Origin: a virus
Reading direction: 5' to 3' (one strand)
DNA: 64,000 nucleotides
IMG/VR virus record: IMGVR_UViG_3300025122_000010
Location: 1 to 64,000 of that record
The notes beneath the pieces are model-generated. The model was not told the DNA's origin. It saw only the letters and a list, made by a program, of their open reading frames with translations, and searched no databases. Positions 1-64,000 of this stretch are shown piece after piece. The translations under genes were made by a program, and so were the position numbers. Positions within the stretch are counted from its first letter, which is position 1. Every line of letters begins with the position of its first letter.

Positions 1-1215
1 ACTTGGCAAAAGGAGAGTTATGCTAAAGTTATTGAGTATTTAAAGGAGATGAACTATGCAGTAGTTGAACCTGGATATGACGTAACAGCCGTTGATGCAA
101 AATACCATAAATGTAGTTTAGACAATATGGTTGCATTAATACAGAACTGTGCATTTTATATTGGGACAGACAATGGACCGATGCATATAGCAAGTGCGCT
201 TAATATCCCCAGGATTCTGATTGCTGGTGCTGCATTGCCATATATATCTAATCCAAATAGAGAAAATGTATTCTATGTTCAAGATAACTCACTTGAGTGC
301 TTGGGTTGCAAGCACAAATCATTTTTCTTAAGAAACGGAAACTCTATAACGTTTGTTCCTACGTGTGTAAATGAAAATCAAGGTATTTGCATGTCAGCTA
401 TAGGAGCCGAACATGTTATCAAAGCAATTGAGAAGTTTACGTCTAAGCCGAATTCTATTATTTCTGGCAAGCCCACTAGTTTTTACTTTAATATTCCTGG
501 GTATTCGTATTATAGGGAAGAAGAGATGGATCTCATTCAAAGAGAAATTCCTGAAGATCATCCAGATCAAACAGATGAATTGCACAAAGAATATTCCGAA
601 AGATGGGAACAGGTCTTTAACGATTACTCGATTCCCTTTGTAGATACTGTTTATGAAGAAATGGAGAAGAAACTTGGTGGAATGCAGAGTGGTTTAACAT
701 TTCTTGATGTTGGATGTAGTATCGGATTGGTAGTTAAAGCAGCGCTACAAAAAGGGTTTCATGCTTATGGTATCGATATTAATGAGAAATCTATCGATAA
801 AGGTATAGAACTATTTGATGATCTGATCGAGAATCATGATACCACTGATGACAACAAGCTAATGCTACCGCGATTAGTAAAAGGAGATTTTGCTGAGCGA
901 TATAAAGATGATGCAAATAGATTTGATATACTAGCTTGTAACCAAACTTTAGAACATATTTCTAATCCTGTAGAATTTCTAAATGTTTGTAAAAAAGTTT
1001 TGAATAACAACGGCCTACTCTTCATCGACTGCCCTTCATTCGACGAAGAAGATGCTAGAAACAAATGGCATAGATGGCAGACAATGGGAAAGGGAGAATA
1101 TACTTGGATTCCTACGAATAAGTCATTTGATTATCTGATGCTAGAAACTGGATTTGAATATGAGCATCTTCAAGATACAGGGAAAGGCATTTTTGTTAAA
1201 GCATGGAAAAAATAA
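1..1215 (+). CDS. GT9 (heptosyltransferase-like) C-terminal domain fused to class I SAM methyltransferase; 5'-truncated by window edge
   Basis: Frame open from base 1; GT9 motif FYIGTDNGPMHIASALNIP; MTase motifs FLDVGCSIG and NQTLEHISNP. Confidence 0.8.
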   Translation, partial: TWQKESYAKVIEYLKEMNYAVVEPGYDVTAVDAKYHKCSLDNMVALIQNCAFYIGTDNGPMHIASALNIPRILIAGAALPYISNPNRENVFYVQDNSLECLGCKHKSFFLRNGNSITFVPTCVNENQGICMSAIGAEHVIKAIEKFTSKPNSIISGKPTSFYFNIPGYSYYREEEMDLIQREIPEDHPDQTDELHKEYSERWEQVFNDYSIPFVDTVYEEMEKKLGGMQSGLTFLDVGCSIGLVVKAALQKGFHAYGIDINEKSIDKGIELFDDLIENHDTTDDNKLMLPRLVKGDFAERYKDDANRFDILACNQTLEHISNPVEFLNVCKKVLNNNGLLFIDCPSFDEEDARNKWHRWQTMGKGEYTWIPTNKSFDYLMLETGFEYEHLQDTGKGIFVKAWKK

Positions 1216-1279
1216 ACTTATACTATAACTGTTTAAAGCAATACTAAATGTGCTTATAACTAGATAAGGAAGTTGCATT

Positions 1280-1516
1280 ATGATTAGAATAACTAAAGAG
1301 GTACTTGAATCAGGTGATGTTATCTTTGACAGGGAATGGAAGATGTTCAAAAAGAAAACTACTACTAAAGCTTGTAGAATGTATGAGTCCTTTGAAGTAG
1401 AAACAGCAGAGGGCATAATGAAATGTGAAGATGGTTATCTTGCAATTGATGCAAGGGGCTTCCCTTATCCTATAGCTAAAGATGAGTTTGATCTAATATA
1501 TGAGGAGGTTTCATAA
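1280..1516 (+). CDS. small hypothetical protein (PGDYG-like)
   Basis: ORF in operon; VETAEG..DGYL..RGFPYPI pattern. Confidence 0.55.
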   Translation: MIRITKEVLESGDVIFDREWKMFKKKTTTKACRMYESFEVETAEGIMKCEDGYLAIDARGFPYPIAKDEFDLIYEEVS

Positions 1517-2001
1517 TGGAGACAGTGGGTAGTATATTTGACAAGTTAAGCATTCTAGAAAAACGAATGCGTAGCATCAATGAAAAGATAAATAATCTAA
1601 ATCTAGATCTTGAACTTAAATCAAATGTTAGTATTAACAATCTAGATAAAACACTTGTGCAATTGAATAACCAAAGAGGTTGGTTGATAAGAGAGCTTGG
1701 TAGAATAATTGTTTCAATAGGAAATAAAGAAAGACCAGCAATATTTAAGAAGCATAAAGTATATGACAAAGATGTTAAAGAAGATCGTACTTCTGATTTG
1801 CTTAGTTTGATTTTGCTATTAGATATAGTTAATGGAAACTTATGGGGTCTAGAAGACAAAAGAAGAGATACGACTCTTAGTGACAAAGAAAGACTTGCAG
1901 CTGCCGATGCAGTTTCAATTGACAACAAGAAACGTAATGACTTGATTGATAAGATTGATGAGTTAATTGATTTTTCAATGAAAGTGAGTATACATGATTA
2001 A
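1516..2001 (+). CDS. helical protein of the type found in glycan clusters (DUF4254-like)
   Basis: ETVGSIFDKLSILE and LWGLEDKRR..RNDLIDKID motifs; coupled start/stop. Confidence 0.55.
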   Translation: METVGSIFDKLSILEKRMRSINEKINNLNLDLELKSNVSINNLDKTLVQLNNQRGWLIRELGRIIVSIGNKERPAIFKKHKVYDKDVKEDRTSDLLSLILLLDIVNGNLWGLEDKRRDTTLSDKERLAAADAVSIDNKKRNDLIDKIDELIDFSMKVSIHD

Positions 2002-2962
2002 TGGTTCGAAAACAATTTTAATGAGTGGTTGCGCTGGACAACTCATGAATGACATTATTGATAAAGTTCATGAACATAATTTGATTGTCCACTCCCTTAC
2101 AGGATTTACTACTACAAACAATTTTTCTAATAAGAAAACTCATTTGTCAGGCAAAGGTGGTCATTTAACTCTGCATTCGTGTAACAGACAACAATGGGAC
2201 ATAACAGATGACACTGCAACTAAAGTACTATTTGAAAATCATGATCCTGACATCTATATCAATGGAGCTTCTATCCATTCAGTAGATGATATAGAATCAG
2301 ATCCTTCAAGAGCATTTGAGGTTAATGTAGTTGCACCAAGCAGGATAGCTAAATTATGCAATAAGCATAATACAACTTTTATCAATATTTCTACAAATTA
2401 TGTTTTTGGTGGACAAGAGAAAGCAGGTCCCTATGCTGAAGACAGTTCTATGTCACCAACTAATATGTATGGAATCATAAAAGCTGCTGGTGAAACTACA
2501 GTTGCTAATGAGTGTGATAGCTATACAAATATTAGAGTTGCTGGTTTGTTTGGGAAGACTGGTAGTAGAGCTAAGAATAACACAAACTTTCCAATGGTTA
2601 TTCTAGATAAGCTAGAAAATGACAAAGAACTTGAAGTCGTTGTTGATCAAGTAATGAATGTAGGATATACTGTAGATATCGCTAGAGCACTTGTTAAACT
2701 GTTGGAGAAAGATATATCTCAATTAGGCACTGTATATCACTTAGTCAATCAAGGTGATTTAACTTGGTATGACTTGGCACATTTCATAGTAGAACTAAAA
2801 GGCTATAATCCCAGCAAAGTTCTTAAAGCAATAACTAGTAGTAAGCATTATGATGGAGCAAAAAGAGCTATGTATTCTGCTATTGTTAATACACAAACTG
2901 AATTACTACCAACATGGCAATCTGCTATAGTTAGATTTCTTAAGGAGATAGATGAGTTATGA
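1994..2962 (+). CDS. rmlD: dTDP-4-dehydrorhamnose reductase (RmlD-like SDR)
   Basis: GCAGQL, ISTNYVFGG, YGIIKAAGE, VVVDQ motifs. Confidence 0.8.
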   Translation: MINGSKTILMSGCAGQLMNDIIDKVHEHNLIVHSLTGFTTTNNFSNKKTHLSGKGGHLTLHSCNRQQWDITDDTATKVLFENHDPDIYINGASIHSVDDIESDPSRAFEVNVVAPSRIAKLCNKHNTTFINISTNYVFGGQEKAGPYAEDSSMSPTNMYGIIKAAGETTVANECDSYTNIRVAGLFGKTGSRAKNNTNFPMVILDKLENDKELEVVVDQVMNVGYTVDIARALVKLLEKDISQLGTVYHLVNQGDLTWYDLAHFIVELKGYNPSKVLKAITSSKHYDGAKRAMYSAIVNTQTELLPTWQSAIVRFLKEIDEL

Positions 2963-3288
2963 TGACAATCGTGCAGGCTGCCAATATAGAGCAAGCACCA
3001 AAAGACGAAATAGGGTATGAGTATTTGGGCTCTTTTCCAGATCTATATTGCCAAGTTATTGATGCAGTAACAAGAGGTAGTGTAGCAGAGGAGTTCGTAT
3101 TTTGTTTTTGCGTTGTAAAGAAAGTGTTGTATTCTACAAAAGGTGAGGAATATGAAAATGAGATAAAGGAAGAGCAAATTAAAGATGTTGAAATTGTATT
3201 TGATGATGTTTACGACGAGTTAGACGAAGAAGATGAAGACGAAGAAGATGAGGAGGAAGAAGAAGATGAGATATCACCAAGACAATAG
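2959..3288 (+). CDS. hypothetical protein with acidic tail
   Basis: ORF with SD, overlaps upstream stop. Confidence 0.55.
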   Translation: MMTIVQAANIEQAPKDEIGYEYLGSFPDLYCQVIDAVTRGSVAEEFVFCFCVVKKVLYSTKGEEYENEIKEEQIKDVEIVFDDVYDELDEEDEDEEDEEEEEDEISPRQ

Positions 3289-3838
3289 AGGCATGAGATA
3301 TTGTGATGTCTTTCCAGCTATAGGAAAAGGTGATATTAACATCACTGTAGTTCAACCAGGGGCTGCAGCATTATGGCATAGACATAAGTATCAGAATGAT
3401 TTCCAATTTGTGGTTAAGGGAGCTCTTCAAATCGGTATATGTAATATGCCAAATGATGATCGTTATGTTGCTAATAGTGTTTTTGATTTAGATAAAATAG
3501 ATAAAATGCAAATAGAATGGAGGCAAGAATATAGAGAAATATTCATGAATGCATATTGTCAACCAAATGAAAATGTTGAATATTCTAGTAGTATAATAGA
3601 TTTTGTAGAAAAATATAAGAATGAACCTCATTGCAATTGGGAATATTATTCAGAACACAATGCGCATCTAGGGCCATTATTCATACCTGCAGGATTATGG
3701 CATGGATGCTATAACTTCACAAATAAAGAGGCAGTTCTTGTTTATCATATAACAAAAAAATATGAAATACTAAAACCAGATGAAGAGCGCTGTAGTCCTG
3801 AATTGATGGGGTGGGATTACGAACGGAAAGCTAAATGA
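3266..3838 (+). CDS. cupin-fold sugar epimerase/isomerase (RmlC/WxcM-like)
   Basis: HQDNRG start, WHRHKYQNDF, LFIPAGLWHG; ATG at 3266 follows GGAGG. Confidence 0.7.
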   Translation: MRYHQDNRGMRYCDVFPAIGKGDINITVVQPGAAALWHRHKYQNDFQFVVKGALQIGICNMPNDDRYVANSVFDLDKIDKMQIEWRQEYREIFMNAYCQPNENVEYSSSIIDFVEKYKNEPHCNWEYYSEHNAHLGPLFIPAGLWHGCYNFTNKEAVLVYHITKKYEILKPDEERCSPELMGWDYERKAK

Positions 3839-4059
3839 CTTTCACTAAGAGAAAGAAGACAAAGGTAGATCTAAAGTTAGAAAGAACAGACTTTCTTAAA
3901 TCTTTAGGATTTCGATTCGATAGTGTCTGGTATTTATATAGACACGAAGAATCAGGTGTAGAAATTACAACAGAATTTATAGAACATTTTATATATGACA
4001 ATGATATGTTTAAAGAGCTTATAACGGAAAGAATAGAGCATGGCAAATCTATACAATGA
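3835..4059 (+). CDS. hypothetical protein
   Basis: ORF coupled to neighbours. Confidence 0.5.
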   Translation: MTFTKRKKTKVDLKLERTDFLKSLGFRFDSVWYLYRHEESGVEITTEFIEHFIYDNDMFKELITERIEHGKSIQ

Positions 4060-5176
4060 CACAGAAAAATTGAAAGCTCAAGCTGATGAACAACATACAA
4101 AAGTAATGGAGATACTTAAGCAAGCAAAAGAGCCATCAATCTTTAATGGTGTTGACAAGGAAGTTCATCTTGTTACTGGGGGTTTAGGTCACATTGGTTC
4201 TTATATTGTCGAGTATCTAGCAGGATCAAGAGAGAATGCTAAGATCATTGTGGTTGATAATCACTATAATGGTAAGAGAGAAAATATAAGTCCTGCTGCA
4301 TCAAAAGCTGCTGCTAGACAAAATGAAATTATAATGGAACATGTAGATATAGCTGATGAAGAAGCTTTGTATACAGTATTCGATAAGTTTGAACCACATT
4401 ACGTATACCATCAAGCTTCAATGCTTACACAAGATTCTGCTAAATATAGGAAAAGAGCAATTGATGTAAATATTGTTGGTTTTGTAAATGTTCTAGAAGC
4501 TTGTGTACAGAGTAATACAAGAAAACTAGTCTTTGCTTCATCAGCAAGCGTATTCGGTGATCCAAACTATATTCCTGTAGATGAGAGTCATGATTTCAAT
4601 AACTGTTCTATATTATATGGAGCAACAAAAGTAGCCAATGAGTTTCTAGCTAAATCATATGCAGATCAGTGTGATTTAAAACTAGTTGGTCTTAGATATT
4701 TTAATGTGTATGGATATCGTCAATCAACTTTGAATCTATATACGCAGATTGTTCCAAAATGGATAAACGCTTTCATAGATGGAAAGCCAATAGAATTATA
4801 TGGCGATGGTGAACAAACTATGGATATGATTCACGGCTATGATGTAGGAATGATGAATGTAACTGCTATGTCTAAGTCATCAGTGGCTAGAGGAGTGATG
4901 TTGAAAGACGATTATATATTTCAAGGATTCATAAACATTGGAACTGGCATTCAAACATCAGTGATAGAATTGTATGAAATGATTAAGCTAAGTTTAGCAG
5001 CACAAGGAATAGATGTAGGAAGATCTGAGTTAAAGAAAATACCTCATGATCCAGCATTAGTTAGAAGAAGACAATGTGATGTAAAACTTATGCATGAATT
5101 ATTGGGTAAGCACCAGATTGAAGTAGACTACGGAATTGATACAACAGTGAGAAAAATTCTTAAAGAGAGAAAATAA
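4040..5176 (+). CDS. NAD-dependent nucleotide-sugar epimerase/dehydratase
   Basis: TGGLGHIG, ASSASVFG, YGATK, LRYFNVYG. Confidence 0.9.
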   Translation: MANLYNDTEKLKAQADEQHTKVMEILKQAKEPSIFNGVDKEVHLVTGGLGHIGSYIVEYLAGSRENAKIIVVDNHYNGKRENISPAASKAAARQNEIIMEHVDIADEEALYTVFDKFEPHYVYHQASMLTQDSAKYRKRAIDVNIVGFVNVLEACVQSNTRKLVFASSASVFGDPNYIPVDESHDFNNCSILYGATKVANEFLAKSYADQCDLKLVGLRYFNVYGYRQSTLNLYTQIVPKWINAFIDGKPIELYGDGEQTMDMIHGYDVGMMNVTAMSKSSVARGVMLKDDYIFQGFINIGTGIQTSVIELYEMIKLSLAAQGIDVGRSELKKIPHDPALVRRRQCDVKLMHELLGKHQIEVDYGIDTTVRKILKERK

Positions 5177-5503
5177 ATGGAAGTATTTTATACTGTAGTA
5201 AGAGTTCAAGAATCAGGTAATGATTTCTTGAGAGTAACTGGAACAGAACAAGAGTTCGATGAAAAGGGAATATTAGATATAGAATTCAATGATGTCCCTA
5301 TTTCATCATTATCAGCTGCTGGTAATTATGTTAAGCAAGTGAAAGAAGCAATAGAGCAAGTGATAGCGAATAGACAAACATTGAAACAAGAGAAGAAACT
5401 TGTAAGCATTTATAATAGATTAAGTGACAATATCAATAACGAATCATTGTCGGGAGCAATCGACCAAGACGTTGTTGATGTCTTGAAAGCCAAGGTGTAT
5501 TAA
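5177..5503 (+). CDS. hypothetical protein
   Basis: ORF in operon. Confidence 0.55.
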   Translation: MEVFYTVVRVQESGNDFLRVTGTEQEFDEKGILDIEFNDVPISSLSAAGNYVKQVKEAIEQVIANRQTLKQEKKLVSIYNRLSDNINNESLSGAIDQDVVDVLKAKVY

Positions 5504-5518
5504 TCTATAGGGGGTTTT

Positions 5519-5872
5519 ATGAAAAGTATTAATGGGAGGTCGTGGCATTTTAGATATGTAAGCTTCGTATTCCAAGGACTACGAGGAAAAGTTAGAGTAA
5601 GTTTATGTGAATATTTCTGGAAGTGCGTTCTTTCAATTCCGGCTGGCTTTGTAGTTGGTATTGTGTTTGCACTAAGTGCATGTATTGCATATTCATGTAT
5701 CGGAGTTGAATATGTTTGTAGGAAGTCATATAGATATATATTTCCGGAAAAAGAGATTACATTAGGAAAGTATGATAAGCCTAGTGGTTTCTGGAGTTTG
5801 GTAGCAGACTATTTCCGTTCTGCCCATAGAAAAGTGTGTCCGTTATATAAGATAAATTATCGGCATGAATAA
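5519..5872 (+). CDS. hypothetical membrane protein
   Basis: SD GGGGG; one hydrophobic segment. Confidence 0.55.
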   Translation: MKSINGRSWHFRYVSFVFQGLRGKVRVSLCEYFWKCVLSIPAGFVVGIVFALSACIAYSCIGVEYVCRKSYRYIFPEKEITLGKYDKPSGFWSLVADYFRSAHRKVCPLYKINYRHE

Positions 5873-5931
5873 ACCAGAATGTTCAGAGAAAAAGAAGATA
5901 GAGAATACATTGAAATAGAGAAAGGTATTGA

Positions 5932-7497
5932 ATGAAAACGTTTCATATATTATGTCTAGCAGGTTACGGCGATATTCTATCCCACATAACTAGACTACCA
6001 GCTTTAAGAGAAAAGTACCCAAGAGAAGACTATGATATCAAGTTCTGGTTAGGAGGATTTGGTAAGGCTGTTCAATTCTCCAAGGAACAACTTGAGCGTG
6101 AAGGTTGTGAAGCTAGTATCATAAAGAACCTAACATTCCATAATCAGCTTCCTGAAATGCGTAAGTTTATTCAGGATAGTCTTGTTGAAGAGGGAGACAT
6201 GTTCGAAGATTGGTCTTTCTGTGAAGAGATATTCGTTAACAAAACTCCCATCTTCATGCAATATCCTGTGCAGATTTCATACAGCTATACTACTTCTATA
6301 TCAGCTGTATATAATAACGATATGTCTGAAGCACTCTTTAAGAATAAGAATGCTATAGCAATCCAGCCTCTAACAAAATCTGGCAACGCTGAAGGGTTTG
6401 AGCATGATGTTCAACAGAATAGATTTTGGACTAGAGAAAATTGGATAAGAGTATTAGAAAGAATGCATGATGATGAACTGATTCCTGTTTTCACTGGAAT
6501 TGGTGATGAAGACTGGGGACTAAGAGAAGAGTGTGACAACAAAGGAATCAAGTATTATGATATGATGGGAGCTAATATTGTTTCCACAATGGAGTTTCTA
6601 AAAGTATGTAATGGTTGTATAGCAACTAACTCTTGGACTTGGGAAGTTGCATCAAGGCATATGAAACCAACTGTTTGTCTATATTTGAAAAACCACTTCT
6701 TCATTCAGAACCATATTCCAGATGGACCATCAGAATTCTTTGATACTTGCTATATAGAAACAGATAATGAAGCTGATCCAGATAGAGTATATGATACATG
6801 GAAGTATATGTATGACAATCAGAAAAGACCAGAAGTAGAGTATTCTGTATGTATGATTACATACAATGATGAAGATTGTGTTCGTACAACTTGTAATAAT
6901 GTAGCAGCTTACAAACCAGAAGAATTCGTTGTGGTTGATGGTGGTTCAAAAGATAGTACTAAGCATCATCTTGTTTACCTTAGTGATTTCTATAATTTGA
7001 ACTTGATTGATAAACTCTGGGCAGATGATTTTGAAGTCCAAAAGAACTATGCTCTAGACCAAGCCAAACACAAATGGAGGTTATGGATCGATGCAGACGA
7101 AACCTATGAACATCTGTTCTGGAACCAAATCTCTTGGTATATTTGGCAAGCTGAAAAAGAAGATGTGGAATGCCTTTGGGTGCCAAGAATCAATACTATT
7201 GAGGGATTGGACGATAACGAACTTGGAAATTACGCCAAGGAAAATGGTTGGAACATTTCAGGATTCAGATGGATCAATTACCCAGATTCGCAACAAAGAC
7301 TCTTTACAGATCAATGTAAGTTTGTCGGGAGAACTCACGAAAGAATCGTTGGATATTCTAAAGAACGACATCTCAAAGGTGTGCATTGCATGCACCCTAA
7401 AACTAAGTCCAGGCAACAACGTGGTTTGGATAGAGAACGAAAACAGTATGAGATAGAAGCAGAGAAGGTATATGAAAAGGTTACTAAAGATGAATAG
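5932..7497 (+). CDS. bifunctional glycosyltransferase (GT9-like N-terminus + GT2 C-terminus)
   Basis: GYGDIL N-terminus; SVCMITYN..VVVDGGSKD..WIDADE..HE GT2 motifs. Confidence 0.8.
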   Translation: MKTFHILCLAGYGDILSHITRLPALREKYPREDYDIKFWLGGFGKAVQFSKEQLEREGCEASIIKNLTFHNQLPEMRKFIQDSLVEEGDMFEDWSFCEEIFVNKTPIFMQYPVQISYSYTTSISAVYNNDMSEALFKNKNAIAIQPLTKSGNAEGFEHDVQQNRFWTRENWIRVLERMHDDELIPVFTGIGDEDWGLREECDNKGIKYYDMMGANIVSTMEFLKVCNGCIATNSWTWEVASRHMKPTVCLYLKNHFFIQNHIPDGPSEFFDTCYIETDNEADPDRVYDTWKYMYDNQKRPEVEYSVCMITYNDEDCVRTTCNNVAAYKPEEFVVVDGGSKDSTKHHLVYLSDFYNLNLIDKLWADDFEVQKNYALDQAKHKWRLWIDADETYEHLFWNQISWYIWQAEKEDVECLWVPRINTIEGLDDNELGNYAKENGWNISGFRWINYPDSQQRLFTDQCKFVGRTHERIVGYSKERHLKGVHCMHPKTKSRQQRGLDRERKQYEIEAEKVYEKVTKDE

Positions 7498-7667
7498 AAT
7501 TCTAACATACGGAGAATGGACAATAACTTGGGATGAATTAAACAAAAGCTACAAAGCATCTAGAAGTTCTCCATTGGAAGTTGATGGTTTAATCCTGGGA
7601 GGAATTGGTCCAGCTCATCTGACCGGTCTCGCCAGGCGGACTGTAGAAATGTTATTAGATTCCATAG

Positions 7668-8120
7668 ATGATTATGAAAGGAATTCTGCGAATGCAATGG
7701 CATAAAATAAAATCTGCTCCGATGAATACAAAACTACTCTTGTATTATCCTAGCACTCATCATAAAGATCAAGTATTCAGATTAGGCACTTGTATATATG
7801 ATAGACCAGGTTTTGATGAACCAAGAGAATGGCATTGGGAATGTGATGGATACTCCTCTTCTGAGAAACCTACACATTGGGCAGAACTGAAATTTAAGGA
7901 GGAAAGAGATTGGTCTAGATTGATTGAATCAAAAATAGAAGAAGGGATGTATATTAATAGATATCGTAAAAGTGATTATCCTCCGAACTATTTTGAAGAT
8001 GATGGGCTAATAGATCCAAGATATTTTTGGTTTGATAGAGATGGAAAGCCACATAAATCTAAAAAGCAATTGCATCCAGATGATTACGATATTGTAATGG
8101 AGGAGATAAGTTATGAATGA
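7668..8120 (+). CDS. hypothetical protein (DUF551-like N-terminus)
   Basis: W..IKSAP...KPTHWAEL pattern; true start may be a few codons downstream. Confidence 0.5.
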   Translation: MIMKGILRMQWHKIKSAPMNTKLLLYYPSTHHKDQVFRLGTCIYDRPGFDEPREWHWECDGYSSSEKPTHWAELKFKEERDWSRLIESKIEEGMYINRYRKSDYPPNYFEDDGLIDPRYFWFDRDGKPHKSKKQLHPDDYDIVMEEISYE

Positions 8121-8370
8121 GCCAACACAAGAAGAATTATTAGATGAAGACGGATTGGTTTTACAAGATAGAGAATCTAAAGATGGATGGCGACATGGTT
8201 GTTATATCACAGAAGTGTTTTTGAGAGAATCTGATAATACATATTGGACTGTTTCATACAACTCCTCACCTAACGGAGATTACCACGGACTAAGAGAAGG
8301 CGATTATAATACTCATCAAGTTAAACCTGTAACTAAATTAGTTGAAATAACATCTTATAGGGAAGTGTAA
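8113..8370 (+). CDS. hypothetical phage protein
   Basis: SD GGAGGAG, coupled ORF. Confidence 0.55.
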   Translation: MNEPTQEELLDEDGLVLQDRESKDGWRHGCYITEVFLRESDNTYWTVSYNSSPNGDYHGLREGDYNTHQVKPVTKLVEITSYREV

Positions 8371-8568
8371 TGAAAATAATGGATCAATATACTTCAACGG
8401 GATCGGCAGTTCATGTTAGTGATGATGGAGCTTTGCGTGTAAAAATTGTTGACAATGATTGCAGTGCTGTTCGTGTATCTGTCCCTCAACCAATACAACA
8501 ACTAGCAGATCCTTATGAGGTACGTCCACAAAAGAAACGATATAGACGATATAGAAGGTATATACATA

Positions 8569-8802
8569 ATGATTAACTGGCTAACATTTATCCCTGCTAT
8601 ATTTGAATTATTAGGTGTTAAGTTTCTTGGTGATAAGAAGAAACTAGGCTTTATAGCAAGTGCTATAGGTAATGTTCTATGGATAGCTTATGTGTTTGTA
8701 TCTGATTCAACTTACGGTTTATTGTTAGTTTGTGGAATAGCAATTATATTGAATATAAGAGGATATATTAAATGGAGAAGAGATTATGAGCTTGTCAATT
8801 GA
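8569..8802 (+). CDS. small 3-TM membrane protein (PnuC-like half)
   Basis: Hydrophobic MINWLTF...GNVLWIAY...RGYIKW; ATG at 8569. Confidence 0.55.
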   Translation: MINWLTFIPAIFELLGVKFLGDKKKLGFIASAIGNVLWIAYVFVSDSTYGLLLVCGIAIILNIRGYIKWRRDYELVN

Positions 8803-9243
8803 TCATTTAGATTTAGCAAAAAAAAGTTGCTAATAAAGTAACATGTGAATATATAAGTTTCAGTACTGTATACTCTTGTGGTCCACCAACGGAATCATTT
8901 ATGAGAGTTGAATGGTTCGAAAGTCCAAGCAAAGGAAGAGTTGGATACAATGTTGAAGAGAAATCAAACGAACTTATATTAACTGAAGTAGCTGGAGAGG
9001 AAGAACCTAGAGTGATAATTTTATGAGAACGGAAATATGGAGTAATAAAGAGATATTAAAATTTCCAGAAACAGTAACATTTATTCTTTCATGTAAAAAT
9101 CATGATAAAATAAGATGGTGTACTAAGTGTGGTTGGTATGAATATATCGGTAATGGAGCATTTTCAAATAAACAAGGGTGCAAAAATAGGTGCGGAACAA
9201 TGCATTACTGGCTCAGAGAAGTTGGAAAGGATGAAGAATTTTT

Positions 9244-10260
9244 ATGCGACCAATAATAATACACCACTTAAACGAATTGTGCCTTGGGGGTACGGAGAAG
9301 ATGCTTCAGATCATGATGAAGTACTTTGTAAAAGAAGGTACTTACAATCATGTTCTAGCATATCGAGCACAAGGGAGAAGAGATCGTGAAGAATACTTCA
9401 GAGAAATCATGGGAGAAAACAAGCTCATTGCCTACGCAAGTTATCCCGAGTTTGTTGCCATCGTTGGGAAGCTCAAGCCTTTTTGCATTCATCGATACTC
9501 AGCTGGAATACCTGAATTCCCTTTCGTTGCTCCCGTTAAAGTACACACAAAACACTTTGTCTCCACTTCAGTATTCGGCAATCAAGACGACACAATTGAC
9601 ATTTCAAAAGTCATTTTTGTCAGCAAACATATACAACACTTGGCTCAAAGGTTTGATCCGAAGTATATGGTTGTCAGAAATGCCATAGAAGCTCCGTACA
9701 CAGATGAAGTACTATTCCCAGAACTGAAAGATAAATTCGTCTTTGGACATATAGGCCGACCGGATGCTAACACATATTCTGATACTAATCTTCGGGCTTA
9801 TAAGAAGATCGAGAATGAAAACACAATGTTCTTATGGTTACCACAAAACCCAATGGTGAATAATAGCATAAAAGAACTAGGCATAAAGAATATTGATATG
9901 ATACCAGCAACTACAGATGAAACATTTCTATCAAAATTCTACAACACAATAGACGTTCTAGCACATTCTAGAAAGGATGGCGAATGCAATCCTGCAGTTA
10001 TGTGGGAAGCTATGGCTCATGGTAAACCAATTGTGTCCCATTATGGTTTACCGTTTAATGGACATGTAGAGGTAATAAAAAACTGTGGTTTTTGTGTAGC
10101 TCCAGAAGATGTAAATGAATATGCTAGGATCATGGAAAGGTTTATAGATGGTACTATAAATTATTATAATCTATCAAGGAATGCATTGGATAACTGGAAA
10201 AATACTTGCCAAGCTGAAGATATAGCAAATCAACAATTAGACATCTATAAAAAGTTGTAA
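9244..10260 (+). CDS. GT-B glycosyltransferase (GT4-like)
   Basis: GGTEK, GHIGRPD, DGECNPAVMWEAMAHGKPIVS. Confidence 0.85.
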   Translation: MRPIIIHHLNELCLGGTEKMLQIMMKYFVKEGTYNHVLAYRAQGRRDREEYFREIMGENKLIAYASYPEFVAIVGKLKPFCIHRYSAGIPEFPFVAPVKVHTKHFVSTSVFGNQDDTIDISKVIFVSKHIQHLAQRFDPKYMVVRNAIEAPYTDEVLFPELKDKFVFGHIGRPDANTYSDTNLRAYKKIENENTMFLWLPQNPMVNNSIKELGIKNIDMIPATTDETFLSKFYNTIDVLAHSRKDGECNPAVMWEAMAHGKPIVSHYGLPFNGHVEVIKNCGFCVAPEDVNEYARIMERFIDGTINYYNLSRNALDNWKNTCQAEDIANQQLDIYKKL

Positions 10261-10269
10261 GGAGAAGCT

Positions 10270-10872
10270 ATGAAAGTTATTGAGCAGAGTCATGAGATAT
10301 TGTATCATGATGAAAACATGTTGCAGAATATGGAATTGGCAGCAAGAACTTGCTATAAATCTGAAGAAAGAATCACAGAAGATTCTGCTGAAAAGCTAGT
10401 ATCTAGTTTGCTAAATCGTGGTCATGATGCAATGATAGAGTTTGGCCATATTGCAGTCAAGTTCATTACAGATCGCGGTGTTGCACATGAAATTGTAAGA
10501 CATAGACTATGCTCATTCGCTCAGGAATCGACTAGATATGTAAATTATAATAACAAAGGCTTTGAATTTATAAAGCCAGTTTGGTGGGATGAATGGAGCC
10601 CTATTGAGAGAACAATATGGAAAGAGCAAATGTGTTGGGTAGGAGATCGCTATAACTCTCTTATAGAACTTGGTTCAAAACCGCAACAAGCAAGATCGAT
10701 TCTTCCAAATTCTCTAAAGGCTGAGATTGTAGTGAAAGCTAATGTAAGAGAATGGCGTCATATCTTTAAGCTAAGGTGTAACAAGGCTGCTCATCCTCAG
10801 ATGGTTGGTTTGATGACGCCGTTGTTAGAAGAGTTGAAAGAGAAATTCCCAGTATTGTTCGGTGACTTATAA
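10270..10872 (+). CDS. thyX: FAD-dependent thymidylate synthase
   Basis: RHRxxSxxQESxRY motif, ARSILPN, AHPQM. Confidence 0.95.
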   Translation: MKVIEQSHEILYHDENMLQNMELAARTCYKSEERITEDSAEKLVSSLLNRGHDAMIEFGHIAVKFITDRGVAHEIVRHRLCSFAQESTRYVNYNNKGFEFIKPVWWDEWSPIERTIWKEQMCWVGDRYNSLIELGSKPQQARSILPNSLKAEIVVKANVREWRHIFKLRCNKAAHPQMVGLMTPLLEELKEKFPVLFGDL

Positions 10873-10992
10873 TGGAAAAAGATAGTCATATCAACTTAAA
10901 TGATTTATGTGCTAATGTTGGTGCATTAAGAAAAACAATAATTGACTTGTGCATTGCTTTTGTAAGTAGACCTAATGCATCTGGTTATGTAA

Positions 10993-11265
10993 ATGCAACA
11001 ATTAGATAACGATGATACTGTAGTTGGTTGGACTAAAAGGCATAAAATAAAGATAAAACTTCCAAATGGAAGAAATTTTGTCCCTGATTTTTTGATTGAA
11101 TACAAAAACGGCATCTTAGTTTTAGAAGAAACTAAAGGGTGGGATAGATATGCTGACTTGAAGATGCTAGCAATGAAAGAGTATTGTTTAAAAAATGGTT
11201 ATATTTTCAATTGGATCAAACAGAGCGACATGAAAGGGTATAGAGAATGGCTAAAGTGCTTGTAA
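10993..11265 (+). CDS. PD-(D/E)XK nuclease domain (TnsA-N-like), probably N-terminally truncated
   Basis: FVPDFLIEY..LEETKG; no clear SD. Confidence 0.55.
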   Translation: MQQLDNDDTVVGWTKRHKIKIKLPNGRNFVPDFLIEYKNGILVLEETKGWDRYADLKMLAMKEYCLKNGYIFNWIKQSDMKGYREWLKCL

Positions 11266-12323
11266 CAGGTTGCGCGGGTTTCATCGGCTCCCATCTATGT
11301 AGAAGACTATTGAAACTAGGTCATACAGTTAGAGGCATAGATGATTTGTCAGTCGGGTTTAAAGAGAATATTGATGATTTAACTGAATATATTTCTCATG
11401 GTCCAGAAGATAACACATCTAGGTTTATACCACAGCATTCAGCGTGGAACTATTGTATAGCTGATATTAGAGATCACAAGCTAAGCTCTATGGCAAAGTT
11501 TGGATCATCTTGGAATGATTTTGATGTTGTATATCATTTAGCAGCTAGAGGTGAGACTTACTGGTGCCAAGAGAATCCATCAGAAGCAGTTGATGTAAAT
11601 GTTAACGGGACATTGAGAATGTTAGAATTTGCTAAAACCACTAACTGTTCCCACTTTGTCTTTGCAGATACATCAGCAGAATATGATGGGTTAACAGGTA
11701 AAGATTGGTATCCAACTGATGAGGATGATGCTCCAAATCAACACACTCCGATGGGAATATATTCTATCACCAAGATGACTGCATCACAATTTGTAAGAGC
11801 TTGGTCAATAGAAAACAATGTCAGATCAACACTGTTCAGACCATTTAATGTATATGGTCCATCAATGAATCTTGATAGAGATATTCCACCAGTTATCGGA
11901 AGTATTGCTGTTAAGTTGCTCAAGAATCAATCTCCAACAATCTATGGAGATGGAAGCAAGAGAAGAGATTTCATTTACATAGATGACGCTATTGATCTAC
12001 TTGTAAAAGCTTTGCCGTTAGCTAATATTAGAAATATTAGAAATATCAACCTCAATGTAACAGACACATTCAATATGGGAACTGGCGAGAATTATTCAAT
12101 TAATGAAATACACGATATAATAGCAAGTGCTATAGTCAAAGAACTTCCATTGTCCAAAGTTTATCCTCTTCCTCATCCAATATACGAACCAGACAAACCA
12201 TATGAAGCTAAGATTACATTAGCAGATGTGAATAAAGCAAGAAGAACTTTTGATTGGAGTCCAAAGGTTTCTATTGAAGAGGGAATTAGGAGAACTATTA
12301 ATGATGTCAAGAGAAGAATGTAA
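11247..12323 (+). CDS. NAD-dependent nucleotide-sugar epimerase/dehydratase
   Basis: TGCAGFIG, YSITK, RPFNVYGP, GDGSKRRDFIYIDD. Confidence 0.9.
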   Translation: MAKVLVTGCAGFIGSHLCRRLLKLGHTVRGIDDLSVGFKENIDDLTEYISHGPEDNTSRFIPQHSAWNYCIADIRDHKLSSMAKFGSSWNDFDVVYHLAARGETYWCQENPSEAVDVNVNGTLRMLEFAKTTNCSHFVFADTSAEYDGLTGKDWYPTDEDDAPNQHTPMGIYSITKMTASQFVRAWSIENNVRSTLFRPFNVYGPSMNLDRDIPPVIGSIAVKLLKNQSPTIYGDGSKRRDFIYIDDAIDLLVKALPLANIRNIRNINLNVTDTFNMGTGENYSINEIHDIIASAIVKELPLSKVYPLPHPIYEPDKPYEAKITLADVNKARRTFDWSPKVSIEEGIRRTINDVKRRM

Positions 12324-12496
12324 ACACAAACTTCAAATGATAGATAGGAAGATAGGAAGATAGAAAGAATAGGAGTAATGGAACATTGGATATGCAAGAA
12401 CTGTAAACAGCAATTTGCTTCAATAAGAAATAGAACATATAAATCAATTCATCCAGTCCCGGATGATTATAGCTTAAGGAAAGTTAGAGAGATATA

Positions 12497-13510
12497 ATGA
12501 TAGTAATAAAGACCCCGCTTAGAATAGGATTCGCTGGTGGCGGATCAGATTTGCCAGCATATATAGACAAGAAGTATTCTGGGTGGTGTATTAATGCGAC
12601 GATAGATAAATACGTATATGTCTTAGTTAAGAAGAGACATGACAACAAAATCTATTTGAAGTATAGTGAAAATGAAATAGTGGATAATGTTTGTGATATT
12701 AAACATGACTTTATTAGAGAGACCTTGAAGTTCCTTGATATAAACTATGGTGTAGAGATCATCAACTTTGCAGATATACCAACTAAGGGAACAGGCTTGG
12801 GTTCATCATCTAGTTTTCTAGTTGGATTGCTAAATGCATTGCATATACTGAATGGAAATCCAGTTGAGCCGCGTAGACTAGCTGAACAAGCTTGCTATAT
12901 AGAAATTGATAGATGTAATAAACCCATGGGCTATCAAGATCAATTTGCTGCAGCATTTGGTGGGTTAAATATAATGCAATTCAATTTTAATGGTCCAACA
13001 GCAGTTGGTGTGTCCAAACTTGATTATTCAGATCAAGAACTTAGAGATCTATCAGAACACATCATGATGTACTATACTGGTATAACACGAAACTCATCAG
13101 ACATCTTATCAGAACAGTCTGAAAATATGAATACTGATAAATTGCAGGGTATGCATGATAATGTAAGAATAGCACAACAATTGGCAATAGATCTTGCTGA
13201 TAGAAAATTCAATTCAATTTCTAAAGCAATGAACAAGAACTGGATACTTAAGAAGCAATTTGCAAATGAAATTTCAAATGAAAATATTGACAGAATGCTG
13301 GAAGTGGCAATGCATAATGGTGCGCCTGCTGGAAAGGTGACAGGAGCTGGAGGCGGTGGGTTCTTACTATTGTATGTCCATCCTAATAGAAGGGCAGAAG
13401 TTGCTAATGGCATGAGAATAGAATATCCAGATCTAAAGCTTATGCCAGTAAAACTAGATAAATATGGAACTAGAGTTTTGTTGAACACAGAAGAATACCA
13501 ATGGGGGTAA
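12497..13510 (+). CDS. hddA: GHMP kinase, D-glycero-D-manno-heptose 7-phosphate kinase-like
   Basis: PLRIGFAGGGSD, GTGLGSSS, GYQDQ, GAGGGGF. Confidence 0.85.
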   Translation: MIVIKTPLRIGFAGGGSDLPAYIDKKYSGWCINATIDKYVYVLVKKRHDNKIYLKYSENEIVDNVCDIKHDFIRETLKFLDINYGVEIINFADIPTKGTGLGSSSSFLVGLLNALHILNGNPVEPRRLAEQACYIEIDRCNKPMGYQDQFAAAFGGLNIMQFNFNGPTAVGVSKLDYSDQELRDLSEHIMMYYTGITRNSSDILSEQSENMNTDKLQGMHDNVRIAQQLAIDLADRKFNSISKAMNKNWILKKQFANEISNENIDRMLEVAMHNGAPAGKVTGAGGGGFLLLYVHPNRRAEVANGMRIEYPDLKLMPVKLDKYGTRVLLNTEEYQWG

Positions 13511-13515
13511 GAGAC

Positions 13516-13764
13516 ATGGAAGAGAAAGAAGTAGAAGAGCCAATTTGGGAATGTCCTTGTTGTGGATATGGGATGAATAAAGAAACAGATGCTAAGCCTG
13601 TTGGTATTATGCTAGCAGTTCTAGCAGTTTCAGGTGAAGCCGGTCCATTGTTAGCACAGATATGTCCAAATTGTAAGTCTATTAGTTTGAGTGAACAAAC
13701 ATTTAGTGATCTATCGGGATTAACTGAGAAGAAGATAGTAAAGCCTCAGGGTGTAATTATATGA
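13516..13764 (+). CDS. small Zn-ribbon protein
   Basis: CPCCG and CPNC. Confidence 0.55.
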   Translation: MEEKEVEEPIWECPCCGYGMNKETDAKPVGIMLAVLAVSGEAGPLLAQICPNCKSISLSEQTFSDLSGLTEKKIVKPQGVII

Positions 13765-14255
13765 AAAAGCATTTCAAATATCTATCATATGTCTTAAGAC
13801 ACAAATGGTTTGTTATGATAGAGTGTTTTAAGAGAGGGCTTATTTGGCGTGGTATAGCACATGATATTTCAAAGTTCTATCCAACTGAATGGTTTCCATA
13901 TGTAAATTATTTCTATGGAAAGAAAGATGATGATATAAGTAAGGGTAGAAATAGTACAGGATATTACAAACCAGGTGAATCAGGTAATGATGCATTTGAT
14001 AGAGCTTGGTTATTTCATCAACACAGGAACCCACATCATTGGCAATGGTGGGTATTGACACAAGATGAAGATGACGATAAAGTACTAGAAATGGATAGGA
14101 ATTATATGAAGGAGATGTATTGTGATTGGAAAGGCGCTGGAAGGGCTCAGAAAAATGGAGTTATGACAAAGGAATGGTATGAAGCTAATAAATATAAGAT
14201 GAAGTTGCACTGGAAAACAAGATCAGAAATTGAGCTTTTAATCTACGGAATGTAG
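13761..14255 (+). CDS. HD-like protein (DUF5662-like)
   Basis: HK..V, HDISKF, HQHRNPHHWQWW, EMYCDW. Confidence 0.7.
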   Translation: MKKHFKYLSYVLRHKWFVMIECFKRGLIWRGIAHDISKFYPTEWFPYVNYFYGKKDDDISKGRNSTGYYKPGESGNDAFDRAWLFHQHRNPHHWQWWVLTQDEDDDKVLEMDRNYMKEMYCDWKGAGRAQKNGVMTKEWYEANKYKMKLHWKTRSEIELLIYGM

Positions 14256-14263
14256 GGGAAAAT

Positions 14264-14572
14264 ATGTACTATGAAAAAGATGCTGTATTAGAAGATCGTA
14301 TTGGAAGAGAGATAAAAGTTGGTTGTATGTTAGCTGTTGCGTCAGACGATAAGTACCGAGAAGGTAAGATGAGAATGGGTATAGTAACCAAGATCAATTG
14401 GAGATACTCTTATTATTATTCTCAACGAGAAGATGAAGCAAAGTATGCTCCCTCAATAACACTATTCAATCTAAAGTGGAAATCAAATAGAACTTATTAT
14501 ACACCTGAGAATATGATAGTAGTTTCTTGGCATACACTTGATCTTGACAAAGATGTGAAGCATAATGTTTGA
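14264..14572 (+). CDS. hypothetical protein
   Basis: ORF with SD. Confidence 0.55.
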   Translation: MYYEKDAVLEDRIGREIKVGCMLAVASDDKYREGKMRMGIVTKINWRYSYYYSQREDEAKYAPSITLFNLKWKSNRTYYTPENMIVVSWHTLDLDKDVKHNV

Positions 14573-15365
14573 CCCGAATGATATTCACATTGTACTCATA
14601 GGGAACGATCGAGTATTAGACTATAGATTGAATATGGAGATACTGAGATTCAATTTTAGTTTCAGTGATCGTTTGTGGATTACAACTGTATACAATGGAG
14701 ATCCAAATGGACTACCGTCAGGTATTGGAGAAAATACGTTTATTCATGTACCAGAGAATCGGGGTTACGGGTATGGTGCTCTTGATGGTTTCAATCATGG
14801 GCTTAGTTTTGCTGCGGATGGGTACAGGCCGATAGTAATGATCTTTAACTTCGACGTATGGTTTTTTACAGAGAAGGGATTCATAGCATGTATTGAAGAT
14901 TTCTTGGAAGCGAATGAATTCAAAGGTGCTGGTGATAATATACCGAAGAATTTTTCAGCAGGATTTCTTCCAGATCATCAACTGTTTATGACAGACTGCA
15001 TGATATTTGATAGAGATTTGCTTAAGAAAATATTGCCATTGAAAGATGAACCTGCTGAACATAGAATGAATAACCCAAAATTGCAAGCAATGTATGAAGG
15101 AACTGAACTAGGTTTTATGAATATGGAAGAATGGTTTTACGGATCAGTTGATAGTAAATTACAAGAAACTAAAACTAAATTGAAACCGCCTCCAGGATTT
15201 ATTGCTCATATTATGCAAAGAGATGGGGCTCCAAGATATAGATGGACAGAGAAGTTTACGCTAGCACATTCTCACGATTATGAGCAGAAGAAAGAATGGT
15301 TAAAACAATATAATACTACTAAAGGACAGTTAATTCCAAAATTTTTAAATGGTGAATTTGGTTGA
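14565..15365 (+). CDS. GT-A-like glycosyltransferase (divergent)
   Basis: ENRGYGYGA..FNHG and FNFDVW (DxD-like). Confidence 0.5.
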   Translation: MFDPNDIHIVLIGNDRVLDYRLNMEILRFNFSFSDRLWITTVYNGDPNGLPSGIGENTFIHVPENRGYGYGALDGFNHGLSFAADGYRPIVMIFNFDVWFFTEKGFIACIEDFLEANEFKGAGDNIPKNFSAGFLPDHQLFMTDCMIFDRDLLKKILPLKDEPAEHRMNNPKLQAMYEGTELGFMNMEEWFYGSVDSKLQETKTKLKPPPGFIAHIMQRDGAPRYRWTEKFTLAHSHDYEQKKEWLKQYNTTKGQLIPKFLNGEFG

Positions 15366-15443
15366 GAAAAAAATGGATATAAACTTGTAAGAATTTGGGA
15401 AGATGAGATTAATTTTGTTTGGAACATGATTATAATGAACTAA
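15366..15443 (+). pseudogene. C-terminal remnant of a Vsr/DUF559-like endonuclease
   Basis: Translates KNGYKLVRIWEDEI with no start; flanked by 12-bp direct repeat GAATTTGGTTGA at 15354 and 15454. Confidence 0.55.
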
Positions 15444-15479
15444 CGAAAACAGCGAATTTGGTTGATAAAGGAGGACTAA

Positions 15480-16346
15480 ATGGCAAAGAGGGAAACAAAG
15501 AAAGTTGTTGATGATGTTGATCCAAGAATTGTAAAATTACATGAAGAAGTTCTTTATCCAGTTGTAAGGGTTCGTGCTGGCAACTCAGGTGGGTCAGGCA
15601 CTGTCCTTTATTCGAAGAAAGATGTAAAAGGGAATGTTAGAACGTTTGTACTCACTAACCACCATGTTGTAGAAGACCTAATCAATATCGGAAAGGTCTG
15701 GAACTCTAGACTTGGTAGAGAGATAAAGAAAGATATTAGACAAACAGCAGAAGCACAATTCTTTAAGTATAACAATTGGTCAAAATGCGTAGGTAGTTTC
15801 TCTGTTGAAGCAGATATTGTTGCCTATGAACCAGAAGAAGATATGGCGTTATTGGAACTAAGAGATAGAGAAAGACTTGCTGATCATATTGCTTGTATGA
15901 TTCCAGAAACAAGAGTTGGTAAAATCTGTATATATGATGATATATATGCTTGCGGTGCTACTCTACTTCATGCTCCATTCTCCACTCCTGGTGCTATTGT
16001 TTTTCAGGATGACGAAATTGAAAACAAGAAATATTGGCTTGGTACTTCTTTGATCTCATTCGGAAATTCAGGTGGTGCTGTGTTTAGATACTGTGAAGAG
16101 TCTGACAAGTATGAATTTATTGGAGTTCCGAGTAGAGTTCAACTTCAAGGATTCAATGATGTTGCTAACTGGATGGGATATTTCATACCCCCTAATAGAG
16201 TTATGGGGTTCTTGAAAGAACAAAAGTTCCAATTCATATTTGATTCCTCAATCACTCTAGAACAATGTGAAGAGCTGAGAAAGAACGATGCAGTTGAAGA
16301 AGTAAAGAGACTAGAAAAGAAAGAGGGTGTTGTCATTGATGAATAA
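15480..16346 (+). CDS. trypsin-like serine protease
   Basis: GSG, LTNHHVV, DMALL, GNSGG catalytic triad motifs. Confidence 0.85.
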   Translation: MAKRETKKVVDDVDPRIVKLHEEVLYPVVRVRAGNSGGSGTVLYSKKDVKGNVRTFVLTNHHVVEDLINIGKVWNSRLGREIKKDIRQTAEAQFFKYNNWSKCVGSFSVEADIVAYEPEEDMALLELRDRERLADHIACMIPETRVGKICIYDDIYACGATLLHAPFSTPGAIVFQDDEIENKKYWLGTSLISFGNSGGAVFRYCEESDKYEFIGVPSRVQLQGFNDVANWMGYFIPPNRVMGFLKEQKFQFIFDSSITLEQCEELRKNDAVEEVKRLEKKEGVVIDE

Positions 16347-16635
16347 GTTGATAGACTTGCAAAGCATTACAGAGAAGAGTGATGAATTAGAAAAAGAAAA
16401 GAAGAAAGTAAAACCGATTGTTCCTTCTATAGTTTCAAATAAGCAATTCAAGCAACTTTATAGCACATTTATGAAAATGAATGTTAGTGACCCACTGTAT
16501 GAAAGTTACCAAGTTGCGATTGATAAGGGTGTAAGAAAACCAAATGTCACAAAATTGAAAAACAAGAACAGAAGATCAATGATTGCTGAGTCTAGGAAAA
16601 CTAATAGAGAGACAAAAGGAAGAACAAAAAAGTAG
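16339..16635 (+). CDS. basic hypothetical protein
   Basis: ORF coupled to protease stop. Confidence 0.5.
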   Translation: MNKLIDLQSITEKSDELEKEKKKVKPIVPSIVSNKQFKQLYSTFMKMNVSDPLYESYQVAIDKGVRKPNVTKLKNKNRRSMIAESRKTNRETKGRTKK

Positions 16636-16655
16636 AATTCTCTAAATTTGACACT

Positions 16656-16666
16656 ATATTTATATA
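16656..16666 (+). promoter_or_regulatory. ATATTTATATA motif (candidate late promoter)
   Basis: Identical 11-mer also intergenic at 21795 and 48776. Confidence 0.45.
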
Positions 16667-16764
16667 TTACAATAATAACATAGCAAAACAATAGTTTAAA
16701 TTTAATGTAACATTGATTAATAATAATATGAGAGTAGTAAACATCATCCGCAAGGAGGATCACG

Positions 16765-17229
16765 ATGGAACGCAAACTGCAGTCTGCCATATGCATCTTG
16801 GTACTGGCCCTTCTCATCGCAGGCCCCGCGCTGGCACAGCCTCAGCAAGGACAGAGGCTGGGAAGCGCAAGCACGATGGGCCGCGGGTCTTCGGCCGAGC
16901 AGCTCCTGGGCACCCTTGCCTTCGATGAGAAGATCGACGTGACCGACGACCAGCTTCTCAAGCTCCGCAGCGCGCTGAAGACGATCTATGGGAAGCAGCA
17001 GGACATGGCGAAGAAGCTGCGCGGCGGCTCCAGGGAAGGCATGCGCGACAGGATGATGGCCATGCGCACCGAGATGATGGCCCTCCGAACTGAGATGATG
17101 GAGACCGTCGAGACAGTCCTCAACGAGAAGCAGCTCAAGCAGCTCAAGGAGAAAATCAAGAAGACACACTCCCGACGCGGCGGACGACAGGGCCGCAGCG
17201 CCAGGCAGCGCGGCGGAGGACGTAACTAG
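16765..17229 (+). CDS. secreted Spy/CpxP-like (LTXXQ-type) helical protein; GC-rich, probably host-derived
   Basis: SD AAGGAGG; signal peptide ending AxA; VTDDQ and LNEKQ motifs; abrupt GC jump. Confidence 0.7.
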   Translation: MERKLQSAICILVLALLIAGPALAQPQQGQRLGSASTMGRGSSAEQLLGTLAFDEKIDVTDDQLLKLRSALKTIYGKQQDMAKKLRGGSREGMRDRMMAMRTEMMALRTEMMETVETVLNEKQLKQLKEKIKKTHSRRGGRQGRSARQRGGGRN

Positions 17230-17282
17230 GACATCAGGGAAATAAAACTAAACTTAATCAGAATACTCTGAACGAAAATAAT

Positions 17283-17455
17283 ATTGAGAAGCAAGGATTA
17301 GAGCTACTTCTATCAAATTGATAACTTGATACCTAAGACCGGCATTATGATTCGGTCACAGCGAACTAAGTAATACTTAGTTCAAAACCGCAACAAGCTA
17401 TTTTATCCTTTTGAGCGAAAAAAAGGAAATCCTCTGATTCGATAATTCTCTCAAT
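17283..17455 (+). ncRNA. Y-RNA-like unit 1
   Basis: ATTGAGA/TCTCAAT terminal stem; AGCAA//ATTC internal loop; GGATTAGAG/CTCTGATTC stem; CTACTTC; multi-hairpin apex; upstream of TROVE gene. Confidence 0.7.
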
Positions 17456-17470
17456 TGTAATAAGAATAAC

Positions 17471-17559
17471 ATGAAGAAAGCAAGGATTAGAGTTACTTCA
17501 TAATTTGCCTACAAAGCAAACTTTCAGAAAAGACACTCTGTCCAACAATTCTTCTTCAT
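17471..17559 (+). ncRNA. Y-RNA-like unit 2
   Basis: ATGAAGAA/TTCTTCAT stem; same loop; GGATTAGAGT/ACTCTGTCC; TTACTTC. Confidence 0.7.
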
Positions 17560-17579
17560 TTAAATTTGAATAATTTAAT

Positions 17580-17649
17580 ATCAGATAGCAAGCTAAAGAG
17601 TTACTTCGACATAGAGACGACAAATACTCTTGGCACCTATTCTTCTGAT
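17580..17649 (+). ncRNA. Y-RNA-like unit 3
   Basis: ATCAGA/TCTGAT stem; same loop; compensatory GCTAAAGAGT/ACTCTTGGC; TTACTTC. Confidence 0.7.
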
Positions 17650-17655
17650 TTATTG

Positions 17656-17696
17656 TAGACACGGACACTACAACAAATCTGTGTCTATTTTTGTTT
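17656..17696 (+). terminator. intrinsic terminator-like hairpin after the RNA array
   Basis: TAGACACGGA/TCTGTGTCTA followed by TTTTTGTTT. Confidence 0.55.
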
Positions 17697-17739
17697 GTCA
17701 AAAACTTCAACGCAGTATATACTCGAGGAGGTAAACGTT

Positions 17740-19353
17740 ATGGGAAAGTTCACAGGTACAGCAACTCCTAAGATTAATCATCGTAAGGCACATCCACGTG
17801 CTAGTGAGATCAAGGAAACAAGAAACTTTGAAAGTGGAAAGGCTTTCACTCTTCCTGCTAAGGAACGTCTAGCTACAAGAGTGATGACTTCAATGATTAA
17901 TGAGAAGTCATTCTATGGTGACACTACATCTGAGCTCTTGAATGATCTTAGAGAAGTTGCAAAGACAGATCCTCTATTCATTCTTAAGTTGGCTGCATAC
18001 ACTCGTAATATCATGTTCTTGCGTTCTGCTCCAACTTTTGTTCTAGCTCATGGCTCAATGATTCCTGAAGTGAAGCCTTATATTCGTCAGTGGACTCCTA
18101 AGATTCTAAAGAGAGCTGATGAACCAGCAGAGACACTTGCTGCAATCAATAGCATCTTTACTGAAAAGGGTGAGAAGCCAGTTATCCCTAACTCTATCAA
18201 GAAGGGTATCTCTGATGCATTGAGAAACTTTGACGCTTACCAGTTGATGAAGTATAAGGGTGAGGGACAGTCAGTTAATCTTTGGGATGTGTTCAATGTA
18301 TGTCACCCAAAGCCAACTAATGGTGAGCAAGCTTCAATGTGGAAGTCTTTCATGAATAGTGAACTCAATCCTGCTAAGACTTGGGAAACTGAGTTGTCTA
18401 AGACAGGACAGACTGGTAAGTCCAAGGCTAAGGCTTGGGAAGACATCATTCCTTCTATGGGTTATATGGCTATTATACGTAACCTTAGAAACTTCATTCA
18501 GGAAGGGTTGTCAGATGAATTGATTTCTGAAATTTGCAAGAAGTTGACAGACCCTAAGGCTGTTGCAAAGAACAAGCAGCTTCCATTCCGTTACTTCTCT
18601 GCTTATCGTGAGCTTGAAAAGCTTACAGGCAAAAGTATGTTTGCTCGTGACTACTGGGGAAATAGAGAAAATAGAGATGAAAAGGTGTTCACAGCTCCTG
18701 AGGAGAAGACTAAGATAAAGAAGCTAATGAGAGCTGTTGATAAGGCAATGGCACTTTCTGTTCAGAACGTCGATCAGTTGCCTGGTGTAACAGCGATCTT
18801 CTCTGATCACTCAGCTTCAATGGATAGCTCAATTTCAAGTAAGTCAAGCATTACGCATATGAACGTAGCAATGGTTCTTCATGCATTGACTGACTCTCTG
18901 AATCCTGAGAATGTTGGTGCAATCTTTGGTGAGTCAATTGCTGCTGTTGATTCTGAAGGTTTGACTCCAATGAAGTTTATTGAAGCAATGGTTAATACAG
19001 ATGTTGGTCACTCAACTAATGCTTGGTTGTGCTTTGATCATTTGACTAAGTCAAAGGTAAAAGTTGACAGAATCATCTTACTTTCAGACATGCAGTGTTA
19101 CAATTCTAGTGGATATGGACTTCGTTCTGGTTCACGAAGTGTATCTGACAAGTGGGATACATATCGCACCAAGGTTAACCCAGATGCTTGGTTCCATTCA
19201 ATTGATCTAGCTGGATATGGAACATCAGTTGAGCCGATCAATTCAAAGAATGTCTCACTCTTTGCCGGCTGGAACACAAGGTTCTTGGATGTTATCAAGG
19301 GAGTTGAGAAGGGTGTTGGTGGATTGGTTGAAGAGATTGAGAATTACAGTTAG
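17740..19353 (+). CDS. Ro60/Rsr-like TROVE-domain RNA-binding protein with C-terminal vWA domain
   Basis: RADEP, FDAYQLMKY, TWETELS, MAIIRNLRN, QLPFRYFSAY, DHSASM (MIDAS), LSDMQ; SD GAGGAGG before ATG at 17740. Confidence 0.92.
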   Translation: MGKFTGTATPKINHRKAHPRASEIKETRNFESGKAFTLPAKERLATRVMTSMINEKSFYGDTTSELLNDLREVAKTDPLFILKLAAYTRNIMFLRSAPTFVLAHGSMIPEVKPYIRQWTPKILKRADEPAETLAAINSIFTEKGEKPVIPNSIKKGISDALRNFDAYQLMKYKGEGQSVNLWDVFNVCHPKPTNGEQASMWKSFMNSELNPAKTWETELSKTGQTGKSKAKAWEDIIPSMGYMAIIRNLRNFIQEGLSDELISEICKKLTDPKAVAKNKQLPFRYFSAYRELEKLTGKSMFARDYWGNRENRDEKVFTAPEEKTKIKKLMRAVDKAMALSVQNVDQLPGVTAIFSDHSASMDSSISSKSSITHMNVAMVLHALTDSLNPENVGAIFGESIAAVDSEGLTPMKFIEAMVNTDVGHSTNAWLCFDHLTKSKVKVDRIILLSDMQCYNSSGYGLRSGSRSVSDKWDTYRTKVNPDAWFHSIDLAGYGTSVEPINSKNVSLFAGWNTRFLDVIKGVEKGVGGLVEEIENYS

Positions 19354-19383
19354 TTAGTATAAAAAAGTCTGAAGATTTATTAT

Positions 19384-19420
19384 AATGGAATAGGTAAAAA
19401 AATGCCTATTCCATTTTTTT
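19384..19420 (+). terminator. intrinsic terminator
   Basis: AATGGAATAGGT/GCCTATTCCATT followed by T-run. Confidence 0.8.
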
Positions 19421-19434
19421 ATAGGGAGAAATAT

Positions 19435-19749
19435 ATGAGCAATCCAGAAGGAATATCTATGAAAGTAGCAGATGATATAACTTCAGAAAAGCATCAGCTA
19501 CTTTCTGATGAAGAAATAAATGCATTACTTGCAGCAACTCGTAATTTTAAACTAGGCAATCAATCAGTAGTCCCTGGTGAAGTAGAAGAATTCAAATACT
19601 ATAATATTAAGATTCCTATAGATTGTAGTTTTAGTTCTTTAAAGAGTTTAGTTCAATTACTTATAAACGAACTTCTTCCAATTGAAGAAAATGATTTAAT
19701 TGCTAAGCATCCACTGTACAAACAGTGGCTTACGCCAAAGGATAAATAA
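19435..19749 (+). CDS. hypothetical protein
   Basis: ATG after GGGAGA, downstream of terminator. Confidence 0.55.
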   Translation: MSNPEGISMKVADDITSEKHQLLSDEEINALLAATRNFKLGNQSVVPGEVEEFKYYNIKIPIDCSFSSLKSLVQLLINELLPIEENDLIAKHPLYKQWLTPKDK

Positions 19750-20066
19750 TGAAATATCTAGAAGTAATATCAGAACAATTCGGTGTATATCGTATTCCTG
19801 CTTATATTATTGCAAACAATAGAGCGATGTATTATGCTGAATATGATAGCACAAGATTAAACAAAAGTTATAATGAATCATACAAAATAGAACACAAGTA
19901 TACTATGGAATCAGATGATGAACTTCTAGATTGGGTTAAAAATAACATGGACTGGTCAGATCTTGAAGGAGATGCTGTATTCATTGGCGAAACAAGAGAT
20001 GTAGTTACGATGGATGAAGAGTGGCCTAATATGAAAAGTATGGAGGTGATTGACGATGATGAGTGA
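19749..20066 (+). CDS. conserved hypothetical phage protein
   Basis: IANNRAMYYA..DWVKNNMDWSDL. Confidence 0.6.
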   Translation: MKYLEVISEQFGVYRIPAYIIANNRAMYYAEYDSTRLNKSYNESYKIEHKYTMESDDELLDWVKNNMDWSDLEGDAVFIGETRDVVTMDEEWPNMKSMEVIDDDE

Positions 20067-20643
20067 AAAGATTCATGTTGAATTAGGGTGCGGAGACAAC
20101 AGAAGAGACATGACAGGTTGGAAAAATATTGGAGTCGATTCTGTAAAAGGCAATGTTGTTGATTATGTTACTGAAATGGGATTTGAAAAAATACCTTTAG
20201 AAGATAGTAGTGTTGATCTTGTAGGTGCTTATGACGTGTTAGAGCACATACCAAAGCAAGTTTGTATGCTCGATGGTGATGAGCTGGTTAAGAAATTTCC
20301 ATTAATCTTTCTAATGAATGACATATATAGAATATTAAAAGACGAAGGTGAGTTCCATATGGAGATTCCTTATTCAGATCAAGGCTATTATAGAGATCCA
20401 ACTCATGTTACTAGATTATCTGAAGACTGGTATCATTACTTTCAGAATGAAGACAACTTGTATTATGATCAACGAATTGTAACTTGCAATTTCAAATTGA
20501 AGAGTAGTAGTTTTAGAAGATATAAATGGAATGACAAAGATATAATGCGTAATGAATTGATAGCTGTTAAGAGTGTTAGTAGTAGTTCTATTGAAACACA
20601 ACCAAAAATTTCTACTGAAGCAGACCACAAGCCTTTGATATGA
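20050..20643 (+). CDS. class I SAM methyltransferase-like protein
   Basis: ELGCG, VLEHIP, YRILK, DPTHV. Confidence 0.8.
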   Translation: MTMMSEKIHVELGCGDNRRDMTGWKNIGVDSVKGNVVDYVTEMGFEKIPLEDSSVDLVGAYDVLEHIPKQVCMLDGDELVKKFPLIFLMNDIYRILKDEGEFHMEIPYSDQGYYRDPTHVTRLSEDWYHYFQNEDNLYYDQRIVTCNFKLKSSSFRRYKWNDKDIMRNELIAVKSVSSSSIETQPKISTEADHKPLI

Positions 20644-20818
20644 TTCTTTTTGATAAAGAAGTTTGGAGATATGGTAGATTATATATTGAATTAGATATAA
20701 GAGACTGGAATGATCCACGTTGTATTTCAACATATTATGATGGATTTCATTATTGCATATTTTTTGGTCCTCTAGGAATTGATTTTCATACTGGCTATAG
20801 ATTTGGAAAGGTATTTAT

Positions 20819-21784
20819 ATGAAAATACTTGTAGTTCAGACACCTCATTATGATTTTTGTGCAGCAACTCTTATTGAAGGCTTAAATGATTTAGAAATTT
20901 CAGGAGAAGTAGAAGAATTGTATTGCACAGAGTCTTCAAATTATGGAGCTAGTGGTTTCAAAGGAGAGCAAGCTGTATTAGATCTCTATAGTGCTAAACA
21001 ATTTGCTAAAGACAAAGCTGACTTAGTTATAATAACGTCAAATAACGATGTCAAAGAAAGCATATTAGAAGACTTGGATAAATCTAAGTTTGTATATATA
21101 GATGGAGAAGATGTATTTCAATACAAGAAGAATCCACATGATTTTGCTTTATATTTCAAGAGAGAACTAAGAAAAGAAGGGATGGTTATTCACCCAAACG
21201 TTAAACCCTTCCCATTTGCAGCTGAAAAAAGATATTTCAGATACAAGAACTGGCATGATAAGAAGTATACAGTATCTTGTATGTTCGGACCACATGATGC
21301 TACAAAGCCCTGGAGAACTGAAATAGAAAAAGCACTGTCAGAAGCTAATTTAAAAGATTCTATAATTGGTGCAGTGTTTGGTGGTGCTCCCCTTTCTAGT
21401 ATAGACACAGGGAATAGAGATCACAGTAATTATTATGATGCATTGGCTTTATCAAAAATGTCTGTTGACGCTCATGGAGCTTACGAATGTAATTCTGGCA
21501 GATATTGGGAATCATTAGCAAATTGCTGTTGTCTATTTACTAGGAAAAATTTGATAGATATGCCCTTCCCTTTTATTGATGGAGAGCATCTTATAGAATT
21601 CGAGACCCATGAAGAGCTAGTAGACAAAATCGGTTTCTATATAGACAATGCAAGTTGCATACAACATGAAATATATATAAAAAAGATAGCAAAAGCAGGC
21701 TATCAACACTTAAAGACTCATCATACTACAAAAGCTAGAGCACAGTATCTATTGTCTGAATGTAAGAAAGTTGGAATAATATAG
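20819..21784 (+). CDS. GT-B glycosyltransferase (CgeB-like)
   Basis: YIDGED, YFKRE, RYWESLA, HHTTKARA. Confidence 0.7.
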   Translation: MKILVVQTPHYDFCAATLIEGLNDLEISGEVEELYCTESSNYGASGFKGEQAVLDLYSAKQFAKDKADLVIITSNNDVKESILEDLDKSKFVYIDGEDVFQYKKNPHDFALYFKRELRKEGMVIHPNVKPFPFAAEKRYFRYKNWHDKKYTVSCMFGPHDATKPWRTEIEKALSEANLKDSIIGAVFGGAPLSSIDTGNRDHSNYYDALALSKMSVDAHGAYECNSGRYWESLANCCCLFTRKNLIDMPFPFIDGEHLIEFETHEELVDKIGFYIDNASCIQHEIYIKKIAKAGYQHLKTHHTTKARAQYLLSECKKVGII

Positions 21785-21794
21785 TAAAAACTGT

Positions 21795-21805
21795 ATATTT
21801 ATATA
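21795..21805 (+). promoter_or_regulatory. ATATTTATATA motif (candidate late promoter)
   Basis: Intergenic, 26 nt upstream of ATG. Confidence 0.45.
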
Positions 21806-21831
21806 GACAATTGGATATCTGGAGAATATAG

Positions 21832-23928
21832 ATGAAATTGTATGAAGGTATTACACACATTGATGATCTTGAGATCAGTAAGTTTATGGATTTGGCAAGA
21901 CGTATGCAAAACAAAGATGCGTCTATTGAGCTATCTACAAAATGGGATGGGAGTGCTAATCTAGGATTTGGGGTTGATGAAGAAGGAAACTTGTATTTTG
22001 ATAGAGCTGTAAAAGGACAAGCTGAAAGAAGAAGAAGTCCAAATGACTGGCCTAAAAAGCCAATGTTTAATGCCATACGATCTGCAGTTGCTGCAATGTT
22101 GACAAAGAAGAAAGAAATAGAATCTTTGATGCAGCCTGGTGAATGGACAGATTCTGAAATCATGTTTGAAACTATACCCAATTCAATAGAGTATGGTGAC
22201 AACATGATTATTGTTCATGATGTAAAATACAACAAATTAGTGAAAGCTCTTAGGGCTGCAAAAGCTAAGATAGATCTGTATTTCTTCAATCCTAAAACTG
22301 GCAAGATCGGAAAGCAAACACAAGAAGTGCGTTATGTATTCGGCGGTAAAGAAGTTATACCAACTAAGAAATACCAGTTGTCTATAAATGCTGATATTGA
22401 TAGACTAGAAGAGTTTCTATCAGAACCAAATGATGTATTTAAAAACATGTCAAACTTTGAAGTACTAGGAACTAGATCAGTAGGAAAAGATAAAGATAGG
22501 ATTGCAAAAGAGAAAGCTAGACTAGCTAAAGAGATAAAAACACAACAGCTTTCTATAAAAGATAAGTTGATTGACCAGATACTAAATAAGATTCCTGCAT
22601 CTAAAGTAGCTCCTCCTCCAGTATTTGATGATCAAGGTAACAACGTCTCAGGTAGTTGGCCTGAAGGGATAGTCATTAAAGATTTAGATTCAGGTGATCT
22701 AACTAAAGTTGTGTCTGTATTTCCAGAGATCAATAAGTTTCTTTGGCATTACAGAGAAATGGCAATGAGAGGAGCTGGGCCTGCTGGTAAGTTTGTTCCC
22801 GGTATAATGCAAGTTTTCAAAGACGATATAGGTGATAAAGCATTTGGTGTAAAGCAATTGAAAGTTGCAGGTGTAGCTTCATATATAAGAAAGAAATATC
22901 CAGGACAGCCTGCTAATGAGAAACTACTATTTTTCTTAAGAGACAAGAAATTCAAATTCAATAGAGCTAATCAAACAAAGAGCTTGTTTCTAAAAGCTGT
23001 CAAGAAAGCATTGACTGATCTGAATAGCTTGAGAAGAGAGTTTGAAACAGTTGGTAAGAAACAAACATTGAAAGTGCAAAAGGGCACATTCCAAAGAGTT
23101 GTACAATATAGTCCAGTTCAAATTAGAAAAACATATGAGACTTTCATTACAGTAGAAGACGAATTGAAAGCAATGCTAAAGAAAGTACAGAATGCAACTG
23201 CCAAAACACCCGAAGGGCTAGCTGTCCAATTGCTAAGAATATATTTTGGTAGAGACAATATGAAAAAGATGAATGAAGACTATGATAGTATAATTAATAG
23301 AGTTAGAAACATAATCAAAGAGAGATATTTAACTGAAGCTGCTAAACGAACTAAGATTGGTATAATACTTGGTAGGTTCCAACCTCCACAAAAAATGCAT
23401 ATTGAACTTATAGAAAGAGCTTTAAAAGAAAATGATCGTGTCTATGTATTTGTAGCTGGACAGGGCACAGACAAAAGAAATCCAATACCTCATCAACTTA
23501 GAGCAAATGTTCTTGAAAAATTTGTTAATGACAAAAGAGTTCAGATCTATGCTGCTAAAAGTGGATTTCTACCAGCACTGATTGATTCACATGCTGACTT
23601 GAATAATGTGGGTTTGATCAATGCATATTGTGGTACAGATAGAAAACCAAAATTCTTAGACATGTTCAAGTATTTTGACCATGATGATATAAAAATAAAA
23701 ATCAACGTGTTAAAGAGAGATCCTGATTCTGTCAGTTCAACAAAAGTAAGAGATGCTATTGGAAATAGTGATTATGAATTATTCAAATCATTAATGCCAG
23801 TTAAGTTAAGTAATAAAGATGCAATGTCACTATTTAAGAAATATCAAAGATTTATTAAGCCCATAAAAAATGAAGCATACATCAGAAAACTTGCAAGATC
23901 TATATTAGAAAGGACATTTTCTAAGTGA
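21832..23928 (+). CDS. ligase-like nucleotidyltransferase domain fused to HIGH-type cytidylyltransferase-like domain
   Basis: STKWDGS (KxDG), PEGIVIK; C-terminal GRFQPPQKMH, CGTDR, VSSTKVRDAI. Confidence 0.7.
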   Translation: MKLYEGITHIDDLEISKFMDLARRMQNKDASIELSTKWDGSANLGFGVDEEGNLYFDRAVKGQAERRRSPNDWPKKPMFNAIRSAVAAMLTKKKEIESLMQPGEWTDSEIMFETIPNSIEYGDNMIIVHDVKYNKLVKALRAAKAKIDLYFFNPKTGKIGKQTQEVRYVFGGKEVIPTKKYQLSINADIDRLEEFLSEPNDVFKNMSNFEVLGTRSVGKDKDRIAKEKARLAKEIKTQQLSIKDKLIDQILNKIPASKVAPPPVFDDQGNNVSGSWPEGIVIKDLDSGDLTKVVSVFPEINKFLWHYREMAMRGAGPAGKFVPGIMQVFKDDIGDKAFGVKQLKVAGVASYIRKKYPGQPANEKLLFFLRDKKFKFNRANQTKSLFLKAVKKALTDLNSLRREFETVGKKQTLKVQKGTFQRVVQYSPVQIRKTYETFITVEDELKAMLKKVQNATAKTPEGLAVQLLRIYFGRDNMKKMNEDYDSIINRVRNIIKERYLTEAAKRTKIGIILGRFQPPQKMHIELIERALKENDRVYVFVAGQGTDKRNPIPHQLRANVLEKFVNDKRVQIYAAKSGFLPALIDSHADLNNVGLINAYCGTDRKPKFLDMFKYFDHDDIKIKINVLKRDPDSVSSTKVRDAIGNSDYELFKSLMPVKLSNKDAMSLFKKYQRFIKPIKNEAYIRKLARSILERTFSK

Positions 23929-24263
23929 AGTTTATTGTTACATTTTCAATACGTAATAAAGGGAATGATTCATATAACAATCCCTGATTATGAAACACAA
24001 GTTGGATATAAAAGTCATCAACATGCTTTTGTATATCCTGATTTGTTTTTAGAGGATCACTTTAAGATATTTCTTACACAGCTTTATTTAGATATTGAAT
24101 TGCATACTACTTTTATAAATCCAACTGTAAGTGGAGGAAAGGCTAAGCATCATTACTATTTATGTAGAAATTTAGAAATCTAATCTGATATTTTGCAAGT
24201 TGTGGCAGGCGATTACGATCTTAAAGCATTGTATCTGTTTGCTGTAGAAAGGGGAAACATAGG

Positions 24264-25496
24264 TTGAGCAAGATATTTGCACCACAGAGCAAAGTAATAG
24301 CAAATGTTGATAGAGCTTTAGAGTTAGTCAAAGGAGACAATCCACCACCAGTTCTAGTAGAAGTGGATCCTTCAAATGCATGCAATCACGGATGTCATTT
24401 CTGCATCAGTTCGTATATTCACTTACCCGAATCTAAAGGATTGAGAACTTATGATAAGTCTATAATGCCAAAAGAAACTCTTATGATGCTATGTAAAGAC
24501 TTGGCTGACATGGAAGTAAGAGCTGTCAATTGGACAGGAGGTGGAGAACCAACAATTAATCCCGGATTGAAGGACACAATAGAATATTTAGGTAGAAGAA
24601 ATGTTAAGATGGGGATGTTTACGAATGGGACACTGTTAGAAAAACATAATTTGTACGAAACTATGCTTCAGTATATGTCTTGGATAAGAGTTTCAGTAGA
24701 TGCTGGAGTCTCTGAAACGTATAACTCTATTAGAAGGACAGTTAAAAACAAGAGTGACTGGAGTGTAATGTTACATAATTTGAGGAATCTGTTAAAATTG
24801 AGAGGAAATGTAAAGATAGATAGAGCTTATGCTGCTATGCCAAGAAAATTAACGTTACCAACTATAGGTGTTGGTTTCGTCATTACTCCAGATAACTTTA
24901 CAGAGATTATAGACTTTGCAAAAGTATTTTCAGAATATAGTGTAGACTACTGTCAATTCAAACCAGAGATTGTAAACCTAGAAAGAGAAGATGGAGTACA
25001 AAGAGGACTAGAGTTTTGGGAAAATAGAGTGATGCTTCTGTTAGAAGAAGTTAAAGTTATTCTAGGTGATAAGTATCAGATCAATGACTATAAGCTAGAA
25101 GACTTAAAGAACGGTAATGATTTTGGACGAACTTATAAGAAATGCCTGAGTTCACAACTTCAACCCTGTATCGGTGCTGATGGTGAAGTCTATGTTTGTA
25201 CGAATCTCAGGGGATACAAAGAATACTCTTATGGTAATATCAATGACAAGTCATTCAAAGAGATTTGGGAAGATGTAGAAACCAGGCAATCAGTAATGTA
25301 TAGAATTGAAGAAGAAAAGTTTAAAAACTGTACTCAACTATGCAAGCCACACGAAAGCAACAAGATGATGTGGACGCTATATAATTTGTATAATTCTTTG
25401 GAATCAAACTCTCAGAGAAGTCAATTTGAGAAATATATGCTAGAAGAAGCAATGCCTAGAACTAGAAAACAATTAACACATTATGAGTTTATATAA
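24264..25496 (+). CDS. radical SAM protein with SPASM/twitch domain
   Basis: CNHGCHFC, GGGEP, TNG, DGEVYVC..GNI..F.EIW. Confidence 0.9.
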   Translation: MSKIFAPQSKVIANVDRALELVKGDNPPPVLVEVDPSNACNHGCHFCISSYIHLPESKGLRTYDKSIMPKETLMMLCKDLADMEVRAVNWTGGGEPTINPGLKDTIEYLGRRNVKMGMFTNGTLLEKHNLYETMLQYMSWIRVSVDAGVSETYNSIRRTVKNKSDWSVMLHNLRNLLKLRGNVKIDRAYAAMPRKLTLPTIGVGFVITPDNFTEIIDFAKVFSEYSVDYCQFKPEIVNLEREDGVQRGLEFWENRVMLLLEEVKVILGDKYQINDYKLEDLKNGNDFGRTYKKCLSSQLQPCIGADGEVYVCTNLRGYKEYSYGNINDKSFKEIWEDVETRQSVMYRIEEEKFKNCTQLCKPHESNKMMWTLYNLYNSLESNSQRSQFEKYMLEEAMPRTRKQLTHYEFI

Positions 25497-25691
25497 TCGC
25501 ATAAATTGATTATACTAGTTTGAAAGGAGCAATGAAATGAAAAGGTTTTTAGAAAGATTAGGTAGAGGATTTGCTAGCGAGTTTTTAACGCCTAATGAAG
25601 CAAAATTTGTTAGGTGGTATGATATATTGTGGTTGATAATTCCTATAGCTGGTATTGCTATGTTTGTTGCTGTAGTAGAAAGGAAAACAGC

Positions 25692-26297
25692 ATGATATAT
25701 AGTTCTATTACATGCGGTTCTAAAGATTTGGTAGTTATTGATAAATCTATAACTTGTAAAGTCATGTTGAAGGCTTTTATGAAAATAGAAGAGTTGATCA
25801 ATAACTCTGAGGATGTTGTTGAACATATTATGGTTATCATAGATTCTGAGGGAGGAGAAATAGAACCAGCATTTTTCTTGTATGACTATTTGTGTGATTT
25901 GAAAGACCGGGAAATCAATGTAGTTACTATGGCGATGGGAACTTGCAAGTCAGCAGCTGCACTAGTTTTTTCAGCTGGATCAGAAAGAGTTTGTGGACCT
26001 AATACAACATTCATGATTCATGATATTGTGTTAACAATACCAGAAGAGAAAGCAACTAAAGAAGTGTTGTCGTATTCAGCTTATACAAATTATCAATCAC
26101 AAAGATCTTTTGAGTTAATTGCAAAGTCTTTGAAACCCGAGTTTGATTTAGAATATATTGAAAATCAAGTTTCTGATAAAATCGAATGGTATTTTGATGG
26201 GAGGGGAGCACACACTTTAGGGTTGGCAACGGTTCTTTTTCGCGAGGAAGTGAGTAATGGCAAATCTACTGAGGCACAATGTACTAGTTCTGAATAA
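25692..26297 (+). CDS. ClpP-like protease
   Basis: IDSEGG, CKSAA (catalytic Ser), FMIHD. Confidence 0.75.
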   Translation: MIYSSITCGSKDLVVIDKSITCKVMLKAFMKIEELINNSEDVVEHIMVIIDSEGGEIEPAFFLYDYLCDLKDREINVVTMAMGTCKSAAALVFSAGSERVCGPNTTFMIHDIVLTIPEEKATKEVLSYSAYTNYQSQRSFELIAKSLKPEFDLEYIENQVSDKIEWYFDGRGAHTLGLATVLFREEVSNGKSTEAQCTSSE

Positions 26298-26880
26298 ATA
26301 CTGGATCCCAATTCACATAACAAGTGTGCGTGATGCTATAGGTTTAGTTTTTGTTGGTGCAGCAAAAGTGATTTCAACTTCTCAAATCGAAAATCTGCAT
26401 GGAGAAGTTGTAGCTGAAGAGTTTGAAACATTGGACTATGACAACTGGGTTCTTGTCTCTGAATTTCTAGATACTGCAAAGTTCAATATTCTTAGCTCCG
26501 CAAAGTACAGACACTTCAAGCCTTGCGTCATCTCTCTGAATGGGTATGACGGGGTTCCAAAGTACGAGATCAGATTTTCAAGAACTTCTCTGTATGAAAG
26601 AGATAGTGGCCAGTGTCAATACTGCGGAGCTAACCTAACTAAGACTCAAGCAACTATCGACCATATTACTCCTAAGTCTAGAGGTGGAAAGAACACTTGG
26701 GACAACACTGTTCTTTGTTGCAAGAAGTGCAATGACAAGAAGGCTGACAAAACTCTGGGAGATGCTAAGATGAAATTGCTTAGCACACCAAAGAAGCCAA
26801 CTTGGATTTCAACTAAGTTTGGTAGAACAAGAACAGTGAAGGAAAGAGAAGAGTGGAGTAAGTTCGTTAAATACGTATAG
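26257..26880 (+). CDS. HNH endonuclease
   Basis: RD..CQYCG, TIDHITPKSRGG, W.N.V..C..CN.KK. Confidence 0.9.
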   Translation: MANLLRHNVLVLNKYWIPIHITSVRDAIGLVFVGAAKVISTSQIENLHGEVVAEEFETLDYDNWVLVSEFLDTAKFNILSSAKYRHFKPCVISLNGYDGVPKYEIRFSRTSLYERDSGQCQYCGANLTKTQATIDHITPKSRGGKNTWDNTVLCCKKCNDKKADKTLGDAKMKLLSTPKKPTWISTKFGRTRTVKEREEWSKFVKYV

Positions 26881-26890
26881 GAGAGATCTA

Positions 26891-27250
26891 TTGAATGAAT
26901 TGATTATTCAGATTATACTAGTAGCTATAATTTTTTCTAAGAATTTGTTCGATGCAGGAAGAGATCATACTTATTCTGATCCAGACTATAGACAGGGTAA
27001 ATATTTAATATTCAGAGATAAATGGCATGCTATAAAAGTAGCTGCTTTCTATCCCTTGCAAGTTTTTGCTGTATTGTATTTTTTTCATCCCTATTTATGG
27101 TTACCTATTGGTGGAGTCTCTTGGTATTTCTGGCAATTGGGTGAAAAAGTGTATGGTAAAACAGAGTGGGATAGTGCTGTTGATGATAGAGTCATAAATT
27201 TCTTTAAAACAATATTTAAAAGAGACAGGAAAAACAATGGGAAAAGTTAG
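26891..27250 (+). CDS. hypothetical membrane protein
   Basis: SD GGAGAG; hydrophobic segments. Confidence 0.55.
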   Translation: MNELIIQIILVAIIFSKNLFDAGRDHTYSDPDYRQGKYLIFRDKWHAIKVAAFYPLQVFAVLYFFHPYLWLPIGGVSWYFWQLGEKVYGKTEWDSAVDDRVINFFKTIFKRDRKNNGKS

Positions 27251-27599
27251 AGTGTTAGCAGTTGATTTTGATGGAACATTAGCAACATATGGCTCAGGGC
27301 AGTGGCCTACAATTGGTAAACCAAAGAAGGAAGTCATAGATCGAGTTAAAGAGTATAAAGCTAATAATTGGCAAATAATTCTTTGGACTTGTAGAAGCGG
27401 TAAGTATTTAGAAGAAGCAGTTGATTGGTGTAAAAATCTTGGATTAGAATTTGACGCAGTTAACAAAAACACTGAAGTTATAGCTGAACGCGAAGCAACT
27501 AATCAAGGAGTAAGTTCATCAGAGGAGTTGTCACCAAAGATCTATGCTACCTTTTATTTAGATGACAAAAACGCAACAATTGACGAGTTCATACGATGA
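27237..27599 (+). CDS. minimal HAD-superfamily phosphatase
   Basis: AVDFDGT, LWTCR, YLDDK. Confidence 0.85.
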   Translation: MGKVRVLAVDFDGTLATYGSGQWPTIGKPKKEVIDRVKEYKANNWQIILWTCRSGKYLEEAVDWCKNLGLEFDAVNKNTEVIAEREATNQGVSSSEELSPKIYATFYLDDKNATIDEFIR

Positions 27600-28027
27600 A
27601 GCTACAAGAAACAAAAAAGAAAAAGATCATAAGAGCAGGAGTCATCCCATTCTTCATAAAAGATAAAAAGCTAGAAATGTTGTTCATGAAACCTTCAGAT
27701 CCAAAGTATGGTGGTGCGCAATGGCAGATAGCTAAAGGAGAGATTGATGAAGGTGAGGCTATCATCAAGGCAGCTCTTAGGGAGGGCAAAGAAGAGCTTG
27801 GCTTATTACGTAGTAACATAGATCAGTTGTTTTCTCTTGGCAGTTTTTGGAATGGCGCTTTTCATTTATTTGCCGTGACTGTTAAGAGTAAGAAGAAATT
27901 TGCTAAATTTGGTGAAGAAACCGGTGCAGTAAGATGGATGAATTGGGGTGAAATCTTTACAGAAGGGAGGAGAGAGCAAATCAAGCTAGTGTCAACAGCT
28001 TATAAGGTAATAAAAGCAGGAGTTTAA
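27596..28027 (+). CDS. Nudix hydrolase
   Basis: Nudix box GEIDEGE..AALREGKEELG. Confidence 0.9.
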   Translation: MKLQETKKKKIIRAGVIPFFIKDKKLEMLFMKPSDPKYGGAQWQIAKGEIDEGEAIIKAALREGKEELGLLRSNIDQLFSLGSFWNGAFHLFAVTVKSKKKFAKFGEETGAVRWMNWGEIFTEGRREQIKLVSTAYKVIKAGV

Positions 28028-28099
28028 TTGAGGAACATAAGTGATTATAATATTTCGAGAGGTAAAAAAACTATCAAGGAGTAAAAAGGAGAAGAAAAA

Positions 28100-28993
28100 A
28101 TGAATTTGAATTTGGATAAGATCAAAGCTGCTTTAGATAAGTACGATAATCCACAAAGTGCAACAGGAGGTGGAAAAAACCAGTTTGGTGACAACCTTCT
28201 AAGGCTTAATCCTGCTAATGATGAGATTAGTACAGTCGTAAAGATTGTATCGAATAAGTTCAATCTTGAAGATCCATTCACTGAACTATATTTCCATTAT
28301 GGTTTGCCTGGGCTTCAGTCTGCACTTTGCCCAAGAAAGATGCATAATGAACCATGTCCTGCTTGTGAATTTGGTTGGACAGTATTAGAGAAGTATAAGG
28401 AAACTAGGATCGAGAAGGATAGGAAGCCACTTGATATTCTTATGCCTAATGTAAGAATATTTGTACCTGTCGTTGTAATGGAGGAGGAACAGAAGAAGAC
28501 TAGGCTTTGGGGCTTTAGTCCAACAGTTCACAGGAAGCTTTTGAGTTGTATCGTTGAATTTGCTGAAGAAGGAATTGATATAACTGATCCTGAGAAGAGT
28601 CCTGAATTTAGAATCTCTGTAATTTCTAAAGCTAAGTCTAAGAAGTCGTTTAACACTATCGATATTGATCCTGTTAAGAAGGGCTTGTCTTACTCGATTA
28701 CGAAGTTGGCTAATAAAGATGATGTTGCAGCAATCTTGGATTCATGCCCGAATGTTACAGATATTTACGAACCAAAGACACATGAAGAGATTTCAGAAGC
28801 TGTTGACAAGTATGCACAAGGCTCAGCTCCCAATACGACTACTTCGAGTACTGAAGAAGCTAGTACAGGGACTGAGAAGGATTATTCAAACGACAAAGAA
28901 GCCTCAGGTGAAGAAAGTGATTCGAGTGATAATTTGGAGAATTTGGCAGACAAATTCAGTAAAGCTATGAATGAAAGAGAAAGTGACGAATAA
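28100..28993 (+). CDS. single-stranded DNA-binding protein (gp32-like)
   Basis: FHY..CP..CPAC Zn site, DITDP, acidic tail, adjacent to recombinase. Confidence 0.75.
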   Translation: MNLNLDKIKAALDKYDNPQSATGGGKNQFGDNLLRLNPANDEISTVVKIVSNKFNLEDPFTELYFHYGLPGLQSALCPRKMHNEPCPACEFGWTVLEKYKETRIEKDRKPLDILMPNVRIFVPVVVMEEEQKKTRLWGFSPTVHRKLLSCIVEFAEEGIDITDPEKSPEFRISVISKAKSKKSFNTIDIDPVKKGLSYSITKLANKDDVAAILDSCPNVTDIYEPKTHEEISEAVDKYAQGSAPNTTTSSTEEASTGTEKDYSNDKEASGEESDSSDNLENLADKFSKAMNERESDE

Positions 28994-28996
28994 TCA

Positions 28997-30154
28997 ATGG
29001 CGAAAAGAAGTGTAGTAATATCCGACGACAAAGGTAGTACAGATAACAAACCATCATTGTTCAATGACATGTTGATTGATGCACTAAAGAGCGATGTTGG
29101 TGGTTCATCTTTTATACTAGGTAGAGATGATTCTCCATCAGATGTAAAAGAGTGGATAAGTACTGGCAACACTGTATTGGATATGTGTATTTCAAACAAC
29201 CCTAATTCTGACGGCGGTATACCAGTAGGGAGATTAACAGAGCTTCATGGTGATTCAAGTACTGGTAAGTCTCTTCTTGGCTACACTATATTGAAGAACT
29301 GTGCAGAAAAAGGTGGTGTTTCGGTATTACTAGATACTGAAAATTCAGCCAATGAAGAGTTCATGAAGATGTTGGGTTTGAAGCCTGAAGAGAACTTGGT
29401 GTATTCTGTTCCTGACACTGTAGAAGATGTGTTCAAGTCTATTGAAACTATAATAAGAACTACAAGAAAATCTGACAAAGGTAGACTTGTAACTATAGTA
29501 TGGGACAGTGTTGCAGCAACAAGCACAAAGAAAGAAATGGAAGAAGATGTTGGGCAAGCAAATGTGGCTCTTGTAGCAAGGACTATTGGACAAGGAATGC
29601 GAAAGATTAAGAGATTGCTAGGACATGAAAGAATTGCCCTAATATTCCTAAACCAGTTGAGATCAAAAATAGGAGTTGTCTTTGGTGACCCATATACTAC
29701 TCCTGGTGGAAATGCAATCCCATTTTTTGCTGACGTCAGAATTAGGTTGTACACTGCTGGAAAAATCACTGTTGCGAAAGATGTCATAGGAATTACAACA
29801 AAAGCAAAAGTGATTAAGACTAGGTTTGGTCCACCGTTTAGAGAAGCAATGCTTAAAGTATATTTTGATAGAGGTCTTGTTCAAGAAGAGTCTTGGGAAG
29901 AGTACTTGAAAACAAAGAAATTCATAACTTCAGTCAGTGGAACAAGAAACTTTAAATTGAAGTTAGATGGGTCAGATGAAGCACATGAGTATAAGGGAAA
30001 AGAATTTGTAGAGTTTATAAGAAGCAATCCTGAGCTTAAAAGTAAGATAGAACAGATGATAAGGACCGATCTGTATGTCGAACAAGACCCAAGTAAAAGA
30101 GAGGAGGAAGAGAGCATAGAAGAGTTTACTGATGATGAAGTTGCCAACATTTAA
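28997..30154 (+). CDS. recA: RecA/UvsX recombinase
   Basis: ISTG, GDSSTGKS, WDSVAA, NQLRSKIGVVFGDP, TPGG. Confidence 0.92.
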   Translation: MAKRSVVISDDKGSTDNKPSLFNDMLIDALKSDVGGSSFILGRDDSPSDVKEWISTGNTVLDMCISNNPNSDGGIPVGRLTELHGDSSTGKSLLGYTILKNCAEKGGVSVLLDTENSANEEFMKMLGLKPEENLVYSVPDTVEDVFKSIETIIRTTRKSDKGRLVTIVWDSVAATSTKKEMEEDVGQANVALVARTIGQGMRKIKRLLGHERIALIFLNQLRSKIGVVFGDPYTTPGGNAIPFFADVRIRLYTAGKITVAKDVIGITTKAKVIKTRFGPPFREAMLKVYFDRGLVQEESWEEYLKTKKFITSVSGTRNFKLKLDGSDEAHEYKGKEFVEFIRSNPELKSKIEQMIRTDLYVEQDPSKREEEESIEEFTDDEVANI

Positions 30155-30214
30155 AGTATTGAAGTTGCGGTAAAAAAACCAAACGAAGTTTATATTTAAT
30201 CTACAAGGAGGAAG

Positions 30215-30460
30215 TTGATTATGCCTAATCCACATCTAACAAATGAAGTTGTTAACGCAGTTCAGACTCTTCAAGAGTATATTGAGAGTCAAAACAAGTC
30301 CAAGCGATCTGCAGCACAAAACAGGTCAACGGATTGGACTGGCGACGAAAGCAAGGACAGAATTAGATATTACGATACAAATATCGAAGCATTGAGAAAT
30401 GTCCTTGCCGGTCATTCAGTATTTTCAAGTAACGGATGGTTGGAGGGCTTGCGATTCTAG
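30215..30460 (+). CDS. hypothetical protein
   Basis: SD AAGGAGG; followed by terminator. Confidence 0.6.
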   Translation: MIMPNPHLTNEVVNAVQTLQEYIESQNKSKRSAAQNRSTDWTGDESKDRIRYYDTNIEALRNVLAGHSVFSSNGWLEGLRF

Positions 30461-30482
30461 CAGTATACAGAAACTAGATCAC

Positions 30483-30523
30483 AAGGCCCTCTAAACTAGA
30501 TTTAGAGGGCCTTATTACTTTTT
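30483..30523 (+). terminator. intrinsic terminator
   Basis: 13-bp AAGGCCCTCTAAA/TTTAGAGGGCCTT followed by T-rich tail. Confidence 0.8.
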
Positions 30524-30723
30524 ATCAAGTAATATCAAGTAGTATAACAAAGGTTTCAACATGACCTTGTGAATATTCCTAACTTCATCATTTCATTAAA
30601 TGTATGGAGATATGGAACTTAGTTATATAACAAAGTGTTATATATCATGTAAGTTGTTTATTAACAACAACTTAAAGTACGCTCATTGACAACTAAATAT
30701 TTTAACACATTTTTGAAGAAAAT

Positions 30724-30752
30724 GTTTACTATCACTTAGAATTGATTATATT
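30724..30752 (+). promoter_or_regulatory. repeated early-type promoter, copy 1
   Basis: GTTTAC-N17-TATATT with conserved spacer; 4 copies in window. Confidence 0.75.
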
Positions 30753-31019
30753 ATAGATGTAAGGAAAAGGAAATAGGAATCAAGCCTCTAACGGAGAGAG
30801 ACATTGAACTTCAAATTCTGGTATTTGAATGGATGAGGTCATTTGAGATCTTTTCGAGGTTGGGGCCGACAACAAGGATGCTGCTTGGAGAGCATTTGGT
30901 GATTGGGAATCAAGGCAAGATAAGGAAGAGCAATGCTTTATGGTTCATGAATTGCTCACTTCAATTTCCAGTTAAAAAAAGGAAGAAACGGAGATGGAGC
31001 CACCCTGCTAAGATAGCCC

Positions 31020-31178
31020 GCGGCAACCTGGTTAAGCAGCCAGGGTTCATCACCAAGTGAACAGGGGCCGCTAGAAGCTGGTAAATTATGAAACAAGAGT
31101 AAAATACTAAAGCAATATCAGGGGGGTCGAGGGCAGTGGTCCTTGGCGAAAGCTAGGGTGACCGGTCCTTGGCCTCCC
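31020..31178 (+). ncRNA. unassigned structured RNA (three-way junction plus long GAAA-capped hairpin)
   Basis: GC-rich stems with G-U wobbles in an intergenic leader. Confidence 0.45.
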
Positions 31179-31329
31179 AGGTGGGGAGAGAAAATGTATC
31201 ACAAACGTTATTGGGCAGCAGTCTATGTTACTAGAGTTTGGAGGTTGAGACAGAGACTTCCTCATGTAACTGCTTTCGCAAAGAGTCTTGGGTTAATTTG
31301 ATTCACCATCGAATCGAATTCAAATATGT

Positions 31330-31419
31330 TCCGGTGTAGCTCAATTGGCAGAGCGCTTGGCTGTTAACCAAGAGGCCCTTACAAGGTATAAGTAGGTTCG
31401 ATCCCTACCGCCGGAGCCA
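31330..31419 (+). tRNA. tRNA-Asn(GTT), 19-nt variable region
   Basis: Cloverleaf, loop CTGTTAA, CCA. Confidence 0.85.
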
Positions 31420-31426
31420 AAAAATG

Positions 31427-31550
31427 TGGGAAGGAGTGGTCACGAGAATGGACCACCTGACCTGAGAAAAAAATGGGATAAGCTCCAGATAATATCAGGT
31501 TATGATCATCAGGGTAGCTCCTGAAGTCAGTGGAATTCTGACCCTTCCCA
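31427..31550 (+). ncRNA. tRNA-like RNA (8-bp acceptor, 6-bp D-like stem, 29-nt loop in place of anticodon, long V arm)
   Basis: TGGGAAGG/CCTTCCCA, GTGGTC/GACCAC, TGACCTGA/TCAGGTTA, TCAGG/CCTGA, GTCAG/CTGAC. Confidence 0.55.
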
Positions 31551-31574
31551 GGATTAAAAAAAAGGCAGAGATAT

Positions 31575-32267
31575 ATGACCAGAGAAGAAGTTGAAGCACG
31601 GACAATCTATCTGGTGAGAGCAGGTTCTCACGCTTACGGTCTGAATACAGAGACTTCTGATGTGGACACTCGAGGCATCTGTATTCCAACAGAGGAAGCC
31701 ATTTATGGTCTTGGTAAATTCGAGCAGTATGAAGATAAGGTCAATGACACAGTCATCTATGATATTCGCAAGTTCTTCAGTCTAGCAATGAAGTGCAACC
31801 CAAATATCATTGAACTCTTGTTTGTCAATGACGAACACGTTCTAGAAATGAGTGGTATCGGAAAGGATCTGAGACAACACAGACGACTATTCGTCTCTCA
31901 GCTAGCAAGGAAGACATTTGGTGGATATGCAATCAGTCAAATGAAGAAGTTTCATAGATCAGCTCTCCAACCTGGAGCTCCGGAGCTAAACTACAAGAAT
32001 GCAATGCACCTCATCAGACTCTTGAGGACAGGAATCAGCATTCTTCAAACAGGAGAGCCAATTGTCAACAGAGAGCATGATCGAAAAGAGCTTCTAGCAA
32101 TTCGTAGAGGAGAGCATTCTAACGGTTCGATTATGGATATTGCAGATGAACTGTTTGAAAAGCTTGACCTCATGCCCTCAACCCTACAAAGTGAGCCGAA
32201 CTACGAGATGCTGAATCATCTACTCATCAGTTACATCAAAGGCTATCTGAAAGGGAATGACGGATGA
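31575..32267 (+). CDS. Pol-beta-superfamily nucleotidyltransferase (RlaP/Nuc-transf-like)
   Basis: GSHAYGLNTETSDVDTRG, KCNPNIIELL, KNAMHLIRLL. Confidence 0.85.
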   Translation: MTREEVEARTIYLVRAGSHAYGLNTETSDVDTRGICIPTEEAIYGLGKFEQYEDKVNDTVIYDIRKFFSLAMKCNPNIIELLFVNDEHVLEMSGIGKDLRQHRRLFVSQLARKTFGGYAISQMKKFHRSALQPGAPELNYKNAMHLIRLLRTGISILQTGEPIVNREHDRKELLAIRRGEHSNGSIMDIADELFEKLDLMPSTLQSEPNYEMLNHLLISYIKGYLKGNDG

Positions 32268-32521
32268 CAATTACGACTGCTGATCTGCGGCTAGGGCAAC
32301 GTGGTAAGTTCCTGGGCACATTCCAGAACGAGTGGAGGCAGAGGACTGTTGAAATCTTCGAGCATATCACAGATCAAGCACTAGTCATCACAGTTGGTCG
32401 TCCTTTCGATGAGACTCAAGATCCTGTGATTTGCACCGAACAGAGGACAGACTACGAATCAACTCTTCAGAAGATCGCAGATTGTGAGAAGCATAACAGA
32501 GGAATGTATGTATTTGAATGA
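32264..32521 (+). CDS. hypothetical protein
   Basis: Coupled ORF. Confidence 0.5.
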   Translation: MTITTADLRLGQRGKFLGTFQNEWRQRTVEIFEHITDQALVITVGRPFDETQDPVICTEQRTDYESTLQKIADCEKHNRGMYVFE

Positions 32522-32766
32522 TGGGGCTAAAAATGGCTAAGGAAAAGGTTGTTGTCGAATTCGATGCTGATGAAGAATTGTCAAAGAAGATCAAGAGAGC
32601 AGAAGCAAAGTTACGCAGAAAAGATACAAAGATTGAAATTCTAGAAGCAGAGTTAGCCGAAGCAGAACGAATCATAAAAAGCTATAGAGGTATTGACGGT
32701 GCACTTCAAGAATTAGCAAGAGTTGCAGGAGATGTTGGATTGATTGATGGAGAATGGTATATTTGA
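32518..32766 (+). CDS. coiled-coil hypothetical protein
   Basis: Coupled ORF. Confidence 0.5.
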   Translation: MMGLKMAKEKVVVEFDADEELSKKIKRAEAKLRRKDTKIEILEAELAEAERIIKSYRGIDGALQELARVAGDVGLIDGEWYI

Positions 32767-32773
32767 ATAATGT

Positions 32774-32853
32774 GGCCCCGTAGCTCCAAGGTATGGGAGA
32801 GCGTCTGGCTTGCACCCAGAAGGTTGAGAGTTCAATTCTCTCCGGGTCCACCA
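32774..32853 (+). tRNA. tRNA-Ala(TGC) with C3:U70
   Basis: Cloverleaf, loop CTTGCAC, CCA. Confidence 0.85.
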
Positions 32854-32860
32854 ACTTTGT

Positions 32861-32937
32861 GCCGGCGTAGCTGAGACTGGCTCTAGCAACGCCCTTGTAA
32901 GGCGTCGATGTGGGTTCGATTCCCTCCGCCGGCTCCA
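32861..32937 (+). tRNA. tRNA-Thr(TGT)
   Basis: Cloverleaf, loop CTTGTAA, CCA. Confidence 0.88.
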
Positions 32938-32944
32938 TATTTAC

Positions 32945-33074
32945 AGATCAACAAATCGTCTAATGGAAAGACACTTTGCTTGAGGAGGGCTGGTTCGACT
33001 CCAGCTGACGCGTAGTAGCTCACGAGGGAGAGCGCTGAGAAGAAATGCAGGTTCGAATCCTGTTTTGTTGATCT
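32945..33074 (+). ncRNA. double-elbow tRNA mimic (permuted T-arm/D-arm module nested in place of the anticodon loop)
   Basis: 11-bp terminal stem; arms in order D,T,D,T; two TTCGA loops; no anticodon, no CCA. Confidence 0.7.
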
Positions 33075-33089
33075 TTATTTTGAACTTTT

Positions 33090-33118
33090 GTTTACTATCA
33101 CTTAGAATTGATTATATT
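33090..33118 (+). promoter_or_regulatory. repeated early-type promoter, copy 2
   Basis: GTTTAC-N17-TATATT. Confidence 0.75.
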
Positions 33119-33140
33119 AGCTTATAAGGAAAAAGGAATT

Positions 33141-33227
33141 GGTCGCACCTCTGATCGTCTAATTAGGGAAGACACCGCATATAAATGCGGAGATAAGGGT
33201 TCGATCCCCTCATGAGGTTACGCGATC
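33141..33227 (+). ncRNA. tRNA-like RNA with shortened anticodon loop and extended acceptor stem
   Basis: D arm GTCT/AGAC, CCGCAT-ATAA-ATGCGG, T loop TTCGATC, no CCA. Confidence 0.6.
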
Positions 33228-33517
33228 ACTAGGTAGAATGATAGGGCTTGCCGGCTTTAAATAACTTCTACCGATTGGGTATGGGGTTAGAGTTACGGCA
33301 ATAACTCTAACTCCTGCTCAACTTACTAGAGATTAGATATGCCAAAAATCAAAGACACATTCAAGATTGACGAAGTGATAGAGAAACTAATTCCATCATT
33401 GTTTAGACGAAGGGAGTTGTATGCGAAGCTAGCTGAATTAAACTTAAAGAACGATGAATTCAATAAACTGTTCACAAAGTTACACAATAATTTACTACCA
33501 CACAGGAGGAATTAACA

Positions 33518-33712
33518 ATGCCTTTGTATCCAGATGTTAAGGTCAAGTTGGTGGGTTCAGACGGAAATGCTTTCGCTATTTTGGGAAAGGTTTCTAAGGC
33601 ACTCAAGCGAGCTGGGCATGGGGATGCGGCTGATAAGTATACTGAAGAGTCGATGGCTGGTGACTATGACAACTTACTTGTCACTGCTTGCAAGTATGTG
33701 ACGGTTAGCTAG
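33518..33712 (+). CDS. small conserved phage protein (GNAF family; paralog of 36774)
   Basis: SD AGGGAG; LVGSDGNAFAILG..GDYDNLL. Confidence 0.7.
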   Translation: MPLYPDVKVKLVGSDGNAFAILGKVSKALKRAGHGDAADKYTEESMAGDYDNLLVTACKYVTVS

Positions 33713-33720
33713 GAGGGAAG

Positions 33721-34227
33721 ATGAATACCCAAACGGTTAATCGAGTCAAGGGAATTGTTTCTCAGATGAAGCATCTTACTGACGAACTGGATTCTCTGAT
33801 GAATGATCTGGGAATAGAAGCAAGTGATTCTGTTAATGAAGATTTAGATCCATATGCTGTAGCAATGGCTTCAATGCATCAAAAGATATCAGATCAATTG
33901 CCAGAAGATGAGAAATTGGAAGTTTTCTATTCGGCTTATACAACTAGTCCAGCTGGATTTCCAGTTGACAACCTTGACAAAGTTGCAATTAAGGGACTAG
34001 CAGTTATTCAAGAAAATGCAGATGATTTTTTTGATGTTGGTGAAGACTATATTTCAGATATTTTGGAAAACCCAACCTGGCTTACATTAGCAGTTATCGC
34101 TAACAGGATAATTATAACAACAGGAGACTATAATCACCAGTTTCTTGAGGGAGTTTGTAAGACAGCCGGTGCAATAATTGACGAAGGTGTTGAAGTTCCG
34201 GTTTACGAATTGTCAATGGGAAGTTAG
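33721..34227 (+). CDS. hypothetical phage protein
   Basis: SD GGAGG; ends MGS. Confidence 0.65.
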   Translation: MNTQTVNRVKGIVSQMKHLTDELDSLMNDLGIEASDSVNEDLDPYAVAMASMHQKISDQLPEDEKLEVFYSAYTTSPAGFPVDNLDKVAIKGLAVIQENADDFFDVGEDYISDILENPTWLTLAVIANRIIITTGDYNHQFLEGVCKTAGAIIDEGVEVPVYELSMGS

Positions 34228-34234
34228 GAAATGT

Positions 34235-34311
34235 AGGGCCGTAGATCAATTGGTCAGATCACTAGATTGTCAATCTAGAGGGTGCGAGTTCAAGTCTCGT
34301 CGGCTCTGCCA
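34235..34311 (+). tRNA. tRNA-Asp(GTC)
   Basis: Cloverleaf, loop TTGTCAA, GCCA. Confidence 0.9.
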
Positions 34312-34323
34312 AAAAAATTAAAT

Positions 34324-34401
34324 CGGAGTGTAGGCTAGCTCGGCTAAGTCACCTGGTTTGGGGCCAGGACACCGGGGGTTCGAATCCCTCCACTCCGACC
34401 A
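34324..34401 (+). tRNA. tRNA-Pro(TGG)
   Basis: Cloverleaf, loop TTTGGGG, CCA. Confidence 0.9.
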
Positions 34402-34419
34402 AAAAAATCTTAGGAGATT

Positions 34420-34638
34420 ATGATGAGTAAACTCAAGGGAAGTATAATCTTGCATAGCGGAAGTATAATCTTGTATAGCTCCACCACTCATGGTCATCCA
34501 GGTTCACACTTGATTGATGACGACAAAGGAAACAAGGTTTGGATTCGTGCAGTATTCACTCCATCAGATACTCTAGAAGCTTTAGATGAAGCTGAGAAGT
34601 TTGATGATGAAATTGTTTTGAATACGATACCGATATAA
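34420..34638 (+). CDS. hypothetical protein
   Basis: SD AGGAG. Confidence 0.55.
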   Translation: MMSKLKGSIILHSGSIILYSSTTHGHPGSHLIDDDKGNKVWIRAVFTPSDTLEALDEAEKFDDEIVLNTIPI

Positions 34639-34648
34639 GGAGTTTCAA

Positions 34649-34831
34649 ATGATTATCACTAGCTACTGTTATGTTATCTATATGGCTATTGTTCTTCTCA
34701 GATTAGTTATGACAGCAGTATCGATCGTGTCCGAGCCCCAATATTGGGGCAAAGATGATACAAATTGGAGCACTCTTATTTCAATAATTGCTGGAGCATT
34801 TTTGGTATACGGAGTTCACAAAGGATGGTAA
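34649..34831 (+). CDS. small membrane protein
   Basis: SD AAGGAG; two hydrophobic helices. Confidence 0.55.
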   Translation: MIITSYCYVIYMAIVLLRLVMTAVSIVSEPQYWGKDDTNWSTLISIIAGAFLVYGVHKGW

Positions 34832-34976
34832 ACAATGTCACGAACAGTTAGAAGTAAATATCGAAACATGGCTGCAAAGAATTCTAGGCAAAGCTCTGCA
34901 GGTCCTATGAAGCGTAAGCCAAAGTATGAGACTGCTCGTGAAGCTATTGAGAAGCAATTGATGGAAAAGGAATAGT

Positions 34977-35052
34977 TCGTCCCAATGTTCCAAGGCAGGC
35001 GGCAGAGTCTCCAAAACTCAGCGGCGAGGTTCGATTCCTCGGGGGCGAGCCA
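34977..35052 (+). tRNA. tRNA-Trp(CCA)
   Basis: Loop CTCCAAA, G73, CCA; atypical D arm. Confidence 0.82.
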
Positions 35053-35060
35053 AAAATTGT

Positions 35061-35135
35061 GGCTAGGTGGTGTATCAGGTTGCACTTATGACTGAAGATC
35101 ATAAAGAGCGGGTTCAAATCCTGCCCTAGCCACCA
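35061..35135 (+). tRNA. tRNA-Phe(GAA)
   Basis: Loop CTGAAGA, CCA. Confidence 0.88.
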
Positions 35136-35151
35136 TTAAAACGAGAATAAT

Positions 35152-35406
35152 ATGGCAGATTCATTGGAAATACAATTAAGAGAAGCTTCATTACTTTTTT
35201 CACAAAATTCAGATTGTTGTGCACCAAGTGATCTAGGTAGTGATATCAAGATAAGCATGATTGATGGAGGTGGAGGACCTTATTTTGTAATTGAAACAGA
35301 ACGTTGGGCAATGGATAAGCCGGAAGATTTAATCAAGCTATTAGAATATGCTAAGACATGTTTAGATTGGTTTAACAAAGACGACGTGGGGGATGGGACT
35401 GCATGA
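35152..35406 (+). CDS. conserved hypothetical phage protein
   Basis: DGGGGPYFVIETERWA. Confidence 0.65.
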   Translation: MADSLEIQLREASLLFSQNSDCCAPSDLGSDIKISMIDGGGGPYFVIETERWAMDKPEDLIKLLEYAKTCLDWFNKDDVGDGTA

Positions 35407-35421
35407 GGTGGTCACTTAGTT
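35388..35421 (+). pseudogene. possible 5' half of a disrupted tRNA
   Basis: GGGGGAT start, D stem GACT/GGTC, then no T arm or 3' acceptor strand. Confidence 0.4.
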
Positions 35422-35437
35422 AAAGTGTAAGGGGTGT

Positions 35438-35479
35438 TTACTTATCTTCAATGATATTTATTCTAGAGGAGATAAGTAA
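35438..35479 (+). promoter_or_regulatory. RBS-sequestering hairpin with promoter-like motif in its loop
   Basis: TTACTTATCTTC pairs with GGAGATAAGTAA (SD and A of ATG); loop contains ATATTTAT. Confidence 0.65.
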
Positions 35480-36069
35480 TGAACTGTAAACATTGTGACA
35501 AAGAGTTAGTAGGAAAAAGAAAAGGCGCAAAGTATTGTGATATATACTGCTTAAACAGACATTCAAACGAGAATAGAATATTCACTGATTCACATAGAAA
35601 AAAGATAAGCGAAAAGCACAAAGGAAAGAGATTATCCGAAGATCATAAAAGAAAAATAAGTGAGAGTCTTAAAGGAGTTAACGTAGGTAAGAAACATTCT
35701 GCTGAATCAAAACATAACATGTCAGTAGCACGAAAAAAGTTATTAAAGAACAGACCAGATTTACATCCTAATAATCTTTGCAGAGGAAAAAAGAGTTATC
35801 CGCAAGAATTGTTATTTGATGAACTTACTAAAATCTTCAAAAAAGTAGATAATGAAGTCTATTATAAAAGCTATTGGATTGATCTATTAGTTAATGATAT
35901 TTTAGCAGTTGAGGTAGATGGAGAGTTTTGGCATAAAGGAAGAGAAAATTCTGATAGAGAAAAAGATAGTGTAATTAGAACCAAATATAGTTTAGTAAGA
36001 ATACCTGCAAAAGATGTTTTAAATGATGTCAACAAAGTAGTAAAGAGAATATGTGGGCTGGTAGTTTAA
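35479..36069 (+). mobile_element. free-standing homing endonuclease (Zn finger + NUMOD3 repeats + Vsr/DUF559-like nuclease)
   Basis: HRKKISE, HKRKISESLKG, KHSAESK repeats; WIDL..AVEVDGEFWH. Confidence 0.85.
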
Positions 36070-36129
36070 TTGGGAAAATACTAGACTTGCACTCTTGTGT
36101 CAAGGGTTCGAATCCCTTCCGGTCCACCA
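36055..36129 (+). tRNA. tRNA-Ala(TGC) with G3:U70; overlaps the endonuclease 3' end
   Basis: Loop CTTGCAC, A73, CCA. Confidence 0.85.
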
Positions 36130-36137
36130 AAAAACAT

Positions 36138-36209
36138 GGGCGAGTAACTCAAGCAATATTTTAGGCAGAGTACCGGTAGTTACGGGTTCGAATCCCGCCT
36201 CGTCCACCA
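36138..36209 (+). ncRNA. tRNA-like RNA lacking the anticodon arm, with G3:U70, A73 and CCA
   Basis: GGGCGAG/CTCGTCC, ACTC/GAGT with 17-nt loop, 10-nt linker, TTCGAAT T arm. Confidence 0.75.
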
Positions 36210-36216
36210 ACTAAGT

Positions 36217-36290
36217 TGGCTCATACACTAACGGCAAGTGGACAGGCTTTGACCCTGTCGATCCTGGTTCGAATCCAGGTGGGCCAGCCA
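36217..36290 (+). tRNA. tRNA-Gln(TTG)
   Basis: Loop CTTTGAC, GCCA. Confidence 0.9.
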
Positions 36291-36307
36291 AAAATTAAGG
36301 GGTTGCA

Positions 36308-36526
36308 ATGAAGATAACGAAAATCAAGAGTGAAGTTTCTGATACTGATGGGTTGTTCGTTACCATGACTAGACAAGAAGCTATGAGAGCAATCTCTTCT
36401 CTTGCTCATCAACTTGCAGAAAGAGACTCTAATTCAGGGAGAACGGAATGGATGAATGTTACGATGGTCGATGGTGATATTAAAGAACATAGCAAATACT
36501 TTTCAATTGCAGTTGAAGAGAAGTAG
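36308..36526 (+). CDS. hypothetical protein
   Basis: SD AAGGGG; lies between tRNAs. Confidence 0.6.
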   Translation: MKITKIKSEVSDTDGLFVTMTRQEAMRAISSLAHQLAERDSNSGRTEWMNVTMVDGDIKEHSKYFSIAVEEK

Positions 36527-36527
36527 T

Positions 36528-36604
36528 GGGCGATTAACTCAGCTGGTTAGAGTACTTGCTCGACAAGCAAGAAGTCACTGGTTCGAATCCAGTATCGCCC
36601 ACCA
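36528..36604 (+). tRNA. tRNA-Val(GAC) with C33
   Basis: CTTGC-TCGACAA-GCAAG, CCA. Confidence 0.88.
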
Positions 36605-36624
36605 AAAAAATATTTTGAGAAAAT

Positions 36625-36653
36625 GTTTACTATTGCTTAGAATTGATTATATT
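36625..36653 (+). promoter_or_regulatory. repeated early-type promoter, copy 3
   Basis: GTTTAC-N17-TATATT. Confidence 0.75.
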
Positions 36654-36674
36654 AGCTATACGGAAACAAACTAT

Positions 36675-36752
36675 GACTCAGTGGAGCAACTTGGTCAGCT
36701 CACTAGACTTTCAATCTAGAGGTTGCGGGTTCGATCCCCGTCTGAGTCACCA
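36675..36752 (+). tRNA. tRNA-Glu(TTC)
   Basis: Loop CTTTCAA, CCA. Confidence 0.9.
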
Positions 36753-36773
36753 AAAACTAACTAGGAGGTTACA

Positions 36774-37028
36774 ATGCCTAAGTATGATGTTGATCTCCAG
36801 ACGGACCTTTCTGGTCCAGCAGGCAACGCATATGCAGTTATGGGCAATGTAGAATCAATTCTCAAGCAACTTAAACGACCTCCAATAGAGGTAAAGAAGT
36901 ATCTCAAAGATGCAAAGTCTGGAGATTATAATAACTTGCTTAAGGTAACAAATGAATGGGTTAATCTGATTGATACTTCGAATTCATATCCAGACATTCT
37001 TGGAGAAGTAGAAATAAAGCGAATATAA
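36774..37028 (+). CDS. small conserved phage protein (paralog of 33518)
   Basis: SD AGGAGG; LSGPAGNAYAVMG..GDYNNLL. Confidence 0.7.
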   Translation: MPKYDVDLQTDLSGPAGNAYAVMGNVESILKQLKRPPIEVKKYLKDAKSGDYNNLLKVTNEWVNLIDTSNSYPDILGEVEIKRI

Positions 37029-37031
37029 TAA

Positions 37032-37108
37032 GGCCCCGTAGTTCAATTGGCGAGATCGCCGGCCTCTCAAGCCGGAGACGAGGAGTTCAAATCTCCCCGG
37101 GGCTACCA
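37032..37108 (+). tRNA. tRNA-Glu(CTC)
   Basis: Loop CTCTCAA, CCA. Confidence 0.88.
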
Positions 37109-37116
37109 AAATTCAT

Positions 37117-37192
37117 CCACCCGTGGCGCAGGTGGTAGCGCACCGGACTTTTAATCCGTTGGTCGTAGGTTCGAATCCTACCGGGTGGACCA
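37117..37192 (+). tRNA. tRNA-Lys(TTT)
   Basis: Loop CTTTTAA, CCA. Confidence 0.9.
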
Positions 37193-37219
37193 AAAAAAAC
37201 AATCATAAGGAGAAGTAAG

Positions 37220-37462
37220 ATGAGCCGCTCCAAGCGGTTTGAACAAAGAGAAGATAGGGTAACTACAAAGAACGACAAGAAGAATCAGAATCGTAGTGAA
37301 CGCAAACAACGAAAGGCATCTATTGCAGATCAGATTGCACTTGAGGAAGAAGAGGAGTTGCTGGATTTCCTAGAAGTGTGTGGTGATTATATCGATGATG
37401 AAGAATTTGAAAGAATGAAAAAGAAAGTTAAGGAATTGCAAAAGCACAGTAAGAACTTCTAG
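37220..37462 (+). CDS. charged hypothetical protein
   Basis: SD AAGGAG. Confidence 0.6.
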   Translation: MSRSKRFEQREDRVTTKNDKKNQNRSERKQRKASIADQIALEEEEELLDFLEVCGDYIDDEEFERMKKKVKELQKHSKNF

Positions 37463-37475
37463 AAAGGAAAGCAAA

Positions 37476-37679
37476 ATGATTAAGATCACGGTTTCAGTTC
37501 CTTGTATTGGTAGTGATGCTGAGGTCAGTATCCAAAAGTTGACTTCAATTACTAGAAGTCATGGAAAAACTACAACTCCTATCCAAGTTGATTTAAGTGA
37601 ATCACCCGGTCTTAATAAAGCAACAGTTTCACTTGAAGATTTAGAATCAGCAGTTAAAGCAATTAGGAATTCTATCTAA
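37476..37679 (+). CDS. hypothetical protein
   Basis: SD AAGGA. Confidence 0.55.
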   Translation: MIKITVSVPCIGSDAEVSIQKLTSITRSHGKTTTPIQVDLSESPGLNKATVSLEDLESAVKAIRNSI

Positions 37680-37681
37680 GT

Positions 37682-37768
37682 GGGTCAGTATGCAAATTGG
37701 TGAAGCAGGCAGTCTGTAAAACTGTTCCGTAAGATCCGTTGTAGGTTCAAATCCTGCCTGACCCACCA
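37682..37768 (+). tRNA. tRNA-Tyr(GTA)
   Basis: Loop CTGTAAA, long V arm, CCA. Confidence 0.9.
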
Positions 37769-37778
37769 AAAATTTATT

Positions 37779-37854
37779 GGACCTCTAGCTCAATGGGTAG
37801 AGCAACTGACTCATAATCAGTAGGTTATAGGTTCAAGTCCTATGGGGTCCACCA
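37779..37854 (+). tRNA. tRNA with CAT anticodon (Ile2 or elongator Met)
   Basis: Loop CTCATAA, CCA. Confidence 0.88.
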
Positions 37855-37869
37855 AAAAGGAAAACAACA

Positions 37870-38316
37870 ATGTCTACTCGTTCTTGTATAGCTGCTCTAT
37901 GTGATGATGGAAAGATCAGAGCTATCAATTGTCATTATGATGGTTACCCAGACGGTGGTGGTGTTGGTGGTGTTCTAGAACGCTCATTCAACGATCAATA
38001 TAAGATCGAAGATTTGCTGAAGCTCGGAGCATTGAGTTGTTTGCACCATAGCATTGATTGTCCTCCAGGTCATTCATATGCTACACCAGTTGAAAGTTAC
38101 ACTGTAGCATATCATCGTGATCGAGGAGAAGATTTAGAAGTTGGAGAAGAATACGATTTTGAAGAACGTGATCCTAAGGATGTTTTGAGGAAACTAAGAG
38201 AGACTGGAGATTGGCAGTACGTTGACTTCTTGTATTACTGGAATGGAACGAAGTGGTATTACATATGCAACTATGATTGTGAACACACCAATCTACCAGG
38301 AAAAGGAACAAACTAA
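37870..38316 (+). CDS. conserved phage protein (STRS..CHYDGYP family)
   Basis: MSTRSCI, CHYDGYP, AYHRDRGE. Confidence 0.7.
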   Translation: MSTRSCIAALCDDGKIRAINCHYDGYPDGGGVGGVLERSFNDQYKIEDLLKLGALSCLHHSIDCPPGHSYATPVESYTVAYHRDRGEDLEVGEEYDFEERDPKDVLRKLRETGDWQYVDFLYYWNGTKWYYICNYDCEHTNLPGKGTN

Positions 38317-38317
38317 C

Positions 38318-38737
38318 ATGCCACGTTTTGAAGATCAGTTAGAGATCGATAAAACAATAGATGAGTTCAACAGACTTGTAAGTATTTCAAAAGAAGTTGG
38401 TGAATTAGTTCTTTCAATTAGAAACCCAGGACTTAAAAATGAAACTGCTATTGATGTTGAATGTGGTTCCTGGGATCCACCTGATGATGTTGTTGTAAGT
38501 TTTTGGATATCTCAATACAGAGAAGATGAAGCAGTAACTTTCCCAAATAGTTATCTCAGAATGACTGATGAAGAAATAACTGCAATAGAAGAAGAGAAGA
38601 AAGAAGCATCGCGCTTAAAGTTAGAAGAAGCAAAAGAAGAAAAGAAGAAGAAAGATGCAGAAGAAGTGAAGACAAGAGAATTGGCTCAATACAAACAACT
38701 ACAAGAGAAATATGGAGAATCTATAGGAGAAGTCTAA
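38318..38737 (+). CDS. hypothetical protein with coiled-coil C-terminus
   Basis: Likely start MPRF just after the upstream stop. Confidence 0.6.
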   Translation: MPRFEDQLEIDKTIDEFNRLVSISKEVGELVLSIRNPGLKNETAIDVECGSWDPPDDVVVSFWISQYREDEAVTFPNSYLRMTDEEITAIEEEKKEASRLKLEEAKEEKKKKDAEEVKTRELAQYKQLQEKYGESIGEV

Positions 38738-39100
38738 TGTCTAGGATAATATATATCACTTCACCAGATTATTCAAGACATGCAATCACTGTAGAAAAGC
38801 TTGTTCCTTCAAAGCGTAGACCTAGAGTTAAGAGAGTTGTAGGTGTTAAGTCAATCCCTCTTTTGACTAAGGAGCAACGACATGCTAGAAAGGCAATTGA
38901 CATCTATGGATAAGGAAAAAGAACTCAGTGATATCTACGAAGAATATATGTGGGAATTAGAACATTGGGCTAAAATCAGAGTTAAAGCGGAAAATCGAAT
39001 TAAGGAAATTAGGTTCAAATTAGCCAAGTCGATCAACGCTACAAGAAGTTTTGATTCATCACAAGAGGTTGTTGACGAACTTATGCAAAGAGTTAGATAA

Positions 39101-39177
39101 GGGGCGGTATGCTCAATTGGTAGAGCTCCAGGTTGTGGACCTGGCGGTTGTCAGTTCGACCCTGACCCGTCCCTCCA
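39101..39177 (+). tRNA. tRNA-His(GTG) with U73
   Basis: Loop TTGTGGA, TCCA end. Confidence 0.85.
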
Positions 39178-39422
39178 AAAAGGTTATGCTATGTTAGTTG
39201 CTACTGTGTGTTATACAAATCTAGATAATTATGAAAGATATCACTGGCCAACTAAGATGTTTAATCCTAGAATTGGTGACAGAGTTTGTGCAAGAAATGA
39301 TAGTGCACAGTTGTATATAAGCAGTATAGCACACGTACAAACTAAACATGGAGATGTATATCTGTACATTCATTTGAGTGGTGCAGTGTAGTATACAAAA
39401 CTGTTTAGAAATGTAGAAATGT

Positions 39423-39500
39423 AGGGAGGTAGCCAAGTCCGGTTAAAGCGCATGTCTGATAAACATGTTATCGTGGGTTCAAATCCCACCCTCCCTACCA
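39423..39500 (+). tRNA. tRNA-Ile(GAT)
   Basis: Loop CTGATAA, CCA. Confidence 0.88.
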
Positions 39501-39534
39501 AAAAAAACATTGAGGTTACAATGTTCTCATTATT

Positions 39535-39609
39535 CCCCAGTTCGTCTAATGAATAGGATACGGAGCTACGGACTCTGTGATATAGGTTTGATCCCTATAC
39601 TGGGGACCA
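39535..39609 (+). tRNA. tRNA-Arg(ACG) with deviant D and T loops
   Basis: Loop CTACGGA; T loop TTTGATC; D loop lacks GG; CCA. Confidence 0.75.
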
Positions 39610-39625
39610 ATTTATTAGAGGTTTT

Positions 39626-39874
39626 ATGACTTACATCAATGTAAAATTTGATATCGATATTGCAATGGGGGCGGCAGCTGAAATAGAAATTGAAAAGATT
39701 AGACAGTTATTGCTTAATCGAAGAGTTTCATTCACTAGTGACGATTATCACACCCAGACTACTAGAGAAGGAATAGTGAAACATGTAACAATAAAGTGGC
39801 GAACTCATGAGTGCCGCATAGGTTTTGAGGACCAGGTAATGCATGAGGTTGTAGGAAACATTGAAATTCTCTAG
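39626..39874 (+). CDS. hypothetical protein
   Basis: SD GAGG. Confidence 0.55.
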   Translation: MTYINVKFDIDIAMGAAAEIEIEKIRQLLLNRRVSFTSDDYHTQTTREGIVKHVTIKWRTHECRIGFEDQVMHEVVGNIEIL

Positions 39875-39920
39875 GAGATGGAATGATAACTCAATTAGTT
39901 ATAAATTATTACGTTTTGTT

Positions 39921-39949
39921 GTTTACTATTGCTTAGAATTGTTTATATT
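39921..39949 (+). promoter_or_regulatory. repeated early-type promoter, copy 4
   Basis: GTTTAC-N17-TATATT. Confidence 0.75.
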
Positions 39950-39959
39950 AGCTATGTAA

Positions 39960-40051
39960 GGAGGGTGACCGGCTGGACGAGGAACTAATTTGCTAAATTA
40001 GCAATGCAGCATCTGGCTGCATTAAGGGTTCAAGTCCCTTACCCTCCTCCA
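39960..40051 (+). tRNA. tRNA-Ser(GCT)
   Basis: Loop TTGCTAA, long V arm, TCCA. Confidence 0.85.
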
Positions 40052-40069
40052 ATTTGAAAGGATAGTAAA

Positions 40070-40453
40070 ATGGCTAATGACGAGAAGTGGCAGTTGCTTT
40101 ATGATGAAGCAAGTGCTGTAGGTTACAAAGCTGGTTTGGCATGCACTCCGAATCCGATATGTGTAGTAGAGCATGAAAACATGCTTGATGACAACTCACC
40201 AATTAAGCACAGTTGGTATGTTTCAGAAGGAGCTTGCGGATTTGCTTGGGTTGTTGTAAAGCCAGGGACTTCAAGTTTTGCAAGGTGGTTGAAGAAGAAC
40301 GATATTGGTCACAAGCATTATTATGGCGGTTGGGCTATCTGGATCAGTGACCACGGACAGTCAATAGCTAGGAAAGATGCACACGCAAGAGCTATGTCTG
40401 AAGTCTTTAGAGAGAACGACATCAACTGTTATGCAGATTCGAGGATGGACTAA
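40070..40453 (+). CDS. conserved phage protein (CGFAWV..QS family)
   Basis: GACGFAWV, QSIARK..A.A, ends SRMD. Confidence 0.7.
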   Translation: MANDEKWQLLYDEASAVGYKAGLACTPNPICVVEHENMLDDNSPIKHSWYVSEGACGFAWVVVKPGTSSFARWLKKNDIGHKHYYGGWAIWISDHGQSIARKDAHARAMSEVFRENDINCYADSRMD

Positions 40454-40704
40454 TGATTATCAAGAATGCTGAAACTCTATCTATATGCAGTGATCAACAG
40501 TTGTTCACGTTGATGAAGGATATCGAAGAATTCAGAACAGTAGGATATATTGGTACATCATTTCTCAGAAGCATTCATGACAATTTCTGTATAGTTTACT
40601 CTGATAAACTTTCAATTGATGTTACTGTTAATTGGATCGAAAGAGAGGCTGGACATCGTTGGTTTAAAAACGTAAAGAATGAAATAGGAGATCACAATGC
40701 GTGA
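40453..40704 (+). CDS. hypothetical protein
   Basis: Coupled ORF. Confidence 0.55.
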   Translation: MIIKNAETLSICSDQQLFTLMKDIEEFRTVGYIGTSFLRSIHDNFCIVYSDKLSIDVTVNWIEREAGHRWFKNVKNEIGDHNA

Positions 40705-41121
40705 TTCTATAATTAATTATTCATGGACTAGCTAAATACTCTCCTAGAAAGGCTGAGTTTCTAAGAGCACTATCTCAGCCGTTAGCTTCAGAAGCATGCG
40801 GAGATTGTGTTGTTGAAGTTAACGGAGTTAAGAAGACACTGCTAGAATGGACAGAAACTAGATGCAGTGAAATTCCTTTCTTTGAAAATCAGAAAAATCA
40901 GAAGGCAGAATGTGTTGGATATAATATATTTGTAGTGCCAGTTTTTCACGACCATAGTGGTGGCACATATAATCCGATAAACGCAAGTTACACAACACAG
41001 ATGTCAGATCTCGTTGTAAGAATAGAAGAAGATCAGATCCATATTAGCAAAGACAGACATGGAAAAGTAGGAGTTACAAGTCTTTGGGAAGTTGGAAATA
41101 GACTACATAAGCTTATTATGT

Positions 41122-41198
41122 CCCTTCGTAACTCAGTTGGCTAGAGTATCCGACTCTTAATCGGGAGGTCGTAGGTTCGAACCCTACCGAAGGGACCA
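41122..41198 (+). tRNA. tRNA-Lys(CTT)
   Basis: Loop CTCTTAA, CCA. Confidence 0.9.
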
Positions 41199-41405
41199 AA
41201 AAAAAGAGATCATAATGATACGCAAATTATGGATATATTTGTTTCACGATCTTACAGGAATGAGTTGTAGTTTTGTGAAGCATAAAGATCGTTATAAACA
41301 CATAGTTTACAAATGTGTAGGTTGTGGTAAGATTGTAGAGAGAGAAGTAATTGAACCGCCATCTGGTGATGCATCTTGGATAGGCGAGTATTGATTAATG
41401 AATTT

Positions 41406-41483
41406 GGCCGGGTAGCCCAATTGGCAAGAGGCGCATGATTCAAAACCATGATGTTGAGAGTTCGACTCTCTCCCCGGCTACCA
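41406..41483 (+). tRNA. tRNA-Leu(CAA) with short variable loop
   Basis: Loop TTCAAAA; 5-nt V loop; CCA. Confidence 0.8.
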
Positions 41484-41511
41484 AATTAAAAAATGAACAT
41501 GGAGAATTTGT

Positions 41512-41599
41512 GCCACTGTGGCGAAATCGGTAGTACGCGCTGGACTTAAAATTCAGTGATCGAAAGATCGTGAGAGTTCGAGTCTCTCCAGTGGCACCA
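41512..41599 (+). tRNA. tRNA-Leu(TAA)
   Basis: Loop CTTAAAA, long V arm, CCA. Confidence 0.9.
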
Positions 41600-41604
41600 A
41601 ATAT

Positions 41605-41627
41605 TTCGACTCCCTGATCCCCTACCA
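41605..41627 (+). pseudogene. orphan 3' tRNA fragment
   Basis: TTCGACT-CCCTG-ATCCCCT-ACCA with no 5' half. Confidence 0.5.
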
Positions 41628-41661
41628 AAAACTAAGAGGTCATATTGCCGATAGACTAAAT

Positions 41662-41751
41662 GCCCGGGTGGCGTAATTGGTAGGCGCGCTAGACTTAGAA
41701 TCTAGTGGAGTTTTTATCTCCGTGAGAGTTCGAGTCTCTCCCTGGGCACCA
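41662..41751 (+). tRNA. tRNA-Leu(TAG)
   Basis: Loop CTTAGAA, long V arm, CCA. Confidence 0.9.
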
Positions 41752-41800
41752 AAAATTAAGTAAGACATTTTATTCAGTTGTTTATGATGATGCACATATT

Positions 41801-41875
41801 GGGGGTATAGTTAAATGGATATAACCTGGGTCTTCTAAACCCAAGATCGGGGTTCGATTCCCCGTGCCCCCACCA
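41801..41875 (+). tRNA. tRNA-Arg(TCT)
   Basis: Loop CTTCTAA, CCA. Confidence 0.9.
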
Positions 41876-41895
41876 AAAATTAAAAGGATTCTGAA

Positions 41896-42300
41896 ATGCC
41901 AAGAATTCGTGGTTATACAATCTATAACAAGCAATTGACAGACATCACTGATGATGAGTACGATCAATTGCAGAAACTAGCTTTGAGAGGTGGTGCATTT
42001 AAAACTCATCTCAGGTTAAGTCAAAGAGACAAGGAGGAATACAAAGGGGAGAAGATATTTCTAATGAAGCACAACAGAAGTAAGAAGCTAGTAGGCTGGT
42101 CTTTGTGTTTCAAGCCCCAAGGCATCTATCTTTTTGTAGCAACAAAATTCAGACGAAAAGGATATGGGAAAGAGTTATATAGCAGAGCATTTAGTTACTT
42201 TAACAGGAGACATAAGAAACCAACTATATTCAGACATGATATGAGAAGTAATAGATTCTATGATAAAGTTTCTGATGACTCCAAAATAAGGATAGCCTAA
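41896..42300 (+). CDS. GNAT-family acetyltransferase
   Basis: LFVATKFRRKGYGKEL acetyl-CoA motif; NRFYDK. Confidence 0.7.
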   Translation: MPRIRGYTIYNKQLTDITDDEYDQLQKLALRGGAFKTHLRLSQRDKEEYKGEKIFLMKHNRSKKLVGWSLCFKPQGIYLFVATKFRRKGYGKELYSRAFSYFNRRHKKPTIFRHDMRSNRFYDKVSDDSKIRIA

Positions 42301-42926
42301 TGAAAAAGGTTTATATTGAGCAGTGGATGCGAACAAAGGAGGAAAAAGCTTCTGGTAAGAAAACTGAAGTGGTGTATGCATTAGAAGTCGGTGAACACGT
42401 CGATGTTCTAGCTTCTAGAATGGGAATGGGAACTAGATATTTTGCAAAAGGAAAGACTGATTGTTATTGGGTGCTTGATGCTAGAACAGGTTATAAGGTC
42501 TTAATCAACAAGCTAATATTTATGAGGATGTTAGAGGTTCATACAAATCAAGACTTGGAAGTTTACAAGATTCATGATAGAGCAGTTAGGGCTTTTCTAT
42601 ATAGACGCCCTCCAATGGCATATGGTGTACAAATTACTCTAATTCATAATGAATCCATCATTCAAGGAGTCGATACATTCAGTTTGGGCGAATATGAAAA
42701 TGAAACAAAGCGTTTTAGAACTGAAAGTGGTAATTATAGAAAGCAAGTAGCTGAAGCAAAAGCACTAAAGAAAGAAATTGAAGAAACAGAAGAATATGTA
42801 AAGAGATATCAAGAAATGATGGATGAAATACGATATGCAGCATCGGGTATACATACATTGAAAGAAAATTTGAGAACAATGAAGCACAATCTTCGTGTCT
42901 TTCGAAATATGGGAATTCTAGAATAA
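42300..42926 (+). CDS. hypothetical protein with coiled-coil C-terminus
   Basis: Coupled 208-aa ORF. Confidence 0.65.
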   Translation: MKKVYIEQWMRTKEEKASGKKTEVVYALEVGEHVDVLASRMGMGTRYFAKGKTDCYWVLDARTGYKVLINKLIFMRMLEVHTNQDLEVYKIHDRAVRAFLYRRPPMAYGVQITLIHNESIIQGVDTFSLGEYENETKRFRTESGNYRKQVAEAKALKKEIEETEEYVKRYQEMMDEIRYAASGIHTLKENLRTMKHNLRVFRNMGILE

Positions 42927-42928
42927 GT

Positions 42929-43010
42929 GGAGGGTAGCGCTACTGGTAGCAAACTAGTTTTGAACGCTAGGCCAGGTGAAAGCCTGAGGGTTCGACTCCT
43001 TTACCCTCCT
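42929..43010 (+). tRNA. tRNA-Ser(TGA), followed by CCC rather than CCA
   Basis: Loop TTTGAAC, long V arm. Confidence 0.8.
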
Positions 43011-43291
43011 CCCTAATAGAAAGTTACTTTTATGTCAAAGTATAATATAGAACTCTTTGCAGAATACATCTGTTATGGAATGATGATGGGAATATTCTAT
43101 TCGATCTATCTTGTAGCTTACTGTTTAATAATGACTTGGTGAAAACATGATACCGAATCTTAATGTGAAAAGAGATATGGATAGAGATCGAAGAAATCGT
43201 CTAGCATATCTTGCTTTATACTACGCTATTCAGGGTGATGAAGAACGATCAGAGAAGATAAGAAAACTAGTCAAAAATCTAGGAGGTTGCA

Positions 43292-43585
43292 ATGGAAAGA
43301 ATAGCGATGGGCAAGAAGAAGTCAATTGTTAAAGAAGAAAAAATCGTATATACATTTACAGTTGCAGAAGTAATTGAAGCTTTAGAAGGAATTGATACTT
43401 CAGATGGAACTAGTTCATTCATCCCTTTTATTGAAAATTGTGAAATGAGAATTAACAGAGGAGATGGAGAATTTGTAACTGTTATTCCGAGTATGGATAA
43501 GATTGAATTTGTGAATACATTCACAACTGCTGAAGAGTATAAAGAAGAATCACCTCATACAAGAGAAGAACTAGCTGCTCCTTGA
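43292..43585 (+). CDS. hypothetical protein
   Basis: SD AGGAGG. Confidence 0.6.
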   Translation: MERIAMGKKKSIVKEEKIVYTFTVAEVIEALEGIDTSDGTSSFIPFIENCEMRINRGDGEFVTVIPSMDKIEFVNTFTTAEEYKEESPHTREELAAP

Positions 43586-43660
43586 GCCACTATAGTTTAG
43601 CTGGTAAAACACTAGCCTTCCAAGCTGAAGTCCTCGGTTCGATTCCGTGTAGTGGCTCCA
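43586..43660 (+). tRNA. tRNA-Gly(TCC)
   Basis: Loop CTTCCAA, U73, CCA. Confidence 0.88.
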
Positions 43661-43669
43661 AAATAATTA

Positions 43670-43743
43670 GCGGGTATAGTATAACGGTATTACGTGACGT
43701 TGCCAACGTTAATATACGAGTTCAATTCTCGTTACCCGCTCCA
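43670..43743 (+). tRNA. tRNA-Gly(GCC)
   Basis: Loop TTGCCAA, U73, CCA. Confidence 0.88.
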
Positions 43744-43745
43744 GA

Positions 43746-43821
43746 GGTCCGGTCGCCAAATGGTTAAGGTAGCAGGTTGCAACCCTGTAATTTGTGAGTT
43801 CGAATCTCACCCGGACCTCCA
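43746..43821 (+). tRNA. tRNA-Cys(GCA)
   Basis: Loop TTGCAAC, U73, CCA. Confidence 0.9.
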
Positions 43822-43840
43822 TATTAAATAGGAGAATTCA

Positions 43841-44086
43841 ATGAGTCTGTTTTCTAGATGTAGACATAAATTTGAAAAGAAGATTGACGACAAAGGATAC
43901 CAGTTTTGTGAGAAATGTGGAAAAGCAATTCAAGTAAAAACAAAATGCAATCACAAATGGGTTATTCATAGCGACACTGTTAAGACTACATTAAGAGATG
44001 TTATTATCGAATTTCTATTTGTAATGAGATGTGAAAAGTGTGGTGAAATGAAGACTCATAGAATAGGAGTGAACGATCGATATTGA
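43841..44086 (+). CDS. small double Zn-finger protein
   Basis: CxH..CEKCG twice; SD AGGAG. Confidence 0.65.
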   Translation: MSLFSRCRHKFEKKIDDKGYQFCEKCGKAIQVKTKCNHKWVIHSDTVKTTLRDVIIEFLFVMRCEKCGEMKTHRIGVNDRY

Positions 44087-44087
44087 T

Positions 44088-44173
44088 GTCCGAGTGGTGG
44101 AATGGCAGACACGCTAGCTTGAGGGGCTAGTGGTAGAGATACCGTGCAGGTTCAACTCCTGTCTCGGACACCA
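44088..44173 (+). tRNA. tRNA-Leu(GAG)
   Basis: Loop TTGAGGG, long V arm, CCA. Confidence 0.9.
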
Positions 44174-44194
44174 AATAACAAATGAGGTTTCAAA

Positions 44195-44416
44195 ATGACA
44201 ATATTACAATTGCCAGTAAAAGTATTTTCTGAAGCAGTTGTTCGTTTCTTGTTGATGTGTTTGGGATGTGTGGTAGTTGTATTGCCAATCATTATAACAT
44301 TAGATATGTTATTTGCTACATTATGCGTGATTGCAGGTTTCTGCATTGCATTCTATTTTGGTGCCACATGCGGCACTTTGTTAAATATGTATGGCACGGG
44401 AATTGACATGAATTGA
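44195..44416 (+). CDS. small membrane protein
   Basis: SD GAGG; hydrophobic. Confidence 0.55.
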   Translation: MTILQLPVKVFSEAVVRFLLMCLGCVVVVLPIIITLDMLFATLCVIAGFCIAFYFGATCGTLLNMYGTGIDMN

Positions 44417-44632
44417 AGACCACTTATTCAGAAGGAGAGAAAGTACCCGATCCAGATAACAGAGCTGAATACTCTACTGGTGGATCCTCCTCCTCGTGAC
44501 TACGTCTTTGGTACTTCCGTGGGTCTGCAGAAGACGCTTCTTGACCGTTGCGCAGCAGAGAAATGTCACTGTTCTTTAGAAGAATTAAAATAAGTTTAAT
44601 GCTAGAAGTTATTTATTATAACTAGATAGAAT

Positions 44633-44710
44633 GGGGCGGTAGCTAAAAGTGGTAAAAGCAGGACTCTTATAAAGTCAAGATAGCTGGTTCAACTCCAGCC
44701 CGCCCTACCA
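44633..44710 (+). tRNA. tRNA-Ile(TAT)
   Basis: GGACT-CTTATAA-AGTCA, A73, CCA. Confidence 0.85.
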
Positions 44711-44873
44711 AAAAAATCAAGGAGGCTCCAATGAGTTCAAAATCTGATGCGTATAATTCAATTGTCATAGCTAAGGAAAGCATAAAAGATGGAAACACTG
44801 GAACGAACAGAGCATTAATTGCAATCGCAAAATCTTTATTAGTAATAGCAGCAGCAATCAAAGAAAACAAACT

Positions 44874-44949
44874 GCCCGTGTAACTCAGTGGTTAGAGTTC
44901 CTGTCCTACAAACAGGTGGTCGTTGGTTCGAATCCAACCTCGGGCACCA
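44874..44949 (+). tRNA. tRNA-Val(TAC) with C33
   Basis: CCTGT-CCTACAA-ACAGG, CCA. Confidence 0.88.
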
Positions 44950-44966
44950 AATAAATGGAGGTTTCT

Positions 44967-45230
44967 ATGAACAGTCTAAAAGGCAAACTTCAATTGGTTG
45001 CTGGAATCATTACTACTTTATGGGTGTTTGTTGCAATGTTTTGTAGTGAGCCAGGTTATCTTTATAGTTCAAAATGCGATTGTGAAGCTGCATTTACGTT
45101 TTTTGGAATTGTAGGCGGGTTTTCAATGATTTTTGCAATTATATATGGCATCAGGCAATTACTGTATGAAGGTGCAAAGAATTGCAAACTGAGAATAAGT
45201 TATGACAATAATTCTAAAACAGAAGAATAG
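44967..45230 (+). CDS. small 2-TM membrane protein
   Basis: SD GGAGG before ATG at 44967. Confidence 0.55.
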   Translation: MNSLKGKLQLVAGIITTLWVFVAMFCSEPGYLYSSKCDCEAAFTFFGIVGGFSMIFAIIYGIRQLLYEGAKNCKLRISYDNNSKTEE

Positions 45231-45282
45231 GAGGGTGCTAACATGACGTAACTATCTAACAACTAAAAATAGGAGACTAGTT

Positions 45283-45810
45283 ATGTCTGAAGATGAAGTA
45301 CTTTTCGATCCAGAGTATAATCCTGAGTGGTATGAAAGAATGATTCTTTGGTTCTATCATAACATTTGGGAAAAAAGAGATGTTCGTAGAAGGTTAAGAT
45401 GGTTTTGGCAAAGAAGAACCAGAGGATTCGATGATCTTGAACTTTGGAATCTTCATTATAGTTTCACAGATTTCATTCTTCCTAGATTGAAAGCATTCAG
45501 AGAACTCGGACTTATGGGTTGTCCTGTTCTTGAAGGTTATGAGTTTAATGGAAATCATGATGGAATGCACGATGAGTGGAAAGAGATTCTTGACAAGATG
45601 GTTAATGCTTTCTACTATATGAAAATAGATATGGAAGATATGCATTACCCTCCATCAAAAATGATGAAAAAAGAAGACGGAACAATTTACTTTAAGCACT
45701 ATCCAGGTTATAACTATGATGAATACACTACAGAAATGAAAAGAAGATGGGATGTTATTGAAGAAGGCTTAAAACTATTCGGTAAGTATTATCAAGGCAT
45801 ATGGGATTGA
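45283..45810 (+). CDS. conserved phage protein
   Basis: WQRRTRGFDD..WNL..ILPRLKAF..EGLKLFGKYY..WD. Confidence 0.7.
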   Translation: MSEDEVLFDPEYNPEWYERMILWFYHNIWEKRDVRRRLRWFWQRRTRGFDDLELWNLHYSFTDFILPRLKAFRELGLMGCPVLEGYEFNGNHDGMHDEWKEILDKMVNAFYYMKIDMEDMHYPPSKMMKKEDGTIYFKHYPGYNYDEYTTEMKRRWDVIEEGLKLFGKYYQGIWD

Positions 45811-45820
45811 GGAGGTTTCT

Positions 45821-46156
45821 ATGATAATGTGGCATGTTGGTCCAGATGCTATAATGGACCATGCAAGAATAGTTAAGATTCTTTTATGTGATGCTATTGT
45901 CAGAAAGGGATATGTAACACAAGAACAAGGTAATGAAATTTGTGATAACATAATTATCACGTATGAACGTAAACCTCTTTTGAGCACTGCCTGGAATTGG
46001 GTGAGTGGTGATAAAGAGAAGTATTCGTTCATAGTTTCAGAACTTATTAATTGTTCTGGAAGAGAAAAAGATGTAGATCATATTTTAGCAAAGAAATCAG
46101 CACCAAAGTTAGAAGAAGCAAAAGAAGAAAAGGAAGAAGAAACTAAAGACGAATGA
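45821..46156 (+). CDS. hypothetical protein
   Basis: SD GAGGAGG. Confidence 0.6.
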   Translation: MIMWHVGPDAIMDHARIVKILLCDAIVRKGYVTQEQGNEICDNIIITYERKPLLSTAWNWVSGDKEKYSFIVSELINCSGREKDVDHILAKKSAPKLEEAKEEKEEETKDE

Positions 46157-46161
46157 ATTTG

Positions 46162-46235
46162 CGCGGGGAGGATCGGTTATCCCATCTGGTCTCATAAGCC
46201 AGACTTCGTGAGTTCAACTCTCACCCCCGCTTCCA
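46162..46235 (+). tRNA. tRNA-Met(CAT), initiator-like C1 mismatch
   Basis: CGCGGGG start, loop CTCATAA, short D loop, CCA. Confidence 0.75.
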
Positions 46236-46244
46236 TTTATAACT

Positions 46245-46401
46245 GAACAGAGTGACTGAATAATCCCTTCTTGGTGGGGATAAAGTACAGTTGACTAGTA
46301 TGGTAGCTAGAGGCTGGTTCAGGGGATACCTTAGAGACAGATTAGCCAAGCTCCTGTTAAGAGAGTCTATTCTAGATATATATCTACTCTCTTCTCTGTT
46401 C
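46245..46401 (+). ncRNA. unassigned multi-hairpin RNA
   Basis: GAACAGAG/CTCTGTTC closes four hairpins; lies between two CAT tRNAs. Confidence 0.4.
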
Positions 46402-46411
46402 TTACAAAAAT

Positions 46412-46483
46412 ACCGGTAGCCCAGGTTTGGGGAGTGATTCTCATAAGATCATTCTTTGAGTTCAATTCTCTCTACCGGTACCA
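46412..46483 (+). tRNA. compact non-canonical tRNA with CAT anticodon
   Basis: 4-nt D loop, 6-7-bp anticodon stem, tiny V loop, weak T stem, CCA. Confidence 0.6.
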
Positions 46484-46853
46484 ACTATGAGGTTTTGATA
46501 TGACTTCTGAAGATCATAAGATTCCAACTCCAAAAGAGTTTTTAGCAAAGCAAGATGACAAAAAAAGAAAAAAAGAGAAAAGCTAATTGACACTTGGAGT
46601 AAGTTATTCAAAACAGAATTGGAAGCAAAGTCAAAGTGTAAAGTAATTCCTCCAGCTGTAGTAAAGTTGCATGTTGTGAATCGTCTTGCAGAACATGAAT
46701 TAACTATACTCATCGATCATTTTTCAAGATATGGTTGGCATATGTATTATGTTCCAGAATCAGATACATCTTGGTCAATGACAGCAAAGAGCTATCATAC
46801 ATTTATTAAGCATTATTATATGTTTAAGCCTGAAAATGATTGGAAAGCATAGT

Positions 46854-46929
46854 TGCCCTGTGGTCTAATTGGCACGACGCCTGGCTCTGGACCAGGAAAT
46901 TCTAGGTTCGAATCCTAGCAGGGCAGCCA
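46854..46929 (+). tRNA. tRNA-Gln(CTG)
   Basis: Loop CTCTGGA, GCCA. Confidence 0.9.
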
Positions 46930-46950
46930 AAACAAAAGGTTGTTTTAAAA

Positions 46951-47250
46951 ATGGACTTAGACGAAAAAATTGAAGCTGCAATAACACTCTTTGCATGTGG
47001 CCGGTATCATCGTATCAAAAGTGTAAAACGTTCTTTATTCAGAAAACATTGTGGAAAAAGATTTCATAAAATTGTTGTAGAATATTCTGGCAAAATGTGT
47101 GTTGAACACTTTAACACTGATCGTAGAAAAGTAATATGGGTATGTGATTGTGAGGAATGTGATTGTATAGCTTATTATAGTATTTGCTACGATGATTTTA
47201 AATTCACATTGTTTTCTTTAAGAGAAAGACTAGAAAAGGTTACAACATGA
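46951..47250 (+). CDS. Cys-rich hypothetical protein
   Basis: ORF coupled to downstream gene. Confidence 0.55.
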   Translation: MDLDEKIEAAITLFACGRYHRIKSVKRSLFRKHCGKRFHKIVVEYSGKMCVEHFNTDRRKVIWVCDCEECDCIAYYSICYDDFKFTLFSLRERLEKVTT

Positions 47251-48422
47251 GACCAGAAGAACTTAGGCCAGCTTTAGGCTTCAACGATATCGGTCTGCTC
47301 CCTGCAGATCGTAGTACTATCACATCTAGAAAGCAAGTAGATCTAACTACGAAAATTTCTAGAAATATTGAAATCAAATATCCTATCATTCTTTCACCTA
47401 TGGACACTGTGTCAAGTGTCAAATCTTGTATAGCATTAAACGAAATAGGAGCAGCAGGCATTCTTCATAGATTCATGACTCCAGAAGAGCAAGCTGAAAA
47501 AGCACTTCAAATTAAGCAATCTCAAGTTGGAGAGGGAGGGCCGCGTTTATATGTAGCTATTGGATTGAATGATTATAAGGAACGTGTGAGAACTTTGCTT
47601 GAAGGGAAGTGTAAATTTGTAGATTTGCTCTTCCTTGATACAGCAAACGGTTCAAATATAAAGGTAGAAGAGTTTATGAAGTGGTGGAACAAAGGTTATA
47701 ATAACGATGGTAGTAGACTATTAGAAGATGAAAATGGTAAGTATTATGCAGTCAGTTCATCACCAGATTTAATCATTGGTAATACATTAACTAAAGCTTC
47801 TGTTGCAAGAGCAATTAATCTAGGAGCTGATGGTGTCAGACATGGAATAGGAGTCGGATCAGCTTGCATCACATCTAGAATGACTGGGATACAATGCCCT
47901 CCAATTACAGCATTGTATTATGGATGGAAAGCAATTCGTAATTGGGAACTAGAACAGATTGACAAGAGTTGCGGTGATGAAAGAGAAGATGTTACTCCTT
48001 CACTTTTGCTAGATGGAGGAATCAAAACTCCAGGCGATTTAGCAAAAGCTATTGCAGCCGGAGCTGATGCAGTTATATCAGGAAGTATATTTGCTGGATG
48101 TAAAGAAACACCTGGAAAAATTATTGATATATTTCCTGATGATAACAGATATGGAATACCAAAGAAATTTAAGAAATACAGAGGTATGGCTTCTAAGGGA
48201 GTCGTGGAAGATTACGACTTATGGGATGGTGAACCTGAAAATCTATTTGTAGAGGGGGAAGAAAGGCTCGTACCATATGAAGGGAAACCTGTTGTTGAAG
48301 TAGTTCATGAGTTTGCAAATGGTCTTAAATCGGCTATGAGCTATCTTGGATATAGAAATCTTTCAGAACTCAAAGGTAGTTTATGGACAGAAGAAACGAT
48401 TGGGATAAAGATGGGAGATTAA
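47247..48422 (+). CDS. IMP dehydrogenase / GMP reductase family (no CBS domains)
   Basis: SPMDTV, GILHRF, GIGVGSACIT, DGGIK, YRGMAS, EGEE. Confidence 0.88.
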   Translation: MRPEELRPALGFNDIGLLPADRSTITSRKQVDLTTKISRNIEIKYPIILSPMDTVSSVKSCIALNEIGAAGILHRFMTPEEQAEKALQIKQSQVGEGGPRLYVAIGLNDYKERVRTLLEGKCKFVDLLFLDTANGSNIKVEEFMKWWNKGYNNDGSRLLEDENGKYYAVSSSPDLIIGNTLTKASVARAINLGADGVRHGIGVGSACITSRMTGIQCPPITALYYGWKAIRNWELEQIDKSCGDEREDVTPSLLLDGGIKTPGDLAKAIAAGADAVISGSIFAGCKETPGKIIDIFPDDNRYGIPKKFKKYRGMASKGVVEDYDLWDGEPENLFVEGEERLVPYEGKPVVEVVHEFANGLKSAMSYLGYRNLSELKGSLWTEETIGIKMGD

Positions 48423-48775
48423 CAGCGATGTGGTTTAAAATATATGCACAGGAATCCTATAAGAGTAAGAAGATGGAGCTAGTTGCTATTGTAAAGAGTG
48501 AAGAGCTTTTAAAGCACGTTAAGTCATATTACGAAGGTCAATACGTTGATGTGAAGGTTGAGAGCTCAGATGAAAACCATGCATGAAGCCAACTTTCGTT
48601 ATCATGATAAATCATGCAATAATTGCAAGCGTATGGATGTCAATGATAATGGGAAAGTGTTTGAGTCAAATTGTAGTATTGTTGGATTGACAAATTTATC
48701 AGTTGATTTATTCAGAGTCATAACTTGGAATGAGTCAAGAGTTTGCGATGAATGGAAGCTAATCTCAGCGAAGTG

Positions 48776-48786
48776 ATATTTATATA
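48776..48786 (+). promoter_or_regulatory. ATATTTATATA motif (candidate late promoter)
   Basis: Intergenic, upstream of beta-barrel gene. Confidence 0.45.
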
Positions 48787-48827
48787 GTACGGTACAAAAC
48801 CTTAAACATAAAAAAAGGGGAGAATAC

Positions 48828-49358
48828 ATGAGAAAGTATATCATGATGTTTGCAGCAATGTTTACATTGCTTTTTGCAGTATCACCTGCAGAAGCTGATA
48901 ACAAAGGCAAGATCGTAACATCAGCAGGTGTTGGTGTAGTAACTGTAGTTGATGAAGAGCTCATTGGTAACTTTGAAGGGATTGATGACAATTTGTATGG
49001 TACGTCTATTGATCTCTATCTCACTAACGCTCAGACCGTTGGAATAAGAGCCGCTATCGCAACGTTCGATAATAAGATGTATGATATTAGTGGGAACTGG
49101 AAGTATCATTTCAGAGCTGATAAGCGATTCGTCCCTTATGCAGGAATTGGATGTGGTATCCAGACTATCGGTTTAGTAACTGACGGAACTAAGGGAACAG
49201 CTTCAATTGCACTTGGTGCTGAATATAGCATATCACCTCGTATTGGTCTCTTCCTAGAGTCTAAGGGTATTACTTCATTCGATAAGAGCACTGATGACAA
49301 GAATGTTCGAACAGTATTTAATCAAGTGATGCTTGGTTTAACTGTTAACGCAAGATAG
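48828..49358 (+). CDS. secreted small outer-membrane beta-barrel protein (OmpA/Ail-like)
   Basis: Signal peptide ending AEA; FVPYAGIGCG; LGAEY; alternating beta strands. Confidence 0.7.
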   Translation: MRKYIMMFAAMFTLLFAVSPAEADNKGKIVTSAGVGVVTVVDEELIGNFEGIDDNLYGTSIDLYLTNAQTVGIRAAIATFDNKMYDISGNWKYHFRADKRFVPYAGIGCGIQTIGLVTDGTKGTASIALGAEYSISPRIGLFLESKGITSFDKSTDDKNVRTVFNQVMLGLTVNAR

Positions 49359-49465
49359 TTTCAAACTGTTTGGCAGTTCAGTTCAAAAACTGTCATACAT
49401 AAAACCTCAAACCGGACTTTAAACTTATTTACAACGCCAGTCCGTCGTTGTTACGGAGGTGAGAC

Positions 49466-50281
49466 ATGGTGTATCAAGAAAAGTTGGTAGCAGCAATCCA
49501 GGTAGATGGTAAGACTCTTCGTGAGTCCCATCAAGGTAGTGGTTCCTCAGAAGTATTCCTTCCTTTTGGTTCAGAATACCGATTATTTTTCAAGAACATA
49601 GCGAATCGTAAAGTTCAAGTAGGAGTAAATGTTGATGGCAGAGAAGCAATTAAAGCTTTGCTTATCGATGCAAATTCTACTGCTACGCTTGAAAGATTCT
49701 TTGGTGATTCTATGAATGATGGCAATAAGTTCAAGTTCATAGAGATGATTAATGAAATTCGTGAACACAGAGGTGATCAGCCAGAAGATGGCTTGATTGA
49801 GATTCGTTACAAGTTTGAGAAGGAAGTTATTAGACACGAAGTGCTTCATGAATGGGAAGAGTATTATCGTACGTATCCACGCAGGCGTCCAGGACGACGT
49901 GAAGACGGTCCGTTGCCATGGAAAGATTATTGGACTGTTAGTAGTGATGATTCAAGAGGAATTACTAAATCACTTGGTGGTGGCGGAACATCTAGTTCTA
50001 TGTCGATGAGTTATGATGCTCCAGTAGCTGCAGCAGCACCAGCTAACGATCTAGGAATCACAGTAGAAGGGTCGTTTTCAAATCAGAGATTCAATTATGG
50101 GCATATTGGTGAATTAGAAACAAAAGAACACGTAATTGTATTCCAGTTAAAGGGAGAGACTTCTCAGGTAGTAGTAGAAGTACCAATGACTACAAGAACC
50201 AAGATTCAATGTAGTTATTGTAGTACAAGAAATGTTTCTTCCAACAACTTCTGTAGAAAATGCGGAGCAGCAGTGAAGTAA
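49466..50281 (+). CDS. conserved phage protein with C-terminal Zn ribbon
   Basis: VFLPFGSEY..KN, CSYC..FCRKCG; SD GGAGG. Confidence 0.75.
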   Translation: MVYQEKLVAAIQVDGKTLRESHQGSGSSEVFLPFGSEYRLFFKNIANRKVQVGVNVDGREAIKALLIDANSTATLERFFGDSMNDGNKFKFIEMINEIREHRGDQPEDGLIEIRYKFEKEVIRHEVLHEWEEYYRTYPRRRPGRREDGPLPWKDYWTVSSDDSRGITKSLGGGGTSSSMSMSYDAPVAAAAPANDLGITVEGSFSNQRFNYGHIGELETKEHVIVFQLKGETSQVVVEVPMTTRTKIQCSYCSTRNVSSNNFCRKCGAAVK

Positions 50282-50313
50282 ATTGAGTTATAATTAAGAG
50301 TTTAGAAAAAACG

Positions 50314-50346
50314 AGCGTCCTTTTGTTTAATCTGGGCGCTCATTTG
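50314..50346 (+). terminator. probable terminator hairpin
   Basis: GAGCGTCC/GGGCGCTC; weak U tail. Confidence 0.45.
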
Positions 50347-50389
50347 ATTAAAACAGTACGAGTTCAGCTAGAAAAACGATCAAACAGGA

Positions 50390-50869
50390 GTGTTAGATAT
50401 GAATATATCATTCTCTGGAACTAGAAAATACAAGACTAGTCAAGACAATATAGATAAAATGCAAAGAACAGCATATACTGTAATGGGTGATAATGAAGTA
50501 GATAACATTTACTTTGGGGGAGCTGAAGGTGTAGATACAGAAATGCTAGTTCGATGTGGCAAGCTTAAAAATGTTGTTCCAAGTAAAAAGAAGCTTGTAG
50601 TTATCCTTCCAAATGCCATAAAGGATCAGCCTGAGTTTGCTCAAAAAGTAATTATCAAATATGCTGACAATATAATAGAGCTTAAGAATCTAATAAATCA
50701 AGAAGATGGATACAAATCATATAGAAGAAGAAATGAAGAACTTATCAGAAAGTGCGACAAGCTTTATGCATTTCCTCTAAAGAAGAGTCATAACAGATCT
50801 GGAACTTGGATGACTATACGAATTGCACAAAAAGAAAATAAAGAAGTTCAAATCATTGAATTAGAGTAA
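50390..50869 (+). CDS. SLOG/DprA-like nucleotide-binding protein
   Basis: FSGTR, GGAEGVD, RRNEEL, SGTWMTIRIA. Confidence 0.8.
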   Translation: MLDMNISFSGTRKYKTSQDNIDKMQRTAYTVMGDNEVDNIYFGGAEGVDTEMLVRCGKLKNVVPSKKKLVVILPNAIKDQPEFAQKVIIKYADNIIELKNLINQEDGYKSYRRRNEELIRKCDKLYAFPLKKSHNRSGTWMTIRIAQKENKEVQIIELE

Positions 50870-50887
50870 ACTAACGAAAGGTTAGAC

Positions 50888-51163
50888 ATGCAAACTGTAT
50901 GGAAGTTCCCATTGCCAAAAGAAGTCACACATCAGTTTAGTTTGGAGATGCCAAAAGATGGTTTGGATTTGTCTGTAAATTTTGATCCAAAAATAGAACA
51001 GATTTGTTTGTGGAGTCTTGTCAAACCTGAGAATGAGACTGTAATTAGAAGTTTTGTTCTTGCTGCTACAGGACAAGATATTATCGGATGGAATATAATT
51101 AGACACGTTGGAAGTTGTAGTGCTTTTGAAATTTTGTTTTATCACCTATTCGAAGTGGAGTAG
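50888..51163 (+). CDS. conserved small phage protein
   Basis: VWKFPL..LWSLV..TG..HLFE. Confidence 0.65.
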   Translation: MQTVWKFPLPKEVTHQFSLEMPKDGLDLSVNFDPKIEQICLWSLVKPENETVIRSFVLAATGQDIIGWNIIRHVGSCSAFEILFYHLFEVE

Positions 51164-51165
51164 TT

Positions 51166-52197
51166 ATGGCAAAGACAAGAATTTTGTATATTGATATGAT
51201 GAATTTGTTTATTAGGAATTTCGCTTCTTTACCTTTCACTAACGATCAAGGTGAGCATGTGGGTGCTCTTTTTGGGTGCTTGAATAGTTATTGCTCTTTG
51301 ATAAAGAAATTCGAGCCTGACATGGTTTTAGTGGCTTGGGAAGGGAAGGACTCTTCAAAGAGAAGAAGAGACCTTATGCCAGGGTATAAAGGCGGAAGGA
51401 AGTTTCATGGCTTTAATAAATCTGTGTTTGGAGACGATGTTGAAGCTGAAACAAAAGCGCTAACTAACCAGTTGACTAGACTAAAACAGTATATCACAAA
51501 CTTACCGTTCTATCAAGCATCAGTCGACTATTTAGAAGCAGATGATTTGATTGGTTATTCTGTTGAGCATCTATTCAATGATGATGAAAATTTCCAGAAT
51601 ATAATTGTTTCTTATGACAGAGATTATATCCAATTAGTAGGAAAAGGAACTGCCTTGTTTAGGCCAGTTAAATCAAAGGATTATCCGAAAGGACAGTTCT
51701 GTACTGAAGGGACTGTCATTGAAGAGATGGGTTGTCATCCTAGAAATTATTTAATAATGAAATGTATAGTTGGTGACACTTCTGATGCAATTAATGGAAT
51801 CTCGAGAGTGGGAGAAAAAACAGTTGCAAAAGATTTCGAGTGTTTACAGGCTTTGAAGAATGGGACTGATATTTATACTACTGAAGACATCTTCGATATC
51901 TGTGATTACAAGCTAGCTGAAGACCCAAAGAAAAATAAGAAGTATGGTAAATATTTAGAGCATAGGAAGTTGATAGAAAGGAACTATGAATTAATGCAAT
52001 TACTAGATCCAAACATAAGTATTACTTCAGTTCAAGCAATTGAACGAACATTTACAAATTTCTTACCAAAGTTTAAAAGCACACAGTTCAGGCTTATGTT
52101 AGTAAAGGATTCAATTGCACCGAGAAATATTACGAGTTGGGTCGACGCCCTTACAAATATACATCCAAAATCAATTTCATTTGAGCAAGGAGATTAA
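51166..52197 (+). CDS. 5'-3' exonuclease / T4 RNase H-like flap nuclease
   Basis: YIDMMN, YKGGR, EADDLI, SYDRDYIQL, GDTSDAINGI. Confidence 0.9.
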   Translation: MAKTRILYIDMMNLFIRNFASLPFTNDQGEHVGALFGCLNSYCSLIKKFEPDMVLVAWEGKDSSKRRRDLMPGYKGGRKFHGFNKSVFGDDVEAETKALTNQLTRLKQYITNLPFYQASVDYLEADDLIGYSVEHLFNDDENFQNIIVSYDRDYIQLVGKGTALFRPVKSKDYPKGQFCTEGTVIEEMGCHPRNYLIMKCIVGDTSDAINGISRVGEKTVAKDFECLQALKNGTDIYTTEDIFDICDYKLAEDPKKNKKYGKYLEHRKLIERNYELMQLLDPNISITSVQAIERTFTNFLPKFKSTQFRLMLVKDSIAPRNITSWVDALTNIHPKSISFEQGD

Positions 52198-53544
52198 ATG
52201 GCAGATCATACTGGCAATTTTGAAAAGTTTGGTTGGAAATTTCAAAATAGAGTCATTAGTGCATCTTTAAATGATGACAAGTTTTTCCAGCAAAATGTTG
52301 CTATATGCAAACCTAGTTATTTCAGTAGTGACGCTCTCCAAACAATTTGGCAAGCAATTGTTGACTACTATCTTAAGTATAATGTAGCTCCTTCATTCGA
52401 TTCTTTGTATGTTGAAATTGCAAAGATTGAGGATGATAATTTGGTCAATGATTGTAAGATCATGTTGGCTGAAGTTAATAAAGAGACTAATAAGAAGGAC
52501 ATCAAGTCAGTAAAGGATACGGTTACTGACTTTTGCACGGAGAAAGAGATTGAACAAGCAATACTAGATTCAGTAGAGCTTCTAAAGAAGAATAAGAAAG
52601 ACGCAATTAAAACAAGAATAGAGAAAGCATTGAAACATGTCCATGCTGTAGATATCGGGCATGTTTATTTCGATAGACTTGAAGAGAGGTTGAAGCAGAA
52701 CTTTAGAAACACAGTGCCAACTGGGTTTAAGCTACTTGATGGTGCTGACTATCTTGATGGTGGGTTGGGTGTTGGTGAAATTGGTGTTATAATGGCACCA
52801 ACTGGAGGAGGGAAGAGTTTCTGGCTTATGATGCTAGGTTACGGTGCTTTAAAGAATAAGGTAAATGTTGTTCATTATACATTTGAGCTTTCTGAAGTTA
52901 ACATAGGAAGAAGATACGATGCTTGTATAAGTGGGATTCCAATGAAAGATCTTACTTCTAAATCTGATATGGTGCAAAAAGCATTGAAAGAGTTTGATGG
53001 TGGGAAGCTAGTAATAAAGGAGTTCCCAACAAAAAGTGCTAATATCAATAAGATCAAATTTCATATTGACAGACTTTTGTCATCTGATTTTGAGCCAGGT
53101 CTTATAATTATTGACTATGCCGATCTTATGATAAGCACAAAAGCATTTGAGCAAAAGACATGGGAATTAGAAGCAATCTATGAAGAGCTTCGTGGTTTTG
53201 GTATGGAGATCAAGATTCCAATTTGGAGTGCTAGTCAGACTAATAGACTTGGATTGGATGGTGACATCATTGGTCTAGATAAGATTGCAGATGCGTATGC
53301 TAAAGCACAAGTTGCTGATTTCATTGCTACATTTTCTAGAAACATGGTTGAAAAAGAGAAGAATAAAGGTAAGTTTTATATTGCAAAGAACAGAATTGGT
53401 GTTGATGGAAAAGTATTTGGAGTTGATTTCAATCCTGCAACTGCTTCAATTGTATTGCAAGAATTTGATGAGCAAGTAAAATTAGAGGGTGATATTCAAA
53501 GCTTGTATAAAAAATATAAGGATAACAAAGATGGATGGGGATAA
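52198..53544 (+). CDS. DnaB/gp41-like replicative helicase
   Basis: APTGGGKS, FEL, IIDYADL, SASQTNR, AKNRIG. Confidence 0.92.
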   Translation: MADHTGNFEKFGWKFQNRVISASLNDDKFFQQNVAICKPSYFSSDALQTIWQAIVDYYLKYNVAPSFDSLYVEIAKIEDDNLVNDCKIMLAEVNKETNKKDIKSVKDTVTDFCTEKEIEQAILDSVELLKKNKKDAIKTRIEKALKHVHAVDIGHVYFDRLEERLKQNFRNTVPTGFKLLDGADYLDGGLGVGEIGVIMAPTGGGKSFWLMMLGYGALKNKVNVVHYTFELSEVNIGRRYDACISGIPMKDLTSKSDMVQKALKEFDGGKLVIKEFPTKSANINKIKFHIDRLLSSDFEPGLIIIDYADLMISTKAFEQKTWELEAIYEELRGFGMEIKIPIWSASQTNRLGLDGDIIGLDKIADAYAKAQVADFIATFSRNMVEKEKNKGKFYIAKNRIGVDGKVFGVDFNPATASIVLQEFDEQVKLEGDIQSLYKKYKDNKDGWG

Positions 53545-53545
53545 T

Positions 53546-53770
53546 ATGAAAAAGTTAATTGTAACATATACTGTCTCTTCTGCTGACTATTCAGAGACTC
53601 AAATTGCATATTCAAAAACAAGAGAATCAGAAAAAACAGAAACAGAAGCTAAAGACGTTATGAAGAGAGTGTTTGAAAGTACTAAAATTGAGTATAATGA
53701 ACATCTAACAGTAGAGCTCTTAATCATTGAAAATGAGAATCAAAAAACCTTAGGCAAACTTGAAAAGTAA
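53546..53770 (+). CDS. hypothetical protein
   Basis: ATG right after helicase stop. Confidence 0.5.
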   Translation: MKKLIVTYTVSSADYSETQIAYSKTRESEKTETEAKDVMKRVFESTKIEYNEHLTVELLIIENENQKTLGKLEK

Positions 53771-53782
53771 TGGAGAGATAGA

Positions 53783-55636
53783 TTGGACATATCACAGAAG
53801 ATACTATCAGATGTAATTGTTTATTCAAACTATGCAAGATACATCCCCGAATTAAAGAGAAGAGAGACATGGGAAGAGATAGTTTCTAGAAATATGAGTA
53901 TGCATATAAAGAAGTTCCCAAAGTTGAGAGAAGAGATTAAAGAAGTATATGAGAAATTCGTAGTAACTAAGAAGGTGTTGCCGTCAATGAGAAGCATGCA
54001 ATTTGGAGGGAAGCCAATTGAACTGTCACCAAACAGGATTTACAATTGTGCCTATCTTCCAATTGATCATTATGAAGCTTTCTCAGAGATAATGTTTTTG
54101 CTGTTAGGGGGAACAGGGATAGGGTATTCTGTCCAGTTTCATCATGTTGAACAATTACCAGAAGTTAGAAAGCCAATAAAGAAAAGAAGATATCTGATAG
54201 GTGATTCTATTGAAGGCTGGTCTGATGCTGTAAAAGTATTGGTTAAGTCTTATTTCTGTGAAAAATCTTTGCCGGACTTTGACTATTCAGACATACGACC
54301 CAAAGGAGCTAGATTAAAGACATCAGGGGGTATTGCTCCAGGACCAGAACCATTGAAGGATTGTTTGCACAATGTGAGCAAAGTGTTTGAAAGGAAAGAA
54401 GATGGAACAAAGCTTTCAACAATAGAAGTTCATGATATAGTTTGTCATATAGCTGACGCTGTTCTTGCAGGAGGGATAAGAAGAGCTGCTCTAATCTCAT
54501 TGTTCTCTTTCGATGACGAAGATATGTTAACTTGTAAATTCGGTAATTGGTGGGAGTTGAATCCACAAAGAGCAAGAGCTAACAATTCAGCTGTTATTAT
54601 GAGACATAGAATTAGAGAGAAGAAGTTCTTTGAGTTTTGGGAGAAGATTAAGAATAACAAATCTGGCGAGCCGGGATTCTTTTTCTCTAACAACAGAGAT
54701 TATGGTGCAAACCCTTGTGCTGAGATATCTCTAAGAGACCATCAATTCTGTAATTTAGTTGAAATAAATGCTTCTGATGTAGAAAGTCAAGATGACTTAA
54801 ATGAAAGAGCAAAGGCAGCTGCATTTATAGCTACACTACAAGCAAGCTATACAAACTTTCATTATTTGAGAGAGATATGGAAAAGCCAGACTGAGAAAGA
54901 TGCTTTAATAGGTGTTGGTATGACTGGTATAGCTAGTGGAAGTGTTCTAGAATTTGATTTAAAAGAGTCGTCAAAATTAGTAATTGAAGAAAACATACGT
55001 ATTGCAGCATTATTGGAAATAAACGCCGCTGAAAGAACCACTACAGTTAAGCCTTCTGGGACTAGTTCTCTTGTTCTTGGTTGTAGTTCTGGCATCCATC
55101 CCTGGCATAGCAAGTATTATATAAGAAGAAAGCAGATACTTAAAAACGAACCACTCTACATCTATTTGAAGAGAACAAATCCTAAGTTAGTTGAAGATGA
55201 CTATTTCAAACCTCACATACAAGCTGTAGTTGCAATTCCTCAGAAAGCACCAGAAGGTGCGATAACGAGATATGAACCTGTATTTGAAATGTTAGAGAGA
55301 GTTAAAAAGTTCAATTTAGAATGGATAAGAAATGGACATAACAATGGTGATAATACTAACAATGTTTCTGCTACGATATCTATAAATGATGGTGAATGGA
55401 ATAAAGTAGGTAAATGGATGTGGGAAAATAGAAAGGTATACAACGGCCTTGCCGTGTTCCCAAAAGAAGAACATAGTTATGTTCAAGCACCTTTTCAGGA
55501 GATTGAAGAAGTGACATTCTTACAGCTGCTCTCTAATTTGAGAGATATTGATCTTACAAAAGTAGAAGAGTTGGATGATTACACTACTTTGAAAGCAGAA
55601 CTAGCATGTGCAAATGGAGGTTGTGATATTTTATAA
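53783..55636 (+). CDS. nrdJ: class II (AdoCbl-dependent) ribonucleotide reductase
   Basis: RRETWEE, YNCAY, GGIRRAA, NPCAEI, FCNL, TVKPSGT, C-terminal CANGGC. Confidence 0.9.
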   Translation: MDISQKILSDVIVYSNYARYIPELKRRETWEEIVSRNMSMHIKKFPKLREEIKEVYEKFVVTKKVLPSMRSMQFGGKPIELSPNRIYNCAYLPIDHYEAFSEIMFLLLGGTGIGYSVQFHHVEQLPEVRKPIKKRRYLIGDSIEGWSDAVKVLVKSYFCEKSLPDFDYSDIRPKGARLKTSGGIAPGPEPLKDCLHNVSKVFERKEDGTKLSTIEVHDIVCHIADAVLAGGIRRAALISLFSFDDEDMLTCKFGNWWELNPQRARANNSAVIMRHRIREKKFFEFWEKIKNNKSGEPGFFFSNNRDYGANPCAEISLRDHQFCNLVEINASDVESQDDLNERAKAAAFIATLQASYTNFHYLREIWKSQTEKDALIGVGMTGIASGSVLEFDLKESSKLVIEENIRIAALLEINAAERTTTVKPSGTSSLVLGCSSGIHPWHSKYYIRRKQILKNEPLYIYLKRTNPKLVEDDYFKPHIQAVVAIPQKAPEGAITRYEPVFEMLERVKKFNLEWIRNGHNNGDNTNNVSATISINDGEWNKVGKWMWENRKVYNGLAVFPKEEHSYVQAPFQEIEEVTFLQLLSNLRDIDLTKVEELDDYTTLKAELACANGGCDIL

Positions 55637-55656
55637 AACAACATAACATTATTATA

Positions 55657-55878
55657 ATGGAGAAAGAAATGGAGGATGCTAATAAGAAAAAGCCCGGCTT
55701 GCAGTTCGAAGCTAGAGTTCAAGAGCTAGCAAGGAGGTATAAAACAATTGACAAGGTCTTTAGACACATGTCTTTAGGGCAAGTTTCTAGATACTATGAA
55801 AAGAATAGTTGTATATTTTTCAAAGATGGGACGTTAGTATACAACGAAACAACTGGAGAAATTTATGAGTCTATCTAA
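55657..55878 (+). CDS. hypothetical protein
   Basis: ORF in operon. Confidence 0.5.
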   Translation: MEKEMEDANKKKPGLQFEARVQELARRYKTIDKVFRHMSLGQVSRYYEKNSCIFFKDGTLVYNETTGEIYESI

Positions 55879-56437
55879 CATGTTATTTAAGAACGCAGAG
55901 TTTCGATCAGTTGGGGTGCCTTCAAGAGTTTTGAATTATGCTGATTTGATTTCTGAAGAAGATGAAGAGAAGTATAGTCCAAAATGGATAGGGATGGTTG
56001 GGCAAAAGATGGATGGCATATGTAGAAATAAAGCAGTGTCATATTTTGATTGGGAAAGCTATGCAGATCAAGTTACGAAGATTGATTATGTATACAACAA
56101 CGATCTAGGGAAAACAGGAAATTTGTCAACTTCGATTATTGGTGTAGGTTATAATACTAGACCGTATCATAGTTGGGTGTTAGTTAAATCTGATTCTAAA
56201 CTTAAAGAAATGAGAATACGAGGTTGCTCTGAAATAACAATTGCAGTTCTTTCATTTCAGAGTAAACTTAATGTATTGTGGTATAAAGGACTATATGTTA
56301 TTCCGATTAATAATATATTCAATATGCCAACATGTAACATTAACGGCGAAAAAATAAGAGGCATCCCATTGTCAGAAGGAGAGTTCGAAGAATCTCATGA
56401 GTCTCTTAAAAAGTACAGATATGAGTTTTCACAATAG
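55865..56437 (+). CDS. hypothetical protein
   Basis: SD GGAG; 190 aa. Confidence 0.6.
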   Translation: MSLSNMLFKNAEFRSVGVPSRVLNYADLISEEDEEKYSPKWIGMVGQKMDGICRNKAVSYFDWESYADQVTKIDYVYNNDLGKTGNLSTSIIGVGYNTRPYHSWVLVKSDSKLKEMRIRGCSEITIAVLSFQSKLNVLWYKGLYVIPINNIFNMPTCNINGEKIRGIPLSEGEFEESHESLKKYRYEFSQ

Positions 56438-56446
56438 GGGAGATTT

Positions 56447-56932
56447 ATGAGTAGAATTAATCGGTTAATGGAGGATGTGCAAGAGCTAGCAGATAAAAAT
56501 GATTTTTGCAACATGAAGATCGAATGGGATGAGTTGTTTTCTTCATTTGTGAAACTACTCTCTTATAGAAGTACGTGCGGCTCTGCAAAGAATGCCGCTG
56601 TTTTAGTTAGAGACAACAGGATAGTTTCAATTGGATATAACGGAGCAAAAAGCGGATATACAAATTGTAATAAAGAAAACTTAGAACTAGACTCATCTGG
56701 TAGTTGTTTGAAATGCATACATGCTGAGCAAAATTGCTTAGGATATGCAGCAAGAAATGGGATTGAGACAGAGGGTTGTACTATTTATTGTACTATGACA
56801 CCTTGTCTTTCGTGTGCTAAAATAATGATAGCAGCAGGAATATCAACATACAAATACTTGATACCATATCGTTTGACAGAGGGCGTAGAGTACTTAAAAA
56901 GATATGGAGTGGGGGTTATGAAACTGATATGA
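56447..56932 (+). CDS. dCMP deaminase
   Basis: RSTC, GYNG, HAEQN, PCLSC. Confidence 0.9.
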   Translation: MSRINRLMEDVQELADKNDFCNMKIEWDELFSSFVKLLSYRSTCGSAKNAAVLVRDNRIVSIGYNGAKSGYTNCNKENLELDSSGSCLKCIHAEQNCLGYAARNGIETEGCTIYCTMTPCLSCAKIMIAAGISTYKYLIPYRLTEGVEYLKRYGVGVMKLI

Positions 56933-57939
56933 GTGGAAACCTTATTATTGGTGGAGGTCCTGCTGGACTAACATTTGCTTTTCTAAATCCTGAATTTGTT
57001 GTCTTAGATGCAAACCCAATGAGTCAAATTAAAACTAAGTATAAGCTTGGTCCAAGATTCATTCAAGTCAATCCCGACACTGTAAAATTCTTCAATGAAT
57101 ATACTGATGAGCTTATGTTAACCGACACAGTTCAAGTTGGTGTGAAGAAAATTGGCTATATGAGAGCGGCTGAACTAATAGAAGAAGCTGACGATAATTT
57201 TAAAAGGAGATATTCTTGGTTGACTCGAGGAAAGAAAGATTATGAAGAGAGCTTTCTTTCTGCAGGTAGAAATAAGATAGAGTTCTTTTATTTTTCAAGT
57301 AGTAGTTATATGATTGGTTTCCATCTTGCTTGTGATCAGTTATTTGACAGGATGATGTCTATATTACAGAAGAGATTGCAAATTGTAAAAGTCAATGTAA
57401 GAGCTATCAGCCCATTTAATAGCTTTATAAAATTAGAATGTAGTGGTAATGAATATGATGCAATCCCTCACAACTATGGAAGACTGGTTAGCACTCTTGA
57501 TATCAGAAAATTTGCAAGAATGACAGAAAGGCAAGCTTGGAAGCTTGGTATGGTTGACAACTTAGGCTTCACTCCAGCATTTAAAGTTAAGGAAAAACAT
57601 TTTTATGTGACAGGGTGTAGTGAAGAAGATAAAAGATTAGATGCTGCTAATTTTGCTTATGTGTATTCTGTTGATGGTGTATACACTAGGAAAACAATAC
57701 ACTATCCGTTCTACACAGTGTATGAAACTACTGATAAGTTACCGAATTTCCAGAAGTTCATAATGGGCAATCGAATAGTAGATAGATATGAAGACTTACC
57801 AATTCAAATAGAAGATAGCATGAATATAACTAAGTTAGGGAATATTCAAATGCTGGGAAGGTATGCACAGTGGAATCACTCTATTAGATTTGACACTTTG
57901 TTTAAAGAATTTAGAAGAATTAGGAGGTTTTATGGATAA
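56929..57939 (+). CDS. FAD-binding protein, UDP-galactopyranose mutase-like superfamily
   Basis: IIGGGPAGL; C-terminal LGRYAQWNH. Confidence 0.65.
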   Translation: MSGNLIIGGGPAGLTFAFLNPEFVVLDANPMSQIKTKYKLGPRFIQVNPDTVKFFNEYTDELMLTDTVQVGVKKIGYMRAAELIEEADDNFKRRYSWLTRGKKDYEESFLSAGRNKIEFFYFSSSSYMIGFHLACDQLFDRMMSILQKRLQIVKVNVRAISPFNSFIKLECSGNEYDAIPHNYGRLVSTLDIRKFARMTERQAWKLGMVDNLGFTPAFKVKEKHFYVTGCSEEDKRLDAANFAYVYSVDGVYTRKTIHYPFYTVYETTDKLPNFQKFIMGNRIVDRYEDLPIQIEDSMNITKLGNIQMLGRYAQWNHSIRFDTLFKEFRRIRRFYG

Positions 57940-58912
57940 GCTTGAACATATGTTTGAGACTCAAAAAGAGTTTGAAGATCACTTCTTCAGAAAAACATTT
58001 GGAGTTTCATTAGAAGAGTTCATGGAATCAGATAAAAATAAATTAGCTTGGAATAAAGAGTTTATTTTGTGTCTTATGAAAGAATCATCTGAGTTACTAG
58101 ACAACTTGAATTGGAAGCATCATACTGACTTGAATGTAGAGCAGTCTAAAGATAACTTCATTGAGAACTCTGTTGATTTGATGAAGTATCTTTTTGCTCT
58201 TCTTGCAATAAATGGTGTGAATGCTAATGAGTTGTTCAAAAAATTTGTTTCTAAATCAGTTGTTGTAAAAGCCAAATTCGAACAAAAGCTTTTGCTAGAA
58301 CAATTGAAGAAAGATAAAGATCGTAAAATTGCTGTAGTTGATATTGATGGAGTGTTGTCTGATTATCCAGATAGTTTTCTAGCTTCAACTCCATACTTGC
58401 AGAAATTCACTAATATTCAAGATGCAGTTTGCAATGATTATCCTCTATACAATGTTGCTAAAAAGCATTATAGAACAAGTGGGGTAAAAGCTAGCATTGA
58501 AATAAGAGAGGGTGCAAAAGAACTTTTAGATTATCTCAAAGATTGTGGGTATTTCGTCATACTACTAACTGCAAGACCATATGATAAGGTAAGCAGAATC
58601 TATCAAGACACATTGTATTGGCTTGACAAGAATAAATTGAAATATGATGCTATAATTTGGGAGAAAGAAAAAGCTAAGTATGCAATAAAGCATTTTAAAG
58701 AGAACAATGTAGTATTTTGCATTGATGACGAGGTGAAGCAAGTTAATAAATTAAGCTCAGAATTCAAAACATATTTTGTCACAAATGAGAAGCTGTATAG
58801 AAGTAGAGAACAGATGTTGGCAATGATCGGTTATTCATTGATAAACACTAATAATATAGTGTTATGTGACAATATGTGCGATGTTCTTCATGAAGTGAAA
58901 AAAGGAGAATAA
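57932..58912 (+). CDS. all-alpha dUTPase/MazG-like domain fused to HAD phosphatase
   Basis: MFETQKEF..E..ELLD..WKHH..E..D; VDIDGVL, LTARP, IDDE; ATG at 57932 after AGGAGG. Confidence 0.75.
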   Translation: MDKLEHMFETQKEFEDHFFRKTFGVSLEEFMESDKNKLAWNKEFILCLMKESSELLDNLNWKHHTDLNVEQSKDNFIENSVDLMKYLFALLAINGVNANELFKKFVSKSVVVKAKFEQKLLLEQLKKDKDRKIAVVDIDGVLSDYPDSFLASTPYLQKFTNIQDAVCNDYPLYNVAKKHYRTSGVKASIEIREGAKELLDYLKDCGYFVILLTARPYDKVSRIYQDTLYWLDKNKLKYDAIIWEKEKAKYAIKHFKENNVVFCIDDEVKQVNKLSSEFKTYFVTNEKLYRSREQMLAMIGYSLINTNNIVLCDNMCDVLHEVKKGE

Positions 58913-58914
58913 AA

Positions 58915-59313
58915 ATGCATCAATTGTCAGTATGCATCTATGAGTTTCCAGCAGCAACATATGACATCCAACATTGGAAAACGAGATTTAAAGACAAAAT
59001 AGCTTATATTGCAGATGCAGCTGAACTTACTGGTGACCCTAATGTTTATTATTTTCAAATGAAGGGTAGAAAAGTAAATGGTGGTTATGTTGGAGAAACT
59101 GTATATTGTATACCTCATTATAGATTACATGATGTTATGTTACGCGATCCGATAGTAGAGATATTCGATGCTAGTATTACAATTAACTCTGTTTTTAAAT
59201 TAATATTAGTGGGAAGTTTTGACACAAGTATGTTACATAAAATCCTAGTACTAACTGACCAACTCAAATCAATGGGAATGAGGGATCTAAAAGATGAGCA
59301 AAAGAGAGATTGA
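58915..59313 (+). CDS. hypothetical protein
   Basis: ORF in operon. Confidence 0.55.
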   Translation: MHQLSVCIYEFPAATYDIQHWKTRFKDKIAYIADAAELTGDPNVYYFQMKGRKVNGGYVGETVYCIPHYRLHDVMLRDPIVEIFDASITINSVFKLILVGSFDTSMLHKILVLTDQLKSMGMRDLKDEQKRD

Positions 59314-59872
59314 CAAAGCAATTGTAGAATGTGAGAGTTGCGAACTCCATATGTTGGAAGCAAATGACAATTCTTTGCAAGAAGAAAATGGTTACGGGAA
59401 ACTGGTGGGCAAGGAAGGGAGACAATCTAATGACATAATGATTGTAGGGCTAAATCCTTCAGGTGCTAGATTTGAAGGTCTAAAGCATCCATTTGATGCT
59501 AATATGAGTAGCACAGTCTATAATGCTGGCACTGGTTTTATGAAGATGTTGAGACACATAGGTATTTATGACCATTGTTACGTAACAAATCTAGTAAAGT
59601 GTTCAACATTCGATAACACTGTAAGTAATGATGATTTCAATAATTGCAAAAAACACTTTGAGCTAGAATTAGAATATGCTAAACCCAAGCTTATACTGGC
59701 TTGTGGTAACCAAGTTTATGAATTCTTGACTACGTATTATAATAACACAGAGGCTAGTATAAAGAAGATATATCATCCTAGCTATTGTTTGAGCTATAAT
59801 AGAATCAATGAAGATCAATATCTAAAACATATAGCTAATATCGTCGTTGAATTTGCTGAAAAGGGGAAATAA
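59294..59872 (+). CDS. uracil-DNA glycosylase family 4/5-like protein
   Basis: CESCEL, IVGLNPS, TNLVKC, YHPS. Confidence 0.8.
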   Translation: MSKREIDKAIVECESCELHMLEANDNSLQEENGYGKLVGKEGRQSNDIMIVGLNPSGARFEGLKHPFDANMSSTVYNAGTGFMKMLRHIGIYDHCYVTNLVKCSTFDNTVSNDDFNNCKKHFELELEYAKPKLILACGNQVYEFLTTYYNNTEASIKKIYHPSYCLSYNRINEDQYLKHIANIVVEFAEKGK

Positions 59873-60904
59873 ATGATTAACGTATTTGTCACAGGTGAAG
59901 AGGGAACTATACCAAGAGCAATGAGAGTTATACCTAGTAATTGTCATATTGTAAATGGGGGTTACTTGAAATATGAACATTGGAAAACTCACCAAAGTTT
60001 TCAAGCTCGTCGGCGAGAAATCGATTTTTTAAACAGAGAACTACTCTTTGATTTGTTTTCCAAACACAGTGACGAAATTGATGTTGTGATTCATTCCGGT
60101 GCTTATGTAGGCACTGATTTTTGCGATAGCGATAGTGTAAAAGCAATTGAAACCAATAACATCGGAACTCAAAACATCATCGATATTTGCAATAATTTTA
60201 AGAAACCCTTGGTTCTTATTTCAACAACTGCTATTTTCGATCCCAGTAAGTATAGCTCATCTTCTCCGATAGATGAAAACACACTAATCAATCCACAAAC
60301 ACTATATGGAGTAACAAAATACTTTTCAGAATTACAAGTAGAAAGACAGATAAAGGGAAAGTATTTTATACTAAGGCCTGTCTTTGGTTTTGGTGACTAT
60401 CCAGACGATCTACATAGTGCATTGACTAAAGTTATTTATACTCTATATAAGAACTATACAGGGACCGAACAAACACTTGAACTTAAATTAGCACCATTCA
60501 ATCAAAAGTCTTATATTAGAGTAGAGAATATAGCAAATGTAATTTTGAAATTTGCTGAACGTATTATGGAACCCAAGGGACATTTTTTTAAGCACTATAA
60601 TATTGGCAAAAATTATTCATATGCAAGAGATTGGCATGAGATGATTGATGTTGTAGCTAATTGTTTTGGAAACTATGAAGCCCCGGACCACCCGGGTCAT
60701 TCAATAGATGCAGATGTAATAATGGAGACGTTTAAAAGACAAATAATTTTTGATGCAGATGCTGACTATTTGGGTTGGCATAATATTAATGATAGCTCAA
60801 TATCAAGACTTAAAATAGAACAACTTATTTCTTTTGAAGAGGGTGTTCGAAAGACTGTAAATAGCGTAATACAAAACATTAACGTGGAGCCTTATTGGAT
60901 ATGA
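59873..60904 (+). CDS. NAD-dependent nucleotide-sugar epimerase/reductase (SDR)
   Basis: TGEEGTI, ISTTAIF, YGVTK, LRP. Confidence 0.8.
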   Translation: MINVFVTGEEGTIPRAMRVIPSNCHIVNGGYLKYEHWKTHQSFQARRREIDFLNRELLFDLFSKHSDEIDVVIHSGAYVGTDFCDSDSVKAIETNNIGTQNIIDICNNFKKPLVLISTTAIFDPSKYSSSSPIDENTLINPQTLYGVTKYFSELQVERQIKGKYFILRPVFGFGDYPDDLHSALTKVIYTLYKNYTGTEQTLELKLAPFNQKSYIRVENIANVILKFAERIMEPKGHFFKHYNIGKNYSYARDWHEMIDVVANCFGNYEAPDHPGHSIDADVIMETFKRQIIFDADADYLGWHNINDSSISRLKIEQLISFEEGVRKTVNSVIQNINVEPYWI

Positions 60905-61335
60905 TGATATTTTTTTCAGGACCGGATTGTAGTGGTAAAGACACTGTGATGCATGAAGTTGCACATTTATCAGAATACAAATATTACATGAGCCCTAGAT
61001 CACCGATATGTAATATTGTGTATGATGTTATATTTGATAGAAACATCGATTTATTTGAATCGAATATGAAAACTATAGCTGGACTACTTCCATTAGATGC
61101 ATACTTTGTGTTAGTTATTGCTGATGTTGAAGTTCTAGTAAATAGGGCAATTAGTAGAGGTGAGCAACATGTGATATCAGAAAAGGATTTTGAAAAGCAT
61201 TTGAGAATATACAAAGATGTTTTTGAAATGGTTAGCAATACTTACATACAGTATGCTGATAGGTTCCTTATTATTGATAACTCAGGTGATTTGGAGAAGA
61301 CAGCTAAAACACTAAAGGTTAACCTATGCTTATAA
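60895..61335 (+). CDS. thymidylate-kinase-like dNMP kinase
   Basis: P-loop GPDCSGKDT, RSP, IIDNS. Confidence 0.75.
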   Translation: MDMMIFFSGPDCSGKDTVMHEVAHLSEYKYYMSPRSPICNIVYDVIFDRNIDLFESNMKTIAGLLPLDAYFVLVIADVEVLVNRAISRGEQHVISEKDFEKHLRIYKDVFEMVSNTYIQYADRFLIIDNSGDLEKTAKTLKVNLCL

Positions 61336-62198
61336 ATAAGTGGACTTTAAACTCAGTTCCATTTCGGGTTCCATTTGTAGGTGAGAAGTTAGGGTATTTT
61401 GACTACAATGAGTGTGTTAGAGTGTTTTCAACTTACGATGAATTAGAAAACTTGAGTAAAATTGGAAACTGCTCAACAGACGAAGCAGTTGATAGAGTCA
61501 AATTTGGTGATGTATATGATTCACATGCTCTAACATTTTTCTTGTATAACTTTTCTGCACTCCAAGTTATAGAAAACCATTATGGTAAAGTATCAGATAG
61601 TGTAATGCTTGAACTAGGTTGTAATAATGGATATGTCTCTAGATTGCTACAAAGGAATGGTTTTAAGATCAAAGAATATTGGGGTGTAGATTTTGATTTA
61701 CAGTTTTGCATAGAAGGGTTAAGGAATTTTGGTAGTTCTGATCAGATATTTGGAAGCAATTTCATGTCAGGTGATATTAATAAGCCTTTGATGTTTAAAG
61801 AGGCATCATTTGATTTAGTATTTATGCAAGAAGCATTCGACCATTGCAAAGATAGATTCTTTTATGCTGAGCAATGTTTAAGTGAGATCAAAAGAGTGTT
61901 AAAACCAGATGGACATGCATATATAACATTGGTGTTTGAACATGAACACAGAGACCTCTATCATTGGGATCACAACTATGTTTGGAAAAAGCATGAGTTT
62001 GAAAATGTTGTTAGTGATTATTTCGACATTGTTAATTTTAATCCCTTGATGACATTTGATGAAGTTGTCAAGTCTAACACTTTCGATTCTTGGAAAGTTC
62101 GAAAAAACTGGCCCCATAAATTAGCTAAAATGTTTTGTGCAGGTTTTGTAGACGAGAAAGATACTGCTGTAGGGGCATATATGCTAAGGAGTAAGTGA
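61326..62198 (+). CDS. class I SAM methyltransferase
   Basis: LELGCNNG, GVDF, SFDLVF, EIKRVLKPDG. Confidence 0.85.
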   Translation: MLINKWTLNSVPFRVPFVGEKLGYFDYNECVRVFSTYDELENLSKIGNCSTDEAVDRVKFGDVYDSHALTFFLYNFSALQVIENHYGKVSDSVMLELGCNNGYVSRLLQRNGFKIKEYWGVDFDLQFCIEGLRNFGSSDQIFGSNFMSGDINKPLMFKEASFDLVFMQEAFDHCKDRFFYAEQCLSEIKRVLKPDGHAYITLVFEHEHRDLYHWDHNYVWKKHEFENVVSDYFDIVNFNPLMTFDEVVKSNTFDSWKVRKNWPHKLAKMFCAGFVDEKDTAVGAYMLRSK

Positions 62199-62713
62199 TG
62201 CTAAATATGTTAATAAAAGATTGGAAAAACAGAATAGACAAACAATTTGAAGCTGGATTGTGGGTTGATGGTATTTCAGGTACTTATGAATTGACAAACT
62301 TTGAATATTCTATTTTACCAGTATTAGATAGTCTAGTTGAAGCACCAAATAGAGAAGAAATTATTGAAAGAAATTTTGTAATTGAAAGATCGAAATTAGT
62401 AGCAAATTATTTGCTTGATGACATGAATTCGAGACGTGCTTCATTTGTAAATAACTATGATGGAGAAGACAATCATTGTATTTCATATTTCCATCATTAT
62501 ATAAGAGATAATAGTCACCCTAGTCATTGCATGAACGTGTATGTAAGAAGCATGAATTACGATACAAACTTTGTGTTTGACAACCAGACATTTTGTTTGG
62601 CATATTGGGCAATTCATAATTTACTTACGCTTAAATATGTATTAGAACCAACTACGTATAGTTATATAAGAGTTTTTGTATTTTCACTACACAAATTTAA
62701 GGAAAATCAATGA
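62195..62713 (+). CDS. short thymidylate-synthase-fold protein (dCMP-modifying type)
   Basis: SRRA, HCISYFHHYIR, VYVRSMN..FVFD, SLH. Confidence 0.7.
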   Translation: MMLNMLIKDWKNRIDKQFEAGLWVDGISGTYELTNFEYSILPVLDSLVEAPNREEIIERNFVIERSKLVANYLLDDMNSRRASFVNNYDGEDNHCISYFHHYIRDNSHPSHCMNVYVRSMNYDTNFVFDNQTFCLAYWAIHNLLTLKYVLEPTTYSYIRVFVFSLHKFKENQ

Positions 62714-64000
62714 AGCTAAAATACAAAAATGGAAGTAAGTTTGACACATACATTCCTCTACATGGACATAGCACTTATAGTTTGGGAGATGGTGTAGCTC
62801 GTCTTTCTGATATTGTAAGTAAAACTAAGGAGATAGGAGCTAATGCTGTAGGTCTAACTGAGCATGGGAATATGCTTTCATTTTTCAAGTTCTATAATGA
62901 AGCAAAAGCCAATGATGTAATTCCTATAATTGGTGTTGAGCTTTATGTGAATGACTTATTCTATGATGACAAAGAAGCATTCTTGAAAGCAAAGAGAAGC
63001 AAGGGTGATGAAGATGAAAATGAGCTTGAGTTAGATGCAGCAACAGATACAAGCAATGCACACTTTGTTGTTTACTGCAAGAACTTGAAGGGTATGCATA
63101 ATCTTATTCACTTGTCTAACATTGGTTTCTTTAATTTCTACAGGAAGCCCCTGGTTAAACTTGACATGATGTTTGAGCACCTGGATGAAAACAACATTGT
63201 AACAACAGGTTGTGTAAACTCACCATTCAACAAACTCATATTGCTAGGTAAGTTGGATGAAGCTGAAAAACTATTGAAGAGATTCAAGAAACATTTCAAG
63301 GATGATTTTTACTTTGAGATTCAAGCAAATGGAATGGAAGAGCAAAAGATTGTAAATGATTTCTATGAAGAGGCACATACTAGACATAATGTCAAACCTG
63401 TATTTGCTCTTGACTACCATTATGCAAATAAGGAAGATTATTATATCCAGTATTTGAGTTTTCTAATCAAGAACAGACATACTGTAGAATCAATGCCACT
63501 TGAAGATTGGTTTTATACTGTAAGAAACTTGCACATCAAAGACATTGACGAAGTATATGAAGTTGCAAGTGATATCAATATTAATTTCTTGGAGCTAGCT
63601 CTTAACTCAACATTTGAAATAAGAGACAAGATAGAAATTGATATTCCAACATATCCAAATAATTATCCAAAGTATACTGAAAGTGACAGTGAAACAGATA
63701 AGTTGTTCCTTGAAGTTTTCACAAAGAAGTATAAAGAAAAGATCGATTCAGGAGTTATTCCGAAAGATCGTATCAAAGAATATGATGAAGTGATTGAAAA
63801 GGAAATACAGATTTTTAAGAAGAAAGACTTCATCAACTATCTAATGATTATATCAGATATATTAGATGGTTTTGTATATGCTTCTGGTGGTTCGACAGGA
63901 GCAGGTCGAGGTAGTGCAGCTGGGTCACTAATATTGTTTATAATGGATGTGACAAAGATTGATCCTGTGAAGCATGATCTCATGTTTGAGAGATTCCTGA
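62710..64000 (+). CDS. dnaE: DNA polymerase III alpha subunit (family C), 3'-truncated by window edge
   Basis: Not in ORF track; ATG at 62710; PHP motifs LHGHSTYSLGDG, LTEHGN, IIGVELY, DYHY; GAGRGSAAGSL; MFERF. Confidence 0.92.
   Translation, partial: MKLKYKNGSKFDTYIPLHGHSTYSLGDGVARLSDIVSKTKEIGANAVGLTEHGNMLSFFKFYNEAKANDVIPIIGVELYVNDLFYDDKEAFLKAKRSKGDEDENELELDAATDTSNAHFVVYCKNLKGMHNLIHLSNIGFFNFYRKPLVKLDMMFEHLDENNIVTTGCVNSPFNKLILLGKLDEAEKLLKRFKKHFKDDFYFEIQANGMEEQKIVNDFYEEAHTRHNVKPVFALDYHYANKEDYYIQYLSFLIKNRHTVESMPLEDWFYTVRNLHIKDIDEVYEVASDININFLELALNSTFEIRDKIEIDIPTYPNNYPKYTESDSETDKLFLEVFTKKYKEKIDSGVIPKDRIKEYDEVIEKEIQIFKKKDFINYLMIISDILDGFVYASGGSTGAGRGSAAGSLILFIMDVTKIDPVKHDLMFERFL

What the first reader, a model, noticed from the sequence alone, without database searches (positions are those of the whole stretch)
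32945..33074. Double-elbow tRNA mimic: two D/T-arm pairs joined head to head, no anticodon
Seen, in order: 11-bp terminal stem (AGATCAACAAA/TTTGTTGATCT), D arm GTCT-AATGGAA-AGAC, connector, T arm GCTGG-TTCGACT-CCAGC, short linker, TA plus D arm GCTC-ACGAGGGA-GAGC, connector (CTGAG/AAG pairing imperfectly with CTTTGCTTGAG), T arm GCAGG-TTCGAAT-CCTGT. There is no CCA. The inner T-then-D order is a circularly permuted tRNA. Known: the YrlA effector domain has this permuted arrangement with a closed acceptor end. Inference: a bivalent elbow mimic (decoy or scaffold for elbow-binding proteins), possibly linked to the phage Ro60. tRNA scanners would probably miss or mis-call it.
Basis: partly seen in the sequence, partly recalled or inferred. 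Interest (0 to 1): 0.82.

Follow-up and report, generated by a model that had tools for sequence, protein, structure and literature searches.

The report
Two-elbow, anticodon-less phage tRNA mimic
A marine giant phage carries a 130-base RNA gene shaped like a tRNA whose codon-reading loop is replaced by a second, back-to-front tRNA body, so it cannot decode and probably works by imitating tRNA shape, though its job is untested.

Summary
The described arms are all present at 32945-33074. There is an 11-bp terminal stem, two D arms, two T arms with canonical T loops, and no CCA. ARAGORN misses it. Rfam's tRNA model calls it a tRNA with a 58-nt insertion in the anticodon loop. An independent marine data set holds the same 258 bases, so it is not an assembly chimera.

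The "shared anticodon-like helix" is not supported. Connector pairing is no better than shuffles (p 0.53) and has zero pairing probability.

I found no ortholog of this element. I did find the same nested D-T-D-T layout in 11 other phage, metagenome and genome contigs. Most of these have a real connector helix. A model built from them alone ranks this element first in the window (65.4 bits, full length).

A link to Ro60 is not supported. The gene lies 13.6 kb away, the Y-RNA handle motif is absent, and no TROVE turned up in the 4 viral records searchable of those holding other dimers.

Function is inferred: a non-chargeable, non-decoding tRNA-shape mimic.

This scan has reported the same design on other DNA (e.g. 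e1-5392792, e1-6050838). I found it in no Rfam family or searched paper.

The parts
32945..32955 (+). 5' strand of the 11-bp terminal stem. 32949-32955 is the 7-nt acceptor-like part; 32945-32948 extends it.
   Evidence: sequence. Pairing probability 0.7-1.0. Aligned as acceptor by Rfam tRNA and by model R2.
32956..32957 (+). U8-C9-like joint between the acceptor and D1
   Evidence: Rfam tRNA alignment
32958..32972 (+). Outer D arm (D1): 4-bp stem, 7-nt loop with GG
   Evidence: Pairing probability 0.39. The word TCGTCTAAT recurs at 33155 and in tRNA-Arg at 39542.
32973..32988 (+). Connector c1 (16 nt), purine-rich 3' half. No significant pairing with c2.
32989..33005 (+). Inner T arm (T1): 5-bp stem, loop UUCGACU
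   Evidence: The YrlA model aligns here. R2 alignment. Pairing probability 0.67.
33006..33017 (+). 10-nt linker plus UA, standing where YrlA and the other dimers have a closed acceptor hairpin.
   Evidence: Compare the linker column.
33018..33033 (+). Inner D arm (D2): GCUC/GAGC stem, 8-nt loop with GGG
   Evidence: Pairing probability 0.95.
33034..33046 (+). Connector c2 (13 nt)
33047..33063 (+). Outer T arm (T2): loop UUCGAAU
   Evidence: Pairing probability 0.88-0.98.
33064..33074 (+). 3' strand of the terminal stem. The discriminator-like A (33071) and the next 3 nt are paired. No CCA. A T-rich tail follows.
30713..30754 (+). Promoter-like site, copy 1. Likely start of the unit that ends with the element (inference).
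   Evidence: Near-identical hexamers to the site at 33080-33118.
31575..32267 (+). RlaP-family nucleotidyltransferase gene in the same presumed unit
   Evidence: PF10127, 95 bits. phrog_388.
32861..32937 (+). tRNA-Thr(tgt) ending in CCA, 7 nt upstream of the element
33080..33118 (+). Promoter-like site, copy 2, directly downstream. It marks the end of the element's transcription unit (inference).
33140..33228 (+). Second non-decoding tRNA-like RNA. It has a nearly identical D arm, a 6-bp hairpin with a 4-nt loop instead of an anticodon arm, a closed extended terminal stem, and no CCA. Probable paralogue of the outer body.
   Evidence: (23.1 bits, below cut-off)

Best explanation
Shown:
- 32945-33074 is a tRNA-derived RNA gene with two tRNA 'elbow' modules.
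- The outer module has a terminal/acceptor stem, a D arm and a T arm in normal order.
- Where its anticodon loop should be, a second module runs T arm, short linker, UA, D arm. This is the circularly permuted order of the YrlA effector domain.
- It has no anticodon arm. Its 3' end is sealed in an 11-bp stem without CCA. As encoded it can neither decode nor be charged.

Inferred:
- It is made as the last RNA of an early unit: promoter-like site 30713, tRNA-Asn, RlaP, two small ORFs, two tRNAs, then this element.
- Each D loop docks on its T loop, as in tRNA and YrlA. The RNA then displays two elbows held together by flexible connectors.
- It acts by shape. It is a stable competitor or scaffold for proteins that read the tRNA body rather than the anticodon.
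- It works together with the phage's other non-decoding tRNA look-alikes and its RNA-repair genes (RlaP, Ro60) in the conflict over host tRNA cleavage.

Odds: I put about 0.8 on the structural statement and about 0.35 on the decoy/scaffold mechanism.
For: - All arms and the universal tRNA loop residues are present in both modules: U8-like U, A14, GG in each D loop, UUCGA in each T loop.
- Rfam tRNA scores 42.9 bits with a 58-nt insertion. The YrlA model aligns its T arm, hairpin and D arm positions 31-81 to the inner module.
- 32 of 34 true tRNAs here encode CCA. This element does not, and its tail is paired.
- An identical 258-nt contig exists in an independent study.
- The same nested layout occurs in 11 other contigs. 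Among 101 candidate D-T-(16 nt or less)-D-T arrangements, 25 close with at least 6 of 7 acceptor pairs, against about 1.3 expected.
- Connector helices in those 11 are better than shuffles (Fisher p 3e-6).
- Stems covary, with 13 of 21 pairs changed on both sides. This carries an ascertainment caveat.
- A model built without the window (R2) places this element first in the window at 65.4 bits, full length, with no mismatched pair.
- Context: an RlaP gene lies 680 nt upstream. RlaP adds 1-2 nt to damaged RNA 3' ends and is proposed to counter ribotoxins that trim cleaved tRNA (bioRxiv 10.64898/2025.12.29.696909, passages read; PMC7824862, passages read).
- The YrlA crystal-structure paper argues that such elbows are the binding site of an unknown factor (bioRxiv 10.1101/312249, passages read).
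Against: - No ortholog of this particular element was found. Places searched: GenBank phages; IMG/VR pattern scans; 80 RlaP loci; 80 loci of the downstream small protein. There is therefore no covariation for this lineage.
- Its two connectors do not pair, unlike most other dimers. The relative placement of the two elbows is therefore unknown.
- Folding energy is unremarkable (z -1.41), and D1 has pairing probability only 0.39.
- R2 also gives tandem tRNA pairs up to 56.8 bits, so the 65.4-bit margin is modest.
- No binding partner, expression or processing data exist.
- The other dimers have no shared neighbour gene: serine integrase, portal, methylase.
Confidence: 0.45

Rival explanations
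1. End-cap or punctuation element. The compact tRNA-like fold at the 3' end of the early tRNA/RlaP transcript mainly protects the transcript from 3'-to-5' exonucleases. It may also give RNase P/RNase Z-type enzymes a defined site to release the upstream tRNAs. It would have no trans-acting role. The nearest parallels are the stable species 1 RNA at the end of the T4 tRNA cluster and tRNA-like 3' ends cut from long RNAs.
For: - It is the last feature before a new promoter-like site.
- It sits 7 nt after tRNA-Thr.
- It is closed by an 11-bp stem and followed by a T-rich tail.
- T4 rnaC likewise ends the T4 tRNA cluster and carries a T arm.
- L230's dimer also follows a tRNA and ends an array.
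Against: - A plain hairpin would do this job. Two complete elbow modules with all tertiary-contact residues are more than it needs.
- Terminator-like sites in the region are not above chance: 2 found, 2.8 expected.
- Other dimers sit inside arrays, with tRNAs following them, for example L036.
Confidence: 0.2
2. Non-functional relic. Recombination or homing-endonuclease traffic among the 34 tRNA genes left a tRNA with a T-arm/D-arm junction fragment inserted in its anticodon loop.
For: - No ortholog was found.
- The connectors are unpaired.
- Homing endonuclease genes lie in the array.
- Degenerate overlapping tandem tRNAs exist elsewhere, for example L115, L121 and L126.
Against: - All five helices are intact. 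The terminal stem is perfect over 11 bp and reaches 4 bp beyond a tRNA acceptor.
- The same layout arose or persists in at least 11 other contigs of very different base composition.
- A paralogous closed tRNA-like RNA lies 65 nt downstream.
Confidence: 0.15
3. Trans-acting Y RNA partner of the phage Ro60. The inner YrlA-type module or the long terminal stem would dock on Ro60.
For: - The phage encodes Ro60.
- The inner module has the YrlA order.
- The three Y-like RNAs beside Ro60 lack any T or D arm. A tRNA-like part supplied in trans is therefore conceivable.
- Some Ro60-adjacent RNAs elsewhere carry two T-hairpin-D modules in series: L234, L246, L391.
Against: - It lies 13.6 kb from Ro60. 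Chen et al. 2014 reported only candidates within 4 kb (PMC4201824, passages read).
- It has no AGCAAG...TACTTC handle.
- The YrlA model gives 15.6 bits against a cut-off of 69.
- 0 of 12 nested-dimer loci has a Ro60 relative, and 0 of 4 viral records has TROVE.
Confidence: 0.07
4. A precursor that is matured into a chargeable or decoding RNA. One route is splicing out of the inner module: read as an outer tRNA, positions 32-37 are C-U-UGA-G and the insertion begins at the canonical 37/38 site. The other route is RNase P cleavage, trimming and CCA addition at the outer acceptor.
For: - The Rfam alignment places the insertion in the anticodon loop.
- M. smegmatis YrlA is cut by RNase P and receives CCA (PMC4201824).
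- Earlier notes of this scan report valine-type identity bases in other double-elbow families.
Against: - No bulge-helix-bulge motif is present. From general knowledge, no splicing endonuclease is known in bacteria or phages.
- U33 is not kept in the other dimers.
- An anticodon UGA with a 4-nt variable loop fits no seryl identity.
- There is no A35-C36 here, so it is not valine-type.
- The 5' leader and 3' trailer are paired. From general knowledge, this disfavours RNase P.
- The phage encodes CCA on 32 of 34 real tRNAs.
Confidence: 0.05

Closest known systems
YrlA (Y RNA-like A, Rfam RF02553; Chen et al. 2014 PMC4201824; structure bioRxiv 10.1101/312249)
   Same: The inner module has the permuted order: T arm, then D arm preceded by UA. 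It has the GCUC/GAGC D stem and canonical T loop, no anticodon loop and no free CCA. It presumably forms the same elbow.
   Different: - There is no Ro60-binding stem or handle. The RNA ends form a tRNA acceptor-like stem with their own D and T arms.
- A 10-nt linker stands in place of the closed acceptor hairpin.
- It is not next to Ro60.
- It scores 15.6 bits against a cut-off of 69.
Canonical tRNA (RF00005)
   Same: The outer acceptor, D arm, T arm and 4-nt variable stretch score 42.9 bits. It lies in a tRNA array.
   Different: - There is no anticodon arm; 58 nt carrying a second T arm and D arm stand in its place.
- The acceptor is extended to 11 bp.
- There is no CCA in a genome where 32 of 34 tRNAs encode it.
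- ARAGORN does not call it.
Nested D-T-D-T tRNA-like dimers of other phage, metagenome and genome contigs: L024, L036, L072, L114=L232, L224, L242, L230, L250, L262, L307, L399. This is an unnamed class. It was also reported by earlier agents of this scan.
   Same: The order of parts is the same: a 7-bp outer acceptor, a discriminator A, no encoded CCA, and a short T1-to-D2 spacing. A model built from them recognises the window element end to end.
   Different: - Ten of the 11 have an inner acceptor hairpin of 2-5 bp; L230 does not.
- Eight of the 11 have a connector helix with shuffle p at or below 0.081.
- The window element has neither feature, and adds a 4-bp extension that buries the discriminator.
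- No sequence homology was detected beyond tRNA-universal motifs.
Phage T4 species 1 and 2 RNAs (rnaC, rnaD)
   Same: They are small stable RNAs of unknown function encoded at the end of a phage tRNA cluster. rnaC has a T arm and a tRNA-like terminal stem.
   Different: rnaC has a single T arm and no D-T-D-T layout. Model R1 gives 14.9 bits over the terminal stem and T arm only.

Membership tests
tRNA (RF00005) | Acceptor stem, D arm and T arm with conserved loop residues; score above the curated cut-off | tested here: met
   42.9 bits against a cut-off of 29, model positions 1-71
tRNA (RF00005) | Anticodon arm with a 5-bp stem and 7-nt loop | tested here: not met
   58 nt are inserted in the loop. 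ARAGORN makes no call. There is no closed 7-nt loop in the sequence.
tRNA (RF00005) | Free single-stranded 3' end with discriminator and CCA (encoded in this phage) | tested here: not met
   The tail is paired in the 11-bp stem and there is no CCA. 32 of 34 window tRNAs end in CCA.
YrlA (RF02553) | Permuted tRNA-like domain: T arm, closed acceptor hairpin, D arm | tested here: inconclusive
   The T-then-D order and the UA joint are present, and model positions 31-81 align. The acceptor hairpin is replaced by a 10-nt linker that cannot form a hairpin.
YrlA (RF02553) | 5' and 3' ends form the Ro60-binding stem; score above the curated cut-off | tested here: not met
   15.6 bits against 69, E 1.9. 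The ends form a tRNA acceptor-like stem. The handle motif seen in the window's Ro60-adjacent RNAs is absent.
YrlA (RF02553) | Encoded next to rsr/Ro60 (within 4 kb in Chen et al. 2014) | tested here: not met
   The Ro60 ORF is 17695-19353. The element starts at 32945.
Nested double-elbow tRNA-like dimers (unnamed) | Order acceptor-D1-c1-T1-short spacer-UA-D2-c2-T2-acceptor, with T1-to-D2 spacing too short for two separate tRNAs | tested here: met
   The scanner gives acceptor 7 of 7, spacer 12 nt. R2, built without the window, gives 65.4 bits, full length, top of the window. Caveat: tandem tRNAs reach 56.8 bits elsewhere.
Nested double-elbow tRNA-like dimers (unnamed) | Connectors c1 and c2 pair into a shared helix | tested here: not met
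   Window p is 0.53, against at or below 0.081 in 8 of the 11 others. Pairing probability is 0.00.
Nested double-elbow tRNA-like dimers (unnamed) | Common descent with the other members | tested here: inconclusive
   No similarity was found beyond tRNA-universal motifs. Flanking genes are unrelated (tblastx).
Valine-type double-elbow family noted earlier in this scan | A35-C36 kept in the opened anticodon loop, plus A73 | tested here: not met
   Positions 34-36 read UGA in the window. None of the 11 other c1 connectors read shows NAC at that place. A73 is present but paired.

The most novel reading that the evidence does not exclude
Nested double-elbow RNAs would be an undescribed, recurrent class of phage-borne bivalent tRNA mimics. 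A YrlA-type elbow module is grafted into the anticodon position of a tRNA body, so one RNA can hold two tRNA-body-binding proteins, or both halves of a dimeric one. In this marine giant phage the element would belong to an early-expressed set of at least three anticodon-less tRNA look-alikes (32945, 33140, 36138). Together with RlaP and Ro60, the set would blunt or repair host attacks on tRNA.
Probability: 0.3. Interest if true: 0.8.

Novelty: new variant of a known kind. Interest (0 to 1): 0.62.

Why it matters
tRNA-shaped RNAs that cannot decode are known only in a few forms: tmRNA, viral 3' tRNA-like ends, YrlA and mascRNA. The partner of the YrlA elbow is still unknown.

An RNA that shows two elbows on one molecule, independent of Ro60, gives a second and simpler handle on what reads the elbow. 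It recurs in unrelated phages and sits among tRNA genes where annotation pipelines either skip it or call it a tRNA. In this phage it lies beside an RlaP repair enzyme.

It also matters for counting phage tRNAs. Here Rfam reports it as a tRNA.

Tried and rejected
**Orthologs of this element**
- GenBank phages, blastn distant mode, 701-nt query: 9 records, all ordinary tRNA matches.
- Relatives through the RlaP protein alone: 31 stretches matched a pattern, none confirmed.
- Relatives through UvsX/RecA: 2 loci at 33% identity.
- Relatives through an RlaP alignment: 80 loci kept of 453. R2 found only tandem or single tRNAs among its 7 matches.
- Relatives through the downstream 64-aa protein: 80 loci kept of 522. 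R1 gave 3 weak matches. I read one of them, L468, which is a different two-T-arm RNA.
- IMG/VR pattern for an AATGG D loop, short c1, T1 and short spacer to D2: 4 stretches, none with this layout.
- The rest of the phage's own 84-kb record holds no second copy.

**Expression**
- No RNA holder was listed.
- Runs X7, X9 and X10 left the element without cover. Their loose ends at 33089 look like the other promoter copy. I draw nothing from that.

**Ro60 link**: rejected as above. In the 5 whole genomes checked, TROVE was present in 2. In the one genome whose locus (L399) holds a nested dimer, TROVE appeared to lie on a different contig, judged from contig numbering only.

**RlaP link as a general rule**: rejected.

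**T4 rnaC/rnaD as homologues**: rejected.

**Intron reading and valine identity**: rejected (see rivals).

**Neighbour proteins as obvious partners**: the four small ORFs flanking the element have no informative family.

**Literature**
- Six full-text searches found no description of a nested or double tRNA-like RNA.
- The Annual Review on Ro60 (PMC10870794) is not held.
- I did not request supplementary files. Supplemental Fig. S1 and Tables S1-S2 of Chen et al. 2014 list the YrlA candidates and could hold multi-module forms that I did not see.

Full report
**What is there.** The window is part of an 84-kb IMG/VR record, with CheckV completeness 31%. Its DNA recurs in marine metagenomes. It carries T4-like gp32 and UvsX/RecA genes, an RlaP nucleotidyltransferase and a Ro60/TROVE gene. 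ARAGORN finds 34 tRNA genes between 31.3 and 46.9 kb.

- an 11-bp perfect terminal stem;
- UC, then a D arm (GUCU/AGAC, loop AAUGGAA);
- a 16-nt connector;
- a T arm (GCUGG/CCAGC, loop UUCGACU);
- a 10-nt linker, then UA;
- a second D arm (GCUC/GAGC, loop ACGAGGGA);
- a 13-nt connector;
- a second T arm (GCAGG/CCUGU, loop UUCGAAU);
- the closing strand.

ARAGORN does not call it. Rfam's tRNA model scores it 42.9 bits as a tRNA with 58 nt inserted in the anticodon loop. The YrlA model aligns its T arm, hairpin and D arm section (model positions 31-81) to the inner part, at a sub-threshold 15.6 bits.

**Is it more than chance, and is it real DNA?**
- An exact 11-bp inverted repeat placed precisely outside a D arm and a T arm is not a chance event.
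- Folding energy alone is unremarkable: z -1.41, with 19 of 200 shuffles as good. By my own knowledge this is common for tRNA-like RNAs.
- In the ensemble the terminal stem, T2 and D2 are near-certain, T1 is 0.67 and D1 is 0.39.
- A Logan contig of 258 nt from a different study (X5) covers 32861-33118 without a single difference. An assembly chimera is therefore excluded. No variants were seen, so these data give no covariation.
- 32 of 34 true tRNAs in the window end in an encoded CCA. This element has none, and its discriminator-like A and the next three bases are paired to the 5' leader.

**The one part that fails.** The best c1/c2 duplex is -3.9 kcal/mol, against -4.1 +/- 2.0 for shuffled c2 (p 0.53). 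The proposed pairs have probability 0.00. With the four arms enforced, the model prefers a weak local hairpin in c1 and an extension of the D2 stem, at an energy equal to the unconstrained optimum. The geometry between the two modules is therefore open.

**Related sequences.** I found no ortholog of this element (details under Tried and rejected). The architecture itself recurs.
- Pattern scans for a T loop followed at short range by a D arm returned three kinds of RNA: many ordinary single-module YrlA-like RNAs; chains of T arm, hairpin and D arm units; and nested dimers.
- I wrote a scanner requiring D1, T1, a T1-to-D2 gap of 16 nt or less, D2 and T2. It found 101 candidate arrangements in 447 sources (4.5 Mb). 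Of these, 25 close with at least 6 of 7 acceptor pairs, where about 1.3 are expected. The distribution is bimodal.
- After removing duplicates, tandem tRNAs and chains, 11 nested dimers remain besides the window: L024, L036, L072, L114=L232, L224, L242, L230, L250, L262, L307 and L399. L399 lies in a Kitasatospora genome.
- All 11 have a 7-bp outer acceptor and no encoded CCA; 10 of the 11 have a discriminator A (L307 has T).
- Their connectors pair better than shuffles: p at or below 0.081 in 8 of 11, Fisher 3e-6. They fall into about five or six related groups, so this overstates independence.
- In an alignment of ten dimers, 99% of stem cells pair and 13 of 21 pairs change on both sides. 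The slid controls give 35-48%. The sequences were selected for these stems, so this mostly shows consistency.
- A covariance model built from the 11 others alone (R2) finds the window element as the best match in the 64 kb: 65.4 bits, E 1e-13, all 134 positions, no mismatched pair. The next hits are tandem tRNA pairs at 45.5 and 41.1 bits. In other loci tandem tRNAs reach 56.8 bits, so the margin is real but modest.
- L230 is AT-rich, has a 4-nt linker and weak connectors, and is the closest in style. Its flanks share no detectable genes with the window.

**Ro60.**
- The window's Ro60 ORF (17695-19353) is preceded by three Y-like RNAs. They share an AGCAAG...AGAG(C/U)UACUUC handle and have no T or D arms. 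Rfam does not recognise them.
- The element lacks that handle and lies 13.6 kb away.
- Single-module YrlA-like loci were often Ro60-adjacent: Ro60 relatives appear in 24 non-own loci. None of these is one of the 12 loci that hold the 11 other nested dimers.
- 0 of 4 whole viral records with nested dimers has TROVE. Two of these are proviruses 66 and 88% complete.
- Some chain-type RNAs are Ro60-adjacent (L234, L246, L391). Cultured phages show both patterns. Gordonia phage Cashline has a T-hairpin-D match upstream of an annotated Ro-like gene (sequence not read). Microbacterium phage BAjuniper has an unannotated chain inside its tRNA row.

**Context and likely working.**
- Two promoter-like sites with near-identical hexamers lie at 30713-30754 and 33080-33118. 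The total count of such sites in the region is not above chance.
- I infer a unit running tRNA-Asn, a further odd cloverleaf, RlaP, two small ORFs, two tRNAs, and then this element, followed by a T-rich tail.
- Sixty-five bases on, a second tRNA-like RNA (33140-33228) has an almost identical D arm, a stunted hairpin in place of the anticodon arm, and again a closed, extended terminal stem without CCA.
- At 36138-36209 a third has G3:U70, A73 and CCA but only 10 nt between the D and T arms.
- RlaP enzymes add one or two nucleotides to damaged RNA 3' ends. They are proposed to counter ribotoxins that trim cleaved tRNA (bioRxiv 10.64898/2025.12.29.696909, abstract and passages; PMC7824862, passages).
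- The YrlA structure paper argues that the conserved elbow is the docking site of an unidentified factor (bioRxiv 10.1101/312249, passages).

Putting these together, the best-supported reading is a stable, sealed tRNA-shape mimic that offers two elbows to proteins that read the tRNA body. That it is a structured RNA gene with this architecture is shown or strongly implied. That it is a decoy or scaffold is inference.

**Comparison with the known, and novelty.**
- It is not a tRNA: no anticodon arm and no CCA.
- It is not a YrlA: no Ro60 stem, no acceptor hairpin, not beside Ro60, 15.6 against 69 bits.
- T4 rnaC/rnaD share only the setting.
- It fits an unnamed class of nested double-elbow RNAs, with two departures: no connector helix, and a sealed 11-bp end.
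- Rfam 15 reports only partial tRNA hits on four other members (L024, L036, L072, L114).
- Six full-text searches gave no description.
- Earlier agents of this scan reported the same design in other genomes. I did not use their claims as evidence. I tested their valine-identity idea here and it does not hold.

I rate the finding a new variant of a known kind (tRNA mimics of the YrlA type), interest 0.62.

Noticed in passing
window 33140-33228 (and hairpins to 33320): A second non-decoding tRNA-like RNA just after promoter-like copy 2. Its D arm is nearly identical to D1 of the element. A 6-bp hairpin with a 4-nt loop replaces the anticodon arm. The terminal stem is extended and closed, and there is no CCA. 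Rfam tRNA gives 23.1 bits, below cut-off. The 196-nt stretch folds with z -4.47.
   Followed up: partly
window 36138-36209: A minimal tRNA-like RNA with G3:U70, A73 and an encoded CCA, but only 10 nt between the D and T arms. Rfam tRNA gives 30.7 bits, just above cut-off. It may be chargeable by AlaRS without being able to decode.
   Followed up: partly
window 17283-17649: Three Y-RNA-like genes lie directly upstream of the phage Ro60 ORF. They share an AGCAAG...AGAG(C/U)UACUUC handle but carry no T or D arm. No Rfam family matches them.
   Followed up: partly
window 32774-32853: The tRNA called Ala(tgc) is 80 nt long. By eye it has C3 opposite U70 instead of the G3:U70 alanine identity pair. 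A second Ala(tgc) lies at 36055-36129.
   Followed up: no
window 30713-30754 and 33080-33118: A duplicated promoter-like module with the same two overlapping hexamer pairs. Contigs of other runs join the same module to other upstream sequences (loose ends at 33089). The module is therefore probably repeated in the genome.
   Followed up: partly
L105, L108, L109, L137, L041, L017, L020; L445 (Microbacterium phage BAjuniper 41.2-41.5 kb): Chains of T arm, acceptor hairpin and D arm units joined by connectors of about 18 nt ('beads on a string') inside phage tRNA rows. They are unannotated in the cultured phage BAjuniper.
   Followed up: partly
L402, L227, L240, L243 and about 20 further Sphingobacterium and Chitinophagales loci; L234, L246, L391: Bacteroidota chromosomes carry an RNA with a conserved 5' handle followed by two or more T-hairpin-D modules in series. 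In L234, L246 and L391 a Ro60 relative lies within the locus. This suggests multi-module Y RNAs.
   Followed up: partly
L254, L441, L249: Tandem (not nested) mini-tRNAs with 4-6-nt 'anticodon' loops and shared or 5-bp acceptor stems.
   Followed up: no
window 33518-33712: A 64-aa ORF 450 nt downstream belongs to phrog_1933 (unknown function). It has relatives in more than 520 IMG/VR stretches, with invariant G-N-A and G-D-Y motifs.
   Followed up: partly
L076 3231-3353, L094 1294-1417: tRNA-shaped genes with an encoded CCA and an insertion of about 60 nt in the anticodon region. The insertion contains a CAGCA handle-like motif instead of a T-D module.
   Followed up: no

What the first reader, a model, noticed from the sequence alone, without database searches (positions are those of the whole stretch)
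36138..36209. tRNA-like RNA with alanine identity and CCA but no anticodon arm
Seen: acceptor stem GGGCGAG/CTCGTCC with G3:U70, A73 and encoded CCA; a TTCGAAT T arm; a D stem with a 17-nt loop; only 10 nt (ACCGGTAGTT) between D and T arms. That linker overlaps the palindrome TACCGGTA, which could allow dimerisation into a double-elbow shape like 32945-33074. Known: AlaRS needs mainly G3:U70, and the tmRNA tRNA-like domain is alanylated without an anticodon. Inference: a chargeable, anticodon-nuclease-proof RNA that could act as a decoy for EF-Tu, SmpB or tRNA sensors, or as a non-ribosomal Ala donor.
Basis: partly seen in the sequence, partly recalled or inferred. Interest (0 to 1): 0.7.

Follow-up and report, generated by a model that had tools for sequence, protein, structure and literature searches.

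The report
Phage tRNA gene missing its anticodon arm
A large marine phage carries, inside its long row of tRNA genes, a 72-base tRNA-shaped gene that keeps the alanine-charging end but has lost the part that reads codons; it is most likely a recently crippled tRNA gene next to a mobile nuclease gene, though a working alanine-carrying decoy RNA cannot be excluded.

Summary
Window 36138-36209 is a tRNA-derived gene between tRNA-Ala(UGC) and tRNA-Gln(UUG). It has a perfect 7-bp acceptor stem with G3:U70, A73 and encoded CCA, a T arm, and a D stem with a 17-nt loop. The anticodon stem-loop is absent. ARAGORN misses it. Rfam tRNA scores 30.7 bits against a cut-off of 29.

It is not a tag-less mini-tmRNA. 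The tmRNA model aligns only the acceptor stem and T arm, at 21 bits. Phage DS6A scores 34.7 bits with its D-loop and helix 2 aligned.

No homologue of the whole element turned up in 50,697 phage records, IMG/VR or GTDB genomes. The only diverged relative, a Tara contig, keeps the first 16 nt unchanged and lacks the remaining 56 nt. The element lies 57 nt from the edge of a homing-endonuclease cassette, inside a 1.09-kb tract identical in a second, otherwise mosaic strain. The palindrome is what a stem remnant would leave, and 24% of shuffles contain one as long.

Best reading (0.5): a recently disabled tRNA gene, perhaps a second Ala isoacceptor, that may still be processed and charged. Rival (0.3): a functional anticodon-less alanine acceptor.

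Earlier scan notes report mini-tmRNAs in other phages. This architecture was noted only in this genome.

The parts
36138..36144 (+). Acceptor stem, 5' strand GGGCGAG (G3 at 36140)
   Evidence: It pairs 7 of 7 with 36199-36205. It is identical in L086 and in the 16-nt stub of L085.
36145..36146 (+). U8 A9 connector
   Evidence: aligned to model positions 8-9.
36147..36171 (+). D arm: stem ACTC/GAGT with a 17-nt loop AAGCAATATTTTAGGCA. A14, A15, G18, G19 and A21 are kept. About 9 extra AT-rich nt lie between positions 15 and 18.
   Evidence: (15 nt in place of 5 model positions). tRNA-Val(GAC) 36528-36604 has the same D stem.
36172..36181 (+). 10-nt linker ACCGGTAGTT = A26, C27 C28 | G42 G43, then variable region UAGUU. 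The anticodon stem-loop (13 model positions, nt 29-41) is absent. The palindrome TACCGGTA spans 36171-36178.
   Evidence: alignment (13 model positions deleted, 0 nt in their place); a palindrome this long occurs in 24% of shuffles, and removing nt 29-41 from the 34 tRNAs leaves a junction palindrome of 4 nt or more in 25 of 34.
36182..36198 (+). T arm: ACGGG / TTCGAAT / CCCGC (G53:C61, U54 U55 C56 G57 A58; A49.C65 mismatch)
   Evidence: (mismatch marked).
36199..36209 (+). Acceptor 3' strand CTCGTCC (U70 at 36203), discriminator A73 (36206), encoded CCA (36207-36209)
36055..36129 (+). Upstream neighbour tRNA-Ala(UGC), with G3:U70. Its 5' half belongs to the homing-endonuclease cassette and its 3' half is homologous to the relative's tRNA-Ala.
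   Evidence: homology with L085 resumes at 36081.
36217..36290 (+). Downstream neighbour tRNA-Gln(UUG); 72 of 74 nt identical in the relative L085
35479..36069 (+). Free-standing homing endonuclease gene (NUMOD3 + REase_MTES_1575/DUF559). The right edge of its cassette is about 36081, 57 nt from the element.
   Evidence: Pfam; mosaic boundaries.
36528..36604 (+). tRNA-Val(GAC), the closest paralogue of the element inside the window
   Evidence: 38 of 46 anchored positions identical. The maximum among the 561 pairs of the 34 tRNAs is 37 and the mean is 23.

Best explanation
The element is a tRNA gene of the phage's array that has lost the distal anticodon stem and loop (nt 29-41) and carries an enlarged D loop. 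By its G3:U70 and its place beside tRNA-Ala(UGC) it was probably a second alanine isoacceptor.

It lies in the zone of a free-standing homing endonuclease that has already rebuilt the neighbouring tRNA-Ala. The deletion is either collateral damage of that mobile element or an allele that removes its target. It now travels with the nuclease cassette by co-conversion.

Shown:
- the anatomy
- its tRNA ancestry
- its absence, apart from a 16-nt stub, in the one diverged relative
- the identical tract shared with a mosaic strain

Inferred:
- it is still co-transcribed with its neighbours
- RNase P cuts it and its 3' end is trimmed to CCA
- it can be charged by AlaRS, because G3:U70 minihelices are substrates
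- this charging is a by-product and not a selected function
For: 1. tRNA ancestry. It matches Rfam tRNA above the gathering score, with a clean 13-position gap in the anticodon arm. 38 of 46 anchored positions are identical to tRNA-Val(GAC) 320 nt downstream, more than any of the 561 pairs among the 34 tRNAs.

2. No conservation of the architecture.
- 0 IMG/VR hits to a gapped pattern of the element or to its first 16 nt.
- 0 of 17 matching records among 50,697 phage genomes cover 80% or more of it.
- The 16 GTDB hits to its 3' 21-mer, in the 9 loci examined, are ordinary tRNA-Arg, Ala and Leu genes or non-tRNA sequence.

3. The only diverged relative, L085 (neighbouring 72-aa ORF 78% identical in protein), has tRNA-Ala, then GGGCGAGTAACTCAAG, then 11 AT-rich nt, then tRNA-Gln. 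The 3' 56 nt of the element (MAFFT places a 52-column gap) are absent. The gene is therefore dispensable in that lineage.

4. Mobile-element context.
- The endonuclease cassette replaces L085 positions 992-1049. Homology resumes at window 36081.
- L086 is identical to the window from 35287 to 36374. Eight mismatches cluster at 35256-35286, and there is no alignable sequence further left inside the neighbouring ORF. This is the pattern expected of homing with co-conversion.

5. The palindromic linker is what abutting the two strands of a stem remnant gives.

6. One stem pair is already broken (A49.C65).

7. No separate promoter-like or terminator-like site lies on the + strand between 36055 and 36290.
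Against: 1. The 5' 16 nt are 16 of 16 identical between window and L085. Third codon positions of the adjacent ORF are only 42 of 73 identical, and the 8-nt spacer just upstream is 5 of 8. The gene was therefore constrained in both lineages until recently, so the relic reading needs two recent, independent deletions.

2. All 7 acceptor pairs, all 4 D-stem pairs and every tertiary-contact base are intact: U8, A14, A15:U48, G18, G19, A21, G46, G53:C61, U54, U55, C56, A58. This is unexpected for an old pseudogene.

3. Relative to its closest paralogue the differences at 7:66, 28:42, 51:63 and 15:48 are compensatory.

4. An AT-rich stretch follows CTCAAG in both lineages. The enlarged D loop may therefore be ancestral, which would make the ancestor already non-canonical.

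5. The same phage has other tRNA mimics and a Ro60 gene. Phage RNAs with an alanine acceptor and no decoding arm exist elsewhere.

6. Only one diverged relative could be examined.
Confidence: 0.5

Rival explanations
1. It is a selected, functional anticodon-less alanine acceptor. It is processed like a tRNA, charged by host AlaRS through G3:U70 and A73, and bound by EF-Tu. Because it cannot decode and cannot be cut in an anticodon loop, it acts as a decoy or sink for AlaRS, EF-Tu or a tRNA-sensing defence, or as a non-ribosomal alanine donor.
For: - Intact stems and tertiary bases.
- The 5' part is conserved far above the neutral level (16 of 16 against 42 of 73 at third codon positions).
- Compensatory differences from the closest paralogue.
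- A tight tRNA-like spacing and an encoded CCA.
- A precedent that a phage tRNA-like-domain-only RNA inhibits host tmRNA (passages seen in PMC4131195, and PMC11915505).
- That alanine minihelices are charged without an anticodon is recalled knowledge. Only a search listing that mentions minihelix alanylation was seen.
Against: - No second example of this architecture in any collection searched.
- The nearest relative has deleted it.
- No partner protein was identified: no SmpB in the 84-kb record, which CheckV rates 31% complete.
- The A49.C65 mismatch lies in the T stem, which is recalled to be the part EF-Tu reads.
- The constraint seen could date from the time when the gene still had an anticodon arm.
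Confidence: 0.3
2. It belongs to the phage's Ro60 / Y-RNA / RlaP RNA-surveillance set. It would be a tRNA-shaped ligand or substrate for those proteins, working alongside the other tRNA mimics at 31420-31555, 32949-33071 and 33140-33235.
For: - TROVE/Ro60 at 17695-19353 and RlaP at 31575-32267.
- Three other non-decoding tRNA-like RNAs within 5 kb.
- Bacterial YrlA RNAs mimic tRNA, and one is cut by RNase P and receives CCA (passages seen in PMC4201824).
Against: - YrlA RNAs have the permuted order T arm, acceptor hairpin, D arm, and a Ro60-binding stem made by the two ends. This element has the normal tRNA order, free acceptor ends and no such stem.
- It lies 17 kb from the Ro60 gene.
- No Rfam family other than tRNA and tmRNA matched it.
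- It is absent in the relative.
Confidence: 0.08
3. It is a diverged member of the tag-less mini-tmRNA family (tRNA-like domain only), typified by mycobacteriophage DS6A, and titrates SmpB to block host trans-translation.
For: - The Rfam tmRNA model gives 21 bits, E = 7.6e-06 in 2.7 kb and 4.8e-05 in 17 kb.
- It has a G3:U70 acceptor, a T arm and no anticodon arm.
- Another viral contig with the same 3' 21-mer (L002) scores 30.8 bits on the tmRNA model.
- Earlier scan notes call such genes common in phages (unchecked AI notes).
Against: - In the tmRNA alignment only the acceptor stem and T arm are matched. The D-loop motif and helix 2 are deleted.
- DS6A aligns both of those parts and scores 34.7 bits.
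- The element keeps a true D stem, which the tmRNA tRNA-like domain lacks, and it scores higher on the tRNA model (30.7 bits, above that family's cut-off).
- ARAGORN reports no tmRNA.
- No SmpB gene in the record.
Confidence: 0.07
4. It is a chance resemblance or inert spacer that is never made as an RNA.
For: The fold z-score is only -1.21. The Rfam score is 1.7 bits above the cut-off.
Against: - It has a perfect 7-bp acceptor stem, a canonical T loop, D-loop GG and CCA.
- It occupies exactly one tRNA slot between two tRNAs, with 8-nt and 7-nt spacers.
- 38 of 46 anchored positions match a neighbouring tRNA.
Confidence: 0.02

Closest known systems
tRNA pseudogenes and tRNA gene fragments created around homing endonucleases in phage tRNA clusters (for example the T4-type SegB region; PMC13096335 seen only as a search listing and start of abstract)
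   Same: The element is tRNA-derived, has lost a part essential for decoding, lies tens of nt from an endonuclease cassette that has remodelled the neighbouring tRNA, and is not conserved in the relative.
   Different: The stems and tertiary bases are still perfect and the alanine identity set is complete. It could therefore still be processed and charged. Its 5' part is conserved above the neutral level.
Tag-less ('TLD only', CDS-less) tmRNA of mycobacteriophage DS6A (NC_023744, 28478-28560), and similar forms in plastids and mitochondria (PMC4131195 and PMC11915505, passages seen; Mao et al. 2009 not seen, cited through them)
   Same: A phage-encoded RNA of about 70-80 nt with a G3:U70 acceptor stem and a T arm and no anticodon arm. 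It has a partial tmRNA-model match.
   Different: DS6A has an unpaired D-loop motif (GG..UCGAC) and a helix-2 stub where the anticodon arm would be. This element has a true D stem with a large loop and only a 10-nt single strand there. It scores 21 bits against 34.7 on the tmRNA model. It sits inside a tRNA array and not alone.
tRNA-Ala acceptor-T-arm minihelix, the AlaRS substrate defined by G3:U70 (recalled: Hou and Schimmel 1988, Francklyn and Schimmel 1989, not read here; a listing on minihelix alanylation, PMC11392972, seen)
   Same: G1:C72, G2:C71, G3:U70, A73 and CCA on a 12-bp acceptor/T coaxial stack.
   Different: This is a natural gene that also keeps the D arm and the elbow contacts. 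Charging has not been tested.
YrlA-type bacterial and phage Y RNAs (PMC4201824, passages seen)
   Same: A tRNA mimic with D and T arms in a genome that encodes Ro60. One YrlA is cut by RNase P and receives CCA.
   Different: YrlA has a circularly permuted order and a Ro60-binding stem formed by its two ends. This element has the normal order and free acceptor ends.
Viral contig elements L002 2521-2593(-) and L004 6483-6582(+), found with the element's 3' 21-mer
   Same: The same acceptor stem (GGGCGAG/CTCGTCC, G3:U70) and T-loop region, and no canonical anticodon arm. ARAGORN misses both.
   Different: L002 has the tmRNA tRNA-like-domain layout (tmRNA model 30.8 bits). L004 has a normal D arm and a 37-nt non-decoding arm. 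Both are solitary genes in contigs where ARAGORN finds no tRNA. The shared 3' half was the search key, so it is not independent evidence of homology. The flanking proteins are not clearly orthologous.

Membership tests
Canonical tRNA (Rfam RF00005) | 7-bp acceptor stem with discriminator base and CCA end | tested here: met
   7 of 7 pairs, A73, encoded CCA.
Canonical tRNA (Rfam RF00005) | D arm and T arm with the elbow bases (G18 G19, U54 U55 C56) | tested here: met
   The D loop is 17 nt and the T stem has one A.C mismatch.
Canonical tRNA (Rfam RF00005) | Anticodon stem of 5 bp with a 7-nt loop | tested here: not met
   13 model positions deleted and only C27 C28 / G42 G43 left. ARAGORN does not call it.
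Canonical tRNA (Rfam RF00005) | Score at or above the family gathering score | tested here: met
   30.7 bits against 29. This is the lowest of the 31 matches.
Alanine-accepting RNA (AlaRS substrate) | G3:U70 wobble pair with A73 and G1:C72, G2:C71 | tested here: met
   G at 36140 pairs with T at 36203, and A is at 36206.
Alanine-accepting RNA (AlaRS substrate) | Actually aminoacylated with alanine | not testable with these tools
   Needs in vitro charging or acid-gel analysis.
Tag-less mini-tmRNA (TLD only, DS6A type) | Unpaired D-loop motif (GG...UCGAC) aligned to the tmRNA 5' region | tested here: not met
   these model positions are deleted in the element; they are aligned in DS6A.
Tag-less mini-tmRNA (TLD only, DS6A type) | Helix-2 stub in the place of the anticodon arm | tested here: not met
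   only a 10-nt single strand is present. DS6A has CGCCG/CGGCG.
Tag-less mini-tmRNA (TLD only, DS6A type) | G3:U70 acceptor stem plus T arm, closer to tmRNA than to tRNA | tested here: inconclusive
   The acceptor stem and T arm match (21 bits). The tRNA model scores higher and passes its cut-off.
Tag-less mini-tmRNA (TLD only, DS6A type) | Binds SmpB or inhibits trans-translation | not testable with these tools
   No SmpB gene in the 84-kb record. The host is unknown.
YrlA / Y RNA | Ro60-binding stem formed by the 5' and 3' ends, and the permuted order T arm, acceptor hairpin, D arm | tested here: not met
   Features taken from PMC4201824. The element has the normal order and free acceptor ends.
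tRNA pseudogene / relic | Derived from a tRNA gene and lacking a part needed for decoding | tested here: met
tRNA pseudogene / relic | Not maintained in relatives | tested here: inconclusive
   In one of one diverged relatives most of it is deleted. The retained 16 nt are unchanged. No further relatives could be fetched.
tRNA pseudogene / relic | Decay of stems and conserved bases | tested here: not met
   Only A49.C65 is broken. All other pairs and tertiary bases are intact.

The most novel reading that the evidence does not exclude
The element is a working member of a class not yet described: a phage RNA that keeps the D arm but has no anticodon arm. Host enzymes would process it, alanylate it and load it on EF-Tu. 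It differs in architecture from tag-less mini-tmRNAs. The phage would use it to soak up or mislead host factors that read the upper half of tRNA (AlaRS, EF-Tu, tRNA-sensing or tRNA-cutting defences), or to feed alanine to a non-ribosomal acceptor, possibly together with the phage's Ro60, RlaP and other tRNA mimics. The palindromic linker could let two copies pair into a two-headed form (cofold gain -11.9 kcal/mol).
Probability: 0.3. Interest if true: 0.75.

Novelty: new member of a known kind. Interest (0 to 1): 0.4.

Why it matters
If it is a relic, it gives a clear view of how homing endonucleases reshape phage tRNA arrays. In this one locus a tRNA-Ala has been rebuilt from a cassette-borne 5' half, the next tRNA gene has lost its anticodon arm, and the same gene is cut down to a stub in a relative. 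It also warns annotators that some Rfam tRNA hits in phage arrays cannot decode.

If it is functional, it would be a second architecture of alanine-accepting, non-decoding phage RNA beside the mini-tmRNAs. It would allow a direct test of whether phages use chargeable tRNA top halves against host translation factors or tRNA-directed defences.

Tried and rejected
- Close relatives by protein. The neighbouring 72-aa ORF has one homologue besides itself. The search for related loci found none in IMG/VR and two metagenome contigs. RlaP alone gave none.
- An RlaP alignment gave 80 viral loci, but few carry tRNA arrays. ARAGORN found 90 genes in 87 sequences, 34 of them in the window, so these loci say little about this element.
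- My own acceptor/T-arm scanner over 1.5 Mb gave 408 hits against 98-120 in shuffles. That is too noisy for a census. It was used only to pick out a few oddities and, in a stricter form, to locate the DS6A gene.
- DNA patterns. The gapped element pattern, the first 16 nt and a 36-nt stretch of the tRNA-Gln gave 0 IMG/VR hits each.
- The 3' 21-mer gave 3 viral and 16 GTDB loci. The bacterial ones examined (9 of 16) were tRNA-Arg(CCG) in 3, tRNA-Ala in 3, tRNA-Leu in 1 and 2 non-tRNA places. This gives no clue to the host.
- Sequencing runs. 24 runs were listed. The four laid (X5, X6, X7, X10) gave only short, low-depth, near-identical contigs, with no listed variant, indel or joint at the element. 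One 324-nt contig of X6 covers 35981-36210 and then runs on unlike the window, but its letters were not shown. No conclusion about expression or population variants is drawn.
- Synteny of L002 and L004. Both have a ResIII helicase downstream, but the helicases are only 25% identical and the intervening ORFs are unrelated. The idea of one conserved locus was dropped.
- The reading as a D-armless tRNA, with the ACTC/GAGT helix as the anticodon stem, was rejected. The loop is 17 nt, or 10 nt if two more pairs form, with no 7-nt anticodon loop.
- Literature searches found no description of a phage tRNA-like RNA that retains the D arm and lacks the anticodon arm. Supplementary files were not opened.
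- SmpB was searched in the phage record and not found. The record is rated 31% complete.
Full report
**What is there**

The window is the first 64 kb of an 84,102-nt IMG/VR virus record that CheckV rates 31% complete. ARAGORN finds 34 tRNA genes between 31.3 and 46.9 kb, all on the + strand, and none in the remaining 20 kb of the record.

The finding at 36138-36209 sits 8 nt after tRNA-Ala(UGC) and 7 nt before tRNA-Gln(UUG). The sequence reads as follows:
- GGGCGAG, then UA
- D stem ACUC/GAGU around a 17-nt loop that ends GGCA
- 10 nt, ACCGGUAGUU
- T stem ACGGG/CCCGC around UUCGAAU
- CUCGUCC, then A, then CCA

The acceptor stem pairs 7 of 7 and includes G3:U70. The MFE fold returns these three helices. 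It is not exceptional against shuffles (z = -1.21; 24 of 200 shuffles fold as well).

The Rfam tRNA model matches at 30.7 bits, just above the gathering score of 29. Its alignment shows 13 anticodon-arm positions deleted, with only C27 C28 / G42 G43 left, and 15 nt where the model has 5 in the D loop. ARAGORN does not call it. The one addition is that the T stem has an A49.C65 mismatch.

**More than chance**

The element occupies exactly one tRNA slot. It ends in an encoded CCA, as do 32 of the 34 ARAGORN-delimited tRNA sequences. It keeps every base used for the tRNA elbow and core: U8, A14, A15 with U48, G18, G19, A21, G46, G53:C61, U54, U55, C56, A58.

At 46 positions that can be anchored without an alignment (nt 1-13 and the last 33 nt), it is identical at 38 to tRNA-Val(GAC) at 36528-36604. 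The 561 pairs among the 34 tRNAs average 23 and never exceed 37. The two share the uncommon D stem ACUC/GAGU. They differ by paired changes at 7:66, 28:42, 51:63 and 15:48. The element is tRNA-derived and spent a long time under selection for the tRNA fold.

G3:U70 differs from the Val paralogue's G3:C70 by one transition. The alanine identity could therefore be old, if the gene began as a second Ala isoacceptor beside tRNA-Ala(UGC). The array has GNN and UNN pairs for Val, Gly and Leu. Alternatively the identity could be incidental.

**The palindrome**

TACCGGTA is present. Its core is what is left when the two strands of a stem (27:43, 28:42, with A26 and U44) are joined without a loop. Removing nt 29-41 in memory from each of the 34 tRNAs leaves a junction-centred palindrome of 4 nt or more in 25 of 34. 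In addition, 4818 of 20000 shuffles of the element contain a palindrome of 8 nt or more.

RNAcofold does favour a dimer by -11.9 kcal/mol. This calculation ignores tertiary D/T contacts and costs the D stem. Dimerisation is possible but the sequence gives no sign that it is selected.

**Relatives**

There is no near match to the surrounding 2.5 kb in 50,697 phage records other than pieces of single tRNAs. A sensitive blastn search with the element gave 17 records, none covering 80% of it. Exact patterns found nothing in IMG/VR: the element with gaps, its first 16 nt, and 36 nt of the tRNA-Gln.

The 72-aa ORF just downstream has one homologue (78% identity). A metagenome scan with that pair returned two contigs.

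L086 (1258 nt) contains the endonuclease gene, tRNA-Ala, the element and tRNA-Gln. It is identical to the window from 35287 to its end. Eight mismatches are packed into 35256-35286, and nothing is alignable further left inside the neighbouring ORF.

L085 (a 1467-nt Tara contig) lacks the endonuclease. It has tRNA-Phe, the ORF, a different tRNA-Ala, an 8-nt spacer, and then GGGCGAGTAACTCAAG. Next come 11 AT-rich nt and the tRNA-Gln. The last 56 nt of the element (MAFFT places a 52-column gap) are missing there.

Between window and L085 the identities are:
- tRNA-Gln: 72 of 74
- the 72-aa ORF: 175 of 219, but only 42 of 73 at third codon positions
- the spacer before the stub: 5 of 8
- the stub: 16 of 16

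At 58% neutral identity, 16 of 16 has a probability of about 2e-4. Even at 82.6% it is 0.05. The gene was therefore constrained in both lineages until recently, and the relative then lost it.

**The mobile-element setting**

ORF 35479-36069 carries NUMOD3 and REase_MTES_1575/DUF559 domains, so it is a free-standing homing endonuclease. Against L085, homology stops at window 35356 and resumes at 36081, inside tRNA-Ala. The cassette has therefore replaced the end of the upstream ORF and the 5' half of the resident tRNA-Ala with its own version.

The element begins 57 nt beyond that boundary. It lies inside the tract that is identical in L086, whose left flank is very different. That pattern is expected from homing with co-conversion of flanking markers.

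A deletion in a redundant tRNA gene here could spread with the cassette whatever its effect. Deletions in this gene could also be favoured if the endonuclease's target lies in it. That would explain why both known alleles, the anticodon-less form and the stub, are deletion alleles of one gene. This last step is inference and the cleavage site is unknown.

**Comparison with mini-tmRNAs**

The tmRNA model matches the element at 21 bits. The literature records a 'TLD only' tmRNA in mycobacteriophage DS6A and says that a similar molecule inhibits tmRNA in E. coli (passages in PMC4131195, and PMC11915505; Mao et al. 2009 itself was not seen). I located the DS6A gene at 28478-28560 of NC_023744, where the record annotates only CDSs.

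The tmRNA model gives DS6A 34.7 bits and aligns its D-loop motif and a helix-2 stub. [quoted passage not shown]

The architectures are opposite. The tmRNA tRNA-like domain has no D stem and has a helix in the anticodon direction. The element has a D stem and no such helix. It is therefore not filed in that family, although it could act in a similar way on factors that read only the acceptor/T half.

Two other viral contigs share the element's 3' 21-mer and also lack a canonical anticodon arm. L002 has the tmRNA tRNA-like-domain layout (tmRNA model 30.8 bits). L004 has a normal D arm plus a 37-nt non-decoding arm. They show that alanine-type, non-decoding tRNA-like genes recur in phages. The shared 3' half was the search key, however, and their loci are not demonstrably orthologous.

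Earlier agents of this scan reported tag-less mini-tmRNAs in at least eight other phage genomes. These are unchecked notes, used only as a lead to the DS6A comparison.

**Other candidate partners**

The phage encodes Ro60 (TROVE) and RlaP. It has three other tRNA mimics within 5 kb of the element. YrlA-type Y RNAs have a permuted arm order and a Ro60-binding terminal stem (passages in PMC4201824), which the element lacks. No SmpB gene is present in the record. A small GNAT gene lies in the array with no evident link to the element.

**Verdict**

Three lines of evidence point to a tRNA gene disabled not long ago:
- a clean loss of nt 29-41
- the position next to an active-looking homing endonuclease
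- deletion of the gene in the one diverged relative, with no second example of the architecture anywhere

Such an RNA would probably still be co-transcribed, since no separate promoter-like or terminator-like site lies on the + strand between 36055 and 36290. It would also probably be processed and be chargeable with alanine. These last steps rest on established tRNA biology and not on data here.

Against this stand the intact stems and tertiary bases and the strong conservation of the 5' part. These leave a real chance, about 0.3, that the anticodon-less form is itself the selected product.

Comparative data from more relatives, or a simple charging and Northern experiment, would settle it.

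Noticed in passing
window 32949-33071: A 123-nt RNA with an 11-bp terminal stem, two T arms and two D-like arms and no anticodon. Rfam tRNA scores 42.9 bits and ARAGORN does not call it. Its inner order of T arm then D arm resembles the permuted YrlA layout described in PMC4201824.
   Followed up: partly
window 33140-33235: A tRNA-like RNA with a long terminal stem, a D arm, a 6-bp arm with a 4-nt loop in the anticodon position, and a T arm. Rfam tRNA scores 23.1 bits at 33148-33218. Fold z = -2.24. It may be a Y-RNA-like partner of the phage Ro60.
   Followed up: partly
window 31420-31555: A 136-nt multi-helix RNA directly upstream of the RlaP gene. Fold z = -4.26, and 0 of 200 shuffles fold as well.
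   Followed up: partly
window 32774-32853: This tRNA-Ala(UGC) has C3 opposite U70 instead of G3:U70 (read). The same 80-nt type in the relative L085 (1020-1099) has G3:U70. It may not be charged with alanine.
   Followed up: no
window 35357-36080: The homing-endonuclease cassette (NUMOD3 + REase_MTES_1575) replaces the 5' half of the resident tRNA-Ala. The last 15 nt of its ORF overlap the rebuilt tRNA. L086 shares an identical tract from 35287 onward, with 8 mismatches clustered at 35256-35286.
   Followed up: partly
window 17695-19353 and 31575-32267: A Ro60/TROVE protein and an RlaP-family nucleotidyltransferase are encoded by the phage. RlaP homologues occur in hundreds of large viral contigs.
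   Followed up: partly
window 41896-42300: A small GNAT acetyltransferase gene inside the tRNA array.
   Followed up: no
L002 2521-2593 (-) and L004 6483-6582 (+): Solitary alanine-type tRNA-like genes in two other viral contigs. ARAGORN misses both. L002 looks like a tag-less mini-tmRNA (tmRNA model 30.8 bits). L004 has a normal D arm and a 37-nt non-decoding arm.
   Followed up: partly
L089 357-449 (MN117721.1 about 14969-15061): Escherichia phage vB_EcoP_Bp7 has an unannotated tRNA-like sequence with a D loop of about 26 nt. ARAGORN does not call it.
   Followed up: no
L013 1969-2027 and 11554-11659: A 59-nt miniature tRNA-like RNA (fold z = -3.12) and a tRNA-like sequence with a large D-loop insertion, both in a 167-kb viral contig that also has RlaP.
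   Followed up: no
L087 28478-28560 (NC_023744): The published TLD-only tmRNA of phage DS6A is not annotated in the RefSeq record, whose listed features are all CDSs. Rfam tmRNA scores it below the gathering score (34.7 against 47).
   Followed up: yes

What the first reader, a model, noticed from the sequence alone, without database searches (positions are those of the whole stretch)
56447..64000. Candidate sugar-linked DNA base-modification operon coupled to DnaE
Seen: tightly coupled genes for dCMP deaminase, a mutase-like flavoprotein, a dUTPase/MazG-HAD fusion, a hypothetical, a UDG-like protein, an NDP-sugar SDR, a dNMP kinase, a SAM methyltransferase, a TS-fold protein and DnaE. ThyX elsewhere already supplies dTMP. 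Known: a TS-fold enzyme plus dedicated dNMP kinase plus dNTP pyrophosphatase is the signature of pre-replicative pyrimidine replacement (T4 hmC, SPO1 hmU). RB69-type phages add sugar enzymes to make arabinosylated cytosine. Inference: a modified pyrimidine carrying a furanose and possibly methylated sugar, incorporated by a family C polymerase. I do not recognise this combination.
Basis: partly seen in the sequence, partly recalled or inferred. Interest (0 to 1): 0.8.

Follow-up and report, generated by a model that had tools for sequence, protein, structure and literature searches.

The report
Phage cytosine-modification genes around DnaE
An uncultured large phage packs, right before its DNA polymerase gene, a conserved set of nucleotide enzymes built around a stripped-down thymidylate-synthase relative tuned to cytosine, so it probably puts an altered cytosine into its DNA, but a sugar on that base is not shown.

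Summary
All ten genes are present, co-oriented and abutting or overlapping. The 172-aa "TS-fold" ORF is a true minimal thymidylate-synthase homologue. It keeps the catalytic Cys and has Asp at the dCMP-specificity site. It also has Asn at the position reported in 2026 as diagnostic for flavin/O2-dependent 5-hydroxy-dCMP synthases (RB69 gp48 type).

Synteny is strong. Among 15 metagenome loci with enough flank, kinase and SDR accompany the mini-TS in 15/15 and the methyltransferase in 11/15. DnaE follows in 14/14.

The "mutase-like flavoprotein" belongs to a large virus-only family. Its best solved relatives are UDP-galactopyranose mutases, but it is gene-linked, and once fused, to dCMP deaminase.

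The most likely reading is pre-replicative replacement of dC by a C5-modified dC, probably 5-hydroxy-dC, possibly tailored further by the small-molecule-type methyltransferase and SDR.

The sugar or furanose reading is not shown:
- No module copy contains a glycosyltransferase.
- Two near-complete relatives lack the glycosyltransferase families tested.
- GTAC and CATG are the two most avoided 4-mers in the genome.

This scan has already met the same module on other DNA. I rate it a new variant of a known kind.

The parts
56447..56932 (+). dCMP deaminase (161 aa)
   Evidence: Pfam dCMP_cyt_deam_1 4.8e-21; PHROG 174 5.4e-41. It overlaps the next gene by 4 nt. It was found near the module in 3 of 5 viral loci and 6 of 14 metagenome loci with 4 kb or more downstream.
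56929..57939 (+). FAD protein of a virus-only family, UGM-like fold (336 aa)
   Evidence: No Pfam, PHROG or NCBIfam hit. The family has 432 representatives at E<=1e-3. AF2 pLDDT is 76. VIA-align top hits are UDP-galactopyranose mutases at Z 17.2, tied with protoporphyrinogen oxidase at Z 16.8. A 51-sequence profile hits UGMs first (E 1e-6), and R254 and Y246 align to the AfUGM Arg and Tyr that I count as R327 and Y317. One of 51 family members is fused to a dCMP deaminase.
57863..58912 (+). Fusion of an all-alpha NTP pyrophosphatase (dimeric dUTPase/MazG-like) with a HAD phosphatase (349 aa)
   Evidence: NCBIfam dUTPase NF049964 1.4e-6 (residues 25-142); PHROG 415 1.2e-13 and Pfam NT5C 0.0015 (residues 148-305); all are below curated cut-offs. 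The HAD DxD and DD motifs are visible in the sequence. It follows the flavoprotein in all 10 viral loci that hold the flavoprotein, abutting or overlapping it in 8.
58915..59313 (+). Hypothetical protein (132 aa), weakly conserved
   Evidence: No family hit. tblastn relatives were found only in L012, L034 and a short stretch of L008/L045.
59294..59872 (+). UDG-superfamily protein, family-4-like with a variant motif A
   Evidence: Pfam UDG 1e-16; NCBIfam type-4 UDG 4.5e-12 (below cut-off); PDB 4zbx 7e-6. The sequence reads GLNPS where family 4 has GE(A/G)PG (motif recalled); HPS is kept. Found in 5/5 viral loci and 10/15 metagenome loci. The L004 copy carries an intein.
59873..60904 (+). Extended SDR, RmlD-like (343 aa)
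   Evidence: Pfam RmlD_sub_bind 1.8e-19 (70 bits, cut-off 27). NCBIfam rmlD 61 bits against a cut-off of 224. Best PDB hits are dTDP-4-dehydrorhamnose reductases, 1.8e-10. YxxxK is present. It accompanies the mini-TS in 15/15 assessable metagenome loci and is the gene directly upstream in 7 of 23.
60895..61335 (+). Small P-loop nucleotide kinase, YorR/Tmk-like (146 aa)
   Evidence: PHROG 761 3.1e-11. The best PDB sequence hit is YorR (2axp/3kb2), 1.5e-3. BLASTP to the RB69 ORF045c kinase gives 1e-4 over the GPD..GK P-loop only. It accompanies the mini-TS in 15/15 loci.
61326..62198 (+). Class I SAM methyltransferase of the small-molecule type (290 aa)
   Evidence: Pfam Methyltransf_11 1.5e-16. 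The best NCBIfam and PDB hits are BioC, UbiE and sterol-type methyltransferases; none passes an equivalog cut-off. It is directly upstream of the mini-TS in 15 of 23 loci and present in 11/15. L008 has an unrelated Methyltransf_24 gene in the same place.
62195..62713 (+). Minimal thymidylate-synthase-fold enzyme (172 aa), candidate dCMP C5-modifying enzyme
   Evidence: AF2 pLDDT 93.7. Foldseek: T4 dCMP hydroxymethylase 6e-8, TS, MilA, AfhB 9iqu 3.3e-6. HMM and hhalign alignments give C94=C146, R117/S118=R166/S167, N120=D169, D128=N177 and D91 near L143; the RSMN motif matches RSQN in RB69 gp48. Conservation in 36 sequences: C94 36/36, D128 36/36, N120 25/36. Homodimer model scores 0.58 against a best control of 0.01.
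62710..64000 (+). DnaE (family C polymerase alpha subunit); runs off the window and is 1104 aa in the record (to base 66024)
   Evidence: Pfam PHP 2.2e-36 and DNA_pol3_alpha 3e-20; PHROG 405 2.5e-93. It lies downstream of the mini-TS in 14/14 metagenome loci with 4 kb or more of flank. Beyond the window, in record coordinates: ThyX-like 66036-66875, a second ThyX-fold paralogue 66872-67558, and a MazG-like gene 67551-67937.

Best explanation
This is a conserved, replication-linked pyrimidine-nucleotide remodelling module of uncultured large DnaE-type phages. Its most likely function is to replace dC in phage DNA with a C5-modified dC made at the mononucleotide level.

Proposed steps (all inferred):
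1. The NTP-pyrophosphatase domain, and the second MazG-like gene after DnaE, turn dCTP/dUTP into monophosphates.
2. The dimeric mini-TS attacks C6 of dCMP with its Cys and installs a C5 substituent. This is most likely a hydroxyl group, by the flavin/O2 chemistry shown for RB69 gp48 and HY126 AfhB. In the RS.D subclade it could be hydroxymethyl or methyl.
3. The small-molecule-type methyltransferase and the RmlD-like SDR, which always travel with the mini-TS, tailor or support this step. They could O-methylate the product to a 5-methoxy form, or supply NAD(P)H-derived reducing power to an enzyme that lost about 58 N-terminal residues.
4. The YorR-like kinase phosphorylates the modified dNMP.
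5. DnaE incorporates it.

The dCMP deaminase, the UGM-like flavoprotein, the HAD phosphatase, the ThyX-like paralogues and the UDG-like protein belong to a wider core that also occurs without the mini-TS. They probably manage dUMP/dTMP flux and uracil-type lesions.

What is shown: fold, residues, dimer likeness and synteny. What is inferred: substrate, product, cofactor and every pathway step.
For: - TS fold with high confidence.
- Catalytic Cys invariant, and Asp invariant at the N177 (dCMP-specificity) position, each 36/36.
- The RS.N motif and an acidic residue before the Cys align to the experimentally verified 5hodCMP synthase RB69 gp48 (hhalign E 2.6e-4). The meaning of these residues is taken from PMC13326640, sections 24 and 28.
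- Like RB69 gp48, the protein ends a few residues after the S.H motif.
- TS-type dimer in which R79/R80 reach the partner's C94/R117/S118 (score 0.58, best of 3 controls 0.01; the mark was reached by 20 of 30 solved pairs and 1 of 23 single chains; runs agree in at least 94% of contacts; partner pLDDT at least 85). This may reflect memory of solved TS dimers.
- A canonical ThyX elsewhere already covers dTMP.
- Kinase and SDR accompany the mini-TS in 15/15 loci, the methyltransferase in 11/15 and DnaE in 14/14. One relative has a non-orthologous methyltransferase in the same slot.
- The kinase's best solved relative is YorR, the same top hit reported for the kinase next to the TS homologue in DLP3 (Table 1).
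- The methyltransferase is of the small-molecule class, not a DNA methyltransferase family.
Against: - There is no chemistry. No virion DNA, no cultured relative (tblastn of the mini-TS, kinase, ThyX-like gene, flavoprotein and a second flavoprotein-family member against 50,697 phage records gave nothing useful).
- The 'diagnostic' Asn is not fixed in the family. Asp occurs in 11/36 aligned proteins, and in 8 of the 35 of 38 loci where the motif was found. Those loci have the same neighbours.
- Sequence-only similarity to TS is weak (E 0.23 to 1.5). The mini-TS lacks about 58 N-terminal residues relative to RB69 gp48, so cofactor binding is unproven.
- SDR, flavoprotein, kinase, UDG and ThyX-like genes also occur around DnaE in loci where no mini-TS was found. 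Those records are only 19-63% complete.
- GTAC (O/E 0.58) and CATG (O/E 0.73), both containing C, are the two most under-represented of 136 4-mers. This looks like restriction avoidance and argues against a bulky, fully protective cytosine modification.
- B. subtilis SPbeta also combines a DnaE-like polymerase with YorR and a nucleotidase and has no known hypermodification (recalled).
Confidence: 0.5

Rival explanations
1. Sugar-linked base. 5-hydroxy- or 5-hydroxymethyl-cytosine in DNA is glycosylated with a 6-deoxyhexofuranose. The sugar is made by the RmlD-like reductase plus the UGM-like mutase, possibly O-methylated by the methyltransferase, and transferred by a glycosyltransferase encoded elsewhere, for example the GT1-family gene at 9244-10260 next to ThyX.
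For: - The SDR's best solved relatives are dTDP-4-dehydrorhamnose reductases (1.8e-10).
- The flavoprotein family profile hits UGMs first (E 1e-6) and keeps the residues that I count as AfUGM R327 and Y317. VIA-align's top hit is UGM at Z 17.2.
- A reductase plus UGM-like mutase pair makes dTDP-fucofuranose in E. coli O52 (Fcf1/Fcf2, recalled).
- RL38JI, a 5-hydroxycytosine phage, encodes a UGM.
- The window holds a sugar cluster at 1-14 kb with a true RmlD, two dehydratase/epimerases, a GHMP kinase and GT1, GT2 and GT9 genes. The GT1 gene abuts ThyX.
- The SDR is syntenic with the mini-TS in 15/15 loci.
Against: - No glycosyltransferase or nucleotidyltransferase is present in the module in any of the roughly 44 loci examined.
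- PF00483 is absent from 5/5 records. The 91%-complete record with the module has no PF00534, PF00535 or PF13692 hit. The 89%-complete one has no GT1-type hit.
- The UGM match ties with protoporphyrinogen oxidase by Z (16.8). No member hits Pfam GLF, and the nearest cellular clusters are amine oxidases.
- The flavoprotein is fused once to dCMP deaminase and always precedes the dNTPase-phosphatase.
- GTAC and CATG are avoided.
Confidence: 0.2
2. No DNA modification. The block is a nucleotide-pool and repair module for a fast-replicating AT-rich phage. It covers dUMP/dTMP supply, dUTP/dCTP sanitation, uracil excision and dNMP phosphorylation. The mini-TS serves a pool function or a regulatory role, for example as a dCMP-binding or sequestering subunit or a dCMP methylase of minor flux.
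For: - Most components are ordinary nucleotide-metabolism families.
- The wider core occurs in loci with no detected mini-TS.
- RNR, DnaB and a 5'-3' exonuclease lie directly upstream.
- The restriction-avoidance-like 4-mer signal suggests cleavable DNA.
- SPbeta offers a parallel (recalled).
Against: - A TS homologue with an invariant catalytic Cys and an invariant Asp at the cytosine-specificity site has no role in canonical dNTP synthesis. All characterised enzymes with this Asp that I know of make C5-modified cytidylates, of which PMC13326640 names T4 gp42, MilA and RB69 gp48 (BcmA is recalled).
- The constant companionship of an SDR and a small-molecule methyltransferase is not explained.
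Confidence: 0.2
3. The module makes a free pyrimidine antimetabolite or signalling nucleotide, as in bacimethrin biosynthesis. There a TS homologue, a glycosidase, an O-methyltransferase and a kinase work together. The product would poison or reprogramme the host rather than enter DNA.
For: A mini-TS, a small-molecule-type methyltransferase, a kinase and an N-glycosylase-fold protein are clustered. The BcmABCD analogy is recalled and was not tested.
Against: - The glycosylase here has a DNA-glycosylase (UDG) fold, not a nucleotide N-glycosidase fold.
- The module is embedded in replication genes and abuts DnaE in 14/14 loci.
- A dedicated kinase of the type found beside TS homologues in DNA-modifying phages is present.
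Confidence: 0.05

Closest known systems
Glycosylated 5-hydroxycytosine pathways of RB69 (gp45-55), DLP3 (gp76-83), RL38JI and HY126 Afh (Lee et al., NAR 2026, PMC13326640; He et al., Nat Chem Biol 2026, seen only as a citation)
   Same: - A TS-superfamily enzyme with the catalytic Cys, Asp at N177, Asn at D169 and an acidic residue near L143.
- The protein ends shortly after the S.H motif.
- A YorR/Tmk-like kinase lies one gene away from the TS homologue.
- A MazG-type dNTP pyrophosphatase and a HAD phosphatase are present.
- The cluster lies next to the DNA polymerase gene.
- RL38JI also encodes a UGM.

   Different: - The enzyme is 171-172 aa against 217-238 aa.
- The slot between kinase and TS homologue holds a methyltransferase instead of a glycosyltransferase.
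- There are no sugar-activation genes in the module.
- An RmlD-like SDR is obligatory.
- UDG-like and ThyX-like genes are present.
- The polymerase is family C, not family B.
- Asn at D169 is not fixed in the family (25/36).
- No close sequence relative exists in any of 50,697 deposited phage records.
T4 dCMP hydroxymethylase system (gp42, gp1 kinase, gp56 dCTPase, Cd deaminase)
   Same: It follows the same logic of dCTPase plus a TS-fold dCMP enzyme plus a kinase plus dCMP deaminase. T4 gp42 is the top Foldseek hit (6e-8) and shares the specificity Asp.
   Different: T4 gp42 is 246 aa, folate-dependent and keeps Asp at position 169. The T4 glucosyltransferases have no counterpart here.
UDP-galactopyranose mutase (A. 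fumigatus 3uka/3ute, T. cruzi 4dsg/4dsh)
   Same: The fold is the best-scoring one (Z 17.2, rmsd 4.4, 306 residues aligned). The family profile scores E 1e-6. The FAD GxGxxG motif and the residues that I count as AfUGM R327 and Y317 are kept.
   Different: The protein is 336 aa against 465-517 aa. There is no Pfam GLF hit. The family is virus-only. Its gene neighbours are nucleotide enzymes, and one member is fused to dCMP deaminase.
hmU-DNA phages of Bacillus (SPO1/phi-e type), recalled: dCMP deaminase, dUMP hydroxymethylase, dTTPase-dUTPase, dTMP nucleotidase and hmdUMP kinase
   Same: Both combine a deaminase, a pyrophosphatase, a nucleotidase, a TS-fold enzyme and a kinase.
   Different: The specificity residue here is Asp (cytosine). 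A canonical ThyX is kept, so thymine replacement is unlikely.
Flavin-dependent thymidylate synthase ThyX (Pfam Thy1)
   Same: The two genes after DnaE have the ThyX fold. K scores Thy1 28 bits. L is 31% identical to a 325-aa viral ThyX-like protein that scores 1.3e-13.
   Different: K reads DHH where ThyX has RHR, and L lacks the later S..R element (reading of the sequences against the window's own ThyX). L also has a Cys-rich C-terminal tail. A canonical ThyX is present separately.

Membership tests
Thymidylate synthase (ThyA) superfamily | TS alpha/beta fold | tested here: met
   AF2 pLDDT 93.7. 374 PDB chains match at Foldseek E<=1e-3. All of the listed top matches (about 40 rows) are TS, dCMP hydroxymethylase, MilA or AfhB.
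Thymidylate synthase (ThyA) superfamily | Catalytic Cys (E. coli C146) and the R166/S167 phosphate site | tested here: met
   C94, R117 and S118 align to them and are 36/36 conserved.
Thymidylate synthase (ThyA) superfamily | Obligate homodimer with Arg residues donated to the partner's active site | tested here: met
   Model score 0.58 against a best control of 0.01. R79/R80 contact the partner's C94/R117/S118. The pass may come from likeness to solved TS dimers.
Thymidylate synthase (ThyA) superfamily | Significant sequence-profile match to TS | tested here: inconclusive
   No Pfam or NCBIfam hit. The profile against PDB gives TS or dCH as 17 of the 18 listed hits, the top 15 included, but at E 0.23-1.5.
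5-hydroxy-dCMP synthases (RB69 gp48 / DLP3 gp80 / AfhB) | Asn at the D169 position (stated as diagnostic in PMC13326640) | tested here: met
   N120 in this protein reads RSMN, against RSQN in RB69 gp48. In the family it is 25/36 Asn and 11/36 Asp.
5-hydroxy-dCMP synthases (RB69 gp48 / DLP3 gp80 / AfhB) | Asp at N177 and an acidic residue at L143 | tested here: met
   D128 is 36/36. D91 is 33/36 and aligns to the Glu of RB69 gp48.
5-hydroxy-dCMP synthases (RB69 gp48 / DLP3 gp80 / AfhB) | Bound flavin and O2-dependent hydroxylation of dCMP | not testable with these tools
   This needs purified protein or the in vivo assay. About 58 N-terminal residues present in gp48 are absent here.
UDP-galactopyranose mutase (GLF) | FAD Rossmann motif and UGM fold | tested here: met
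   GGGPAG N-terminus. Z 17.2 to 4dsh, though within 1 Z of protoporphyrinogen oxidase.
UDP-galactopyranose mutase (GLF) | Family-level sequence membership (Pfam GLF) | tested here: not met
   No Pfam hit for the protein. Of 51 family members, 6 hit only NAD_binding_8 and none hits GLF. The family profile does reach UGMs at E 1e-6.
UDP-galactopyranose mutase (GLF) | Substrate diphosphate-binding Arg/Tyr (AfUGM R327, Y317) | tested here: met
   R254 and Y246 are invariant in 51 sequences and align to the AfUGM Arg and Tyr that I identify as R327 and Y317 by counting residues in the printed alignment, allowing a one-residue offset. Other UGM active-site residues were not aligned.
Uracil-DNA glycosylase family 4 | UDG superfamily domain | tested here: met
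   Pfam UDG 61.7 bits against a cut-off of 24.3.
Uracil-DNA glycosylase family 4 | Motif A GE(A/G)PG and equivalog-level score | tested here: not met
   The sequence reads GLNPS (the motif definition is recalled). NCBIfam scores are 45.8 against 250 and 41.9 against 125.
dTDP-4-dehydrorhamnose reductase (RmlD) | RmlD substrate-binding domain and the Y-x3-K catalytic pair | tested here: met
   Pfam 70.3 bits against a cut-off of 27. YGVTK is present. The best PDB hits are RmlD.
dTDP-4-dehydrorhamnose reductase (RmlD) | Equivalog score (same function) | tested here: not met
   TIGR01214 scores 61 bits against a cut-off of 224. A genuine RmlD (Pfam 2.6e-62) sits elsewhere, at 1994-2962.
dNMP/thymidylate kinase | P-loop and kinase family match | tested here: inconclusive
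   PHROG 761 3.1e-11. There is no Pfam hit. NCBIfam Tmk and Cmk hits are at E 0.003-0.004, far below cut-off. YorR scores 1.5e-3.
DnaE (family C polymerase alpha) | PHP domain plus the pol III alpha core | tested here: met
   PHP 126 bits and DNA_pol3_alpha 73 bits in the 430 aa inside the window. The ORF is 1104 aa in the record.

The most novel reading that the evidence does not exclude
The phage DNA carries a cytosine derivative not yet described in nature. It would be built on 5-hydroxy-dCMP made by a 171-aa minimal TS-fold hydroxylase that relies on trans-acting partners (the always-adjacent RmlD-like SDR and/or the virus-only UGM-like flavoprotein) for cofactor reduction. The product would then be O-methylated at the nucleotide level to 5-methoxy-dC, or in some lineages capped with a deoxyhexofuranose, before a family C polymerase incorporates it. 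A full-text search found no natural 5-methoxycytosine DNA in print.
Probability: 0.22. Interest if true: 0.85.

Novelty: new variant of a known kind. Interest (0 to 1): 0.6.

Why it matters
TS-fold enzymes that hydroxylate dCMP were described only in 2025-2026, and only in cultured T4-like and Rhizobium phages.

This module would extend that chemistry to a widespread group of uncultured large DnaE-type phages from freshwater, sediment, sludge and marine samples. It does so with a much smaller enzyme and a different set of tailoring genes: a methyltransferase and an SDR instead of glycosyltransferases.

If the product is confirmed, it would add a new natural DNA base and a minimal scaffold for enzymatic C5 functionalisation of cytidylates. 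It would also assign a function to two large virus-only protein families, the UGM-like flavoprotein and the long ThyX-like proteins.

If it is refuted, it would show that the Asp/Asn active-site signature is not sufficient to predict modified DNA.

Tried and rejected
- blastn of the whole region and tblastn of the mini-TS, kinase, ThyX-like K, flavoprotein B, the L004 ThyX-like protein and a distant B relative against 50,697 phage records gave nothing usable. The only hits were one weak kinase hit and ordinary ThyX genes of Bacillus and Alicyclobacillus phages. An earlier scan note links the module to actinophage clusters; I could not reproduce that link.
- Single-sequence PDB searches for B and the mini-TS found nothing. 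The shallow B profile (7 sequences) hit only primases by chance. Only the 51-sequence profile reached UGMs.
- A 'longer' search for fused forms of the mini-TS found none, which is weak evidence. The kinase-mini-TS fusions reported by earlier notes were therefore not confirmed here.
- I searched for the mini-TS in the records of five mini-TS-less loci and found none, but those records are only 19-63% complete.
- I considered thymine replacement of the SPO1 type and rejected it as the main reading. The specificity residue is Asp and a canonical ThyX is present.
- I considered post-replicative thymidine hypermodification of the 5-HMUDK/aGPT-Pplase type, for which I saw only the abstract and outline of PMC11472151. 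No such families were detected.
- The correlation of Asn or Asp at position 169 with methyltransferase presence is not informative. The counts are N with MTase 14, N without 13, D with 7, D without 1 and no motif 3. Many of the 'without' cases are truncated loci.
- Supplementary files of PMC13326640 are closed. They may list the nine IMG/VR TS homologues that were assayed, so I cannot say whether a mini-TS of this family has already been tested.
- He et al. 2026 was not in the library.

Full report
**What is there.** The window is the first 64 kb of an 84,102-bp IMG/VR virus record that CheckV rates 31% complete. From 56447 to the window end, ten + strand ORFs abut or overlap. Family scans confirm these:
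- a dCMP deaminase;
- a UDG-superfamily protein;
- an RmlD/epimerase-type SDR;
- a class I SAM methyltransferase;
- a small P-loop kinase (PHROG 'thymidylate kinase');
- a fusion of an all-alpha dUTPase/MazG-like domain with a HAD phosphatase (weak scores, below curated cut-offs);
- the N-terminal 430 residues of a DnaE that is 1104 aa in the full record.

Three ORFs had no family hit: the 336-aa 'flavoprotein', a 132-aa ORF and the 172-aa 'TS-fold' ORF. Upstream lie a class II RNR, DnaB and a 5'-3' exonuclease. A canonical ThyX is at 10270-10872. Just after DnaE, outside the window, lie a divergent ThyX-like gene, a 228-aa gene and a second MazG-like gene.

**The TS-fold claim.**
- The 172-aa protein has 49 homologues of 127-196 aa, all without annotation.
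- An AlphaFold2 model from 36 of them has pLDDT 93.7.
- Foldseek gives T4 dCMP hydroxymethylase (6e-8), many thymidylate synthases, MilA and the HY126 dCMP hydroxylase AfhB (9iqu, 3.3e-6).
- The family profile aligns to E. coli TS and T4 gp42 only weakly (E 0.23-0.5), but it is in register over the active site: C94 on C146, R117/S118 on R166/S167, N120 on D169 and D128 on N177.
- hhalign against RB69 gp48, fetched from the RB69 record, gives E 2.6e-4. It aligns SRR, the acidic residue before the Cys, the Cys itself, and RSMN with RSQN.
- In the 36-sequence alignment C94, R117, S118 and D128 are invariant, D91 is 33/36, and N120 is Asn in 25 and Asp in 11.
- A homodimer model passes its controls: score 0.58, best of 3 controls 0.01; the mark was reached by 20 of 30 solved pairs and 1 of 23 single chains; the runs agree in at least 94% of contacts; pLDDT is at least 85. 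R79/R80 reach the partner's C94/R117/S118, as in TS. This may be memory of solved TS dimers.

**What the residues mean.** I read the abstract and sections 19, 24, 25, 27, 28 and 29 of Lee et al., NAR 2026 (PMC13326640). The paper makes these points:
- RB69 gp48, DLP3 gp80 and other TS homologues make 5-hydroxy-dCMP from dCMP with O2 and a flavin.
- Asp at N177 marks dCMP use.
- An acidic residue at L143 marks a non-methyl product.
- Asn at D169 is proposed as diagnostic. Nine diverse D169N homologues all produced 5-hydroxy-dC in vivo.

The mini-TS of this window carries all three residues. Like gp48, it ends a few residues after the S.H motif, but it is about 58 residues shorter at the N-terminus. 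Because Asp replaces Asn in a subclade with the same neighbours, the product may differ between lineages, or the marker may be less strict in this family.

**Synteny.**
- Five IMG/VR contigs of 27-424 kb hold the mini-TS. Of these, 5/5 have the SDR, 5/5 the kinase, 5/5 the UDG, 4/5 the methyltransferase, 4/5 the flavoprotein and the pyrophosphatase-HAD fusion, and 4/5 the ThyX-like gene. DnaE is present in 4/5; the fifth locus ends 1 kb after the mini-TS.
- The fifth contig without the orthologous methyltransferase has an unrelated Methyltransf_24 gene directly upstream of the mini-TS.
- A metagenome scan gave 33 loci, two of which are the same contigs as viral loci. One (L050) gave no tblastn match in my script.
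- Of 15 loci with 3 kb or more upstream, the counts are kinase 15, SDR 15, methyltransferase 11, UDG 10, pyrophosphatase-HAD 12 and flavoprotein 9. The misses for the last two are mostly loci too short to reach them.
- Of 14 loci with 4 kb or more downstream, DnaE is present in 14.
- In 23 loci with 1 kb or more upstream, the gene directly upstream of the mini-TS is the methyltransferase in 15, the SDR in 7 and neither in 1.
- Extra ORFs in relatives are GIY-YIG homing endonucleases and, in the UDG gene of L004, an intein.

A second scan seeded with the flavoprotein gave 8 loci. Two were contigs already seen, and I analysed the other six. Two of those six are near-identical. The flavoprotein is followed by the pyrophosphatase-HAD fusion in 6/6. 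SDR, kinase, UDG, DnaE and ThyX-like genes are usually present, but a mini-TS appears in only 1/6 and the methyltransferase in 0/6. The mini-TS was not found anywhere in five of those records, which are 19-63% complete. So there is a wider core around DnaE, and a tighter SDR-kinase-(methyltransferase)-mini-TS unit within it.

**The flavoprotein.**
- It has only six close homologues, but a profile search finds 432 representatives at E<=1e-3.
- The ESM Atlas lists 17 virus-only clusters as nearest. The closest cellular clusters are Amino_oxidase families of about 340 aa.
- My model (pLDDT 76) matches the amine-oxidase/PPO/UGM fold class. By VIA-align the top hits are UGMs (Z 17.2, rmsd 4.4, 306 aligned, 15-17% identity), tied with protoporphyrinogen oxidase (Z 16.8).
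- A 51-sequence profile hits UGMs first in the PDB (11 sequences at about 1e-6). The match is over the substrate domain, not the Rossmann motif. The invariant R254 and Y246 align to an Arg and a Tyr of AfUGM that, by my count of the printed alignment with a one-residue offset, are R327 and Y317, both the subject of mutant structures.
- No member hits Pfam GLF. One of the 51 members is a fusion with a C-terminal dCMP deaminase.
- In this window the deaminase gene overlaps the flavoprotein gene by 4 nt. In several relatives a ThyX-family gene sits just upstream of it.

I therefore call it UGM-like by descent. The homology evidence points to an NDP-sugar-type pocket, and the genomic evidence points to pyrimidine nucleotides. 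These are left as competing readings.

**Other parts.**
- The SDR's best solved relatives are RmlD reductases (1.8e-10), and it keeps YxxxK. It fails the RmlD equivalog cut-off, and a genuine RmlD lies elsewhere in the window.
- The kinase's best solved relative is YorR (1.5e-3), the same structure named as top hit for DLP3 gp78, the kinase beside that phage's TS homologue. It shares a GPD..GK P-loop with RB69 ORF045c.
- The methyltransferase resembles small-molecule methyltransferases, not DNA methyltransferases.
- The UDG-like protein is family-4-like but reads GLNPS in motif A.
- The 228-aa gene after the ThyX-like gene is itself ThyX-fold. It is 31% identical (2e-29) to a 325-aa viral ThyX-like protein that passes Pfam Thy1. 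The Atlas places K among viral Thy1 clusters.

**Sugar question.** The window's first 14 kb is a sugar cluster. It holds:
- a GT9-methyltransferase fusion;
- a true RmlD;
- two dehydratase/epimerases;
- a cupin;
- GT2;
- GT1 abutting ThyX;
- a GHMP kinase.

This keeps DNA glycosylation possible for this phage. However, no module copy contains a glycosyltransferase. PF00483 nucleotidyltransferases are absent from all 5 records searched. The 91%-complete relative has no PF00534, PF00535 or PF13692 hit, and the 89%-complete one has none of the GT1 type. In the two large relatives the glycosyltransferase domains sit in 1265-1293-aa multi-domain proteins.

**A signal against bulky protection.** With a maximal-order Markov expectation on both strands of the 84-kb record, GTAC (102 observed, 177 expected) and CATG (261 observed, 359 expected) are the two most under-represented of the 136 distinct 4-mers. 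This looks like restriction-site avoidance at C-containing sites. It fits a small modification or none better than a bulky glycan, but it is indirect.

**Literature.**
- Full-text searches for 'dCMP hydroxylase', 'HY126', '5-hydroxycytosine + phage + thymidylate synthase + flavin', 'arabinofuranosylation' and 5-methoxycytosine/-cytidine terms found the 2026 NAR paper and citing work.
- They found nothing on a minimal TS of this kind, on this gene set, or on natural 5-methoxycytosine DNA.
- Supplements were closed and He et al. 2026 is not in the library.

**Earlier notes of this scan.** Look-ups show that the same kind of module was met on other genomes. Follow-up agents reached similar readings: a minimal TS with the 5-hydroxy-dCMP signature, and a sugar not supported. 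One note describes a ThyX-like enzyme with an obligatory flavoprotein partner. I treated these notes as leads. I re-derived the residue signature, the synteny and a restriction-signal test on this genome. I could not reproduce the reported kinase-mini-TS fusions or the actinophage link.

**Verdict.**
- The best reading (confidence 0.5) is pre-replicative replacement of dC by a C5-modified dC, most likely built on 5-hydroxy-dCMP, with nucleotide-level tailoring.
- The sugar-linked version is a live but weaker rival (0.2), as is a no-modification nucleotide-pool reading (0.2).
- It is a new variant of a recently described kind of system.
- It is widespread in uncultured large phages and directly testable with a published assay.

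Noticed in passing
window 49-13510: A large sugar cluster sits far from the module. It holds a GT9-domain plus methyltransferase fusion (49-1215), a genuine RmlD (1994-2962, Pfam 2.6e-62), a cupin (3233-3838), dehydratase/epimerases (4040-5176, 11247-12323), GT2 (5932-7497), a GT1 gene (9244-10260) ending 10 nt before the canonical ThyX (10270-10872), and a GHMP kinase (12497-13510). Whether it serves DNA, virion or host glycans is open.
   Followed up: partly
record 66036-67558 (L003:2036-3558), just beyond the window: Two adjacent ThyX-fold paralogues follow DnaE. One reads DHH in place of RHR. The other keeps R.R but lacks the later S..R element and has a Cys-rich C-terminal tail. Some relatives (L004, L006) have a single 325-332-aa gene similar to both. 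The complementary losses suggest a hetero-oligomer.
   Followed up: partly
protein P0153 (413 aa, metagenomic): This is a natural fusion of a flavoprotein-family domain with a C-terminal dCMP deaminase. It is 1 of 51 family members scanned.
   Followed up: partly
L004:5707-7413; L004:2237-2977; L007:10559-11323 and 15478-16074: The UDG-like gene of one relative is interrupted by an intein with a DUF559/Vsr-type endonuclease. GIY-YIG/NUMOD3 homing endonucleases are inserted between module genes in relatives.
   Followed up: no
whole record (84,102 bp): GTAC (O/E 0.58, z -6.7) and CATG (O/E 0.73, z -6.5) are the two most under-represented 4-mers of 136. GATC is also low (0.86).
   Followed up: yes
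L008:9325-9933: In the most divergent module copy, a Methyltransf_24-type gene unrelated to the window's methyltransferase sits directly upstream of the mini-TS. This is a possible non-orthologous replacement.
   Followed up: partly
window 47247-49358: An IMPDH/GMP-reductase-family gene (5.3e-63) and an outer-membrane beta-barrel protein gene (OMP_b-brl 5.1e-9) lie upstream of the replication genes.
   Followed up: no
record 70027-77675 (L003:6027-13675): Downstream of the module lie a DUF559/Vsr-like endonuclease, an HD-domain protein, a DnaG-type zinc-ribbon protein and a 1059-aa calcineurin-like phosphoesterase.
   Followed up: no
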